A stretch of 60,360 nt of DNA, counting the filler, from Hausera hauseri (Eukaryota): assembly GCA_046269625.1 (NCBI GenBank). It is 12 parts of 12 records of this genome, joined end to end, with 100 filler letters (N's around TTAATTAATTAA, not from the genome) between each part and the next. Parts side by side here need not be neighbours in the genome. Positions count along the whole stretch, not along the records: positions 41,554 to 47,203 come from JBJURY010213522.1; 11 more parts are not named here. One strand, written 5' to 3'. Shown one piece after another: positions 1 through 60,360 of this stretch. The translations under genes were made by a program, and so were the position numbers. The notes beneath the pieces are model-generated. The model made no database searches and had not been told where the DNA came from. It worked only from the letters and a program-made list of their open reading frames with translations. The first letter of the stretch is position 1. Every line of letters begins with the position of its first letter.

Positions 1-690
1 TATGTAATAACGCAAAAAGCTTGTTACATATGCTAGTAAGGCCCAGTTTAGAGAGAGTATTATAATAACCGATGATCCTATTGCTGTTCCCCTTGATAAA
101 GATATGGTCACCTTAGATAGACCCTCATACATGGGACAGGCTGGACTTGATTTTTCCCAGTTGAGAATGTATGAACTGAATTACATAGAGTTACAGTCAT
201 ATAGACGTCAGTACAATTGTGAACTAGATATTGTTTCTGGTGACACTGACCGTTGTTTTCTTGAGTATCGCGGTGTTGATTTTCGAACTCAGCTGTTACC
301 AGCAATGATAGCAAACGAGAAGTTGGACACTTTTCACTATGACGCTAAAGACCCTCTTTATTTTACTTGTTTTGCTTCAGTAATTGGAAAATTTAAGGAT
401 GAAAGTAATGGTAGTGCTGAATATCAAGAAGCCATTTTTATAAGACCAAAATCATATGCCCTCAAAACCCAAACCAAGCCAATGTTCAAATGCAAGGGTA
501 TAAATCTGAAAGAAACCGATTTGCACTTTGACAACTACTTGCAAGCATATGAGAATGGATGTGGGACAATTGTTGATTAAGAAAGGATTGGGACAAAGAA
601 CCATCAGTTAATGACCATCAGTACAAAAAAGAAAGCTTTGGACCCTTTTGATGACAAACCACATTGGATATCGAAAAACAAGTGTCATCT
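1..690 (+). pseudogene. Maverick/Polinton protein-primed DNA polymerase B, C-terminal part (disrupted)
   Basis: ORFs 104..580 and 611..817 carry pPolB motifs in order: 'RPSYMG', 'SGDTDR' (YxDTDS), 'IGKFKDE', 'RPKSYA', 'KCKGI', 'KKALDPFDDK'. A stop at 578-580 interrupts the frame. Confidence 0.85.
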
Positions 691-897
691 ATGGACATTA
701 TTGTATTCAGTGTGTAAATATTTCATTGTTTGTATGTGTTATATTAATAAATATTTGTACACACTTCTTTGTCTTCTGTTTTCTCATAGTATGCATTTAA
801 ATGTTATCAAATTTTGAGACATTTTATTTTACTTACACATGTGACACTTACACAGGGGTATTTATATCAACTTTGTATAATTTAAACAAATTGGAAC

Positions 898-1012
898 GGA
901 AATAGTGAAACCCCGGCTGGGCCAAAATTTCCCGTATTAAATATTGATTTTTATAGGGGTAGGAATAGTGATACCCCAGCTGGGCCAAAATTTCCCATAT
1001 TAAATATTGATT
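898..1012 (+). repeat. Two-copy ~63-bp direct repeat, possibly Maverick subterminal
   Basis: 'aatagtgaaaccccggctgggccaaaatttcccgtattaaatattgatt' recurs as 'aatagtgataccccagctgggccaaaatttcccatattaaatattgatt', just downstream of pPolB. Confidence 0.7.
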
Positions 1013-1984
1013 ATCGATTTCCAATCCTGGGGGGTCTCGAGATAGGAAATTTATATTGGCCCAGTGTGCTCCAATCCCCCTACTTTCAACGGTAATAAAA
1101 TAGGAAAAATATTTTCCCTTAATTAATGGGACCAACAAAACAGAAATAATCGAATTTCAAATGATGAAAAGGTATTGGAATCGAGAAATGTGCAAATCGT
1201 GAATGAAATATCAAATGTAACTGAAAGGATAAATTAAAATCAATCTTTTTAACAATATGTCCGTTTATAAAATTGCTATCCAATATAATTTATAGTAAAC
1301 TACTCAAATTTGAGATTTTTAATTTTTTTTGATAAAAATTACAATTCCATTGCTAAGGACTAATAGCATGAAATTTACATTTGAAGCGAATATAATTTTG
1401 TCTTAAACTAATATAGTCACTTTTCACATAGCAATGTTATTATTGCTAAACTGATTTCCTTGTATTAGTTGTTCATTAACAAAAGAAAAGATTTAAGCGT
1501 AATAGTTCAAACGTGGTAAATTCTTCAATCAAGAAGTAATTTATTCAATAGTGAATGACAATTTCAGTTGAAAGGTAATATGCAAATATTATTTGATATT
1601 ATTGAATTAAATTCACGAAGTTAAAAGTAAATAATCATGAGTGCGTAAAATGAAACTATTCCAGCATATCCCATTGAAGTTTATTGGTGTAAAATTTTTA
1701 CCAGTGAAAAAACTGTTTATGATTTAAACAAGTTATCAAAGTAATTTGTCTATATAGTTGATAAATGGCAAACATTTATTCAGTTTTACAAATCACTAAA
1801 ATATGAAGAAGGATATAAAAAAAGGTAAGTTTATTTCCTTTTTTTATTATATTTTTATAACTAATGGGGTAACATTGATTTAATTATTAGATACTCTCAT
1901 ATTATACTTAGTAATTTAGATAGTATTTTATTGTTTTAATTGAAATCCGCGTGCTGCACGGCATCAATATTGATTTCATTATAG

Positions 1985-2410
1985 GTTTTCACATATGAGA
2001 AATCCAATAACATCATCAGATTTTCCAAATAATTTACGCTTGATAAAATTTTCGAGTTCGAATAGCTAAATATTCGAGTTTTAAGCTCGATTTTGAATAT
2101 ATGACGTCATATTCCGATTCGCCATATATAGATTCCTATCCAACCCCACTTAAAGATTTTTCTATTTCTGCTGCACTGAGCATAAAATGTGCATTTTGCT
2201 TAATTCGATTTATTGATTATATAACAATATAGTACATTTTCATGGAATAATTTTAATGGTTAAAGGGGTTTTCGCACATGGGGAATCGAATGACGTCATT
2301 AGATTTTTCGAATAGCGCTTAGTTCAATATTCTGTCGCAAATTTTTTCGAATTCGAATATCTGACGTCATATTCAAAATTTTCATACTCAGTTTCCTATC
2401 TGTCCTCGCT
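1985..2410. repeat. Diverged ~280-bp direct duplication containing TGACGTCA palindromes
   Basis: 1986-2140 resembles 2268-2400, e.g. 'gaatatatgacgtcatattc' vs 'gaatatctgacgtcatattc'. Confidence 0.55.
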
Positions 2411-2453
2411 CAATGTATTATCGAATTTTGCTTCCTTGGGGCCAAAAAGGCTT

Positions 2454-2914
2454 ATGTACCTTCTCCCCCCTAACATCTTCAAATCGGTATTTTTCGAAAA
2501 CTATTCCATCGATTTAAATTCTAATTGCACCCTTGCATAATGCACCGTTTTTTCAATCGATTGCACCCGGTGCCATGTGCTAATCACCAACATTGGAATT
2601 ATTGGAAAACCGATATTATTGATTTCTACCCATATGCACATGTGCAAATGCACTGCACTGTGCACCAATCGATGTGGACGAATATGCACTATCGATTATC
2701 ACTTTACACCGATCGATTCGATCAATAATGCACTGTGCAACGATCGATATGTGCAAAATGCAAAAGTGCCATGGCAACGGTACCTAAAGACACTGTCGCC
2801 ATTCACGTGTCGATCGATAGTGCACCGGATGTACTACCGATTATCACATGTGCAATATCAATTTTATCTATTGCCCCCTCCCTCGGGAGGGGTGTTGTAG
2901 AGGAGAAGGTACAT
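2454..2914. mobile_element. MITE-like element with terminal inverted repeats and palindrome-rich interior
   Basis: Perfect 13-bp inverted repeat atgtaccttctcc (2454-2466) / ggagaaggtacat (2902-2914). The interior has two reverse-oriented homologues at about 11660-12400. Confidence 0.6.
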
Positions 2915-4080
2915 TTTCCCCCTACTCGTTTGCACATTACCAGTTGCATCTTCTATTCGTTTTATGAATTAACGGATTTTTCGATTTGCATTCTGTTGTG
3001 AGACGAAAATGAAAATTGAACACAAGCAAATTCCTCATAACGAATTAAGGAAGTCTTTTTGGAAACAAAGAAAGTGCGATATAAAAACAATTGTGCATTA
3101 CTGTAGTTTGTTTTTGAAAAATAGTCATAATGTCAAAGTTGTTTAACGACTTCGATCTGGAAGCATACATACTTAATAACAGCATAAAGGAAGTAAAACA
3201 CGCAATTTTCAACGTAGTTTTCGATTTGTAATGTCTTTTGACAATATTTTTCTTTTACAAAAAGATTTCTGTATGCATCGTATTCATTGCTAGGATTTAC
3301 TGGTATAATACATCACATATTTTCAAACACTAATTTGCAATAATTAACATCAGTAGCACTAAAATCATTCTTCTGAACAATTTCATCAATAAATTACGTC
3401 AATTTCGTTTCTTTTAAATTATACAAATTTGATCATCAACGATGAATGATTTAAAGTACAATTTGTGTTATTTCGGTGTTAAACTTTCAGTTTTCGTTTT
3501 GTCTTTATTTTTTGACGTATAAAATAAATTGGTCAGGAAAGGTGATTTCTGTAAATTATGAAGGGATTACCATTCGATATAGAGTTTCGACGAAATTTTC
3601 AACTGATCTGGACTCTAATTCTTGTTCGGTTTGGTACTTTTCGTACTATGGAATCATAAATGACACCACATGATGGACCGGTTGCCGAAGTGATGGTGAC
3701 ACAAGCAACAGAGGCACCACCGTATGGAATTTGTTATACTCAGACGGCAACAGCTGTGACTATTGCTTCAGTTTTTCCTGGCGTCGTCCCAAATTCTATT
3801 AATGTTGGCTTCAAAGGTCTGCCGCAACGTGTTACTTGTAGCTGACTGCGATTCATGATTATATGCACTCGATGTTATAACACTAAACTTTTTTTATTTT
3901 GTACTTCTGAAGGTTTCTCAAGACCAGACAAGATATTAATGATGCTGACTTTATATGTTGTTTAGAGAACAAAACTAATTTAACTAAATATAAAAAGGTA
4001 TATTCTTCAGACCACTATGTATTCGAACATTCTCAACTTGTTCATGGGTCAAGATTCCAATGAAATAACTTAATTCGTTA

Positions 4081-4180
4081 NNNNNNNNNNNNNNNNNNNN
4101 NNNNNNNNNNNNNNNNNNNNNNNNTTAATTAATTAANNNNNNNNNNNNNNNNNNNNNNNNNNNNNNNNNNNNNNNNNNNN
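4081..4180. other. Artificial contig spacer
   Basis: 44 N + TTAATTAATTAA (stops in all six frames) + 44 N. Confidence 0.98.
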
Positions 4181-5562
4181 GGTGGTGCTAAAATTCTCGA
4201 AGTGCAGAAATGAAACTGCAGCGCCTTGTAAAAGTAATCATGCGCCCTTAAACTTTTCCAGATTTTGTCCTGTTACAACCAAAAGCAGCTGTTTTGCATT
4301 TGGACATAATGTGAAAAACAAGACACAAAATAGTGCATAAATATGAAATGGAAAGAAACGTGATATAAATGTTGCCCTCTTATATTCTGAAACCTCTATT
4401 TGAAAAACATTTCTACCAATTACCATTAGAATTTTTCTTTTTGGTAATTGTGAGCTTTTTGAGTAAATACATTTTAGGATGTGTTACATGAATGAAAAAT
4501 TTTCCAAGGCAGTGTATATGCTGGAAATGAGAAATTTGACACGATTTATAGCACATCAGACTGGAACCTCCCATCAAAAAACACTTCATTGTCTAAAATT
4601 TTAATACATGTGAACTCATTGTTTTCAATGATTTCTTTAATCTGCTCTAATGTAAATACTAAAACACATAGAGACTTCCAACCTGGACTGCATTATTCTA
4701 CACTTATTGTACAATATTTAAAACCAAGTGTGGGATTTATGAAACATATATTACATACGTGAAGCTTCAGTATATGATGATTTAAGCTATTTTATTACAT
4801 TTTATGAACAAACTGAGCATGGTCAGATGGAGAGGAATATCCAAAACGGTCATGGAGCTTAAAGATAAAAATAATTTTCCAAATTCACGCAGTATCACCG
4901 TCAATTTTCACAACTTGTGGTGACACGTCCTGTTTGGGTAACCGGATATTTCAAAATAAAAGTCTGTGCATAGTTTGAAATACCTTTTTCTTTTTCTGTT
5001 ACGCACGTAGCGATGTTCATGTCCATGGAAATCTATAATTTAATTAAGTTTACTGACTGACTTATTGGTACAGTCACTCACACCAGACGCGTTTTGAGCG
5101 TCAGGGTCTATGGTGGACGCGCATCAAGGTGCGTCAGGATGCGCGTCACGGGCTCGTCAAACAGCGAGCCTTGTCAGTGCGCAGCGGCGTGATTAAACTC
5201 ACTACGCCGTCGTAGAAGCAGGAGATGAGGGTTGTTGTGGTGGCATCTTTATCAATAATATTTTTTTCAATATTTTAGTTTCATTGATCTAAATGATTGG
5301 CAAACATCACATTGGTTTAAGAAAAAACATCCCTAGGAATTAAAATATTGAAACATTATAAGTTGTATGTGAAATAATGCAAAGTTTCAAAAATTATTTA
5401 CGTGCATTTTAATTTATTTAAATGGCGATGTTTATGGTTTTGTTTTAAATACACATATTTGAGTTTTGTTTTTACAACATTTCCTGTGCATTTCTACATG
5501 GTATGGTATTTAATTCTTGATATTTGCACTTTTTCAAATTTTTCCTATTTAATGATTTTTCT

Positions 5563-8500
5563 ATGACAGTAAGCTAATTGTAAATTATATGCTTGTTAGT
5601 TTTAGTAATTTTGTTTTTTAAAAAATATAAATTTTTATATATAATTTTTTATCATTCTGCAATTTAAGAGTACATCTACTGCAACAGAAGTAGTGGCTAC
5701 AGCTAGTTGGCCAAGTTCCGTTTCTCAAACAACAACTACAGCAACGTGGCAAACTGGTACTGGATACGAACAATATTACAGTAATTATTACCAGAGTGTA
5801 CCTCCACCTACTTCTACTTCAACAACTGGATCTACAACATATGCGTATCCACAGGATTATAGTAAAGCTTGGGATGAGTACTACAAAGCATATTATGGAC
5901 CAAATTATGCTGCAAACGCTGCAGCAGCTGCGCAATATTCTACTCCTGGTTATGGATATGATCAATATGGATATGCAAATTTTTCAACTCCACCACCAAA
6001 TTATTACCAGGGTGTAGCATCACCTGCTTATCCGTTTACTCAGCCACCTCCTGCTGTTGATTCATCGAGTGCGTATCAAACATACTCGCAAACTGGATAC
6101 GGAGTAAATGTGGTCCCAAGTACAACGAATTGGAATCAGCCCCCTCCTAATTATAGTCAAAATGCTGTTTATTCTCAAACTCAGTCTTATAGTCAATCGG
6201 CTTCGTATATTCAACCTCCTACTTTATCATCGGCATATGAAAATCCATCTGATCAAATGTCAACCACTGAATCCAAAACAGATGCTTATGATCAGCAAAA
6301 TGCAATGAAGCAGTCAAAATTTTCATCCCAATTCACTGATCCAACCAGTCAAAATTATGGTCAATCACAATCGGCTGACAACACGAAATCTGCCAGTTAT
6401 ATGGAACAATTTCCACCTCCACCATTTGCCATGTCTTCTAAAGGTGGTAATTTCAGAGGAAGCGGTCGAGGAAGAGGTTCTGGAAGCATGGGAAATAGAG
6501 GTGAAGTTCAACAAAGTCCCAGGTATAGTGAGAATTTTAAAAAATTATCTAATTCCAGTAGTAAGTTTAGTCAGGATTCAGGTGAACCTGTGTCATACAA
6601 CACTGAAGAGGCTACTGACAAATTTATTACAGCTGATGAAGAAGAAATAAATAACGAAAATAAATCGAGCGATAATGCCGAAAGACCAACTACTGATTTT
6701 TCGGCAACTATAAATGGTCCCGATTATACTCATAATGAGACTAATGAAAATGAAGGTCATTTCAATTCGAATGAATGGGGACAAGTTAATGATACTAACT
6801 TTGACCCCTCTGGACAAGGTAATCACAAATTCATGAAACATGATGGAATGGAAAGTGCAAAATTTTCTCAGCGTCCAATGGATCAGCATGGACAGTTTGA
6901 TTCTGGACGACAAAACATGAAATTTAATGATCTCCGTCAGCCACAACGGCCTGGTGATAATTTCGGTCGTTTCCAGAAACCTTTCGACCGTCAGAATTTT
7001 GGCCAAAGGCCGGGAGACGGTTCATTTCGCCAGCCTAGACCAATGGACATGCAAGGAAATATTCAGCGTCCAGGAGATGGTTCCAGATTTAACCAGAGAA
7101 ATGATGGTTCAATGCAAATGCAGAGAGGTGATAATACAAATTTCCAACGTCCTGTGGATGATGGATTGGGTCAACACGCTCGTGCAATGGATATGTCCGA
7201 TTATGGGATGAGATCAATGGATGACTCAAGATTTCCACAAAGGCAAGATCCTCCATTCGCGCAAAGGCCAATGAACGATCAAGGACGTCAATTTAATGAA
7301 TCTGGATTTTCCAGACGAGAAATGAACTTTGGACAGCGGCAACCTAGTGATTGTGGATACGGTCGAGGACCTGGGGGTGATTCTGGGTTTTACCAACGTC
7401 AGTCGAATGATGGAGGTTTTACTCACCGAATGGGTGATGGCAGTGGATATTCTCAGAATTCTATGGACATGCGTGGTTTTCAGGATCGCAATATGGATGG
7501 AGGGAATGCGAGATTTAGACAACAGGATAGCAATATGGGCTATACTCAACGGATGGATCAAGGATTTCATGATAGGTCATCATCCGATAATATGGGATAC
7601 CAGCAACGACAAATGGATAGTAAAATCTATCCTACTCCACTGATGGATGAATTCAATTTTCCACAGCAGAACGATATGGGTCAACGAAAATTCGATGGAC
7701 CAAGGTCGCGTATGGATCACGGATTTCAGTTCAGATCGAACGATGGACTTCGTTCACAACGACAAGAAATGCAGCGGTTTAATTATAACGACAATGGAAG
7801 CCGGCAACAATTTCGTAGCCAGAGTGGTGGTGGCCCTGGTAGATCGAACATGCTGAATTCTGGAATGAACGTAAATCGGCCAAATGCATTCGGTCGCTTT
7901 CCGCAACAAGTTATGGAAAATCCGATACCTCTGATGGAGATTGATGTGAAACTGTCTATGCATGCCCCGGTTTTGCAGAGACGTCAGCATATGATAGATC
8001 AGTGGCATGAATCGATTAAGAATTCTCAAAACAGATTACCGGAGGTTTTTTATTTTTGGCCTGCCCTCAAATCAGCCCTGGCTCCAGAAATCCAAGGAAT
8101 GCTTAATACAAATTGTCATAAATCAGATGGGAACTTCTTGTGTGAATTAATGTTAGATGACATTTTCCTGGTTCAGGCAAAAGATAAATCTGAAGAAGCA
8201 GCTGTTGAAGCCGCATCAAAAATGTTATGGGAAATTCTTCAAAATCGCATGTTCGTTTTGACAGGCGCTCGTGATTTTTGTGGTGATAAAATTCCATGCT
8301 TTTGTATTGGAACTAGGTGGGACGGTATTGTTACTCTGCCACCAATATTTGGTTCATCCACAGAATTTGAATCAGATAACCACGGTGAACCAGAGGAAAA
8401 AGGTGATGCTAAAGAATGGATTGTTGAAGAACAAGACGAAACCGAACCGCCGGTTAGTTGCAGTTTCGATCAGTTATTTTTAGTGTTAGATGAGTCATCA

Positions 8501-9064
8501 AACGATAGAGATCAGTCGTTGGCTATTTTGACAGCTACCGCTAAATTTAATGATGTTACTATCGAGTACAAACATGAGAAGAAACCACAGGCACCTCACA
8601 TTAGCCAGTGTGTCATAACAGTTGACGGTAAAGAAATCGGACGCAGTGAAGCTCGTGATTATTTGGTTGCTAAACGACAAGCAGCCGAGAGAGTGGTGAT
8701 GGATTTAAGAAAAGGAAACCCGACCGTTGCTCTTCGATTAGACCAAGCAAAATTCATACCAAAATCGGATTTAAAGTTCATAGATGACAACAAAGAAGCG
8801 ACACTTCAAGAATGTCTAACAAAATATTCAACGTCAGACGATGATGTTCCATTGAAATTTGGAATTGATTTCTCGAATGATGAGAGATCTACTTTGAATT
8901 CTTTGTTATCTCAAATGGACAATATGTCGTTCAAAAGTGATAATAACGTGACATTTGTGTTCAAGAAATTCCCGATATCTATCATGAAGAAAAGATTGTT
9001 AGATCGCGGATATTGTTCCCAATATCAGTTGGTAAATAGAGGTAACGATAACAAGTCTTTGTAA
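5563..9064 (+). CDS. NKRF (NF-kappaB repressing factor)-like protein: S/Y/G/Q-rich low-complexity N-terminus, dsRBD-like domains, degenerate R3H
   Basis: The C-terminus resembles NKRF as recalled: 'ILTATAKFNDVTIEYK' and 'AKRQAAERVVMDLRKGNPTV' (dsRBD-like), 'KYSTSDDDVPLKFGIDFSNDER...RLLDRGYCSQYQLV' (R3H and tail). Probable model: exon 1 ATG ACA (5563-5568), GT..AG intron 5569-5668, exon 2 5669-9064 in frame. Confidence 0.7.
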
Positions 9065-9147
9065 ATCATTTTTAATGATTTTTTGATATGTGAAGTTTGT
9101 TTATAGTGTTACAAAATAAACGTTTTAAACAATCTTTAATTTTTTTA

Positions 9148-9419
9148 CTAAAAATTATTGTCCCAGCCACTAGTGTTTTCTTCAGTTATTTCTTCTGTTT
9201 CATCAGGGTATTCATCAAAGTTACTGTGATCAGTTGGTGACGATATCTACGATTAATTTGTAATCGAATGGTACAGAACTATGACTAACATATGGAACTA
9301 TTGGAGCTTGGAAAACTCGGGCATTCAGTCCGTCCCAATCGAATGATTCGAACCAAATGTGCTTCTGACATGCTTTGATTCCTTCTGACCTGTATCCCAG
9401 TCTGTCATTAGGATTATCT
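9148..9419 (-). CDS. cGMP-dependent protein kinase (PKG), last two exons
   Basis: Exon 9419-9290 'RDNPNDRLGY...KHIWFESFDWDGL...APIVPY', 43-nt GT..AG intron 9289-9247, exon 9246-9148 'ISSPTDHSNFDEYPDE...SGWDNNF*'. This is the PKG-type AGC kinase tail. Confidence 0.9.
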
Positions 9420-9636
9420 CTATAAATTAGTATTCTGTTAGAACAAACGTCTATATACACCAATATTACCGTAATTTTCGCACTATAAGTCCCTCCTGCA
9501 TACAGAGAAAACCATAAATACATTCATTGAACTATAGACGCAGTGCCGTCATATAGTTCCAAGAAAAATAAAAAATTAAGTATATAATTTTGATAAATGT
9601 CAGACTGGCAATGACGCCAGCAAATAACATAAACGG

Positions 9637-9736
9637 NNNNNNNNNNNNNNNNNNNNNNNNNNNNNNNNNNNNNNNNNNNNTTAATTAATTAANNNNNNNN
9701 NNNNNNNNNNNNNNNNNNNNNNNNNNNNNNNNNNNN
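9637..9736. other. Artificial contig spacer
   Basis: N44-TTAATTAATTAA-N44. Confidence 0.98.
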
Positions 9737-10110
9737 TTATTAAACCATAGTAAATAAAAACTAATCTGCACGACTACCTTGACTTCGGCACATTACATGC
9801 AGAATAGATAAGTAAGATTCCCACACGATTACCCGAACGTCATCACTAGCCGTAAATCCATCAATATCTAGTGCACGATATCTGTTCACCCGTTGATTTA
9901 TTTGAGATAGTTAAATTTAGCAAAAGCTCTACAACACAAATTAACGGGGTTTGAAAAAAATGCTGCTGTAACCTGGGATCATAACCTTTCCTTAAGAAGA
10001 AATAAAAAGTTTTCAAGATAACGACCAGGAAAACTAGCAGATACGAAGAAAATCACGATATACCCCTTGAACTAAAGTATTTATATTATCTGAGTGAAGA
10101 TGAAACTGAG

Positions 10111-11590
10111 ATGGAAAATTGTAATTCTTATATAGTAGAACAAGTGATTCAGTCAAAGTCTGATTTTTCATTACTTCTAAAGAAATTTTCTGGTAAAGGG
10201 GATGTACAAGATTTCATACTGAAATATGAGGTATACTCTAAGAGTACGGTATACCCTAAGTACACAGAGGTTACTTCTCCATTTCAATGGAACAGCTCTG
10301 GCCATATTTTGAAATGTTTGATTCCGACAAGAATTACTGGAAAGCCGTTAAAGAAAAGTTGCCACAAAAGTTTTTGATTAACTCCACTAGAAGGTGGAGA
10401 ATGGAATAATTTATAAGACGAAGGCAACGTAAAGACGAATCTGTTCAAGAATTTGTTTGAGCTTTAGAGAAACTGGCTGCAAGAACATATACATACGTAG
10501 TAACACGAAATAATTCCCTATTGGCTCAGTTCCAATATGGACTGAAAGAAAATTTGAGAAAGATTATTTCTCAAGCTGATCCACGTACGTTTTAAGAAGT
10601 TGCAAGGAAAGCGCGTAAAGCTAAAATAGACGCTGAACTGAACAAATGGGATAAACCGACAGATTATAACAAAAATTTTGATAAACATAAGAATAATAGC
10701 ACGCAAAAATGTCAAGTATACTATAGAAATCGAACCCCTTCTCAAACATCACTTACGGAATCTGGTTCAGATGTAGAGAAGAAATTTAAGATTTAAGTTC
10801 AAGAATGATGGCGAAAAATCGAGTTATAAAAAGAAATACCCTAACAAGGATAGACGCAAATATAGATTCAGAGGGCAGATTAAAGTGTTACAATTGTAAC
10901 ATGCGGTGATACTGATAAAACAAACAGGTCTCGGAAGAGGGAACCTCCAACGAATGATAGAAAAAATAAAAAGGATTATACATTAGCCACACTGGATGAA
11001 TCATCCGTTAGAGAATATGAAACATCAGTTAGTGTTAGTGAACACGAAAATAAGATATAAGAAGAAACTGTTAATTAAGTTAATTAATTAGAAAAGAGGG
11101 CGAAAGAAGAGTTATACTAGCGAGTTTACAGCAGATGAAAGTGAGAAAGAAGCATAACCTGTAAAGATATTTGATGAAGCAAAACCTGTGCAAGTGATAA
11201 AAGATACGGAAGTAGATTTAGACGCCGGAAGTGAAATAATTGAAGCCGTAATCGCCACAAACCCGGAAAACAGTCGACGTGGGTACATCAACGACTTCAA
11301 TACTCCAATTAATAGATAATAATTTATCGGCGGTTAAAATGAAATCTTATTTCAATTGTTATTACTTGCTCATGATACTAGCCCTTACGAGGTATAAAAG
11401 AGACAGTACTAGCCAAAGCAGCCGAGGCTGAGAAAGGAAGAAACGAGTTTATTAGACTAACATAGAAAAGGGGAAATCAATGTATAAGTCATCAGAATGA
11501 ATGAAAATACGTGAGAAAATAAAAGAGCTGGTACCGTTTTACATGGAGAAAATGTGTGTATTAAATTTTTACGGAAGGACGTTGTATAGT
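10111..11590 (+). pseudogene. Degenerate Ty3/Gypsy gag with extended C-terminal region
   Basis: Across frameshifts: 'KKFSGKGDVQDFILKYEVYSK', 'RRQRKDESVQE', 'LEKLAARTY', 'LLAQFQYGLKE', 'CYNC' knuckle remnant. Colinear with the gag at 16662-17666. Confidence 0.7.
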
Positions 11591-11659
11591 TGTGATTAGG
11601 GAGAAAATACCGCTTCGCCCTCATTCGATAATCCATTAAATTCAATAAAATCAATACTG

Positions 11660-12400
11660 CTCATATGAAAATCGATAGTGCATTCGGAGCACTATCGATC
11701 GGTAAAGTGTGCCGCTAGGCACCGTCGCTGAATATTGCACTATTGGTCGAATCGATGAACACAAAGTGCTAATCGATAGTGCGCATCAAGGTGTATCGAT
11801 TGGTGCACGGTGCAGGTGCACTGCACATGTGCAAGTGTGCAAAAATCAATAATATGGGATTTCCGATAATTCCAATAATGATGATTAGCATCCAGCACCG
11901 GGTGCAATCGATAGCAAATATGATTCTATGTGAATGTGCAATTAGAATTTAAATCGATCAATTAGTTTTAGATGAAATGCCAACTGAGACAGAACCCCTA
12001 TAGGCCTTTACGGTATAAAATAAAAATCGATAAAACCGAAACTGCGCACATACTAATTGATAGTGCACCCTGTTGACTACCGATCGGGAAATGCTCATGA
12101 AGGAAGTCTTCTAGGTCACTGTTACCATGGCACTTTTGCGCGTTTCACATATTTGTCGCTGTGCGGCTCAGCAATGTTCGAATCGATCGGGACCAAGTGC
12201 TAGTGGATAGAGCATATCTAGATGCATCTTGGTGTGTCCGGTGCAGGGCACACACACGTCCAAGTGTACAAAAATCAAAATATGGGTTTTCCATAATTCT
12301 AATATTGATGATTAGCACATGTGATCGGATATGTTCGAGCACAAATACGATGCACTATATGAATGTGCAATCAGAATGTAAATCGATCTATTGGATTTCT
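11660..12400 (-). repeat. Two diverged tandem copies of the palindrome-rich repeat at 2500-2870
   Basis: 'gtgcaattagaatttaaatcgat' (~11936) and 'gtgcaatcagaatgtaaatcgat' (~12365) match the reverse complement of 'atcgatttaaattctaattgcac' (2508-2530), with further shared blocks. Confidence 0.75.
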
Positions 12401-12549
12401 AATAATATCAATGCAAAGTACATAGGTGGGATGGAAACGCACGGAAACGGACACATTACAGTGTGACATATGCAACCTGGAAGCCAAGTTCGGCCGTTAA
12501 GTGACTAACCAAGAACGAGTCTACAGGGCGAAGGAAGCTCTTCAAGTGA

Positions 12550-13700
12550 GTGACAACAAAGAGCTACTCAACATTATACAGAAATCCTAAAGGTATTCAT
12601 GGCTGACCAGTGGGACATAGAGTGCACATCTCTCATCAAACACCGAATAGACACGATAGGAGCGCCGATTAATATCAAACTTTACAGGCAACAAGTAAAC
12701 CTACAGAAAAAGATCGACGAGACCATCCTAAACCTATGGGAAAACGATATTATCAAGCCATGAAACTCAGCATGGAATGCACTAATGATATGCGTATGGA
12801 CGAAAGACAAGGACGATGTCAGAATATGCCTGGAATTCATACAGCTGAATCTTATAACGGAATCGCAGGCCCTTTCCATGCCTAACGTGCTAGAGATATT
12901 GGAAAGGTTATACGGGACCACGTTTTTCACGTCAATCGACCTAGGGAATGCATACTATCAAGTGGAGTTAGAGGAAGACTCCAAATTGATGACGGCGTTT
13001 TCAACCAAATTAGGACAGTTCTGTTTCAACAGGTTGCCATTCGGTATAGCAGCAGGCCTAGGAACCTTCCAAAAAGTAATGAATAAAGTACTAGACGATA
13101 ATGAACAAATAGAGCTATACCTAGATGGTATACGAATCTTCTTTAGGACTCTAGAACAGCATTATAGTATACTAGAAAAGGTATTGCAGTGGATCAGGGA
13201 AGCAGGTCTCAGAGTAAACCTAGCGAAATGTCACATCCTCAGGAAAGAAGTAAAATTTTTATGGCATATAGTTAATATAAAAAGGATACAGACAGACCCT
13301 TTAAAACTGGAAGCAATTAAGTTCTTTGAGAAACCAAAATTTGTGAAGAATCTTCTTAGGGATCTGCAACTATTGCAGAAGATTTATCCAAGTATACGCA
13401 GCAAAGACCAAGACATTGAAGCAAGTATTAGGATTGAATAACAGGAAACTAATATGGACCGAGCAATATAACGAGGCTTTAAAGTTAATGAAAAGAGCCT
13501 TAGCCACACTGCCTATACTATGTTTCCCTGATTTTAACAGAGAAATATCCTCGATACGGAGGCAAGCTTCGACATCATTGGAGCGGTACTCTCAGAAGGA
13601 TAGTTCGGAGCGCGAGAGAGTGATCGCGTACGGATCGCACGCAATGAACAACCATGAAAAATGATATTGTATAACTCGGAAGGAAGTACTGGCCATGTAA
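12550..13700 (+). pseudogene. Ty3/Gypsy pol fragment (reverse transcriptase and RNase H), disrupted
   Basis: 'FTSIDLGNAYYQV', 'TAFSTKLGQFCFNRLPFG', 'YLDGI' (YxDD mutated), 'KVLQWIREAGLRVNLAKC', 'PILCFPDF', 'RVIAYGSH'. Confidence 0.9.
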
Positions 13701-14633
13701 GTAGGTAGAAGTGTCCTCTGCTAATCACTTCCCCAAGTGCAAACCAGTTTTCCCCACCTATCTCGCAATTATGAGCCCTTTATGTCTGGAGGTCGGCGAC
13801 TCCAGGGACAGACGAATGTCGGGCAATGGACGTTAGACCGAAACCAATAGGTCGAGCCGGACAAAGCGAGCAAAAGTCAACAGAGCCGCAGCGCCGAAAA
13901 ATGTAACCCGGTGGTACAGGAGGCGGAAGAAGAAAAACGGGCAATGTGCAACCAGCAACGCAAGACATGTTGTTGGTATACCGAAATTTTGCACAGAGGT
14001 AAAATTGATGTTGGCAAGTAGAATGGATACGGTTTCATCGTCGTGCGACCAAGGGAACATGGGGAGAACCGATTGGGCAAATTTCCTTCGGGTAAAATTT
14101 CCCCATGTTCTAGTCTGCCGGTTTTGGAAATGGGTCTCATGCATTGCCCATAAATTGGGATAAATTTAATATTAAAACCGCTTCGCGATCAGACCAAGGG
14201 ATCCGGGTGAAAAATGCAATTGGAAAACGCATTGTTAAAAAGTCTAAATCGTCATCATCATCACCATCATCGTCATTATCATTGTCAATGCTTTGTTTTT
14301 TAAAAATCGTGAATTTTATTTTGTACGACAACGTCACTTAAAACCAAGCGGTTTTCGATGGCACAAATTACCGCAAGCTCATAATTGGGTACTACTACTA
14401 CTCACAAGTAGAATGATTGATCAACAGTGCTGTGGTGGTGTTGCTGGTGGTGGTAGTGACACCTGAGACCGTCTGCCTACAAACTAATGAGTACCACCAA
14501 ATGTGTAACAGATATTGAAATTATTTAACAACAGCAACAGCAATATAACAAGGTGTATATTTCAAAATCACAAAAACAGTCTGTCTGTACATTCAAAAGA
14601 GCGGAATACGTTTAGTCAATGTTCACAATAATG

Positions 14634-14930
14634 TCAGTAATGTAAGCCACAATAGACAGTAATGTCCACACAATACGGTAAGTGGATGTTGATAATGAAG
14701 TCAATTATATTCAACACGATAATATGATTGTCTGTCAATTTACGAGAAATTAACCTTGACGAAATCCGGATGTACATAACTGCAATCGAATGTTCACCCG
14801 ATAACGATGAACTATGTGTGTATTGACGATAAAATCTCCGCCACAATTTTGTCGTAAGTCACGCGGCATACGATTCAGTGAAAACACTGCGGAATTTCAC
14901 ATCCAAGAGCAGTTTTCCATAGTGACTGAG
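14634..14930 (-). pseudogene. Maverick/Polinton adenain-like cysteine protease remnant
   Basis: Across a frameshift: 'VFSLNRMP..FIVNTH-SSSLSGEHSIAV' (IVNTD..GEHW) and 'TVYCG'. Lies directly after a major capsid gene. Confidence 0.55.
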
Positions 14931-15024
14931 TTCAGTTGAGCTAAACGTAAAACGTTATTTAATCATAATAGTAATAATGGTAATAAATTACTTCATGGTA
15001 CAAAGGGGAAAAAGGAGGTTTCAT

Positions 15025-15388
15025 TTATACAATGACGGTTCCGTTTTTCGTTATTTTAACCGCGGCATCAAGTATATCGTAAATGTACATCACGGTAGAC
15101 TATTCCAATGCTTTAGCAAAATGAATCTACAATCGTAGGTTTCCCTGCTGAGGTAGTTGTGCCTGTTCAACGCCATAATTTGGAGCCAGGACAAAGGTGA
15201 AGAATGGATAGGTGGACTTGAACAATTCCATCGATATGTCATTGTTGACATTTTTCTTCAGCAAACCCATGTTGCGCACGATAGATTGCATATATGTGGA
15301 AACATAATTGACGGTCTCGAAATCCTGCTTGTATGTCTCAACGAAATCCGCATTCCGACCCAAACTGATGTAATTCACATTGCTATGG
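15025..15388 (-). pseudogene. Maverick/Polinton major capsid protein (PY), C-terminal part
   Basis: 'NNDISMELFKSTYPFFTFVLAP...QQGNLRL-IHFAKAL..VMYIY..AAVKITKNGTV' matches the PY C-terminal pattern. Confidence 0.7.
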
Positions 15389-15488
15389 NNNNNNNNNNNN
15401 NNNNNNNNNNNNNNNNNNNNNNNNNNNNNNNNTTAATTAATTAANNNNNNNNNNNNNNNNNNNNNNNNNNNNNNNNNNNNNNNNNNNN
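15389..15488. other. Artificial contig spacer
   Basis: N44-TTAATTAATTAA-N44. Confidence 0.98.
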
Positions 15489-16604
15489 GTTCACTAATCT
15501 TTGCGATCTCATTTCTTATAACTTGCATTAGTGAATCCGGTATTTGCAGATTAGTATTAAACTCAACGAATGCATTGTGCATTCTTGCTAACAAAGTTTG
15601 TAGTAGTGTTATCAATGACACATTATCTAAGTAATATTTATCTTCCATTGTTAGTAATCTTCGAACAGCTTCATCATCACTGGCTTTCCTACCCTTCAAC
15701 TGATAAAGTTTCGTTGTTCCTTTTGGTCTGCCGCGGTTTCTCTTATCTGTTTGTATTTGCACTGATATGGGAATATTCACTCCCATTTCCATTTGTTGAC
15801 CGTCATGCTGATGTTCGATTTCTTGTGTTTCTTTTCGCCTAACATCTTTGATAATTTCTTCAATTATTTCCTGTTCAGACTGTCTTTAAGTAATACACAC
15901 AGGATTATATCAGTTTTCCCAGATATGTACTTTATATAAAGTTTCATAATCCATCAACCTTTGTCCATATAAGCGTAACTCTAATTCTCCTTGAGGCTAG
16001 TTTATTTCATTAATTTTATGTTTTAATACAGCTATTGTATCCAACGATTTCATCCTCAAAATATGAAGGTACTAGTTGTACTGTTGGAGTATTACCATTA
16101 CTTTTATTATTCTCACTCTATCAGCGTACCGGTAAATTACATATTGCACGACATTTTGATAATGACTTGTGCCAGCAGCATACAATAGTAACAGGCCCAG
16201 TAAATTAGCAAATTGTTCATGGCCAATTGTTGGCGGCAGTAACATGGACAGGTCTTGTCTAAATCGTGTGCCATCGATTAATTCCTGGTTGGCATAAGAT
16301 GATATTTTCCGAACTATTTCTACGCCATCCTGGTCTAATTCCACAGGTGAAGATTCATAACTTGGCGATTTTTCCTTTGTTTTCTTTTTTCTTATTCTTT
16401 TTAACTTCGCCTTGGGTTCGCTGTCTCCGCTTGACTTACTCTTTCACTTCCAGAATGTAAGGCCAGTTCCGGTGTCTTCAGTTTCTCTTCTTGTATCAAG
16501 GGTTTATCCTTTTTCTTGACAGTTTTCTTTTCAATATCCGATTCTGATGTAGGGGTCTCTTTAAGCTTTCCAACAGTAGCTATGATTAAACTTCCATCGT
16601 TCAC
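15489..16604 (-). pseudogene. Post-gag extension of unknown function with an AT-hook-like motif
   Basis: Colinear broken ORFs 16401..16604, 16072..16344 and 15489..15792, the last containing 'KRNRGRPKG'. Confidence 0.45.
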
Positions 16605-16661
16605 TTTCTTTCTTCTCTCGCAAATTTGTTGCTCCTTTAATACAAGGTATAACTGTTTTAA

Positions 16662-17700
16662 TTAGGCAATTTTATCCTCATCTTCCATTGTGTTGGTTTT
16701 ACTTTCTTTTAATTTAGATCTGATCTTTTGTTGTAATTTTTCAATTGTTTCTTCAGGCTCTGTATCTGTAGTTTCATGTTCATTATCCGTGTCAGATATA
16801 TTACCCACTATATCAACATTCTTCTTCTTTTGACTTGACTGTCCTTGATTAGGGCAAGTACGAGCCATATGTCCATATTTCTGACATGCGAAACATAATT
16901 GCTGTCCGTACTGATTGATCGCTGGCTTCCTCATTGCAGATTTTTGGGGTTGGTCTTGTTGCCACGTAACCTTCTTCTGCTGTTGTCACATTTGATTCTG
17001 AATTTTATAGAACTTTTTTTGAAAATTTTTCTTTGACTGACAGTTTTTCACCTTTTTATCATCAGTTTTGGGAGGCTTTTTAGTATTTTCTAATCTTTCA
17101 TAGTTTAATTCTATCTTCCTAGCCTTACTAACAGCTTCTTTATATGTGTTCGGATCTGCCACAATAATATAATTTTGTATTTCCTTGGTAACTTCATAGC
17201 AAAACTGAGCCAGGAGGGCGTCTTTTCTTATATCATCATCTGCATAGGCTCTCTGGGCCAACTTCTGAAGGGCATATGCATACTCCTGCACGCTTTCACT
17301 TTTCCTCTAACGTCGCCTGTTGAACTCTCCAATTCAACCTTTTTCTGATGGGTCTACTAAGAGTCTTTCTTCCACGGAGTCTTTAAGGCTAGCCCAATCA
17401 ACTTTATCATCCTCCGAAAGCTGAGCATAAGCACTGAGTGCTATTCTTTTAAGGTGTAAGGGAAGACGTTGCATCCTAAGCTCGTCTGACCATGCGAAGC
17501 TGTGTGAGTACATTTGATATTGCATCAAAAACTCACTATAATCTTGGTCCGATTTTCTTTCAAACTTATCCATCGGGAGGACCATTGTACCGGTTGTATT
17601 TGAACCAGTTTCTATTCCAGAGCTAGACATTGAGTTTCTTTCTATATTTGTGTTTGGTTCAACCAAAGGACTTTCGTCTGATTCAGAACTACTCCTTGCT
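16662..17700 (-). pseudogene. Ty3/Gypsy gag (capsid plus CCHC zinc knuckle), frameshifted
   Basis: 'WSDELRMQRLPLHLKRIALSAYAQL', 'VQEYAYALQKLAQRAY', 'LLAQFCYEV', 'CFACQKYGHMARTC'. Confidence 0.9.
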
Positions 17701-17768
17701 GAATCAGTGCGTGAAGTTGCAATATTAGTGTTAACTCTACTTCGAGTGTTATACGCCAGTGTGCCTCA

Positions 17769-17783
17769 TCACTCGGGGCACCA
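17769..17783 (-). promoter_or_regulatory. Primer binding site (tRNA-Met)
   Basis: Minus strand TGGTGCCCCGAGTGA, 1 nt after the LTR end TTATCA. Complementary to an elongator tRNA-Met 3' end. Confidence 0.8.
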
Positions 17784-17784
17784 G

Positions 17785-18093
17785 TGATAAGTTTAGAGGT
17801 TACGATTTATTGGTCTCTCGACCTTAAACTTATACTCTTTACTTAAAAGCTTGAGTCCTCTCTTTGCCTCAAGCTTGACTTATTTTATTATGGTAATCAG
17901 CGGCCTGTGGGTCCGACGAAGTCTAATTATTTATGATTATTTGACCTTAGTGTGCGAGTATCGTCAGGAGGTAAACTGACGTAGCTCACCCTTATTTATT
18001 AAATTTTTCACAACCGACCTTTTTAACGGAAGGTATACCAAAAATAGCGGGACCCCAAATTTATATTATTTATACCTATTACTATACAATACA
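17785..18093 (-). mobile_element. 5' LTR of Gypsy element
   Basis: Minus strand TGTATTGTA...TTATCA, followed by PBS and gag. Homologous to the solo LTR at 51000-51263. Confidence 0.75.
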
Positions 18094-19174
18094 CTTACTA
18101 ATAACTTTTAATCAATATAACAAAAAGAAAGAATCAAATAAAATTGTAATGAAAATCAAGATTATGTTCTAACAATCAAAATATGTAAGAAAAATGAATA
18201 CAAAATTACTTACGATTATCATAAACAACATTCATATCGTAACGAGTGTCAGAGTTATAAAACATTGTAGATGGTACAAATCATGTCAGTATTTATAGTC
18301 AACGATTATTAGAGAAGATTTACATAATAAATAAAAATCCATTATCATAAATTCAAAGAAAATAAAAGATCATTTCAGTTATTGTAAATCATGCAAAGAA
18401 ATTGAAAGTAATTTCCTTTTGTTTACTTTGTAATTTAATTTCCATTTCAGGTCGCCTGCTTTATTTATCTAGTGATTTTGTTTGCACATTTTTATATATT
18501 GCACAAGATTTAAATGTTATAAATATTTGGACATTTAAAAAACTCGATCAGTTTCGATTGTATTGTGGCCATTGTGATTTTTATTGAACGTTTTAATTTT
18601 GTATGTTTGGTCAAAAAAGTTTTTAATCTCTATTATGATTTACTTCGAAGGTGAATTTAATTGTAGAAAATCCATGTCATCGCTGGATTTTGGAAAACTG
18701 GAGTGCAAAAGGTGAACAGTCAACCTACAGTAACAAATCACATACACTGTATCCGTAAAGTGATGCTCGGTTGCAGATATATAGTCATCAAATAATGAAC
18801 AGCCCTGTGTGCTATAAAATATTCATGTTATCCTTGTCTGTACATATAAATTCCAAAGTGAATCGATTTTGGTGCAAAATCTTCATTCCTTTCAGTGTTA
18901 AGCACAATAAATATTAAAATACTGACTTTATAGAACTAAAAACTAAAGCGAAAGCGACGAAATTTATTTCGTCTTTAAGTAATCCTGCATAATATTGACC
19001 ACACAAATCCTTTTCCCAGAAATTAAAATGTATTGAGCGTAGTCATATCAAGTTAAGGAAGAATTATCATCCTCGAAAGTTACGTAAAATACTTTACCGT
19101 ATTCTACCTTGTTAGTCAGCAATAAAATACCTGTTTATTAATTATTTAACGTATGCAGTATTTCGCGATGCACA

Positions 19175-19923
19175 TGTACGATCCGACAAGTAATTTTTAA
19201 GACTGGCGCCATTTCCCAACAATTAGTGGAACCATCTGTTTAAAATTAACATCATTAGAAAGATACATTTTTCTTCTTTCTAACACGCCGTGGTTTATTC
19301 AAATCGAATGACAAATGAAATATTTTTAAATATATGTTGAAATTTTATCATGAAAGAAAGATCGGTCATTAAATTCTATGCCAAACTTGGTAACAGAGCA
19401 TCAGAAACATTCCAATTGATGCAAAGTGTATGGTGATGCTTGTTTAAATTGACCAAATGTTTTCGTGTGACGTAAACGATTTTTGGATGGTAGAAGGTCA
19501 CTATAAGATGACAAACATACGGGAAGGCCAATTTCAAGTGAAATACCAGAAATGATTGAAAAGTAGGTGATTTTGTTGCAAATGACCGCAGTGCTTAACT
19601 GAAAATAATGGAAGAGGCTCTAAATATCAACTGAGAGACGCTTCGGACCGTTCTTCACGGGAAAAACAAAGATCTATGCTAAATTTGTTCCATACACTTT
19701 TACGGATGAACAAAGTCAGTGAGAGTTAGTCACTCCGGAGACGTCGTTACAACACCCAGAATTGATCCAAACGTCCTAAAATCAATTGTTACGAGTGAAG
19801 AAATATGATGCTTCCAATACGATCGAAAAACCAAGTGTCAAGATTAGGAATGGAAGTCGAAAAATTCACCAGTAGCAAAAAACACGAAACGTGCCTTCAA
19901 AAATCAAAATAATGGTCATCATA
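19175..19923 (+). mobile_element. Mariner (Tc1/mariner) element with degenerate transposase
   Basis: 'IKFYAKLGNRASETFQLM', 'VYGDACL', 'DDKHTGRP', 'AKFVPYTFTDEQ' (WVPHEL-like), 'IVTSEEI*CFQYD' (TGDETW..YD). Many stops. Confidence 0.85.
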
Positions 19924-20023
19924 NNNNNNNNNNNNNNNNNNNNNNNNNNNNNNNNNNNNNNNNNNNNTTAATTAATTAANNNNNNNNNNNNNNNNNNNNN
20001 NNNNNNNNNNNNNNNNNNNNNNN
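19924..20023. other. Artificial contig spacer
   Basis: N44-TTAATTAATTAA-N44. Confidence 0.98.
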
Positions 20024-20430
20024 CAAATGAGTCATTTTCGTGCCTACACTGTAATTCAGAGACGTTTCAATGAGTGCTTTGATACTGTATAGACTGGTGT
20101 TGCCTACGATTTTGACGCTGTTTAGAGTCAGTGAAGCCTCCTGGAACAGTGTGAGAAAAAAGTAATTAGTCGGTGTGACAGTGTCTGTTTCAGCGAGAAC
20201 TGTTGATGCATCTTTTTAACAATGACTTTTACATAAAGTAGGGTATCGTTCAAATCCAGGTATTTATTGTCCGATGCCATAATTTTGAATTGAATCTCAA
20301 TGTTATCATCCGTTAAACCAATTCAACGTGTTAGATTTCTTCAAATGCCGCAATGTCAAAAACAACTTGTGGCGCACCTTTGTCAAATATACACAATTCA
20401 GATTTTGCAGAAGCCACTTGTCTGCCAATC
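20024..20430 (-). pseudogene. Maverick/Polinton major capsid protein (PY), N-terminal part
   Basis: 'AKSELCIF', 'YLDLNDTLLYVK', 'TPTNYFF-TLFQEASLTLN', 'YSIKALIETSLNY...THL'. Confidence 0.75.
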
Positions 20431-20431
20431 A

Positions 20432-20750
20432 ATCGAAAATCGTACGACGACGACGCTTGTTTATAGCTGATGAGCTGGATGGTGCTCTACGGTGTTTTCT
20501 CAAGCCACTGCTAGCGAATTGTTTTTTGACCGATTCAACGACTTCCGGTGCAGCGCTTTTTATTTGTTTTCATATAGTACGTCCTGCGCTGTTTTTCCTG
20601 CCACAACACCGATACGCTTTAACACCGGAAATGCTAAACGTGCCAATTTACGCAACCATCCAGAGCCATACTGTCTACCAACGAAATACGGCATTTCACC
20701 GCCTTGCTGGGATTTACTGTAAATGGAAACGATTTCAGAATAAATTATGT
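20432..20750 (-). pseudogene. Maverick PW-like small basic core protein
   Basis: 'QQGGEMPYFVGRQYGSGWLRKLARLAFPVLK...KRRRRTIFD', one internal stop. Lies between penton and major capsid genes. Confidence 0.6.
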
Positions 20751-21630
20751 TGTTGGATTCGACAGAAATGGAGAGTTAGACTGGTTGTGGTATCGTACCA
20801 AAATTCAATAAGGTAGTTCGCGTCACATCGGATATTCACTTCAACATGGTTCATAGATGTAGATGCCACAGGTAAGTACATTGGATTATCGAGCTTGACA
20901 GTGACATTGTCGCCAGCAGTATACTTGCTGCTTTCCGGATAAATTACACGGAGTAGCGATACACATACTTCACCGACCAAAACCAGTTCGGTGACGTTTA
21001 CGTAAATGTACATTTGACTTATTCTAGTTTTCAGTTTGGGTTTAAGTTTTGCAACATGTGCTGCCGTCGTCTTTGCCTCAAACCGCTGTTTTTCACAACC
21101 CAATACCATGGCCAAAGCTTTATCTAATGAAATGTCGACAATATTCTTAGCCAGTACAAATTTAATGTACCCATTTGCATCTGATTCTAAAACTACAAAT
21201 ATCTTGTACTTTTGATTGGAAGTGTTGACAGAAGTGTGCTACAGATTCGCAATAGACATTGTCTCCAATCGATACGGATGATGTTGATACCCTTTCTATT
21301 GTATAGGTAAATTTTATCGTTGTCTATGGAGCAACTGCATATTCACTTTTAATGTCTGTAACTTTGTACTCTAAATTTTTGACTCCAAATTTCGGCCCCA
21401 TCTCAGAGGACTCAAATGTAACAGTAATTTTAAAATCTGCCATAAATTGTAAGTTGATCTAAAATAAAAACACCGATCTTGCCGTGTGAACCTTAGTTTG
21501 CTTTGGTCGTGCAAATGGCCCATTCTCCAACTATTATTTTATTGTTACTAAGTGTCAGAGGACAAAAATGTGTTTTGGTTTCAGTAACAATCTTGTACGT
21601 TATTTTCATACTAGCTTTCAATGTCACCGG
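20735..21630 (-). pseudogene. Maverick minor capsid/penton (PX), copy 2
   Basis: 'MYIYVNVTELVLVGEVCVSLLRVI...PMYLPV...HVEVNIRCDANYLIEF..TSLTLHFCR'. Confidence 0.75.
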
Positions 21631-21816
21631 TGCGTAGGGAAAGTTAAATTCCGTCAGTGCAACCTCTCATCTTCCAGATAAATCCAAAGGATTGTTCCAA
21701 TCTACAACGTATTCATTGGCAGAATTGTTCGGACGGGTCGTCAGACAATTGTTGCTCGGCAAAACCATGTAAATACTCATTCACAATGATGTCAATAATG
21801 ATTATGCATTTGCTTA

Positions 21817-22620
21817 TTATCGACGATGTCGGAAATGTAACGTCAAATGTGTCGTTGACCCGAACAGAAATTTAATGGGTTCCCTAAATTCATCAAGCAT
21901 ATACACGGAAATACTGTGCACAATATTGTGAGACAATGATAAGTAAATTTGTCTGAGCATATTAAGGCGAACAGTTTCACCCGATGTTTCTTACGTGTCA
22001 GAATACAGTTCGATAGAAGCCAGTAGTTGTTTACGTTTTACACCAACGAGTACGGATTCGGTTAAGTCCGTTAAAATATTGATTCTATGAAATGCTCCAT
22101 AGACTTGCGGTTTGTATTTGGCAACAATAGATTGTCCAACAATGTTTTGATACAATTCGCGTTTTGAAAAACCCAGATTCCGAGCCACTAATTCATCAAA
22201 GGCAAAATATGTTACATTGTCATGTAATGTAAGCGAAATATGACCATCTGCGTTTATTTCACGTGTCTTTGCAGCCAATGCAGCCGTTTTCTTGACGGAT
22301 TCACACAATTCCTGTTCCGTTTCCATTAATAAATCGTGTGGTATAATGAGCGGAAGACTGTTTCTGACTTAATTCACTTTACTATAATATCAGATTCCGC
22401 ATTGGATAAATGGTCCAATATTTCATCATTTATAACATGTCCACCTAGCCGTAGACTTTTTGATTGTAAACTGATTGAAAGCCCCATGCCTGAGCATTAG
22501 CTATAGATTTAAGCTGCATTTCCATGGGATTTCGATGTATTAGTTTCATACGGTAGTTTGAAAAATAAAAATAAACCGGGAAATGTTGTCGCGAATAATT
22601 GCGAAGAGCATATCGGTTAT
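21817..22620 (-). pseudogene. Maverick minor capsid/penton (PX), copy 1
   Basis: 'INILTDLTESVLVGVKRKQLLASI...QIYLSL...SISVYMLDEFREPIKF..THLTLHFRHRR*', with one internal stop at 21991. Confidence 0.7.
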
Positions 22621-22676
22621 TGTATCAGATCGGTTATTGTCGGATTGTTAGTTGTTCTGTTGTTACATGATAAGTA

Positions 22677-23162
22677 ATGGCGACAGGATTTATAGATATT
22701 GAAGCTTTCCAAGATGATAATGCCCGATACATAAAGGAATTATGTATTAAGGACGTCGGTAACATTTTCAAACCACTTGTGTACGTATTCAAGCCCGGTA
22801 CTGAGTGGAATGACCTGACAGAGAAGGCGAAATTTACAAATTGATTTCTCTTCCGACATTGTCATGGACTTCATTGGTATGAAGGCGATTCAATTTTCTG
22901 TGCGACGTGTATTATGGGCGAGACTTGTAATCGTTTTGACATTGAAAATGCAATCTTTTACATTAAAGATCAAATTTACGGACAAAAGTTTACACAACTA
23001 CATTCACAGTTTTCCGAGTTTCGAATGACGACGTATTCAACATCGAACAGCTCCCTTGCGATGGTACCTGACAATATTATATGTCCGTATCGTGATCATG
23101 GACCGCATTGTGTTTACAATAAATGTCTACGACTTTCTATTGACAATATTTCATGCAAATAA
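22677..23162 (+). pseudogene. Maverick-associated DEDD-type 3'-5' exonuclease-like protein
   Basis: 'MATGFIDIEAFQ...IKEL...YVFKPGTEWNDL...HCHGLHWYEG...CPYRDHGPHC', one premature TGA at ~22842. Confidence 0.6.
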
Positions 23163-23294
23163 ATAAGTGTATTTCTTTCTTTCTGTAAATAAGGTCCGTG
23201 ACATGTTTATCCGTATTGGTCAGTTGAATATTTTAAAAACAATAAATACGGGTAAGTTGTAATAATAATCATCATCCTGGAAAGAGTCAATCAA

Positions 23295-23740
23295 TTGAAG
23301 CAATTGCAAAATTTTGATGGATTACCAATTTCAGACTTGGTACGATGGTGGCAAGTACTTGATAGTAATTTGGTTGCGAGAGCAGCAGTTGATTTTGGAT
23401 TTAAAGATTCAGCGTCAATAGCATTGATGACAGCAACAGATTGTAGCTCTATAGAAAATCTAGTTATTTTGTCAAATCAAATGTACATTCACCGATTGTA
23501 TGATACAAATTACTTTAATACTGTTAAAAAGGTACGCGGTGAATTAAAGAACTTGAAAGAAAAAATAATAGACAAAGTATGAAGCTGTCAGTTTATGTGT
23601 GTACCATGTAAACAAAGAAAAGTGTATACGTTATTATTAATGTGCGGCCATCTCCTTTTTTATCAAATATGTTCCACCAAAGTAATCCACCAAAGTTCAG
23701 AATATAAATGTGCTATAATGGAAATTGTACACATTTAATA
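23295..23740 (+). pseudogene. Unknown ORF followed by a degenerate IAP/C3HC4-type RING
   Basis: ORF 23295..23582, then 'CVPCKQRKVYTLLLMCGHLLFYQIC...YKCAI'. Confidence 0.45.
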
Positions 23741-24039
23741 CGAATGACTTCAGTAACGGAATGAAACAGTGTCATAGGCTTCAATGACGTGGATGTAATT
23801 TTAACATGTATGTATCATTGTGATATAAGACAATACTCACAAAGTAAATGTCTATCGTTTACAATGAAAATAAACCGGTATGAACAAATTTGATATAAAT
23901 ATGGATGCAGTTTTATTTCACGTTTGTCTTCTTTAAACAACGTCTTTCAAAAACAATTCAGCAGGTGACAGTTCCGCGAGTCTCTTAAAAAGCCAAGATA
24001 CAGCAAAAATTCGCCAAAAATTCCCTGCCACTGACTCAA

Positions 24040-24327
24040 ATGGTCAAAATTAAACCGGTGAAATATGATCTATTGGTGAAAAAGATCAACGACGATGACT
24101 TGGTTACAATGGAAGACACAAATAAAAAAGTTGACAGTGATTTGGTGTTAACTAACGGTGTCCAATATACGTCGTCGATTTTTCTCAAAAGAAATATGTC
24201 ACAAATTGTCAGTTCACATGGCGCAGAAACAGCAGAGGCGGTTTTGCGACTGGAAAGAGCTAAAGGTCATCTAACGTTGAAGTTGAAAGGATACAAGGAT
24301 CTGCACGGAGTTAAATCACAAATATAA
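24040..24327 (+). CDS. Hypothetical Maverick accessory protein
   Basis: 95-aa ATG-initiated ORF between capsid genes and pPolB. No recognised motif. Confidence 0.35.
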   Translation: MVKIKPVKYDLLVKKINDDDLVTMEDTNKKVDSDLVLTNGVQYTSSIFLKRNMSQIVSSHGAETAEAVLRLERAKGHLTLKLKGYKDLHGVKSQI

Positions 24328-24574
24328 AAGGTGGGACAGTTTACATTGATTTTACTTACTTTGTTTTTGATTTTAGCTTATAATTAATGAATTTTCTTAA
24401 TTTGTTTTTCATATTGTTTTTCGTCACATTATGTTAAATATATAAATATATATATATAGATAAATTAAATGATAATAAAATAAAAGGCAAAAGAAACGAA
24501 CAATACATATTATTTGTACAAAACACACAGATGAAAATGAATTGTCATAGTAAATGGGTCACTTTGATATGTTT

Positions 24575-26400
24575 ATATCATCAACACTGAATTCATGTGT
24601 GTGCGTGCTTTATTCCAAATGCCAATGTCCGTACGCCCAACTTTTATTTTGCCCCACCCACTTATGCTTATCATCATTGCACGATAAAGCGACTTTTGCA
24701 TTGGTCACCGTATACAACTGGTACTCAATTGATCGGATGATCGTTTGAGATACAACAACATTTGATTGTCCTTCTTCTTCATAGATACGGCGATAATCAC
24801 AGTGGTTTATTTTTATCTAGGCCAACTGAACTCCTTTGACGCCCATTTTCGGCCCACCATCAGTTAAAAGGATATAACATTTTGGCCGCAGAAATAGCCA
24901 TTCCCGATTCGAAGCCGACTTTCACTTTCATCCTTGAAGCAGCCGATTTTGTTTGTGATGAAGTTGCTGTACAATGGACGATTCTGTGGGTAATTGGAAG
25001 TGTCCAGTAATCCGTCTGCCATCATTTTCCGCAGCAGTTTTTCGCGATTGATGTTTTCCATTTCCAAGAAAAAACTATCTGTGTCACAAGCAATTATATT
25101 GATCCTACATCCGCCGCATCCGCCGACAAACATTTGCCGGTATCGTGCCAAATTGCGATGCTGCAGCTCATACATACGCAACTTTCTCACATCCAATACC
25201 AATTGAAATATGTAACTTGGCCAGTCCAGTACGTCCTATTCCCTGTTTAAAAGTACGGCAACAAATCCATCGGCAATGTGCATTGATCGCCTAAACTGCC
25301 CTTGCTCGTGTATGTGACCAACCGCTTTTCGCTATAACAAAGACGTGCATTGAGCAGCTTTATCATATTCTATACCGTCTTTCCGTAGCGAGAATTGTTT
25401 TTTAGTTTGTAATGGTCTTTTTCAAACTTCGCACAAGCTGCAGCTCGTTTCTCCGAATTCCGACTGATGTACGGCTTGAATATCAGAGCCTGTGCGAATC
25501 GGATTGCGTGATGCAGCTATGTGACGTGTACACCCAACTGCATGTAAAATTTCAAAATACGCCAATAAACTATGTAGTTTTGGTTAGGTTCATTTGTCAT
25601 AAGCAGCTTTTTCACCTTCGAGTCCGCTGGACATTGGCTAATTGGTGCAACCGACAGTTCATCCAGAAAGTCATGCAGCTCATCTGGTACCACGAGATAG
25701 ACCTCCATCAGGTACATGATTGAGCTGTTTTCTGCCGTATCTGCTCTCGGCAGATTTTCCAGTATTGCGTCCAAGTCCTGCTTGTCAACCATCAATTTGA
25801 ATGAACCGTACGATAAGGTTTTGAAAGCTGCCAGCCGTATAGATTATTAATTTCAATATACAAAAGTGATGTAGTATTATCACTGGTTACGTAATGCTTT
25901 TTGACAAATGGCATGTCGCCACGAATACCAACATCAAACATTCTGTACATTTCCGGGTCTTGCAACATCTCAATATCCCGATATAGTGACATCAGAGCTG
26001 ATGCCCAACTCATTTCGGGTATTGAGTAAAAGTTGAGTGTCTCGAGTCTATCTTCTGCCAACACTTTAGCTCGAAATGTATGAAACACATCGGCTAACAG
26101 GTAAACATCCTATTTTAGATAGTGAAGCATGTACTCCAACCGGTTTCTACATCCAAGCTCTGTCCAAAACAACTGCGCTCTGTAATATTCGTCTTCTGTG
26201 ATACCGGGCCATTGCGGTGGTAATTCGTCTGTCATCTGAAGCAGCTCGTACGAAATCACAAAGTTATACGGTAATATACCTTTGCTACGTGCAATATGTA
26301 CAGGGAACTGAGTCAATGTTAGAGGCATATCTGGCAAGGCATTTATCAGCTTTGACAGAGATTCATTGAGAACTAATATTTGAGAATGATCAAAGAGTTC
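24575..26400 (-). pseudogene. Maverick/Polinton protein-primed DNA polymerase B (heavily frameshifted)
   Basis: 'SKGILPY', 'YLK*DVYLLADVF', 'GIRGD', 'LLYIEINNLYGW', 'KLKNNSRYGK', 'CDTDSFF', 'IGCFKDE', 'NDDK'. Confidence 0.9.
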
Positions 26401-26943
26401 CAAATAAAATTTGGTTTGATAAATAAGCGGTAATAAGATCAAGATATGTTGATAAATTCTTAAAAAATGATATAACATTATATCACACCGAAAATGAAGG
26501 AAAATCAGAATTTGCAGAAATATTTATTAGAACCTTGAAACATAAAATGTGGAAACATTTTATTGCTCAAGAAAATCAAAAATGGTCTAATAAATTATTA
26601 CAAAAGATTGTCCAAGAATATAATAATACAATTTATTAAAGCATAAAAGAGACACCATTTAATGCTTCTAAAAATCCAAAATTAGTTAAAGATATTAATT
26701 AAGTAAATAATTTACAAAATTGAGACTAGGCTAATAAGAAACCAAAGTTCAAAATAGGTGATTAAGTAAGAATTTATAAATACAAAAGCGATTTGAAAGG
26801 GGATACACCCATTCTTTTACAAAAGAAGTATTTATTCTTGATAATATGTTATATATTGCCAATAAATTAGGAACTAAGAGACTTAAACGAAGAAAAAATA
26901 TTAGTAACCTTTTATAGCGAAGAATTTTTGAAGAGTGAGTTTA
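26400..26943 (+). pseudogene. Maverick-type retroviral-like integrase, C-terminal part
   Basis: 'YHTENEGKSEFAEIFIRTLKHKMWKHF', 'IVQEYNNTIY*SIKETP', 'KPKFKIGD*VRI', 'FYSEE'. Confidence 0.8.
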
Positions 26944-26980
26944 ACTTACCTTAGGCACTAAATTATTTACATGAAAACAG

Positions 26981-27080
26981 NNNNNNNNNNNNNNNNNNNN
27001 NNNNNNNNNNNNNNNNNNNNNNNNTTAATTAATTAANNNNNNNNNNNNNNNNNNNNNNNNNNNNNNNNNNNNNNNNNNNN
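26981..27080. other. Artificial contig spacer
   Basis: N44-TTAATTAATTAA-N44. Confidence 0.98.
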
Positions 27081-28149
27081 TTTATGATGATTAATAATGT
27101 GAAAAAAATTATTGCAAATGAAACTAAGATTATGCAATATTGGCTTCTAAATGTTACGTCATTTTACTCTTCTTCAATATTCCCACCAACATGCAGAAGA
27201 ATTTTATGAATTAACAAGATTTCTGCCATTTTTCGACCATTAATATTTGAATAATCGTGTTTTCTTCATGCTTTGTTGACCCAATAAATATCCGTCTAAT
27301 ATTTGGCTCATAACATGTCATCGTCGATGTGTAAAGCTAATATTTACATAGAATGAAGAAATATTAGCAATCTGATGGATAATTAGAATTTTCAGGATGG
27401 TTTATCACAATTATGAAATTTATTGTGTCTGTGTTGAAATGAAACTTGCCACGGATTATAAATACAAATCAATATCATTGAGTGTTGCTAATAACAATTA
27501 CAATTATAATGACATTGATAGTTTAATCGTTTGACTCACTTTTACGAAAAATAATAACTAAAGGAATCTGATATTAAATTTTGAATTTTGGGAATTGCAG
27601 AATGGTACTGTCTTCTACGATCAGTGAAGATTGTTATGACTTTTAATAGAAGTTTATTACAAAAATTATGGTAAATAAATGTACAAATTAAGTCAATTAA
27701 ATATTTCATATTTAAATATTTTACGACATATACAGATCTATGTAATATTGAAATGTTTGTAACATTTTTGTTGGTTTCCTAATTTTTGAACACAATAAAT
27801 TTGGAGGATATTTATTGTTAATTTCAATGAGCTTGATTTAAAAGTATTTTTATGAATAAATCAGTTAACGTTACAATATTTAGAAGTCGATCACCCAATA
27901 AAATGACATTTGTTATATAATAATTAGGTCACAAGTAATCACAAATAGGTCAAATAATGATCGGTTGATCGAGGGTTGGAAAAAATTGTTCCGAATTTTT
28001 ATCTACTGGTCTAGAGATTAATTTATGGATGACCTTGCCGGATTTAGATTTGTAACGGATAGCTTCTGGTTCAGATTTCACCACCAATATTGATTGTTTC
28101 GTCCGCTTGAAATCTTTTTTTACTAGATAACGTAGTGGGCGTTATTAAC

Positions 28150-29111
28150 ACCTTATCGGAGGCCACACTGAGAGTTATGAAGTCGCCAATCCATATCAGA
28201 GATTTATGTGGCATGATAACACTGAACTAATGCGGTACTGCGTAAAGAAATATTCCGCGTATCGTAAAAGTGTTTCGCCAGTTCTTTGTATTTCTTTGTT
28301 TCCAGCTTGTATTATCAAATAACATCTTCGTGATATAAGATATCATGAACTCCGGCTATTCGTCTGAGGGGCACCTAAAGTGGCGGGTCAGCATTTTTAT
28401 GACGTTGACTCCGATTACCAACTTGTCCGTTAGGATTGTGGATACTTTATAATAAAAGTCCTGTATGTCCAGTTGATTGTTTATGGTTGCTTCCGTTCAT
28501 CCTGTTATATGCGTATCGAAATTATTTATTCTCTCGCTTGGGGTTATGACTGCATAGAAAAGTGTATCTCCATTCATGTTTATAATGGTGCATTCTATTA
28601 TTTGTAATTGATTCGATTGGTCATAGGTCAGGTTTGCTGCGGCTATAACCATGTCGTTCTGATTAATTTCTTGTAATTTTCGATACGGTTTTTCTTCATG
28701 AAGAACATAGTCCGGTTCCGGAAAGTGGAAATGACGTCGTTCCGGTTGCGGGTGCCAGAATTTCTCCTTTTGGATGACTTTGATACCAATCATTATTCGA
28801 TTGGTTAAGGAGCGGATTTTGATGGAGTTGTTATCGAAAAATTTATAATCGATAGTTATTCCATGATCCGGATCCATGTTTATTAAATCGCCATTTATTT
28901 TCGTCTTATAGTTTTTGGTCTTGATTTGAAATTTCCTGATAATATCATATATGTTCAAGCTATGGAAATTTTCCGGGAAAGAAATTAATCCCTGAATTAA
29001 GAAAGAAGTGTCTTTCGTCATCTGCACCAAGACCATAGAACGGTTACTTGCGCTGTACCCTTTAAGATTGTAAGGGATTTTTGTATGATACGCACTAACC
29101 TGGATTGGCAC
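28150..29111 (-). pseudogene. DEDDh exonuclease-fold protein lacking catalytic residues (copy A)
   Basis: 'MVIAAANL...IIECTIINMNGDTLFYAVITPSERINNFDTHITG', continuing after stop/frameshifts as 'LTDKLVIGVN...RRIAGVHDILYHED...KYKELAKHFY'. REX4/ISG20-like pattern. Confidence 0.6.
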
Positions 29112-29179
29112 TTATCAGAAGATTTTTCGCATTTTTATACCAATACATACTTCTTTGTAACGACTATCTGCATTGAGGT

Positions 29180-29805
29180 TTTTATATATTGGTGTGGCCC
29201 ACTATATAACAATAATTACACTTGAGATTTGAGTACCTTAATGCGGGTAAGGTCTACCGTTATCGAATAGACAGATTGTGCCTTATAACAACTAGCTTAA
29301 TCAGTAGTGCTGGTACTCGCTTGCGGTCCTGTGCAAAAGGTTTAACAAAATTCTCGTCTTAACTATGTGATTTTACAGTAGAATTTTAGACCTTATTGTA
29401 GTCTAATCACCCTTATGGGGCAATAAAAAACATTATAAGAATTTTAGAATAACAAATATATTTTTTACAATAATAATAAACACCTTTTTTTCTGGATACA
29501 CCTTCGGTATCGGAATTGAAAATCAAAATCAACTGGTTCAGGAGTTTGTTTCGAAAAAACCAACAAATAATTCTCTACGCTTTTCGAAATCCTGTGAGAA
29601 TGCTTCTCCAAACGTTTCCTTAATTTAACTTCTTGAAATTTCCAATTTTCTTCGCTAAGGAAGCTTCTGAAAACGTCTTCAAAATCACTTTCAAACAACT
29701 CAACAACTTTCAAACAACTCAAATGAAACTCAAATCTTTCATATCTGCTACATGTTTTTATACCAATGCGACTGCGTACGTGACTGATTTAATTTCATAT
29801 TCTTG
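29180..29805 (-). mobile_element. Partial LTR (second, diverged copy)
   Basis: TATAAAA at ~29761. Blocks shared with 29810-30100 and with the sequence preceding the PBS at 45199. Confidence 0.5.
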
Positions 29806-30585
29806 TGTTAGTAGTTGAAGGTGGGCCCTATTCAACACCCAACTATAACAATAATGAAACTCGAATTTAATTTAGTAATTATAAGCAGATAAGTTGTAAC
29901 GTTCTCGTTAGAATGTTTGCACTATTTTATCTTGCGTGTTCTGCGTGCAGTGAATGCGTAAATTACAAAATTTTCGTCCTAACTATGAAGTTTAAATCGA
30001 TTTTAAAACTTAGTGTGGTGCAAGTCCCTCGTAAGGAGTGACGGAAAACTATAAGAGAATTTTACAATACAAATTTATTGACAAATAAAACAATATACCG
30101 GACGATACAGTCGACTTAAATTTTCTACAAAACGTTCAAGTCAATTGAATCTTTTTCGATAAAATTTGGTATCTATGAGCTTCACCGCTAACTCGGTAAC
30201 TGAAATATCGTTTCAAGATTTCTGGAATATAACTGATTATCTGAGCCTTTCCAATAGCTCGATCAATGCCAACTTATCTTCTAACTTGTTTATTCCAACT
30301 GATTTTGTACTGCCTTATATAGTCGGCAGTCATAAGCAATTTCATGCATAAATTTACATTTTATTTTTATAAATTTATTTTTCCGAAATTTCGTACAATA
30401 ATCAACTATTTTCTTTTCCAAATAAATATTTTCATATTTACATATTCACTACAATTTCTCTGATTAATAAAAATTTTCAATTTCTAACGTTAAACATTAG
30501 TTTCGGTTTTAGTTTCGGTTTCGTTTTTCAGTTTCGTTTCAATTTACATATTTACAAATTTACGGTTTACGACCATTCTACAACA
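29806..30585 (-). mobile_element. LTR preceded by polypurine tract
   Basis: Minus strand PPT AGGGAGGAGAAA (30597-30586), then TGTTG...TAACA. Internal TATATAA, TCAGTT and AATAAA. Confidence 0.65.
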
Positions 30586-30991
30586 TTTCTCCTCCCTGAA
30601 CGGCACTCTCGGATGCGCCTACTGCGTCAGTAGAGGTGCCGGGAAATCGGCGTAATCGGTCCATTCGTCCGCGTAAGTCCGCTTCCGAATCCAATTTGTT
30701 CAACGGTGATTGCAAGTCAATATGATAGGACGTAGTGGCCTGTTCGGGTAGTATCTCTACTATCTTCTTATTTTCTCCATTTGAGTAGTATCTTAGCCTG
30801 GTAGCTTCAGCTCTGCATACTGGGCAGGTCGTTTCCCCATTTTTCAGGGTCCACGTCTCTAGGCAGTACCGGCAATATTTGTGACTGCAATCTTTGTTGT
30901 CCAATACCACGAATCCTTGATAGAGATCCGCGTCGCATATGGGACATTCTTTTTTCTCCGCTGCATCAATATCCACAAGGTTTTTGTCCAC
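30578..30991 (-). CDS. RING-HC (C3HC4) finger, probably the C-terminus of a longer disrupted ORF
   Basis: 'CPICDADLYQGFVVLDNKDCSHKYCRYCLETWTLKNGETTCPVCR'. Same frame as ORF 31001..31192 across one TAG. Runs through the PPT into the LTR. Confidence 0.85.
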   Translation of the reverse strand: MDKNLVDIDAAEKKECPICDADLYQGFVVLDNKDCSHKYCRYCLETWTLKNGETTCPVCRAEATRLRYYSNGENKKIVEILPEQATTSYHIDLQSPLNKLDSEADLRGRMDRLRRFPGTSTDAVGASESAVQGGEML

Positions 30992-31000
30992 TTCTATTCT

Positions 31001-32267
31001 CTAAAATACCAGTCCTTTTTTGTCTTGATACAAGTATCCGTACAATCTCTTTTGATTGGAGTCTATCGAGCTTTTTCTCGGATCGTCGGATACTGCGACT
31101 AGGGTCCATTCTACTATTTCTTGTTTGTCCAGATCAGGTATGCCAGTCTTCTTATATTGTCTTTTTAATTGAATTCTAACTTGGGTATCCACGGGAATTG
31201 TTAATCTGTTGGTGCCACGCTTAGACTGAAATATTGGGGCTAAGTATCTGCCAATGTTGGTATCTTCTCTGGCATATCTATTTCCACTGACTATCCTTCT
31301 AGGGACGGTGGATACATAAAATATAGCCTCTTTAATTTTTCCTTTGCTCTAGTACTCGGCCATAGCGAGGATTTTTTTATATTCTTTCACTTGGCCGAAT
31401 TCTGTAACTATAATTGGGGTATCTTCTTCCCAGTTCTTCCGAAGAACATTAACCTTCGTCTTAAGGGATCCGGTTTTGGTAATTTTTATTTGATTTTCGC
31501 TGTTTTCTTTCTTTCTTTCTCGATTTGATATTTCTTTCTGATCGTTTATGGGTTCCTCCGGGATTAGGCTATCTGTCGCTGACCTTTTTTCGCCTATTGG
31601 GCATTTGCTGGTCTTGCTTTTTTTTACTGATGTATTCCAGGAAGGAAGTTTTTGTCTTTTGCCTTTTCGGGTTTTCTGAATTATCGGATTTTATTGTTAC
31701 TTCTCCTTGGGCTTTAATGGTTGATGGTTTCTGTTGGTTTATCGGGACTTCCATTGGGTTATTATGGATTGTTACTCAAAATAGGTTATGTCCTTGGGGT
31801 TCGATCTGCCTATAGCCCAGGTATTCACTAAACCCTTTTCGGAATTTTTGTATCAGTGCCTTGGGGTTATTGTCAGATATCGCATTTTGTATGGGACTTT
31901 TGGGTTTTCATTCGTGATCCCATCGTAACGAGTCATAGATATCTTTTATAAATTTGATCCTTTGACTTGCTGTCATCAGCTTCGGGAATTTGGATCGTTC
32001 GCCATTCATGGCTTCTAGCATCATCTTAAATTGCGATTCGCGCGATGCTAACGGAAGCAGGCAACCTCTTTTCCGCATCAAGGTATTTTCTACTTGGCTC
32101 ACTACTGCTGGGTTTAGGCTCACTTTTCGAATTCCGGCTATGTATTCTTGCCTAATTCCTAGTCGCTCCAGAGCTTCGTGAACTCGGAATGCGGTAACGA
32201 CGTACTTGTATAAGCAATGGCTTATATCTTCTTGGATCTCCAAGAAATCCTTTCCCCTTTCGAGCTG
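31001..32267 (-). pseudogene. DEDDh-fold pseudo-nuclease (copy B, C-terminal half) plus linker and unknown domain
   Basis: 'EIQEDISHCLYKYVVTAFRVHEALERLGIRQEYIAGIRKV' aligns with 'DVVKEMIHWLLGTVVIGLETHKALEMFDIPLNYLAGVIDL' of ORF 33518. Confidence 0.55.
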
Positions 32268-32367
32268 NNNNNNNNNNNNNNNNNNNNNNNNNNNNNNNNN
32301 NNNNNNNNNNNTTAATTAATTAANNNNNNNNNNNNNNNNNNNNNNNNNNNNNNNNNNNNNNNNNNNN
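32268..32367. other. Artificial contig spacer
   Basis: N44-TTAATTAATTAA-N44. Confidence 0.98.
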
Positions 32368-32539
32368 GCATATGGCGTGATCGTCACACTTGAGAGTGCT
32401 GTGACTGGGCATATGGCGTGATCGTCACACTTGAGAGTGCTGTGACTGGGCATATGGCGTGATCGCCACACTTGAGAGTGCTGTGACTGGGCATATGGCG
32501 TGATCGTCACACTTGAGAGTGCCGTGACTGGGCATATGG
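32368..32539. repeat. 41-bp minisatellite, at least 4.2 copies
   Basis: Unit gcatatggcgtgatcgtcacacttgagagtgctgtgactgg starts at 32368, 32409, 32450, 32491 and 32532, with no spacers. Confidence 0.95.
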
Positions 32540-33494
32540 TGCTGCAGAGTGAGGGATGCAGGATCTAGTACATGGTCCTTTCATTCCACGGCTCTGTCAA
32601 TCCAAGGACTGGGAGTTGACGTGGATTTTTAGGTTAACAAGATAACGAGGTTGTTGCGCGGGACTCCGGCACCTGTCATTCTGTTACGTCAAGAATTAGG
32701 ATGGAAACATAGACGGTGATAAAGTTGATCGGATGGCATAACATCAATTGACTGTGTCACTGAAGAATATGATGCTAAAGATCCATCAGCTTGAGCCACG
32801 GTAGAAGCAGGTTGTGTTTCTTAACCACTTCCTCGTCGAACACACCGCAAAGATTTATTATCTGGGTTATGCAAGGATTTTAGGCAACGAAATGGCATAC
32901 GTGCTGTTTTGAGGTGCTTGTACAAAGGATACATAGAAAATGGACAAAGAGACATATACTTAAATCCGGGACGGAGACGATACAACAGGAGGAAGAGGAA
33001 GACTGGGTAGAAAACGTTTACATTGTGAGGATGACTGAGTTAAGTGTCCTAACGGGTGATGGGAGGAAATGTTTCTCTGGTAAAAAGAGGCGGGCTGACA
33101 AACATAAACTTGCCGTAAGCAAAACGACTCTTCGGTAGTTTCTGGAACTGGGGAGAGGAGCATATGTGGTAATTTCCTGAATGATGTGATACATATTCCA
33201 TTAGCGCATTCGTTTTCTTGCTGAATTTAGTCATCTTATTTTGTTGTAGTAGCTTACATGTAGCTTACACATAAGACTGACTTCAAAAGAACATGGTACC
33301 TCAAGTCACGTGGTTTCAAAGCACCAATCCAACTCTGCCATCCTGTTTCACTCAGTGGCTTAACGCTGCCGCCATGGCTAAGACTGATGAATGACTACGT
33401 TAGAATTTGTCAACACGTAGTCAAAGAGAAATAAATTTAGATCTGCTGAACTAAACAAGACGATAAATAGTGTCCTATCCTTACAAATAAACAG

Positions 33495-34936
33495 GTTTTA
33501 TCAAATCTGTACTTTACTTGTTTTGTTTTAAAAGTCGACATTGTGTCGCGACTGAAAGTCAGATTTATGCTCGAGTGATATATTCAAAACTATACCCACA
33601 GTATCACGCTGATCAGCTAGATGCCGAAAAGATAATCCTGAACCATGGAATCAAGAGGAGCAGTCATTCCAAGACGCTCTCAAAAACATTTTACAACAAT
33701 ATCCGACGACAAGTTTTACTCAGTCCGAATTTTGAAGTACTAAATGTTGTTCGAATCCCAAATCAGCTTAAACATGAAGTGACTACAAATAGAAACCTCA
33801 GTATTAATACGATTACAGAATCTCATCAGTTCTCCTTGAAACAATTTATGCCAAGAAGTGATGCAATAGAAGGTTTGGTTATACATGTTGCCAGAGGAGC
33901 CCTTTGCTTGAAAACAAAAATTGCACGTCAGTTTGCAAATACCATTATCAATTCCATTTATGAAGAAGAATCGCTGTTTTTAAACACTCCAATGAGTGTG
34001 GATTTGCTCCAGGCCAGACCAATGTTTCTACCACTGGTAATCATGCTAGAGTGGCTGTTACCGGAGAAACATCTTTTTCTTCCGAGACCAATGATACTAG
34101 CAAACAATCCCCCAGATATAGTGGTGCAGGCTGGATCAAACTTTCTTAACACCAATCAAACCAATACGATCAGAATACTAACAGTCTCAAATGGATATAT
34201 GAAGGACAATAGTCCCTTACCTATTCATGTTACAATCACAACTAAAGGAGGAAAAGTATTATATGAGGCCATTGTAGCAAATAGAAAAAAGTTGCACAAT
34301 GCGAATTCGATTCGTCATGGAATTATTCCGGAATATATATCCACTCACGGACAGGATATTTATGATGTCGTGAAAGAAATGATTCATTGGTTGTTGGGCA
34401 CAGTAGTAATAGGATTAGAAACCCATAAGGCGTTGGAAATGTTTGATATACCTTTAAATTATTTGGCAGGAGTCATAGACCTTCTAAAACACGATGAAAT
34501 CACCGGACAAACATTCCAGCAAGTCACGTTAGCGAATGTCAGTAATCTGCTCAAATTGCTCCAGACAAGAAATGGAATGAGCTATGCGCAGGATAATCAT
34601 GGTAAAATGGCTTTAACGTTTGATATCTTTAAAACGGTACAGAATCCATTCAAGGTATTATGGACTCCACCAGATCTAAGTAACAATGTGGTAGACCCGG
34701 GAGAATTATTTTATAACCGGGAAAAGTATTTAGCAGACTTTGCGTGGATATATCATTCAACTGGAGAAAAAATAAACAACAGAGATCAGAAATTAGAAGA
34801 ATTAGACGAATTAAAAACACCATCTTTATCGGACGTGTCTGATGGTATTGCGCATGAAGAAGAAAATCTCCTGAAGGAAGATGTTACGCAGGTAGAAAAA
34901 GATGATATGGAAGAAGTGGATTATACTAACAAGTAA
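33495..34936 (+). CDS. DEDDh exonuclease-fold protein lacking catalytic residues (copy C), LTR-element cargo
   Basis: 'IRILTVSNG...IHVTITTKGGKVLYEAIV...NSIRHGIIPEYI...DIYDVVKEMIHWLLGTVVIGLETHKAL...GVIDL'. The frame opens at the phase-1 acceptor cag|GT (33494/33495). Confidence 0.65.
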
Positions 34937-35058
34937 TTCAGGAATTCATAAAAACTGAATCTACTGCAGTACAAACGGGAAAAACTGACTTCGAGAAATT
35001 TGGCGAGAAAATTCTCAAAGGATTAACTCAAACAGAGACATTTACATTTTCATGTGGA

Positions 35059-35508
35059 TTGTTGATTTATACGAAAAATTTTACTCTCCCACTGGTAATA
35101 GATAAAATTGAAGTTCCCGTTTACATTGATCAATCGATACCGCAGATAACTTTACAGTCGTGGGATAATCTTAACAACGAAGTAATCGGATTTGTTTTCG
35201 AAAATTCAGTAGATAAGAAGACCCTTATTCTTTTCGACAATATCGATAGATTATACAGATTACCCATAAAGATGAATGCAGAATTCAACGCAAAAATCAT
35301 GGTTCAGTTATGCCAGAATTCGTTTATAACCAAACTGAAAATTGATTACAAAGGACGGAAATTGATTTATGTGTTGCTAGTTAAATCAAATAGACCAGTA
35401 TTGATTCCAATCGAGAGAATTCCTAAAGGAAAAAATGCAGATCCAGAACAGTCTTTGACATTCATGATTGAAAATGATATTCGGAACATTGTTGATCTAG
35501 ACTTTTGA
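35059..35508 (+). CDS. Hypothetical protein, possibly a disrupted continuation of the upstream ORF
   Basis: 149-aa open frame ending about 130 bp before the PPT. No recognised motif. Confidence 0.45.
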   Translation: MLIYTKNFTLPLVIDKIEVPVYIDQSIPQITLQSWDNLNNEVIGFVFENSVDKKTLILFDNIDRLYRLPIKMNAEFNAKIMVQLCQNSFITKLKIDYKGRKLIYVLLVKSNRPVLIPIERIPKGKNADPEQSLTFMIENDIRNIVDLDF

Positions 35509-35649
35509 AGTTACTGTGTACATTTAATTGCATGTTACTCATCTTGTGCTTTGTATCCTTCATTTTTATTGCTGTTAGTTGATATGTAAATATTATTATT
35601 TATTTTCGTTTTTCTTTTGTGACGTTAGCACCCCTTAAGGGTCGGGGAA

Positions 35650-36276
35650 TGTTGTGAATGCGGTTAGTACATTGTCTGATCTTACTTTGTAGACAGATGA
35701 CTCAGACTGTACTTTTGAATTTATTTGAAATACGCGCTGCCGCGAAGTTTGAATTTGGGTTGAAATTGAAAATTGCGCACGCGCAAAAGTTAAAATAATA
35801 ATTGACAGCTAAAAAAGGTATAAATAGCTGATACAATTTACAGTTGAACGAACAAAAATTATTTGAACAAAAAAAATTATTTCTAACAAAGTTTTGGAAT
35901 AACAAATTGGATTTGGAGTTTGTTGTCGATAAATTTCTAGATAGAAATTTTTCATTTATTTGTCCTTAAGTAAGCTTAGTATATTTTGTTGGTTTATTTC
36001 TTATTGTGTTAATCAGTTATAAGTTGTATTATTTTTTGATTATTCGAGTCGTACATTTTGTTCATTTGTGTTTGAATATATTTTTGTATTCAGATTCATT
36101 CTTCCCAAAGTAAAATATTAGACTCAATCTGCAGAGAGATTGAAGTCAAGTAAACAAGTTTTCTTTCCATACAATATAGCAATCAGAATCACATACAATT
36201 AATTTGAAATATATCGTTACCCTCAGATTTGAGATTTTATAAGATTTTCTTGTGAGAGGAAATTCTTATAAAAACA
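35650..36276 (+). mobile_element. LTR flanked by PPT (5') and PBS (3')
   Basis: PPT-like AAGGGTCGGGGAA (35637-35649), TGTTG...AAACA termini, TATAAATA at ~35819. Confidence 0.75.
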
Positions 36277-36281
36277 ATATT

Positions 36282-36293
36282 TGGCGCCCGAAC
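36282..36293 (+). promoter_or_regulatory. Primer binding site (tRNA-Lys)
   Basis: TGGCGCCCGAAC, the start of the canonical tRNA-Lys(UUU) PBS. Confidence 0.8.
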
Positions 36294-36867
36294 TCAAGCA
36301 TTTTCATTTTAATCATTGAGTTTTTTCGACGTTTTTTCTCAAGGCATAACCAGCCTGAATTTACCGTCATTATCGGCGAAACGAAAATTCGTTTTCGTAA
36401 CTATCAAACTTTTCTGGATTTCCTAGAAACTCAGAAACGTTCTAATAATATTGTGCTTTTTAAGCAAGCAATTGTAATTGAAAAAAGCGCTTGATTTCTG
36501 GTTCCTCCCCTACATATAATTTGAAACTTTCAACACACGTTGTTAACCTTCAAGGGTTGGGGAAATTGAGTAGTAAGTATAAAATTTTTGCGTTAGAAAA
36601 CAAAAGTAATTAAATTTCTTTTTGACATATATAGACTTCTGACTCCGACAGTCAAGTAGTCGTACAATATAAAATCAGACGATACTTAAATAATAATTAA
36701 TAAATACCAATTGGGAATACATATACATATTAAAGTAGCTAAAGCCAACGATAATCATAAGTCGAAAAACTAGAAGCCAAAGCTTACTTAGAGTTAAGGA
36801 TCAAACAGAATTACTAACTGAAAAAATACCTGTTGTTTTTGTAGAGAAACTTCAAATTAATAAAGAA

Positions 36868-37301
36868 ATGGCTACTAAAGAAAACAATTTAAATGTTTAT
36901 GACTTTAGAAATTTCAAAATCGATGTAGAAAAATTTAATGGACAACCTGATAAGTTGTTAACGTTTTTGAAAGCATATAAATCACAAAGCACCGCATTAG
37001 AAGTTAGTGAAAAAGATCAAATCAGACGTTTGCCTTTATACCTAACAGACATAGCTATAGACGCTTATAACGAGTTAACAGATGCCGAGCGAAAAAATTG
37101 GAACACAATAAGCATAGCAATGATAGACAGATTTCTGCCAACCATGACCCCTCAACAACAATTAATAATTTTCCAGAATAGATTCCAGAAAAATGAATCA
37201 GTTACTCAGTTTGCATACTCTTTGCGACAATTGATTTCCAACTATGTAGAAGCCATAAAATTGGCAAAAATGAGACAAAATGGAAATAATGAAGTCGAAG
37301 A
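36868..37301 (+). CDS. Ty3/Gypsy gag, N-terminal part (cut by contig end)
   Basis: 'VEKFNGQPDKLLTFL...QIRRLPLYLTDIAIDAYNEL...NRFQKNESVTQFAYSL'. Confidence 0.85.
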
Positions 37302-37401
37302 NNNNNNNNNNNNNNNNNNNNNNNNNNNNNNNNNNNNNNNNNNNNTTAATTAATTAANNNNNNNNNNNNNNNNNNNNNNNNNNNNNNNNNNNNNNNNNNN
37401 N
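37302..37401. other. Artificial contig spacer
   Basis: N44-TTAATTAATTAA-N44. Confidence 0.98.
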
Positions 37402-37468
<67 letters not shown>

Positions 37469-37478
37469 CACACACACA
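37402..37478. repeat. (CA)n microsatellite
   Basis: Direct observation. Confidence 0.98.
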
Positions 37479-38910
37479 AACAGCTTCCAGAGTGGTCCAT
37501 TCTAGTTTGATAGAGGGGTTTAGGACTGACAGAACAGTAACTTTTTATTTAACAAAAAGAGATCTCAACAATGAAAGACTTGTCCATCCAGAAACCGAAT
37601 CTGAGATTAAAACATTGATTCTGTTCCTTGGAATTAGTTAGAGGTGGAAACAATTTGAACTCATTTGTTCTTTCTTGTCCAACTGATCTGTCAAAGTTTG
37701 AGGAATGTTTAATAGGAAAGCTGGGCTTTTGGTGACAGATGTGAATAAAAACATCAGGGTAACCTTCAGAGCAGACGATCCAGAGGTGTAAGGATCTATT
37801 TCTACGTGCTCACTCTGTTATTTAGCCTCTTTTCTCCTGCGTTTAAAGTTTCCAGCAGCAGATGAGAAACAATGCAGCTTTTACACATTTGTTGCTGAAT
37901 AAATTTACCAAAAAATTCATGAGACAACAGAACAAAATATAGCAATTATTTGGCTCAGATCAACACTTTACATCTCGACTTTGATCTCTGAAGGCCTCAG
38001 TTTTTGTTCTCTCATTCTCAACGTCAACCCTCCTCATGCAAACGTGCCCTGACTCTGCTGGAAATGTCAGAGAGAAAGAGGGAGAAGCGCTGCCTGTTGT
38101 TCAAATCTTGACAGTCAGGAGGAAGCAGGAGGATCTGTAAGCCTCAGTACAGCTGATGCTGCAGGAGGAAAGCAAATCACAGAGACCTTATTGTGAGTCT
38201 TTCAATGTGGTCTCACAATAAAAAAATAGAGAAAAGCCAGTATTTGTTGTGTAGAGTTAATAAAAACACTGACACAGCTCAGCTCAGATTACACTGGTAT
38301 ATCAGTGTGTATCAACTGCACAGTCAACAATAATCCACAGAATCAGCTTGATAATAAGCCTGGTTGTGGATGTCACCAGAGAGAAATAAAACACTGTCTT
38401 CTGAAGTGCCCTGATTCAACTTTTGTCTCTGGAAAACAACACGGATCCTGTCAGTTACTGTCAACAAGCAGCTCCTCCTCCTGGACCGGTAGGACGCGAG
38501 AAAAGCCACGCGCCTCTGCTGCTGTCACACGCTCAACAATCACCCATCAATCAGCTCTGGACCTGCTCCCTCCCCTCGGCTCAACTGACTGAACGTCACT
38601 CAAACAGGTCGACACACATCTGCAAACACAATAAAAAGCTCCTCTTCCCCTGGAAATCCTCACCACAAAGTGCGTTGATTGCTAAAGAAGATTTCAAAGG
38701 TTTGGAGCTTACACTCACACTTGGAGCTTAGTTTTCAAGGCAACAATTAGAAGAACTTTATTGGAACTAAAGGGCATAAAAATACGACGTTTGGTTTCTT
38801 TTTAGTGGGAGTGGAAGACGCGTTCAGATGCAGAAACTCAAGTTATTGCGACACGCCCCTGTGAGTGGCGTGTCACCTGGACGGTTAGTCACACCACATT
38901 CCACCTCACC

Positions 38911-38913
<3 letters not shown>

Positions 38914-38969
<56 letters not shown>
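38914..38969. repeat. (CA)n microsatellite
   Basis: Direct observation. Confidence 0.98.
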
Positions 38970-38971
<2 letters not shown>

Positions 38972-40228
38972 GATTGTTCCAACTTCTACTGTAACGACTC
39001 TTTCACAACAGATGTTAACAGGTCAAATGTTTTGGTTGCAAAACATAGTTTCCCCTTGAAACTTTGTGACATTTTCTTTTACATCTTGTAAAGAAACCCA
39101 CAGATGTTCTGTGCTCTAACTGTAGATGTAAAGACCAGCAGCTGAGCAGAGGAGACAAACATCACCGTCCTATCTGTGACCTCTGGAATTATTGACAAAA
39201 GTTAAAAATAGCTTCAACATCTCCCAGACCTTTAAACTGGAGAACCAGAGAAAAAAAGCCTCTCTCTCGTGTTTAATCTAAGCTGGAGCTGCATCTCATC
39301 AAGACCAGGTGTTCATTATGTGTTTTAGAGGTGTGTAAATGTGTGCTGGGGTGCAGGACTGGGGGTGCTGTTTATCCATGGGCCACTGCTGGGAGGGACC
39401 TTCAGAAAGCCTGGAAGAGGTTTGGAAATTATGTGTGAGAAATATGGATCAAGTGAGCATGAGGGCCCACCTGTTTAATACACAGGACTTAGAGTTTCAT
39501 AATACACACCTGAATGTGTGTGTGTTGGGTTTGTATGTGTGTGTGCCCCAGGGCAATGCACCTTCTTACACTTTGAACTATCAGCTCAGACTGATAGTCA
39601 TTCAACCTCAGTCCTGCGGCGCCACCTACTGATTCTCTCTGTTCAGTAAAAGTCAAAAGACCAAAAGAAGTGGTAAACTGTCTACATGTGGAAACTTTTC
39701 ATCTCAATCATCCAGTTTATTGACCCGGACCCTCTCCTTTCCAGGTGACAGGGAGCTGGTGCTCATATCCAACAGTCACGTGCATGTGTTTGATCTTTGG
39801 GGAAAAACCAGAGAAAACTCCCTCAGAGAGAACATGCAGATGTTATCTAGAAAGGGAGGCAAACCTGTGATCTTCTTACTGTGAGGTGACAGCTCTAACC
39901 ACTGGTCCACTGCTCCGTCCCATATCATTCACAAGAATTATTGGTAAAAAGCCCATTTATCTTCCAAACTAACGTATTCTAACTGTTAATAAAAGGCGAC
40001 GAATCAAAACCTTGAGCCAGAGTTTCTTGTGATGTTCCAAAGTGACTTTTGAACAACAGCTCTGGATTTTTGAAGGTTTTCAAAGCTTTTCTTTGGACTT
40101 TGGCTGTGATTCCAATGACTGAAGATAATTAATGTGATGTAATGTGATGTAATTAATGTAATGGTCAGATATCCTGGGCCATCCCCACTTGCCTGTCCTG
40201 ATTCCCGTTCTTTTCCACTCCTGTAAAT

Positions 40229-40566
40229 AAATGGACTATGGTAAATGGACTGAACTTATAGAGCGCTTTATCAAGTCCTTCCGGACCCCAAAGCGCTTTA
40301 CACTACAGACATTCACCCACGCACACACACATTCACACACTGATGATGGCAAGCCACATTGTAGCCACAGCTGCCCTGGGGCGCACTGACAGAGGCGAGG
40401 CTGCCGAGCACTGGCGCCACCGGACCCTCTGGCCACCATCAGTAGGCAAGGTGGGTGAAGTGTCTTGCCCAAGGACACAACGACTGAAGGCGGCTGGACG
40501 GGGGATCGAACCGGAGACCTTCCGGTTCCTGGACGACTCCCCTAACCACTCCACCACAGCCGCCCC
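40229..40566 (-). mobile_element. tRNA-derived CORE-type SINE with LINE2-like 3' tail
   Basis: Minus strand A box TGGTGGAGTGG, B box GGTTCGATCCC, core GTGTCCTTGGGCAAGACACTT, tail AAAGCGCTCTATAAGTTCAGTCCATTTACCA. Confidence 0.8.
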
Positions 40567-41453
40567 ATAGGGCTCTCATGCTACATACTGACGTGAAAGT
40601 TCATTCCTCCCAATGATAAGGACTAGAAAAGAGGGAGACACAAAGAAGACAAACAAGCAGGTAAATGAAAAATATCTACCTCATTTTGAAAAACTGACCT
40701 AATTTCAATTAGTCGTGCCATCACCTCATTTCTTGCCTATCGTGACAGGCATGGGCAACAACAAGGAAAGACATAAGAAACCCAATAACTGTTGACTGCT
40801 GATCACTAAAACTTTTAAAACACACTCAAACATCAAAGAAAACTTCCTGTTCTCCAACACAGTTGTCCTTTTAAGTGAGGTGAAAAACATCTTTCATCTC
40901 TAAGAGCTGCTTTGAAACAAAGAGGTAATTTTTCTAATTAGCAGGTCCCACATTCAGCTGTGTCTGGTTAGTTTAATCTGCTACAGGTTGTCTTGTACAT
41001 CTAAAAAAAAAAGTGCTGGTGCAAAACAATCCTATAATATTCATCTGAGAGGTAAATCACTGCTAATCTAAGAAAGTTACAACAACACTAGCCATAATTT
41101 AGCTGATGATACTGAGCTAAAATTTTGTGTGGTAGTAACTGAGCATCATTTCCAACACATACTCTGAGTACCACACATTGTGTGATAGTTTTACTTAGAA
41201 TTTTTGCATCATCTGTTGAAGTTAACCTTGTTTGTCTGTTAGCAAAATATCTCTTGAACCACTTGGTAATTATTATTGAAACTCCGAGAAAGTAATCACT
41301 GGATGCATGTCTGTAACTGATTAACTTGTGGTCTCACCAGGGTTCAACTTGGCCACCAAAGCTAATCGACACTAACTAACACATAAGTGGCTATGATTCA
41401 GTCAGTTTTACAGATGTGGAGCTGACACCTGGTGTGGTAGTTGCTGAGTGTCA

Positions 41454-41553
41454 NNNNNNNNNNNNNNNNNNNNNNNNNNNNNNNNNNNNNNNNNNNNTTA
41501 ATTAATTAANNNNNNNNNNNNNNNNNNNNNNNNNNNNNNNNNNNNNNNNNNNN
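41454..41553. other. Artificial contig spacer
   Basis: N44-TTAATTAATTAA-N44. Confidence 0.98.
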
Positions 41554-41999
41554 ATCTGTAACGTTCTCGGTTTTCGCAATTATCAATTTCGCTTTTCAAA
41601 GCTCTCAGTTTTCACTATTCACAGTTCTGAGTTTTGACTTTACGTTTGGCTATATATACAATTCTGCTTGTTGTTTTATTTTCCTTTTTCCAATATTGAC
41701 AAATTTTCTTTTACTTAGGAATCCATTAAAATCAATTTAGAATTCAATTATTCATTATTTACAACCAATTTAAAATCCAATTGTCCATTGTTTACATTCC
41801 ATTATCACCAATTTTAAATTCAATCCATTATTTACAATTTAAGTCACTTTGCTGACTTAGTGGATTATTTACATTACGCCACACTTTGTCAAGACTTTAG
41901 ACAAATACAAGCGCGATTACAACTATGAAGAAAGCTCAACTCGAAGAATTAATCGAACGACAACGGACCTTAACATTAAGTAAGACAATCAGAATTTCT

Positions 42000-42895
42000 T
42001 CAGAAAAAGCTAAAGATAAACTTATCTAACAAATAATCAGATTTGCCGAACAAGATGAAATACCAAAAGGACGTCAGCGAAAGAAACACTTACAAAGACA
42101 CGGGCATAAATATTATGCATCGAATCAAGATAATATTTTATATTACGAACGAAAAGGACGGAAACTAGTAGTCATTCCAAAAGGATTACGAACAGAAGTA
42201 TTAATTGCTGAACACGATTCACATTTAGCTGGACATATGTCATGGAAGAAAACATTAAAAAGGATATTGAATAAGTATTACTGGCCAAGCGTTTATATTG
42301 ATGTAAAAAACAGGGTGGACGCTTGTGAAATCTGTGCCACGAAACAGAAGAATGTGAAAACTACATAGCAGAATTAAAACCGATCGACGTGTTAGACAGA
42401 CATATGCAAGCCATGTCCATGGATATAGTAGGACCTTACCTACAACTCACAAAAATAACAAATATATTTTAACGTGCCTGGATCGCCTAACACACGTCGT
42501 GGAATTAATAGTACTAATCGACCAGAGGGCAAAAACTTTAGAAGATACAGTAATAAGAAAAGTTTTCTGTAGATACGGACTCCTGATCAAATATTAACCG
42601 ATAGAGGAAGAAATTTTATAAGCAAATTATTCGATAAAATTTTTACGATTTTTGAAATCGAACGACTCACCACCACCGCATATCACTCTCAATGCAACGG
42701 AATGGTCGAACGTATGAATGCAACAGTTTTACGAGTCTTATCGACCGTAGTCGCGAAGGATCAAAAGGACTGGAATAAATTCCTAGAAAGAACGCAATTT
42801 GCTATTAACACGACTCCACATCCTGCCACAGGGTTTAGACCATTTTTATGATGTATGGATGCGAAGCGATATTATCTACGGACTTAGGAATTGTT
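42000..42895 (+). pseudogene. Ty3/Gypsy integrase (H2C2 zinc domain and catalytic core), disrupted
   Basis: 'VIPKGLRTEVLIAEHDSHLAGH...YYWP...CEIC', 'MDIVGP', 'ILTDRGRNF', 'TTAYHSQCNGMVERMN', 'INTTPHPATG'. Confidence 0.9.
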
Positions 42896-44889
42896 ACGAC
42901 CCCTTAAACAACATTTTAGTCAAATCCCTCAAACAACATTTTAGTTGATGTACCATATGGTGATGACTCTATGGTGATGAAACTGCACCTTCAACGGACA
43001 CCTTCAATGGATTGAATGTAACAATGTAATTGTGACGTGTCACATTTGTAACTTTTGACGATGAAATGCACATTTTAAACGAATATTGATTTAAACATTT
43101 TGTACATTTTAATTGATTAAAAATTTGTTTCAATTTTCTTTTGTGTTACCCTGTTAAGTCCCACATGATGGACATTCCTATTTTTCCTGTCTTTTGTACA
43201 ATTAATGTATCCCTAGCCTAAGTGGGTAAACTGAAAAGATATGTTATAAAAATGAATGAGTAGACTGAAAAGATACGTGAAATAATACAATGCATAAAAA
43301 TATAATTTCGAATTGAAAAATATGTGAAATCGAATAATTTCAAATAAGGAATAATTTATCGATATTGGAAATTTGAATAATTATAATCGAAATTGAAAAA
43401 ATGCAATAATTAAAAAAATTGAAATAAGAAAATTAAAAGTACCATTCTAAAAATGGAACTAAACGACATGGTGTCGAACGACCCAGTATAAATACCTGTA
43501 CAATAAACACTCAAAAAACTCTCTTGAACCAATTCAATTTCATTCGACAAACTACGGATTAGGTTAGATCCTATGATAATTTACAGAAACCATTATTATA
43601 TCGTTAGGACAATGGCTGAAGGAAATAATGTCAACTACAACAGTTCATCAGAAGGAGTATTAGGTAATTATCTTTTCAGATTACTCGTGATTATATTTTG
43701 TTTTTCGTTTTTGGTTATGTAAATTTGTATTCATTAATAAATATTTTAAAAAAAATTAAATCGAATGTCAGCATTGAAGCAGGGTAGCGCTGGGTGGTGC
43801 GTTCTGATCAAATCAGAAAATCAGATGGCGATGTTATGAAAGCGAAGATTATTGGATGACTGAAAGTTTCTTGGAACACCCGATGAACATGAGTGTATGA
43901 TGAAACTGATGGAAGACAAAAAAAATTGATAAATGGAACCCAGAAATTATGATGAGCCGATAATGGAACAAGTCAACGCTCGATGATCGACTGACGTCTA
44001 ATTCTATTAAATGTTTCGGAAATTGCTGGGCAGTATCGTAAATAAATACGATTATGTTGTTGTGGTTTAATCGTAAGAGAGAAATCTATTTATAGTACCG
44101 AACTTATGTACAAAATTTGGTGTGGAAATGGTTAAGTCTAGATCATTTTATCTCGACCGAGTTTTAGGAGATTGCCTGCATTACAAGAGGTCAAATCAAG
44201 GATAGGTCAGCGGGACTTGTGGAAGGATAAATTTATGATAGTATACGTCTTTGCGGTACTAATTCAATGTGCAGTCTTGGAAAACGGTGTCGTTTACCAA
44301 CATGATGATCGCGTTTGTGAAGTTTAAAGTCGAGTTGCATGCACTTAACTGAATTAGATGATATTGTATATGTAAAACGAAAATTGCTATATTTATACGT
44401 TAGATAACTGTATTCGATATAAATAAAACCAGCCATGTTTATATTTAAATTATAATGTGCGGTTTATATCGAGAGCGAATGTAATTTAGAATTTAAAATC
44501 AATATAATTAATTTTTTGTGGTAGTGTTGTCTTTGCTGACTAATTTCTTTTTGTTAGTTGTTCATTGATTACGTCTATATTGATTTAAATTTATAATTTA
44601 TTTATCAAAGAAACTATCATTGTAACGACCAGCATTCAACCGTGAAAATATTCATGTGTTTATAGTGGCTATGATCCTTTTTCCATATCTCTAAAATTAG
44701 TGATCATTAGAAACAATGAAGCCCGTTGTAAGAAGATATCTTGGGCAACATATGAAGCATTAGGAAACCCTGAATATTTGCCTGACTTTGAAGAAATAAT
44801 CGATCATTGGGTCAATATTGGTTAGATGATAGAACAAATGAATCTACAGATCCAGATTGTGGAGCGAGTGGAGGAATCATGATGATCAG

Positions 44890-44990
44890 AAGAAGTGTAC
44901 ACATTTTTCAGCCCGTGTGAGTACCTAAACTGTTGAACTTTTGCAATGAGCTAAAGGTCTAAAGGCGACCCATGTGCCGACGATATGAGG
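44890..44990 (+). pseudogene. Degenerate IAP-type RING remnant
   Basis: With one frameshift reads 'FSPCEYLNC*T-FCNELKV*RRPMCRR', compare FxPCGHLxCCxxC..CPMCR. Confidence 0.35.
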
Positions 44991-45000
44991 TTATTTTAAG

Positions 45001-45191
45001 AAGGAACATCTGTCTACCTTCAACTCACGAAATCCTTCAGTTATTAGAGACACTCGAGAATGACACTATCAAACGAAGGAATATGGTTAAAATATGGGTA
45101 ATAAAATCATCGGTAGACGTGAGCTCATATGGATTTATATGTTAGGTACCATTTAAGGCTAATAAGTGTATTAACCCCTGTACCACCAACA
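45001..45191 (+). mobile_element. LTR 3' end (U5-like)
   Basis: Ends CCAACA shortly before a PBS. Shares ordered blocks (atctgtcta, cggtagac, aggtac, aagtgta, caccaa-atata) with minus-strand 29290-29181. Confidence 0.5.
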
Positions 45192-45198
45192 TATAAAC

Positions 45199-45214
45199 TG
45201 GTGCCCCGAGTGAG
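45199..45214 (+). promoter_or_regulatory. Primer binding site (tRNA-Met)
   Basis: TGGTGCCCCGAGTGAG. The first 15 nt are identical to the PBS at 17769-17783. Confidence 0.8.
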
Positions 45215-45280
45215 AACACCATATTGATAAAACAATTAATAACTTTAAAGCAAAAATCCTTACTTAAGTTTGAAATTCAG

Positions 45281-45582
45281 ATGATGACAGATACGCACCA
45301 CTGCGATGTGAAATATGCTGTGGACTGCTCGGAAGAAATTACGCATTGCTGCGATGCACGCACATTATGTGCGTCAAGTGTGCAGATCGATGGCTATCGA
45401 AGAGCCAAACATGCCCTTTCTGCCGAAGAAAAACAAGTTCATATCAGTGCCGAGGAGCCACAGTGGTGGTAATTCTAGACGATGAAGAAGATGAGGAAGA
45501 TGAGCAAGAAAATGAAATGGAGGAAGATCCGAATGAATTATATGTATTAGGGCCAAATCAACTTGTACAGATGCCCATTTGA
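45281..45582 (+). CDS. RING-HC protein with acidic tail (cassette 1)
   Basis: 'CEICCGLLGRNYALLRCTHIMCVKCADRWLSKSQTCPFCR...DDEEDEEDEQENEMEED'. No ATG before the RING; acceptor ttcag| at 45280. Confidence 0.8.
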
Positions 45583-45607
45583 TTGTATATTAAATACAGT
45601 TGTATAG

Positions 45608-45732
45608 AATCAAGTTGTGATAGTTTTGAGGCCGTTTGAATTAGAATGACTGATGAACTAACTGATTTAGACGAACAATATGTGTATAGAAAGCAGTTTG
45701 TAAAAGTGAATGGGATAAAAGGAGGGGAATGA
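45608..45732 (+). pseudogene. Small cassette with one premature stop (cassette 2)
   Basis: Acceptor tgtatag| at 45607, reading 'ESSCDSFEAV*IRMTDEL...KGGE*'; AATAAA at 45749. Confidence 0.3.
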
Positions 45733-45794
45733 TAAATAATATCGATTTAATAAATTAAGGTCTAAGAAATTGGATTGAGGAATATTGATTTTAG

Positions 45795-46030
45795 CTTGCA
45801 TCATCTGTAGAAGATTTCCGGAAACTTGGGATAAGGAGGACAATCCCTGCCCCCTATGTCATTTGGTGGAGAAATTAAGTCAACCAGAAGATTTATTCGA
45901 GTGCAGTTATTGCGGAGAAGAGGTTAACATAGGCTTGATGACGTTGGACGAAGATTACCGTCTATTATGTCCTGTGTGTGATATGACGTGGAATGATCTG
46001 GAGGAAATTGACAAATTAATTAACCTATGA
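45795..46030 (+). CDS. Protein with four CxxC pairs, double zinc ribbon-like (cassette 3)
   Basis: CIIC..CPLC..CSYC..CPVC; acceptor ttttag| at 45794. Confidence 0.65.
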
Positions 46031-46095
46031 AATTTGTAATAAGAATAAATAAATTGATTATTATACTTAGTGAAATTGGATTTCGTTGATTGTAG

Positions 46096-46508
46096 AAAGA
46101 TGCCCCATCTGTTTGGACAACATAACGGGTGAAAGGACAGTGTTACCATGCGGACACATATACTGTCAACCTTGTATCAATACCTGGCTAGAAGAACAAA
46201 GCAACTGTCCTTGTTGTCGGCGAGCCTGCACCTTTTGCTGGATGTGCCTCAAATTGGTGGCAGATAATCTAGTGGTCCTGTCATGCCGTCACGTATTTTG
46301 CCGACCGTGCATTTTGGAGTACCTGAGTTGTAATCAGTATTGCCCTTACTGTCTAGAAACGGTGGATTTCTATGTTGAGGAGGGAATCATTACCTATTTG
46401 AATATTGACAACCGTCCATCCATAATATTGGTAATTGATGAAGACGATGGCAGTTGGCCAGAAGCGTGGAGAAATCCACAACCTTATACTATATTGGATA
46501 TAGATTAA
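46096..46508 (+). CDS. Tandem double RING-HC protein (cassette 4)
   Basis: 'CPIC..LPCGHIYCQPCINTW..CPCCR' directly followed by 'CWMC..LSCRHVFCRPCI..CPYC'; acceptor ttgtag| at 46095. Confidence 0.85.
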
Positions 46509-46558
46509 AAAATTAAATAAAATTAATTATAGCAAATTGTTTATTTCATTTTCTTAAG

Positions 46559-46866
46559 GTTTACCCCGTACTGTGAATCCATCAACTATACTGAGCCATG
46601 GGTTCCCAGCATCTTGCCAAATCAATGATATAAGCGTATACACAACATACAACCCAAATGGAAATTTCACTCCTGTGGGAACCCAATGCACAATCTGTTT
46701 GAATGGGTATTCATTGGACCCAGTAGAGTTGGTCCCATGTAGGCACCAATTTTGCAGGCAATGTTTAAAAGAATGGTTCTCCATTGGAATTACATGCCCA
46801 GTATGCCGTGCTGACAATAAACTGTTTCGATACAAACATAGTTATTATACCATAAAAAATTTGTAA
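46559..46866 (+). CDS. RING-HC protein (cassette 5)
   Basis: 'CTICLNGYSLDPVELVPCRHQFCRQCLKEWFSIGITCPVCR'. No Met codon in the frame; acceptor ttcttaag| at 46558. Confidence 0.85.
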
Positions 46867-46904
46867 ATAAAATAGTGTTCTTGTTTGATTAGGTTATATT
46901 TTAG

Positions 46905-47203
46905 CCGAAATGCAAAGGATAAAAGAATTCAAACTTCAAACATCTGGACAGTACGAACATGCTAAGCCAGTACAATCTAATATCGCGCAGTATATCTTAT
47001 ATTATCAGAATAGACAATTCGGACCAGCATCATTTGTTAAAAGACTGGTAAGCTACTCTAGAGCCATGGTGCTGGACAACTCCATGAGAGATGCACAAAA
47101 CAGAATAACATCATTCCTGAAATATTCAAATTTACCTGTTTCGGAAGAACTAGCAGAAGCATATGCTAAAACCGGATTATTCAGAACCATAACAGGACAG
47201 ATC
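46905..47203 (+). CDS. Probable BIR-domain (IAP-like) protein, cut by contig end (cassette 6)
   Basis: 'MRDAQNRITSF...AEAYAKTGLF' resembles the BIR start RLxTF..LAxAGFY; acceptor ttttag| at 46904. The zinc ligands would lie beyond the gap. Confidence 0.5.
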
Positions 47204-47303
47204 NNNNNNNNNNNNNNNNNNNNNNNNNNNNNNNNNNNNNNNNNNNNTTAATTAATTAANNNNNNNNNNNNNNNNNNNNNNNNNNNNNNNNNNNNNNNNN
47301 NNN
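47204..47303. other. Artificial contig spacer
   Basis: N44-TTAATTAATTAA-N44. Confidence 0.98.
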
Positions 47304-47999
47304 GGAACATGGAGAAACGAAGTGAACCGCACAGTGGTATAAATGACAAAAAGCACAAAAATAATGAGCAAATAAACGACAAGACGCTAGAGAAAATGGA
47401 AATGTGCGAAGAAAGTACATGCAAAAAACAAGATTACATAAAAATGAAAGACATCACCAAATACAACATACAGCCCACTACCAAGTACAATTATGACAGA
47501 AACAACACTATAAAGATCGAGCGAAACAACATATGCAAGTATGCAATTTGAAGACTTAAAAGAAACAGCAAAACAAATAAATCCTCAGCAGCACTGAAGA
47601 AGTCTGATGCAATAGAAAGAGGATTGCTAGAAATAAGAGGAAGAGGAATAGGAAAATCGCGTGGTGGGGATCTAAACACTTACAAGTAACTATAAGGTAC
47701 CCGCAGCCATCATACCAAACAGGAACAGTTGATTTTAAAGGAATATCTCCAGAATTCAATTTTTCAAAACCCAGAAACTGCTTCTACAGTCACGACATAA
47801 GGCCAATACCAGAATTACCAGTAGCAACTGGACTACTTGACTAGTGGGAAAAAAGAATAATGGCAAACAATAACTTCCTAAAGGGATAGACAACAACAAC
47901 AGTAGTAACAACTGTAGGTGCAGGAGTAACGGAAGCTGGAACATCAAAAACATTATCAACACCACTAATGCTACCAACCAAGAAACAAACAATACCAAA

Positions 48000-48400
48000 T
48001 GATGCTCAAGAAAACGAAGCGACATTACAAAAATACTGCGCTCACCTGAACTTTCAAACAGGAGTAACACGTATTAGCATCAGAACCAGTGTCATACAAC
48101 TACGATTACACCATCATGCGACTACTGGAGCGAAACACCTTAGAACAATGTTATGGAATGCAGTAAAAAGCAATAGAGGTAAAATAGAGGCTAAACAATT
48201 TACAGTTTATCGGAAGCTTCAATACCATAGATAGCAGACAGGTGTAGAGTATCTGTGCAATCAAGTAAACTTTAAAACTCTCACTATTATTTTGAGACTC
48301 AAATATACTATATAAGAAGTAAGTTTCATCTCTCAATTATGAATTATCGAAAATTTGAACAGGAGGGCAACGAAAATGTACGCATCATTCTCTCACGCGA
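48000..48400 (+). mobile_element. Highly decayed LINE-like (CR1/L2 group) remnant
   Basis: Only 'IENLNRRATKM' (compare LExVQRRATK) is recognisable. Confidence 0.25.
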
Positions 48401-50999
48401 CTTATGACCTACCTCATGATTGTCCAGATACCCTACGGCACAATCGGACCAATCTTCCTAAGTTTAAGTTTACTTGAAAGCTCAGGTGAGAAGTTAACAC
48501 AATACAGTTACTCTGTCCCAGAAATTGTGGCAAATCATTCATTATTAACCTACTTATAACTGGAGCTAACGACATAGAAATTCATAACATACTTTGGAGA
48601 AGAAATAGTTTTAGATCAGGTCAATGCCCAATACTTTTTGATGGTAATGAAGGAAGTATGTTAACAAGAGCAGATAATAAATACCAGCACAGTACCAGAT
48701 TATAAAAAACCAATGATAATAGCAAGTAACTAATGTCCATTCTGGCACATTAGCTGTTTGTACGATGCGTTTGTGGTCAGATAATTTTTGATACTATATA
48801 CGCCTATACAGTTTTCAATATCTCAACTAGGCTGACCCTGATTTACAGCGATTACTTGTAAACAAGAAAAAATTATTTAAATAAAACTTTAGACTCGAAT
48901 TTTTATTAAACAAAAAACTAAATTGAATAATACAATAATAACGAAATAAGACAAACATAAACATGTAGCAATTCCACCATACGATGCTTCGATTTTCTCG
49001 ACTGCATTTCGAATTTTTGACAAGTGGACAAAACCTTTACACTCAGTCAACCTCACTAAAATCATCCACCAACAAATCTGCAAACTTTATCATATCTGGA
49101 TCAACACCCGGCACAATTTCATAACTGCCACTACACGCACTACCATTGGCAGTCACATGCGCATCCTCCGGCGTAAGCAGATAAATGTTCATTAACAACA
49201 CTAACAATTTCAGCACATTGAGAACCTGAATGATCATTATCATTGTCATTTTCTCGAAACGCTTCTGGCAGTTTTTCTGTATAGCTAATCAAATATGGAT
49301 TTTCATATTCTGAATTGACATGGAATCCACCGTCAGCATTAACAACGTTAAAAAACTGTTTATCACACAGTTTTAGGATTAGTGAACAAATCTGCACAGT
49401 TAAATAAAACATCACTAGGATCTGATGACAAAATACGGAACCAGATTCATCTATAACAAATTCATATGCAATAAAACCATAACACAAATTTATTACCTGT
49501 GAGATAGCATCCACTAAATAGAACTGAGTTGCCACTATATTTTTTGAAAACATTGTGTAATAAATTTATTTTACAATCATTACCAGTGGTGTTGATACCT
49601 AAAATATATTTTACTGTACAATTCTACTGTACATGCATTTTATGACATGCATTTTGTGATATCCGCATTGTTCGACACGTATAACTTTGGTACATCCGGT
49701 GTAATATTTTCATGTTAGTCGTGGTTAATTAAATTCTACGAAGATATAACTACCTTCTTCAGTTTTCATTTGGCATGATGTATCAACATTAATCCATGAC
49801 TTGTCACAGAAGTCCTATTTTTTATTTAGTCAGAACATGAAGAAAATGCTATAAGTTGAATATTAGACGAATATTAGCACGAGAAAAGGACCGACAATTT
49901 TGTCAAAGTTCAAAATTTCTAAACGTAGTGGGGGATATTTGAACAAGTGCAAAATACTGTTACATTTAAAGGCTGCAACTGCGTTATTTAGGCATGAAGT
50001 ACACTGAAGAAAAAAGGAATGACCATGTTTATGCTTGTTATTTTATAGTGTATTTTAGTACCTTATTAAAGTTATCCGCCACAGGTTGTATTGCAAAATA
50101 AAATTACCCCAAAACACCACTAATATAATAATAAAAAAATCCATTCTTAAATTCCTCATATTCTTAAAACAAAATTAAATTTGTAACAAAATAATTCGGG
50201 AATAAATAATTTTCAATCAAAATATCGAAATGCGCGATATCGTAATCAACACAGTAGCCTCATTTATTGCATTTATTCTAACGAACTATAGTATAAATTG
50301 ACTACGCTACTTTCAATATTATTTACAATATTATTTCATTATGCATTTAAACAAATATCAATTTTCTTTTTGTATACATGCTTACAAAGTATTACAAAAG
50401 TATTACGAAAGTTGGATTGAAAACAATGATCGCTTGTAAACTGTGATTTTTTGAAAAAAAAACATTCGTATATATACTTTCTTTTACTGTAAATCTGGAT
50501 TTTTTTATAACAAATAGTCAGACAGATTTGCAAAATATAATGTTGATTAATAATGTGAAAAAATTGTTGAACATAATTAAAGATGAGCAAATGTCGATGT
50601 CAACAAAATAATTCCATCGAAATTATGCAAGTAGCTTGGTCGGGGATTGTATAAACCTGTGGTAATCACAGCTAGACGAATTAGCATTTTTCGTTATTCA
50701 ACTTGTACTTTTCTGTACTCTTTTTATTCTAAATTCATTTAATCTCATTTTACGTGTGATCTTATACAAGTATACATATATTGGAATTTTTCTTAGTATT
50801 GACACAAATTATTTTCTTTCGATGGCAACAAAAATGATTGAAAACTGTAAGCTTTTGTACATTGGTATATTATTTTTAATCTTGATTGTCTTTTGATTCT
50901 TATTTGATATAATATCATTTATTTCGTTTGCTTTTATTAAACTTTATACGTTACTTTGATTTTTCTTTAATCCACTATAAATGAAGTACGTCAAGTATA

Positions 51000-51263
51000 T
51001 GTATTGTAATAGGCGTAATTAATCAACAAAAAGTGTCCCTCTTTTGGAATTCCGGTGTTAAGAAACCGGTTGTTTAAAATCAAATTAAATAACAGGGATA
51101 GTTCGTCAGTGTACTTCCTGAACGATACTCGCATAGCAACGTTAAGTAAAAACCCATAACTAAGTCATAGCAACCCACAGGTTGCTACTCCAAAATCTAT
51201 GTAATAGTTTAAGTTTGAGGTCGTGAGATCCAAACGTTTTCATAATCTCAGTGTCCTAATACA
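51000..51263 (+). mobile_element. Solo LTR
   Basis: TGTATT...AATACA inverted termini. Shares 'cgtcagt-tac-tcctga-cgatactcgca', 'acccacagg' and 'taagttt-aggtcg-gaga' with the LTR at 17785-18093. Confidence 0.8.
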
Positions 51264-51321
51264 TATGAAATTTACGTAACATATAAGTCATATTGTAGGT
51301 AAATATAACACACATATTGTA

Positions 51322-51421
51322 NNNNNNNNNNNNNNNNNNNNNNNNNNNNNNNNNNNNNNNNNNNNTTAATTAATTAANNNNNNNNNNNNNNNNNNNNNNN
51401 NNNNNNNNNNNNNNNNNNNNN
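51322..51421. other. Artificial contig spacer
   Basis: N44-TTAATTAATTAA-N44. Confidence 0.98.
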
Positions 51422-52274
51422 TTTTGCTGAAAATATGGGGGAAATCGATTATGATAACATGTCTATCGGGTGTTGCAGATATTAATAACGATACGTAACT
51501 ACTCTATCCATTTTCTATCAGAAAATCCATTCTATTAAGTCAAATTCTGTAACAGAACGCTTGAATATAATTATTTAATGTACCCCTGAAATATTCTTCA
51601 GTGCGACTAGTCAGTACAGTTTGCACTTTATCACTTCCTGGGTAATTTGGAACAATTACTCGATAATAAAAAGGAAATTGAATCTTCATGTTTGTCGGAA
51701 TTTCCAGGACTATATGGTGAAATCATAACAACCTGTTTATCTCGATTACTGACATCTGTATCAGTATATTTTGTAATATATTTGAGTGTAATTGGCTTGG
51801 TTTATTCTCAAATATTACTTTCGTTTCATATCGTATCTGATCGTTCCATTTTCTTATATTAAATAATCGATTGAGGGTTTTTGACACTTCTCAATATGAT
51901 GCTAGCTTTGAAAGCCCTGGTGGCAAAACGTGACAGTTACGTTGGAAGCAATGATCGGACTGTTTGCTTGGAAATGATAATTATGAACCCAATGCGGTAC
52001 AAGAGATTCGAGAGAACAGCTGATATTAGTACCACAAGAATTGTGAAGAGCCTTAGAATGGAATCTAGAGTTACAAAAACAATTAAAGTCTATATCTGAT
52101 TTGATATGTAGTCTGAGATTTAAACTACTTCTAACTGAAGACGTGTTGATGGACTCGACACAAAAAATTTCTTCAGAATAACCATTAGTTGTATTCGTTC
52201 GCCTCAGAGCACAGATTGTTAATGCAAATTTAAGCATCGTAAAATAAATTTTAGAAGCGAAAGATTGGGTCCGA

Positions 52275-53301
52275 CTATGGGCCCGACGCGGCGGCGACGA
52301 AAGCCCGGCCACGCCCAACCAAATGGGCCAGAGGGCGCCGGCCACTGTGGGCACCACAAATGCAAACGGTGTTGCTTGTATTAAAAGCGGGGCAGTAAAA
52401 TTTACAACCGATGCAGCATTTCTGAGCATTATTAGCAAATTTGTTATGGTAGTAGCAAATAGACAACCGCGCGGGCGATGGCGACCGTCATTGACGTTGA
52501 TTAAATACATTAGGGAAAGCAGTCCAAAAAACCCGTCGAGGCAGCGTTAAGTCATTTAATTTCTCATTTTTGTTGTTAATTGTCTTTTGTAACATTTCAT
52601 TTTCTGTGCGTAATTGCGCAATTTGTTGCTGCAGCATTGCATTTTGTTGTTGTTGGTCTGTTGTTAATGCCGCAGAGACAGTTGGTGCTGTGTGTGAGTG
52701 TAGTACTTCATATGCTTTGTCTTCCAGTTTGGCTAGCTTTTCCAAAGCCGTGGAGTCTTCGACCAGTTGTCAAAGCTCTTATTTGAAGGGGCAATGCATT
52801 TAAAAAATAGCTACGAAGAAGTTCTGGACTATGCTCAGATGTTACGCCAAGATTATTGAGGTGAGACAAAGATGTGCGCAAGAATTCAGAAGGTTTCTAA
52901 AGGCCTATGGCGTTGTCTTTGAAGAATCTTTGAATTATAGAGTAGATTGACGGCTCAGTGAGCTTAAGAACGGCATTATACAGTTGAGTATATGGGTCTG
53001 TGTGATAAAGGATGTCGATGATACTGGTAATTTTAGTTTTGATGGAAGCTTGTAAATGAAAAGAGGCTGTTGGCTTTGGATAAGGAGTCGACGACATTTT
53101 TCGATTGGAGCCATAATTGATGCAGTTTTAGCCACGTTTTAGTGGAGTTTTGGTGTCGAGGAAGTATTCTGTGCAGGGTGAATGAGTGAGGAGTGTGCGT
53201 TGTGTGGAAGTGTTTGAAGCACTTTGTTTGGGTAAATAAGTGATAGAGATCTGTGGTTTGGTGAGTTTGTCCGTGGTGTCAATTGTGGGTGGTGAATCCA
53301 T
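52275..53301 (-). pseudogene. CsRn1-clade Gypsy gag, frameshifted
   Basis: 'DPYTQLYNAVLKLTEPS', 'KPSEFLR', 'LLRSYFLNALP' and the clade-typical CHCC motif 'CYYHNKFANNAQKCCIGC' (C-x2-H-x9-C-x3-C). Confidence 0.8.
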
Positions 53302-53653
53302 GCCACCACGGATACGGAAGTGAATGTGAAGGCAGACACAAATTGTAGAAGGTTGGAGGGGTCCAGCGAAAGGCACTACAGATCCATTGTATGTGAGACA
53401 GAAGTCAGAGGAGTGAAGTAAGGTATAGGTGAAGTTGTAAATAGCCGCAGTGTGTAAGTGTAATACTGTATATGTGTGAATGTGTTTGTTACTTAAAACA
53501 AAGAGAATGAAGTAAGGAGAGGTGGTATGTCCTGGGGCGTGTTGTTGGGTTACAACGAAAGGCGCCGTCTGACCCAATATCGTAGAGTGGGTGACCGGGA
53601 CCTCAGCCTCGCCGCACCGGGTCTCACATTTCGGGGTAACCGAAATTCTCACA

Positions 53654-53961
53654 TGTAACGTTTCTCCATCGGTTCCTCTGGCATTTATTATTTTTGATAC
53701 AAAGAGGTGTGAGCACGGGACATATTGACATGTATTTGTGGTGGAATGCCGAGTAATGCCGAAAAGATTAAAGCAAATAAAAAGAAACCTGAGTTTGCCC
53801 ATTCACCATTTACATCTTGGTTTCAGTGGCAAAAGAACAAATCGGTATATAGCGGAAATATGGCCAATCACCAGGTTTCAGCAGTCTGGTTACCAGAAGA
53901 CCTTTGATGCGTCCCTTCTGGCAATACCAACCTTCCTACGGGGGGGTATGTGGTGCCCACA
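53654..53961 (-). mobile_element. 5' LTR of the CsRn1-like element
   Basis: Minus strand TGT...GTTACA termini, then a degenerate tRNA-Trp-like PBS (cggttaccccga, ~53642-53631). Confidence 0.55.
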
Positions 53962-54072
53962 TTCACCCAATGGGTGATTTGTTCAAAGAACTTTTTTTGT
54001 GAATATTTGAATAAATGCAAACTTTTCGAAAGAAATTTTTTTATTTCAAACATATTTCAAATTCTGAAATAC

Positions 54073-54870
54073 ATGTCGGAGTCAATTTATTTTAGTCTAT
54101 TGTTCAAACAATTTAGCAATCCCGATGTTTTTCAGGCATTGTCCAAATGCTATCCGGACGTTGATAATGATAAAATAATGACGGTCTACAAAAATTGGCA
54201 AGCCAATCCACAAATCTGGAATTTCAAAGCCACTCAATCGATAGTTATTCCAAATAACAATAAGATTACTGCGACAAAAACAGATGATTCAATTGTTCGG
54301 AGTAAATCAGCAATCAGTGACGGTAAATCTGACGAACAAAACATCGTTATTCACGTCTCTGATGAACGGAAGAAATTGAAAAAAGATTTCGTTTGTACAA
54401 AGAAACTCCTTGTAAAAGAAATGCGTTGCTTCGCTAATTATTTGTCAGCGGAAAGTAAGTCATATGAAGATGTTGACATATCAGTTCATTGTGATATCAA
54501 TATATTTGACTGGCTCATGAAATATGTTAAAAGAGAACAGTTGTCAAAATACAACAGAGTATCAGTTTCATCATTAAAACCAAATAATGTTGCTTCGATA
54601 TTAATACCTTCCAACTTTTTGAAAATGGATACTTTCGTTGATGATTGCATCAAATATATTCAATCGAATATAAATGATCTGCTGTCGACATCGTGCAACA
54701 TAAATTGTGTAAATTCTTAGCTTATCGAAAAGACTGCAGAACGATTCACTGATTTAGAAACAGATGCCATTGTCGACAAAAAAGATAAAATAAGTAAATT
54801 ATTTCGAATCAAAATGGAGCAGTTAAAGTCTAATGACGATATTCTTGGTGATTTGTACGTCATTACTAAA
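54073..54870 (+). pseudogene. SANBR/KIAA1841-like (BTB, DUF3342) fragment with in-frame stop
   Basis: 'IVIHVSDERKKLKKDFVC..LLVKEMRCFANYL..VDISVHCDINIFDWLMKYVK..NVASILIPSNFLKMD'. Homology continues past TAG 54718-54720 ('DKKDKISKLF'). Confidence 0.85.
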
Positions 54871-55648
54871 TATCCCCAAGAAGATGGACACTGTTGCAAT
54901 TACTGATCCATCAGGTGATACTATTTTTGAACGATTAGGTAGCATTGGCGACAAAATTCAAATTGAAATTATAAGCAATTCAGTAGAATATGAAATTGAG
55001 GAACTTGATGTTGATGGAACTCGTCGACAGACCCGTGTGTAGTTGCAGAATTCTGATACGATTATGTCTAACGAAACGTTCAATGGTCAGCCGGTCCAAT
55101 ATATAATGGGAAACAATAGCATCGGGCCGAACGTGGAACAATCTGATGGTGGCGGTAATGAGGAAGAGTATGCCGTAGTTGATAGACCCGTGTTAATCGA
55201 TTCACGGGATAAATTGGCATCATTAACTGAAAAACCTCAAAGAAGCTCAGTACAGGTCAAAAGAATTCTAATCAAAAAGTAAACGCCAAAGATAGTCGAA
55301 ATTCCGAACCAACCCAGTACTAGCATAAGGCAAAGTAACTCAGAACAGATGGCCTCTAAAAAATGACGCAATCGAACTAAAGGCAGGTACAAATCAATGT
55401 AGCGCGCAACCCAAAACAAAACTGAAAAACGACAAAACACCAGAATGGAAAAGGACAAAAATAAAAAGGCCTGTCGAAAAAGAATCCAAGACCTCACTGT
55501 TTAATTCCATTGGACAAAAACGAAAATAAAGAGCCTAAAATAGATACCAAATTTAAAGAAGTAACCGTTTTGACGAAAAAAGCATATAAAATAAAACCTG
55601 GAATCAAGGAAAATATAGAGACCAAAGAAAGTGACAACAGATCAGTAA

Positions 55649-55748
55649 NNNNNNNNNNNNNNNNNNNNNNNNNNNNNNNNNNNNNNNNNNNNTTAATTAA
55701 TTAANNNNNNNNNNNNNNNNNNNNNNNNNNNNNNNNNNNNNNNNNNNN
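55649..55748. other. Artificial contig spacer
   Basis: N44-TTAATTAATTAA-N44. Confidence 0.98.
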
Positions 55749-56079
55749 GTTTGTTTAGACTGTGCCATGTCCATCTTCTGGATGCCTTGTGATGTTCAAA
55801 ATTATTTGCTATATCAAGTTGTTGTATTGAGCAATTTAAGTAATTGAAACTTTCTTTTGTCTGTTTGTGCATTGCTGTCAGCACGCCTACAGGAAAACAC
55901 AGTAATAACTGCAATTCTGAAGTCAAAACAATTATTGTGGCAGCTGAGGAACTCGCAACATGTAAGTTTCGCTCACATCCTCTAACATTCCTCACAGATG
56001 TAAAATTGGTCATAGAAACTCTTGAGAGCAGAAATGGATGGAGCTGAAAGGCTTTCTGACCAAAACTAGCTGTCATCGA

Positions 56080-56531
56080 GTAACTATACAATGGATCGCA
56101 TCCCTTTGTAGAATTCCAGGAAATGACAAAGCTGTTACTCTGGCAAAAAGCGGTACTCTAATGGGCCACCAAACATCCCAATAATGCATGACCACAAGAA
56201 GATATGATAAAGATTCAGAACAAAATCATCTTGAGTATTACCAGATGCCTATTGTATTTCATCTCAGAACAGGACATAACCGACTCCGCAGTCATATGTA
56301 CACAAAACTAAAAATGGGTGTATCTGCCTTGTGCACTTGTGGACAGACATCCCAGACTGTGGAACATATCCTTCAAAACTGCACCCTATATGATGCATTG
56401 AGGCACTCACTTGCCCAGAGAAACAAGACACAAGGCTATATGGCTTTCTTATAGAACTCCAGAACACTGCAGTTCATCAGGAAGACACGTCTGCAGATGT
56501 AGATCAGTGTGAACGACAGAAGAAGATGAAG
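56080..56531 (+). mobile_element. 3' end of an I-group/Ingi-like non-LTR retrotransposon (RNase H and CCHC)
   Basis: 'LQWIASLCRIPGNDKAVTLAKSG', 'LRTGHNRL..CTCG..QTVEHILQNC', short GAA-rich tail. Confidence 0.8.
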
Positions 56532-56665
56532 TATCGTACAGAACTTTATTTGAACTATGAATGGCATGGTGTTATGTATGACAAAATTACAATATTTACA
56601 TTATTTAAAAATAATATTTGTTCGTAAATTAATATTTTCTGCACAAATTTTATATCAGATTGAAC

Positions 56666-59224
56666 ATGCCTAACCAAGTCGAGATAGAAAATATCATGAA
56701 CCTATTTTTACAGCTCATCGAGTCCATGCTTGAATACGAAGATGCCCATTGGTTCAGACTGCCCGTTGACCGAGAAGCTTATCCCCAATACTACCAGTTC
56801 ATTAAAAATCCCGTATCCCTAAAAGATATAACCGAAGTCATCAAAAGTGGCCATGTTACTGATCCCTGGCAGGTTGTCAATCTATTTTGGTTGATGTTCG
56901 ACAATTGTCATAGATTCAACAGTAAGTTGAGTGCTGTTTATCGAGCATGCATGAAAATGGAAGACGTATTCGTAATCAAGGCTACCGAAATCATGACCAA
57001 AAGTGGATATTGCTGTGCAATGAAATATGTTTATGAACCACATTATTTGTTCTGCTGCACAGACGCAGCCTGTGCAATAAAGCCAAATGCTGTTTATTAC
57101 AAAGTTGTTGTGGACGGAACCGAATTCGTGATTTGTGATAAATGCTACCGAAAAAGTCAAAATGATGTTGAGTTGGTTGAGTCAAAACGTATTGAAAAAT
57201 CGCTCTTTATCTTATCGAAAAATGACGTTCAAACTGACGAATCGTTCGTCAAATGCATTAAATGTGGAGTAAAATGGCATCAGATCTGTGCTCTATCTCC
57301 GATGAATGATGAATTTGAGTGTAACTCGTGCCGAGATGCGAATTCAACTCGTTATCTGAATCGACTTCGATCTTCAGAGATGATCCCTCTGTCACAAATG
57401 AGTAAGTACATCGAATTCCGAGTTAATGAATACTTGAAACTCGAGGCACCCGGTGCGAACAAAGTTATAATTCGGGACTTTACGAAGAAGAACTGTAGTA
57501 TCGAATTCAAGCCGAAAATGGGCGAGAGATTCCAGGAGAAAAATTTGGCGAATATTAATTATACATCCAAGGCCATTTATGCTTTTCAAGAAATTGATGG
57601 TTTGGATGTGGTATTCTTTGGATTGCATACTCAAGAATTTGGCGAAAATAGCGGGGGGCCGAATAAATTGTGTATTTATATTACATACATCGATTCCGTC
57701 CCGTTTTTCCAACCCAAAGACTGCAGAAGTCAAGTTTACAAAACCATTATTCTGTCGTATTTGGACTTCATGCGTCGACACAGTTTTCAAACTGTCCATC
57801 TGTGGGTTTGTCCAGCGGATCCCGGAAATGATTACATATTCTTTCGACACCCAGCAGACCAGAAAATGCCAGATACCGAACGATTGAAGAAATGGTACAA
57901 GGATTTGTTTCAAGGCGGGGTCAATAAATCAATCATCAAAAAGCAAACAAATATTCTGGACTACTATAGACAATCGGATGTTACGAACATAACAGATATG
58001 CCGTATTTTGTCGGCGACTTTTGGCCGGATAAACTAGAAGAGTTACTAACTGAAGTCGAAAAAGACGTCGAATTTACAGAGGACGCTCAAAGCACCTTCA
58101 GTTTGAATGAATCGTTTTGCTCTGGTCGTAAGCGAAAATCAAGATTGAATAGGGATCCGAAACGACGGAAGATTGATCTGTCGAACGTTGAAAACGAGAT
58201 CCACAATCGATGTTTTGAATTAATTGAACGAGTCAAAGATCATTTCATAGTCGGTCAACTGAATTCGGAAAAGAATATCGATGATGAACAATATGACTTT
58301 CAAAATGGCCGAACGTGGAATTGTGATGTGATGGAGTCGCGAGTGTCGATGTTGTTCTTTTGTCGAAATACCAATTTGGAGTTTTCGTCACTACGTAGAG
58401 CGAAATATTCGACTATGAAATTGATTGATGAAATTTTCTCGGAGAACCGAACTAAATCCTTCTTTTGTAATGTTTGTTTGGGAGGAGATTTTGTTCATCG
58501 ATACCATTGTGATGTTTGTGATGATTATGATGTGTGCGAGATGTGCGTGGTAAAGAACGAACATGAGCATCAGTTGAGAAATGTCGAAAAATCAGAAACC
58601 GGAGTTAGATTATCTGAGTTACTTGTTCATAGCACCAATTGTATTGATGATTATTGTGGAATGAAGTACTGCGGGCAAATGAAACAATCCTTGGAACATG
58701 CAAGCAAGTGTACAGATACTCGATGTTTGGTGTGTCTACAGTTGAACATGGTTATGGCTGTCCATGTCCATCATTGTAGAGTACTCAGCTGTACCATTCC
58801 TCTGTGTATATCTCGAAGATGTGACAAAGAAAATGTTGTGAACCAAATAAAGTTGGATAATCAGAATGGTATAGAAACAAAGGTCGAACCATCAGATTTC
58901 CCACTGAATCTTACAACTCTAAGAAGCCTATTAAACCTCGAAAAGTCTCGTTCCAGAAGGTGTTTCTGCAAGACCCTCTTTGATGAAGAAAGTCACTTTT
59001 GTAATAAGTGCAATGACAATGAAGGAACAGAGTTAAAGAAGCGAATTCGAGTTGTTTCATTAAACGGTGCCACACATCCATTACAAAACAATGCTGTCCG
59101 ATATCAATTGGATTTGTGTAGAGGAGTTAAACTTCAGTCAGATAGACCGATTTTTAGAATCATTCGCAGGTCAATTAGAAAAAATTTTGACGATTGTTCT
59201 TTAATCATTGCTGTTCGATCGTGA
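56666..59224 (+). CDS. CBP/p300-like histone acetyltransferase (bromo-RING-PHD-HAT-ZZ-TAZ2), uninterrupted
   Basis: Bromodomain 'WFRLPVD..YYQFIKNP..LMFDN..FN', PHD 'HQICAL', HAT 'YITYIDS', 'HLWVCP..GNDYIF', 'LKKWY', 'PYFVGDFWP', 'EFSSLRRAKYST', ZZ 'YHCDVCDDYDVC', TAZ2 'LVHSTNC'. Confidence 0.95.
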   Translation: MPNQVEIENIMNLFLQLIESMLEYEDAHWFRLPVDREAYPQYYQFIKNPVSLKDITEVIKSGHVTDPWQVVNLFWLMFDNCHRFNSKLSAVYRACMKMEDVFVIKATEIMTKSGYCCAMKYVYEPHYLFCCTDAACAIKPNAVYYKVVVDGTEFVICDKCYRKSQNDVELVESKRIEKSLFILSKNDVQTDESFVKCIKCGVKWHQICALSPMNDEFECNSCRDANSTRYLNRLRSSEMIPLSQMSKYIEFRVNEYLKLEAPGANKVIIRDFTKKNCSIEFKPKMGERFQEKNLANINYTSKAIYAFQEIDGLDVVFFGLHTQEFGENSGGPNKLCIYITYIDSVPFFQPKDCRSQVYKTIILSYLDFMRRHSFQTVHLWVCPADPGNDYIFFRHPADQKMPDTERLKKWYKDLFQGGVNKSIIKKQTNILDYYRQSDVTNITDMPYFVGDFWPDKLEELLTEVEKDVEFTEDAQSTFSLNESFCSGRKRKSRLNRDPKRRKIDLSNVENEIHNRCFELIERVKDHFIVGQLNSEKNIDDEQYDFQNGRTWNCDVMESRVSMLFFCRNTNLEFSSLRRAKYSTMKLIDEIFSENRTKSFFCNVCLGGDFVHRYHCDVCDDYDVCEMCVVKNEHEHQLRNVEKSETGVRLSELLVHSTNCIDDYCGMKYCGQMKQSLEHASKCTDTRCLVCLQLNMVMAVHVHHCRVLSCTIPLCISRRCDKENVVNQIKLDNQNGIETKVEPSDFPLNLTTLRSLLNLEKSRSRRCFCKTLFDEESHFCNKCNDNEGTELKKRIRVVSLNGATHPLQNNAVRYQLDLCRGVKLQSDRPIFRIIRRSIRKNFDDCSLIIAVRS

Positions 59225-59423
59225 TTTGGTGTCTCTGTTTTTTTTAATATATTTTGTGAACAAATTTCTTTTCGACTTTTTTATGCTTTCTTATCCTTAA
59301 CCCTATAATTTCACATGACAACAAGGTTTTCTATAACGCTTCTTTCGATTGTAATAAGAGTTTCATTCCAACGTTATCAGAGGTATACAAACTAGTAAAA
59401 GTATATGGTGTGAAAACCATTGT

Positions 59424-60071
59424 ATGAACAACATCGAAAATTTATTGTTTTCTCCATTGTTTAACGTAATTCACCGAATATTATCACAGGAATCAAAAGG
59501 AAATCTCAAACGAACAATTCATAAACAGTTGTCAACGGAACAGAGTTTACCATGCTCCACGGACCCCTCTGTATTTCTCTATCAAAATAAATGTCATAGG
59601 TGTATTAATACTGCAAATCGTGTAACTAATCTCAATGATCTTACAGTTGCTCAGTTAAAAACCGAATGTCGCATAAGAAATCTTCCCAGATCAGGTAACA
59701 AATGTGCGTTGATTAATACTCTGGAAGAATATAAGGATGAGATCCTAGCTATAGAAAATGCTTGTCCACATATTTTATCTCAATCTCAGTATCAGTCCGA
59801 TAGATCACATAATCCCAAATATCAGCTGAGCGATAGGTCCATAAGTTTACCCGTGGAATGCTATGACAACTCATCTCAAGAAGTTTCAGGATCATTATTA
59901 GCACCAGTCACTGTAAATGTTACATGTATCGGTGGTTCCTTTTCAAATTTGCCAATTACTCCATACTCCATTGTTCTAGGCGAGCCTACAAAGCCTGATA
60001 TTCGAGATATTATTTCTCCAGATTCTCAGTCTACTCAGCTCAATAACACTATTTCATGCGCCGTGTTGTAG
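59424..60071 (+). CDS. SAP-domain protein
   Basis: 'LNDLTVAQLKTECRIRNLPRSGNKCALINTL' fits the SAP consensus. Confidence 0.75.
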   Translation: MNNIENLLFSPLFNVIHRILSQESKGNLKRTIHKQLSTEQSLPCSTDPSVFLYQNKCHRCINTANRVTNLNDLTVAQLKTECRIRNLPRSGNKCALINTLEEYKDEILAIENACPHILSQSQYQSDRSHNPKYQLSDRSISLPVECYDNSSQEVSGSLLAPVTVNVTCIGGSFSNLPITPYSIVLGEPTKPDIRDIISPDSQSTQLNNTISCAVL

Positions 60072-60157
60072 CTTTTCTAATTTCTTAGACTGGATAATCC
60101 ACTTTCATTAGTTCTTACGCCCAGTAGAGGCAGTTATTTTTCATACTCCTAGAACTT

Positions 60158-60345
60158 GGGGCTCAGTGGTCTCAAGGTACGAAGTCCGCCTCGAGTGCTA
60201 GAGGTAAGGGGTTCGAATCCCGGTGGAAACACTTGGGATTATTTTCTCCTGGATTTTCTAGTAAAAAAATCCCCCTTATCTCTGGGTAGTGAGGTCGGAC
60301 GTCCGTATACATTGTCGTGCACGTTAAAATCCCTTGGCAGTTGAA
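60158..60345 (+). mobile_element. tRNA-derived SINE with Meta-domain-like core
   Basis: A-box-like CAGTGGTCTCAAGG, B box GGTTCGAATCCC, then 'gaggtc...gcacgttaaaatccc'. Confidence 0.55.
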
Positions 60346-60360
60346 AATCGAAAAAGAGTA

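Follow-up and report, generated by a model that had tools for sequence, protein, structure and literature searches.

The window, the whole stretch of 60,360 nucleotides that was analysed, consists of 12 contigs joined by N spacers, and the gene studied here lies on the contig at 32368-37301. On the plus strand this contig displays a stop-free frame of 481 codons (ORF1; 33491-34936; chance about 3e-16 calculated from base composition), in agreement with the intact ORF of about 480 codons in the original prediction. An in-frame TAA (33488-33490) stands directly 5' of the frame and is followed by CAG|GT (CAG at 33492-33494; phase 1), and the first methionine is codon 120 (33848) rather than about 110 codons in, as was originally stated. 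ORF1 contains three cysteines in total and comprises a beta-rich N-terminal domain (residues about 85-195; 33743-34075), a predicted DEDDh pseudo-exonuclease domain (residues 226-392; 34166-34666) identified from profile and structure matches, and an acidic low-complexity linker seen in the translation (residues about 431-481; 34781-34933). ORF2 (34930-35508; +) lies in a different frame with its start overlapping the end of ORF1, is 192 codons long from stop to stop (chance 6e-7), appears beta-rich and has its first ATG at residue 115. It had been described as an ORF of 149 aa; the frame exists, whereas the length of 149 counts from a TTG. Both ORFs end, as foreseen, just before a PPT and an LTR.

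The PPT (35637-35649; +) has the palindrome CCCTTAAGGG (35632-35641) just ahead of it and is followed directly by TGTTG at 35650, the start of a 627-bp LTR (35650-36276; +) that runs from TGTT to AACA and contains a TATA-like box at 35819. A PBS, TGGCGCCCGAAC (36282-36293; +), was found 5 nt past the LTR end and matches without a difference the opening 12 nt of the tRNA-Lys3 PBS printed in PMC1084362. A Ty3/Gypsy-type gag then starts at 36868 and is cut by the contig end (36868-37301; +), with a match to Retrotrans_gag (E = 0.001) that falls under the curated cut-off and a BLASTP match (E = 2e-8) to a gag on the contig at 15489-19923. The hallmarks of a Ty3/Gypsy LTR retrotransposon (PPT, TG...CA LTR and PBS) are present, and an Rfam search returned nothing at E ≤ 0.1. 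A motif closely similar to the palindrome and purine tract at 35632-35649 was also observed at 36547-36565 (+) in the 5' leader, the interval between PBS and gag, where it may serve in dimerisation or packaging. A further broken gag that bears a CCHC knuckle lies at 15490-17765 (-) and is followed by unassigned ORFs at 16075-16443 and 15490-15885 in place of a recognisable protease.

Its place before the PPT and LTR marks ORF1 as the probable 3' accessory gene of a Gypsy-type LTR retrotransposon that is present in multiple copies. The env position originally assigned to it holds in so far as it is the last gene before the PPT-LTR, but no pol was found upstream of it on the 4934-nt contig, where PBS and gag come after the LTR; RT and integrase domains in the window lie on contigs other than that of ORF1. 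No second LTR copy was detected within the window, and the single LTR on this contig stands between the 3' end of an element and a 5' start (PBS, gag), a layout equally compatible with a tandem pair sharing one LTR, with the integration of a one-LTR circle and with an assembly join made across the LTR. An identity as env was rejected on the absence of a TM segment and a furin site: neither of these (furin sought as RxK/RR) nor an env cysteine pattern was found in ORF1 or ORF2, the native N-terminus being missing from the window copy, and the maximum 19-residue hydropathy was 1.48 for ORF1 and 1.21 for ORF2. A single-copy host gene unlinked to LTRs was likewise rejected, as none of the homologues seen in context is such a gene.

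Two public runs (X1 and X2) contain the stretch, and their contigs were compared with the window. Summed contig depth in X1, which is not copy number, was 0.4-10.6 over 32368-33522 compared to 106-526 over the ORFs and more than 8000 over gag. This contrast separates a low-copy flank from the repeated element, with the caveat that depth in X2 was 1.75 in the bin at 33358-33522, and the gag is on this evidence likely to be common to far more elements than carry the ORF1 cargo at 80% identity. X1 contigs matched the window over 32510-32871 and 33067-33284 with no differences, and two X1 contigs diverged from the window sequence at 33554. The left flank (32368-33553), which opens at the contig start with tandem copies of a 41-bp unit (32368 to about 32540; about four copies, 98-100% identity; repeat family D3), thus lies outside the shared element, and with it the proposed splice acceptor and the first 21 codons of the frame. 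The acceptor sequence described in the original prediction is present in phase 1 after the in-frame stop; expression starting from it at 33495 was rejected, since it sits in the low-depth flank beside the 33554 junction. The part of ORF1 common to other copies is therefore 33554-34936. A small indel relative to the window was found at the ORF1/ORF2 junction in both of the X1 contigs that span it, which indicates that ORF1 and ORF2 are probably one gene broken in the window copy; ORF2 would be the C-terminal domain or tail of this gene, split off by a frameshift, and a separate second gene of 149 aa was rejected. Read from its sequence, the window copy is dead: it is cut short on the 5' side at 33554 and carries a frameshift near 34930. 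Among the indels listed for 34860-36300 (at least 12), 10 of 12 lay inside the LTR and none within the body of ORF2 (34940-35500), and the loose contig ends that were listed (6 of 51) gave no exact placement of the LTR ends.

Purifying selection on the gene copies is supported by an excess of synonymous changes in both ORFs, as had been proposed for examination across copies. Among the changes listed for ORF1, 13 of 18 were synonymous compared to 21-29% expected (P = 5e-6 to 2e-4; best-supported 40 of 553), and among those listed for ORF2, 13 of 20 were synonymous (P = 3e-5 to 8e-4; best-supported 40 of 109). As the copies are related and the rows were picked for support, these P values overstate independence.

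A phmmer search of 1.84 billion representatives identified three homologues with intact frames, P0001 (660 aa; E = 1.7e-5), P0002 (662 aa) and P0003 (870 aa), each a single-member cluster that is unnamed or 'hypothetical'. P0003 aligned with ORF1 over 311 columns (26% identity; E = 2e-16) and ends in a RING finger, and the tails of P0001 and P0002 are low-complexity. Two further homologues were found on the minus strand of the adjoining contig. Homologue B (30578-32267; -), interrupted by stops and a shift of frame, encodes the C-terminal half of the pseudo-exonuclease (31908-32267) and a basic tail with a RING finger (30578-31690; zf-RING_2, E = 6.3e-9); it has 47% identity to the tail of P0003, of which it is the broken counterpart. 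Homologue C (28318-29111; -), broken by a stop and a frameshift, comprises the N-terminal domain and the pseudo-exonuclease, with 20% identity to ORF1 over 234 columns (BLASTP E = 8e-4). A PPT (30597-30586) and an LTR-like start, TGTTGTAG (30585), follow directly after homologue B (30566-30597; -), and its last codons overlap both. The last eight residues of P0003 are the same as those of homologue B, which the PPT and LTR-like start encode, and P0003 is on this account probably LTR-adjacent too. The LTR-like segment of homologue B resembled the LTR of ORF1 in the first bases only, the remainder aligning no better than shuffles (score 49 compared to 39.7 +/- 5.4). In this genome, an association of the pseudo-exonuclease gene with LTR ends is supported for two different families. 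In the interval that separates homologues B and C, two related 300-bp segments (29750-30050 and 29120-29430; -; local score 101 compared to 29 +/- 4.5 for shuffles) both end in ATTGGTATAAAAA and probably represent fragments of LTRs or promoters from related families.

The alignments show a predicted core of two domains, beta-rich and pseudo-exonuclease, that is fixed throughout the family, with tails that differ (the beta-rich ORF2, a RING finger or low-complexity sequence); no ORF2 counterpart was matched in P0001. Pairwise identity over the core was 17-34%, except for P0001 and P0002 (65%). The N-terminal domain was conserved in all five members covering it, with six invariant columns in the alignment (A5), and its strands were of low confidence in the structural model. 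A cupin-like fold had been suspected for this domain by eye and was dropped, as the A5 profile matched nothing in the PDB below E = 1.2. For ORF2, searches of Pfam, the PDB, PHROG and NCBIfam returned no family, and Atlas matches to beta-propeller-like clusters, with a recognition value below threshold, provide a weak lead. Single-sequence searches with ORF1 (PDB by phmmer, Pfam, PHROGs, NCBIfam) gave nothing useful. Word-based searches returned none of 5408 candidates for ORF1, only P0003 itself among 1936 candidates for its residues 90-425, and none of 8000 candidates for alignment A1, the last being uninformative as it also missed the alignment's own members. No relatives were found in viral contigs or metagenome contigs by locus scans.

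The middle of ORF1 is very probably a dead ISG20/REX4-fold domain carried as cargo of the LTR element. The family profile (A1) matched ISG20L2 in the PDB with E = 1e-6, followed by the PolC exonuclease (4.5e-5), SDN1 (0.003) and ISG20 (0.23); a profile built from the three window copies alone still matched ISG20L2 (E = 7.1e-4), and one from P0001 and P0002 alone placed ISG20L2 first (E = 0.078). An AlphaFold model from a six-row alignment had a mean pLDDT of 41.6, with no residue above 70 and values of 50-61 in parts of the domain; a single-sequence fold of ORF1 (pLDDT 35.1) was unusable. In a Foldseek search of the PDB with the AlphaFold model, ISG20 (E = 1.4e-4) and ISG20L2 (1.9e-4) ranked first, and VIA-align superposed it on ISG20 with Z = 10.3 (rmsd 4.0, 147 residues over ISG20 6-174) compared to 8.3 for DnaQ, with Maelstrom ranking 42nd (Z = 6.2) and RNase D 44th (Z = 6.1). 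The top structure matches were all DEDD proteins, the viral ones included, and the beta1-beta2-beta3-alpha-beta4-alpha-beta5-alpha core of the DEDD (DnaQ-like) fold is present. Identity to ISG20 and ISG20L2 in the structural alignments was 9-14%. ESM features grouped the domain with RNase_T/ISG20 clusters at 0.83-0.84, which is a lead only. Against Pfam RNase_T (PF00929; gathering threshold 24 bits) the window protein had no match and P0001 scored best, with 18.7 bits (E = 0.0027). The REX4/ISG20/DnaQ pattern named in the original prediction was in this way borne out by both profile and fold searches, the fold check that it proposed recovering an ISG20-type DEDDh domain on which the active site could be mapped.

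The motifs reported earlier in place of ExoI and ExoII, ILTVSNG and GLETHKAL, are present at residues 229 (34175) and 308 (34412), and the catalytic acids are absent from them as claimed. With the active-site register taken from the SDN1 and ISG20L2 alignments, the ExoI positions are T231 (34181) and S233 (34187) and the ExoII position is A314 (34430); the ExoIII positions, Q367 (34589) and K372 (34604), come from a weak alignment and were carried over by eye via alignment A3. The ExoI Asp position is occupied by T, A, A, S and A and the ExoI Glu position by S, N, R, K and N, with no acid at either in the five members covering them, and the ExoII Asp position by A, M, K, K and A and additionally M in homologue C, with Asp in none of six. 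These alignments show the ExoI and ExoII acids to be lost in all members covering them. In DEDD catalysis the acids are needed to hold two metals, according to the part of the report available (PMC13659232), and their absence excludes canonical activity on sequence grounds. P0001 and P0002 have Arg or Lys at former catalytic-acid positions and, in the by-eye mapping, Glu at the ExoIII Asp position, and an Asp lies one residue past the ExoIII His position in three members. No acidic residue is common to all members, and no invariant Cys or His column was found in alignments A1, A3 and A6, which argues against a Maelstrom-type site.

Exonuclease folds have been described as LTR-element cargo in bdelloid rotifers, where the retrotransposons Juno and Vesta carry an RNase D-like DEDDy ORF3 with intact invariant residues (DEED), as described in the available part of that study (PMC5408684). 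Like the rotifer ORF3 described there, ORF1 has a DnaQ-like exonuclease fold and is a non-env 3' accessory gene of a Gypsy-type element with no TM segment. Unlike it, ORF1 resembles ISG20/REX4 of the DEDDh type, its ExoI and ExoII acids are gone in all members, and its family has an additional N-terminal domain and swappable tails that include a RING finger. The ISG20, ISG20L2, REXO4 and SDN1 exonucleases, assigned to Pfam RNase_T and cluster F.5 in the accessible portion of PMC3985635, gave the best profile and structure matches across the full domain, and an SLKHL-like motif of these proteins is retained in P0001 and P0002; ORF1 differs from them in having no catalytic residues, in its 9-14% identity, in its score below the Pfam cut-off and in its location in a mobile element. 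A DEDDh or dead exonuclease ORF3 was not reported in the literature searched, which covered titles and abstract openings and excluded most subscription journals, Repbase and supplements, so that the exonuclease-fold cargo known from LTR elements is the active DEDDy form of rotifers and the dead DEDDh version is new within that literature. The ISG20/REX4-type gene would represent a second, independent exonuclease capture beside the RNase D type of rotifers.

Dead DEDD folds that bind RNA are known in the PXL of PML and in Exuperantia (PMC13659232), and Maelstrom and EXD1 are also dead DEDD proteins that kept RNA binding, such proteins acting in piRNA biology (PMC5408684), as stated in the available parts of both papers. 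ORF1 shares with PXL of PML-1, Exuperantia, Maelstrom and EXD1 a DEDD fold without catalytic acids, and PML-1 also couples a RING to a pseudo-exonuclease, as P0003 does (PMC13659232, PMC5408684). RNA binding is proven for those proteins in the parts of the reports available, whereas the ORF1 family is known from sequence and matches them at the level of the superfamily fold. Neither a SAM-like nor an ECHC module was seen in the ORF1 family, and the Maelstrom tetrad was not found.

The mechanism that we favour for ORF1, with a probability of about 0.45, is that of a non-cutting RNA-binding adaptor. An ancestral element would have captured a REX4/ISG20-type gene whose catalysis was lost early, after which the dead domain may grip single-stranded RNA ends, most plausibly those of the element's own transcript, and protect them against small-RNA trimming or 3' exonucleases of the host, and the tail may recruit or ubiquitinate host factors. 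The RNA adaptor was ranked first because loss of the acids left RNA binding intact in PXL, Exuperantia, Maelstrom and EXD1, and because two members carry Arg or Lys where the metal site used to be. Counts of K+R compared to D+E in the domain of the four full members were 11/11, 12/18, 15/8 and 17/11, the domain being neutral in the window protein, acidic in P0003 and basic in two of four. The neutral window domain and the acidic P0003 count against an RNA adaptor, and as charge is not uniformly basic, the proposed nucleic-acid binding continues to draw on the example of the other pseudo-exonucleases; the low confidence of the model (mean pLDDT 41.6) leaves surface patches unreadable.

The main rival, which is possible although we consider it doubtful, is that the protein does not contact RNA and acts as a protein-binding decoy or ligase adaptor that mimics a host DEDD-fold factor. 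At a similarly low probability, the factors mimicked could be REX4/ISG20L2, PAN2/CAF1, ERI1 or Maelstrom/EXD1, whose partners would be sequestered or ubiquitinated, resulting in weaker silencing of the element. A decoy would be consistent with the RING fused to the core in P0003 and homologue B, with the RING ORFs downstream of integrase on the contig at 41554-47203 and with a domain that is neutral or acidic in two of four members. Planarian Burro elements provide a parallel, being giant Gypsy elements with RING, BIR and BCL2-like cargo that was read as host manipulation (PMC6431247). The ORF1 family resembles Burro in combining a Gypsy element with RING cargo; in the available part of that report most Burro cargo sits within a single giant polyprotein and no DEDD domain is named for it (PMC6431247). 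Mimicry would, however, require conserved surface, and little is conserved given the 9-14% identity to ISG20 and ISG20L2 and the 20-26% identity between members; in addition, the window's own subfamily has no RING.

A structural or transport role, in which the protein is particle-associated or involved in trafficking and the fold serves only as a scaffold unrelated to RNA ends or defence, was considered unlikely. Poxvirus F12 offers an analogy for such a role. An N-terminal domain conserved as much as the nuclease fold and the interchangeable tails would suit a scaffold; the lack of a TM segment or furin site in ORF1 and ORF2 makes an envelope role in particular unlikely. Still less probable is an atypical nuclease that cuts RNA through a rearranged active site, a possibility put forward for Maelstrom, which has an ECHC zinc site and no DEDD (PMC7968707). 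The acid retained near ExoIII in P0001 and P0002 and the recurrent Asp just past the ExoIII His position are in keeping with residual cleavage, whereas the three cysteines of ORF1, the missing invariant Cys or His and the missing common acid all speak against it. A functionless decaying passenger, that is, a captured host exonuclease fragment whose site was lost by drift, would explain why all three window copies are broken, and was largely refuted by the synonymous excess in both ORFs, the intact 660, 662 and 870 aa frames of the three outside members and the two-domain core retained at 20-26% identity between members.

To our knowledge, few element-encoded factors that counter RNA decay or piRNA silencing are known, and exonuclease cargo of LTR elements has so far been interpreted as an enzyme for trimming the RNA of the element. 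A fold that is selected while its ExoI and ExoII acids are lost suggests that binding, and not cutting, can be the selected function, and the natural RING-fused and RING-free versions offer a small testable domain for a retrotransposon counter to RNA decay or piRNA silencing. In a broader scenario, which we regard as rather unlikely, an ancient and undescribed Gypsy clade of animals may have made a captured ISG20/REX4-type RNA exonuclease into an inactive targeting device that disarms host RNA surveillance and whose exchangeable effector tails include a RING E3 ligase. If true, it would be a transposon-made counterpart of the RING-plus-pseudo-exonuclease design of PML, with the ISG20/REX4 family being antiviral in animals.

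The other contigs of the window are AT-rich animal DNA with CBP/p300, SANBR, RT, integrase and RING domains. The contig at 41554-47203 (+) was read as another element that carries host-manipulation cargo downstream of pol: fragments of Integrase_H2C2 (E = 4.4e-18) are followed by three RING ORFs (45274-45579; 46074-46505, with two RINGs; 46558-46863) and by an ORF truncated at the contig end, the final residues of which look BIR-like by eye. An uninterrupted, strongly diverged CBP/p300 frame of 863 codons (56633-59224; +; bromodomain, RING, PHD, HAT, ZZ and TAZ) is followed by a SAP-domain ORF (59358-60071), and a second long uninterrupted frame of 1139 codons (5645-9064; +) has long Q/G/R/Y-rich regions and a weak dsrm match (E = 0.0053). 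Fragments at 11-814 (+) and 20024-26980 resemble, by eye, a Maverick/Polinton DNA polymerase B and its companion genes, with no Pfam match for 11-577. The contig at 37402-41453 has a higher GC content (0.43) and CA microsatellites, unlike its neighbours, and could derive from another organism present in the sample.

Follow-up and report, generated by a model that had tools for sequence, protein, structure and literature searches.

The contig at positions 41554–47203 of the window, the window being the whole 60,360-nt stretch of Hausera hauseri DNA that was analysed, carries an array of short coding cassettes behind a tRNA-Met PBS. To judge from its sequence features, the array belongs to the 5′ part of an LTR retrotransposon with many copies, likely of the Ty3/Gypsy type, and its architecture is real, multi-copy and unusual. 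The cassettes are best read as alternative last exons that would be spliced in phase 1 onto a short coding leader located in the LTR, a reading to which a probability of about 0.6 is given. The fuller picture is a modular counter-defence kit, for which an LTR retrotransposon would need just one promoter and one start exon. At least five phase-locked last exons would share these and encode SUMO-targeted ligases, a single-chain RING–RING ligase, an IAP and a zinc-ribbon protein, and cassettes would be gained and lost as plug-in units. This is held more tentatively, at somewhat less than even odds. The earlier note on this DNA had proposed alternative terminal exons with six cassettes, a leader at 45094 and a sole start codon; the arrangement itself is the best fit to the sequence, but five cassettes are supported, a leader farther upstream is more likely, and two of the cassettes may not depend on a shared start codon.

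The Array Contig and Its Copies

The window consists of twelve contigs joined by eleven 100-nt spacers, and the array sits in a single 5,650-nt contig whose end falls inside the last cassette. The remaining contigs look mixed in origin. Upstream of the array lies a Ty3/Gypsy integrase with stops and frameshifts, interrupted at 42891 (Table 1). Past this position, other letters follow in 25 contigs of the public run X1 and in three contigs of X2. The arrangement is read as a putative younger LTR element nested inside an older integrase, which appears to belong to the interrupted element and not to the element carrying the array.

Contigs aligning to the array contig numbered 5154, 779, 121 and 59 in the four public runs X1, X2, X3 and X4, respectively; these are DNA-type contigs, and the counts take in the integrase part. 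A search across public runs listed five that contain the stretch, with no RNA run among those listed, an outcome without bearing on expression. In X1, 3775 of the 5154 were under 95% alike. The counts in the four runs show the dispersed, multi-copy occurrence characteristic of Ty3/Gypsy elements. Pieces identical to the window copy occur in X1 and X2, both of which may be its source, so these two runs are not independent of it.

The cassette layout persists in the four runs, in copies that are 80–95% alike. Diverged contigs span the interval from the PBS to cassette 1, with 29 differences in 203 nt, and others span each spacer in front of cassettes 3 to 6, which indicates that the layout is family-wide and not the result of decay of one ORF. 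The possibility, raised in the earlier note, that other copies contain one continuous ORF is thus rejected, as the diverged copies keep the layout.

Table 1. Features of the array contig, with positions in the window.
Feature	Position	Strand	Description	Basis
Ty3/Gypsy integrase	41901..42891	+	Older element with stops and frameshifts; interrupted at 42891	Integrase_H2C2 E 4.4e-18; rve weak
Candidate 5′ LTR	42892..45191	+	About 2.3 kb; begins TGTTACG at the integrase break; end at 45185–45191, then 7–13 nt spacer to the PBS	
Predicted promoter core	43487..43507	+	TATA box at 43487 and AATAAA at 43502	Sequence; putative function
Predicted shared coding leader	43612..43663	+	ATG in ACAATGG context; 17 codons + 1 nt	Predicted
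PBS, tRNA-Met type	45199..45216	+	15 of first 16 nt equal the Met PBS	Met PBS as printed in the available part of PMC1084362
Cassette 1	45281..45582	+	RING-HC; SIM-like VVVIL, then acidic run	zf-RING_2 E 4e-9; motif scan
“Cassette 2” of the earlier note	45583..45733	+	Probably the 3′ UTR, or a decayed end, of cassette 1	Not supported as an exon
Cassette 3	45795..46030	+	Four CxxC pairs, double zinc-ribbon-like	Sub-threshold zinc ribbon Pfam matches
Cassette 4	46096..46508	+	Two tandem RING-HC; SIM-like IILVI, then DEDD	Two RING stretches E 1.3e-18; motif scan
Cassette 5	46559..46866	+	42-codon N-terminal stretch and RING-HC	zf-RING_2 E 1.7e-12
Cassette 6	46905..47203	+	N-terminal part of an IAP-like protein; own ATG at 46910	37% identity to P0001
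Four canonical AATAAA	45749..46871	+	At 45749, 46044, 46516 and 46866	Each 38–51 nt before the AG of the next cassette

The Candidate LTR and the Primer-Binding Site

One candidate LTR is present; no direct repeat of it occurs within the window, and the contig stops at 47203. The predicted promoter core falls in a block that is locally well covered by other copies (bin 43444–43632). The tRNA-Met PBS recognised in the earlier note was confirmed at 45199, and its place behind the candidate 5′ LTR is that expected of Ty3/Gypsy elements. An independent second element, at 17783 on the minus strand of the window, is identical in the first 15 PBS bases and resembles the array element in its LTR end motifs, with a spacer of 14 nt. 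It carries gag with a CCHC knuckle directly after the PBS, without a cassette array. Since this element has a near-identical PBS and similar LTR end motifs and then continues into gag, the reading of the PBS and LTR is sound. In the array element, no gag was found in the 2 kb preceding the contig end, and gag-pol likely lies further downstream of the cassettes. A metagenome scan with the PBS pattern gave nine loci, all GC-rich and without similarity to the array contig, and ARAGORN found no tRNA at the pattern match in the five of these loci that were scanned.

The Cassettes

Five of the six cassettes described in the earlier note are supported; together their open frames total about 1.55 kb beside the broken integrase, and they occupy three different frames. 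The second, which is short and domain-free and bears indels, was rejected as an exon: it meets a stop after nine codons, stands in frame with cassette 1 beyond the stop of the latter, and has non-triplet indels in other copies (among 12 of the 71 indels). As to the domains that had been proposed, RING matches pass the Pfam cut-offs in cassettes 1, 4 (twice) and 5, but the zinc ribbon of cassette 3 remains below threshold and the BIR of cassette 6 is reached through its homologue P0001.

Cassettes 1, 3 and 4 begin almost directly with their domains, the first Cys standing 9, 1 and 2 codons after the AG, respectively. In the window copy, cassettes 1, 3, 4 and 5 reach their first Cys without any in-frame ATG, which confirms for this copy the earlier claim about the four zinc-finger cassettes. 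Cassette 5 has no Met here, but codon 46573, which is in frame five codons into the cassette and reads GTG in the window copy, is ATG in many copies, with A making up 38% (X1), 60% (X2) and 100% (X3 and X4) of the aligned depth. As GTG and ATG are both common there, the codon may be dispensable. Individual start codons, named in the earlier note as a finding that would count against it, thus apply to two cassettes, 5 and 6, and not to the other three. In effect, the ATG at 46573 in many copies and the ATG at 46910, where P0001 also starts, mean that two of the five cassettes need no shared start.

The single-sequence fold of cassette 3 (pLDDT 62) gave no Foldseek match at E 0.001. Cassette 4 has sequence matches in the PDB; its single-sequence fold was unusable (pLDDT 36), and a word-index protein search returned no match for it. 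Cassette 6 itself has no Pfam match, and its residues 3–100 align to residues 1–96 of P0001, the two proteins being aligned from the same Met. This 403-aa protein, the one relative found for cassette 6 among 1.84 billion representatives, contains a BIR (E 6.5e-6) and a C-terminal RING (E 5.9e-14), both above cut-off, so that the hallmark combination of IAPs is seen in the homologue; the window part of cassette 6 is cut off by the contig end inside the BIR, before the zinc ligands of this domain. A word-index search of longer proteins found no match for cassette 6, and the same kind of search with residues 1–330 of P0001 returned P0001 itself only. In a protein atlas, P0001 falls in IAP clusters, and no usable match was found for cassette 6.

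Additional searches were mostly negative. Exact look-up found none of 20 window ORFs in the protein collection, Rfam gave no matches on the window, genome sequence scans found no match, and viral sequence scans were empty or gave short, weak or generic RING matches only. A bacterial promoter scan was uninformative.

Predicted Acceptors, Spacers and Poly(A) Signals

All six AGs listed in the earlier note (45280, 45607, 45794, 46095, 46558 and 46904) are present, each in phase 1 to the following frame, as are all five A(A/T)TAAA hexamers. The GC content is 12–23% in the spacers and 38–44% in the cassettes. For each of the five cassettes the AG falls within the GC change-point interval, loosely so for cassette 6. 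A fixed acceptor score, combining a T-rich tract with YAG and applied from the previous stop to the domain start, picks exactly the AGs of the earlier note for cassettes 1 and 3–6; five open same-phase picks arose in 6 of 20,000 dinucleotide shuffles.

The acceptor rule was chosen after the sites had been seen and was therefore varied over 192 versions of the score. Five of five cassettes in phase 1 were obtained with 76 versions and at least four of five with 142, while 116 missed at least one cassette, mostly by preferring the TAG at 46070 for cassette 4. Among 40 of the 925 variants recorded in other copies, a common one at 46891 removes a competing AG before the acceptor of cassette 6. As to the caveat that AG and AATAAA are frequent in AT-rich DNA, the acceptor pattern exceeds chance under the fixed score; the hexamers are individually unremarkable (found in 6–75% of shuffles of such AT-rich spacers) and alone are weak evidence.

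The Predicted Leader Exon and Its Donor

No ATG occurs between the PBS and the first AG, so the start must lie in the LTR. Downstream of the TATA box, the nearest two ATGs, at 43573 and 43612, lie in a common frame, which reaches a donor at 43664 (TAG|GTAATT) in phase 1; by itself, this agreement of frame and phase is a 1-in-3 coincidence. Two other donors in the LTR equal its consensus score, the highest there, but neither has an AG exon end. Further phase-1 donors occur at 44073, 45098 and 45146. The ATG at 43612 with the donor at 43664, some 1.5 kb upstream of the start given in the earlier note, is, on these sequence grounds, the more likely leader candidate. The leader at 45094 favoured in the earlier note was rejected as first choice: the pair formed with the donor at 45098 is also in phase 1, but it scores lower than 43664, its donor is outside the top 14, and many ATGs lie upstream.

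The 3′ half of the predicted leader falls in a bin with far less contig depth than the cassettes. Among 40 of the 925 variants, four fall in the leader, two of them silent and two altering the amino acid, with none at the ATG or donor, which is weak evidence. An AATAAA lies at 43736, 72 nt past the donor; an LTR donor followed by a poly(A) signal is likewise a feature of foamy viruses. A RING profile run against three frames of the LTR gave no match, so decayed RING cassettes in this region are not supported.

A Proposed Shared Leader with Alternative Last Exons, and Other Explanations

In the proposed mechanism, transcription would start after the TATA box at 43487, and the leader beginning at ATG 43612 would be spliced from the donor at 43664 to one of the acceptors, so that the remainder of the LTR would be removed together with the PBS. 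The RNA would then end at the AATAAA after the chosen cassette. The T-rich tract downstream of each AATAAA could double as part of the next acceptor, which would put cleavage in competition with splicing. Having lost the PBS, the spliced RNAs would function solely as mRNA. After splicing, translation of cassettes 5 and 6 might also begin at an ATG within the cassette itself. The cassettes fit alternative last exons best because their acceptors are phase-locked, GC content steps at the AGs, the domains of cassettes 1, 3 and 4 begin early, and the layout is kept in diverged copies.

The strongest of the other explanations, itself unlikely, is that the cassettes are passive cargo, in other words host last exons captured singly with their acceptors and poly(A) sites and carried along without expression as a functional set. 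Transposons have been proposed to capture genes by way of splice signals (Fig. 1 legend of PMC6431247), and the cassette 2 stretch and possible older LTR blocks look decayed. Independent captures, however, would not share one phase, and five frames that stay open beside a broken integrase, in a layout that survives this degree of divergence, speak against passive cargo.

Hardly behind it in probability is an operon-like array, in which cleavage would free the next cassette and a leader, either a host spliced leader or an LTR-made RNA ending at the AATAAA at 43736, would be added in trans. The tight spacing of 38–51 nt from AATAAA to the next AG agrees with this view, since in nematode operons 3′-end formation is coupled with trans-splicing at similarly tight spacing. 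The usable ATGs of cassettes 5 and 6 and the short distance from donor 43664 to an AATAAA agree with it as well. A non-coding host leader, however, fails for cassettes 1, 3 and 4, which have no ATG. A flatworm-type spliced leader ends in AUG, but a leader of this kind would set phase 0, which leaves only 27 and 9 codons open in cassettes 3 and 4 and in cassette 1 opens a frame other than that of the RING. Upstream there is, in addition, a cis donor whose phase fits.

It is rather improbable that the cassettes are read without splicing, from RNAs that stop at one poly(A) site after another, with every cassette using an AUG or a near-cognate codon of its own. MDG1 elements offer a precedent with their small ORFs ahead of gag, which are expressed unspliced (PMC11952523, in its available text), and an in-frame TTG or GTG precedes cassettes 3, 4 and 5, with an ATG for 5 and 6. 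In cassette 1, however, the first TTG, GTG or ATG falls inside the RING, many ATGs lie upstream in the LTR, the 38–65 nt spacers leave no room for promoters, and the shared phase of the AGs would go unexplained.

A single Burro-like polyprotein ORF broken by decay in the window copy is largely refuted: Burro has RING-related and BIR motifs in one giant ORF (PMC6431247, as far as its available text goes) and the cassette 2 stretch continues the frame of cassette 1, but the cassettes lie in different frames, the GC-poor spacers have stops in several frames, and diverged copies align through them with 0–5 gaps.

Possible Functions

Active RING ligases use a Trp and a basic residue after the last Cys as hallmarks. 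Both are kept in the RINGs of cassettes 1 and 5 and in the first RING of cassette 4, and neither is found in the second RING of cassette 4; cassette 4 may therefore pair, or fuse, an active RING with a partner RING.

A motif scan found VVVIL followed by DDEEDEED in cassette 1 and IILVI followed by DEDD in cassette 4. The SIM consensus is hXhh or hhXh with acidic residues, and VVVI is the core of the PML motif, as given in the available text of PMC8616421; both motifs fit this pattern, and VVVI occurs in cassette 1. False matches to so degenerate a motif are frequent (PMC8616421, same limit), and here such motifs arose in 5% and 4% of shuffles. The combination of RING and SIM that defines SUMO-targeted ubiquitin ligases is present in cassettes 1 and 4 at the level of sequence, which suggests that they may be ligases of this kind. 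SUMO is needed for transposon silencing in animals, and the two cassettes would act against SUMO-dependent silencing by the host. Cassette 5 could be a further E3, and cassette 6 an apoptosis inhibitor.

Comparison with Known Systems

The closest known elements are the giant planarian gypsy elements Burro/GYPSM1, which contain BIR and RING-related motifs mainly within one giant ORF (PMC6431247, available part). Like the array element, Burro is a gypsy-type LTR element with RING-related, BIR and ubiquitin-pathway cargo, and one Burro relative has an upstream accessory ORF, a further likeness as far as the source describes it. The two differ in that the Burro domains lie mainly in a polyprotein of about 4,900 aa, whereas the array element has separate short cassettes with their own stops, poly(A) signals and same-phase acceptors. 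The giant ORF1 with BIR and RING-related motifs is replaced here by short ORFs in three frames, separated by non-coding spacers. This comparison is by description, between planarian elements above 30 kb and an array known from a 5.65-kb contig. The Burro1 IAP (B-IAP) is reported, in the available part of PMC13465017, to protect stem cells, and the same source provides a precedent for IAP cargo in a gypsy element. How the IAP of Burro1 is expressed may bear on the novelty of the present layout.

The MDG1 group (412, mdg1) has sORF1 and sORF2 upstream of gag, unspliced in long reads and with a poly(A) site between them (PMC11952523, available part). The resemblance to the array element lies in short accessory ORFs upstream of gag and in an internal poly(A) site that gives a short RNA. 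The differences, on the portion of the source available, are that MDG1 has two ORFs, whereas the array element has five cassettes, three of them without a start codon, with predicted splicing and different protein types. Small ORFs with their own start codons on unspliced RNA, as in MDG1, do not describe the array, where the domains of cassettes 1, 3 and 4 have no ATG ahead of them. The Cer1 element of C. elegans makes its regulator CERV from a spliced mRNA that borrows upstream exons, a similarity to the proposed splicing; it differs in yielding a single product from gag-frame exons and a downstream ORF, with no alternative last-exon array in the part of PMC10309623 available. Rotifer elements have extra ORFs, with no mention of RING in the available part of PMC5408684, and the available part of PMC8532177 adds nothing on structure. 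In a literature search over titles and beginnings of abstracts, with subscription papers mostly outside its coverage, no shared-leader array of last exons in an LTR retrotransposon was found.

The nearest parallels in working come from elsewhere. The adenovirus major late unit joins one 5′ part to alternative acceptors with separate poly(A) sites, its leader being non-coding and each gene having its own AUG. The Drosophila host genes lola and mod(mdg4) combine a coding common part with variable zinc-finger last exons. The likeness of these systems to the array element is one of working only, with no homology. For cassettes 1 and 4, the viral SUMO-targeted ubiquitin ligase HSV-1 ICP0 offers a comparison as a single protein that combines RING and SIM and works against SUMO-dependent silencing; the cassettes differ in being about 100–140 aa long, and the likeness is at the level of motifs (PMC8616421, in its available text).

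Accessory-gene LTR retrotransposons as such are known, with genes that are single, paired or fused to a polyprotein; the proposed expression layout of the accessory genes appears to be new. If the proposed arrangement is true, an effector could be added by gaining an acceptor, a domain and a poly(A) site, without a new promoter or start codon, an economy otherwise associated with complex viruses. Through the RING and SIM cassettes, an animal retrotransposon would have a concrete and testable means of disabling SUMO-dependent silencing, and the IAP cassette would extend the theme known from Burro1, that of elements keeping host cells alive.

Composition of the candidate LTR and its comparison with a second element

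The interior of the main element's candidate 5' LTR (43736-45100) consists of AT-rich stretches carrying AATAAA, which alternate with GC-richer blocks. In phase 1, the phase predicted for the short ORFs (cassettes) behind the PBS, 41 codons are open from the AG at 44077 and 40 codons from the AG at 44700. Blocks such as 44059-44417 are absent from some aligned contigs. No RING or Pfam match was found in 43736-45100; the GC-richer blocks could be older cassettes. Further upstream, removal of the possible 5' UTR intron would, speculatively, take out the upstream ATG at 43573.

The second LTR element served as a control for the PBS/LTR reading of the main element. Within the window, its Met PBS is near-identical to that of the main element, its LTR is about 440 nt long, and gag, with broken frames, lies directly behind the PBS.

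Features in the window
Feature	Position	Strand	Details
AATAAA in AT-rich stretches of the candidate LTR	43736, 44041, 44422		
Possible 5' UTR intron	43563-43607		45 nt; TAG|GTTAGA to ttag|GACAATG
Second LTR element (Met PBS)	17783	minus	contig 15489-19923
RING-HC ORF	30578-31000	minus	Pfam E 6e-9
CBP/p300-like ORF	56633-59224		863 codons, uninterrupted; bromo, RING, PHD, HAT, ZZ, TAZ
Uninterrupted ORF	5645-9064		1139 codons; sole domain match a weak dsrm

Other sequences in the window

The RING-HC ORF outside the array, in which a long broken ORF ends and which is followed by AT-rich DNA with an internal repeat, resembles cassette 5 (46559-46866) near the last Cys pair. It possibly belongs to another element with RING cargo. 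The CBP/p300-like ORF apparently lacks introns.

Because repeats are common to contigs (2488-2872 and 11645-12407, 69-77% identity; 17937-18096 and 50993-51149, 71%), the sequence suggests that several contigs derive from the same AT-rich, repeat-rich genome. Contig 37402-41453, with 43% GC and CA microsatellites, is unlike the AT-rich contigs in appearance.

Two broken ORFs on separate contigs (8-682 and 24643-25334) are related to each other (tblastx E 4e-29). Neither gave a Pfam match; in appearance they resemble remnants of a Polinton-type B-family polymerase.
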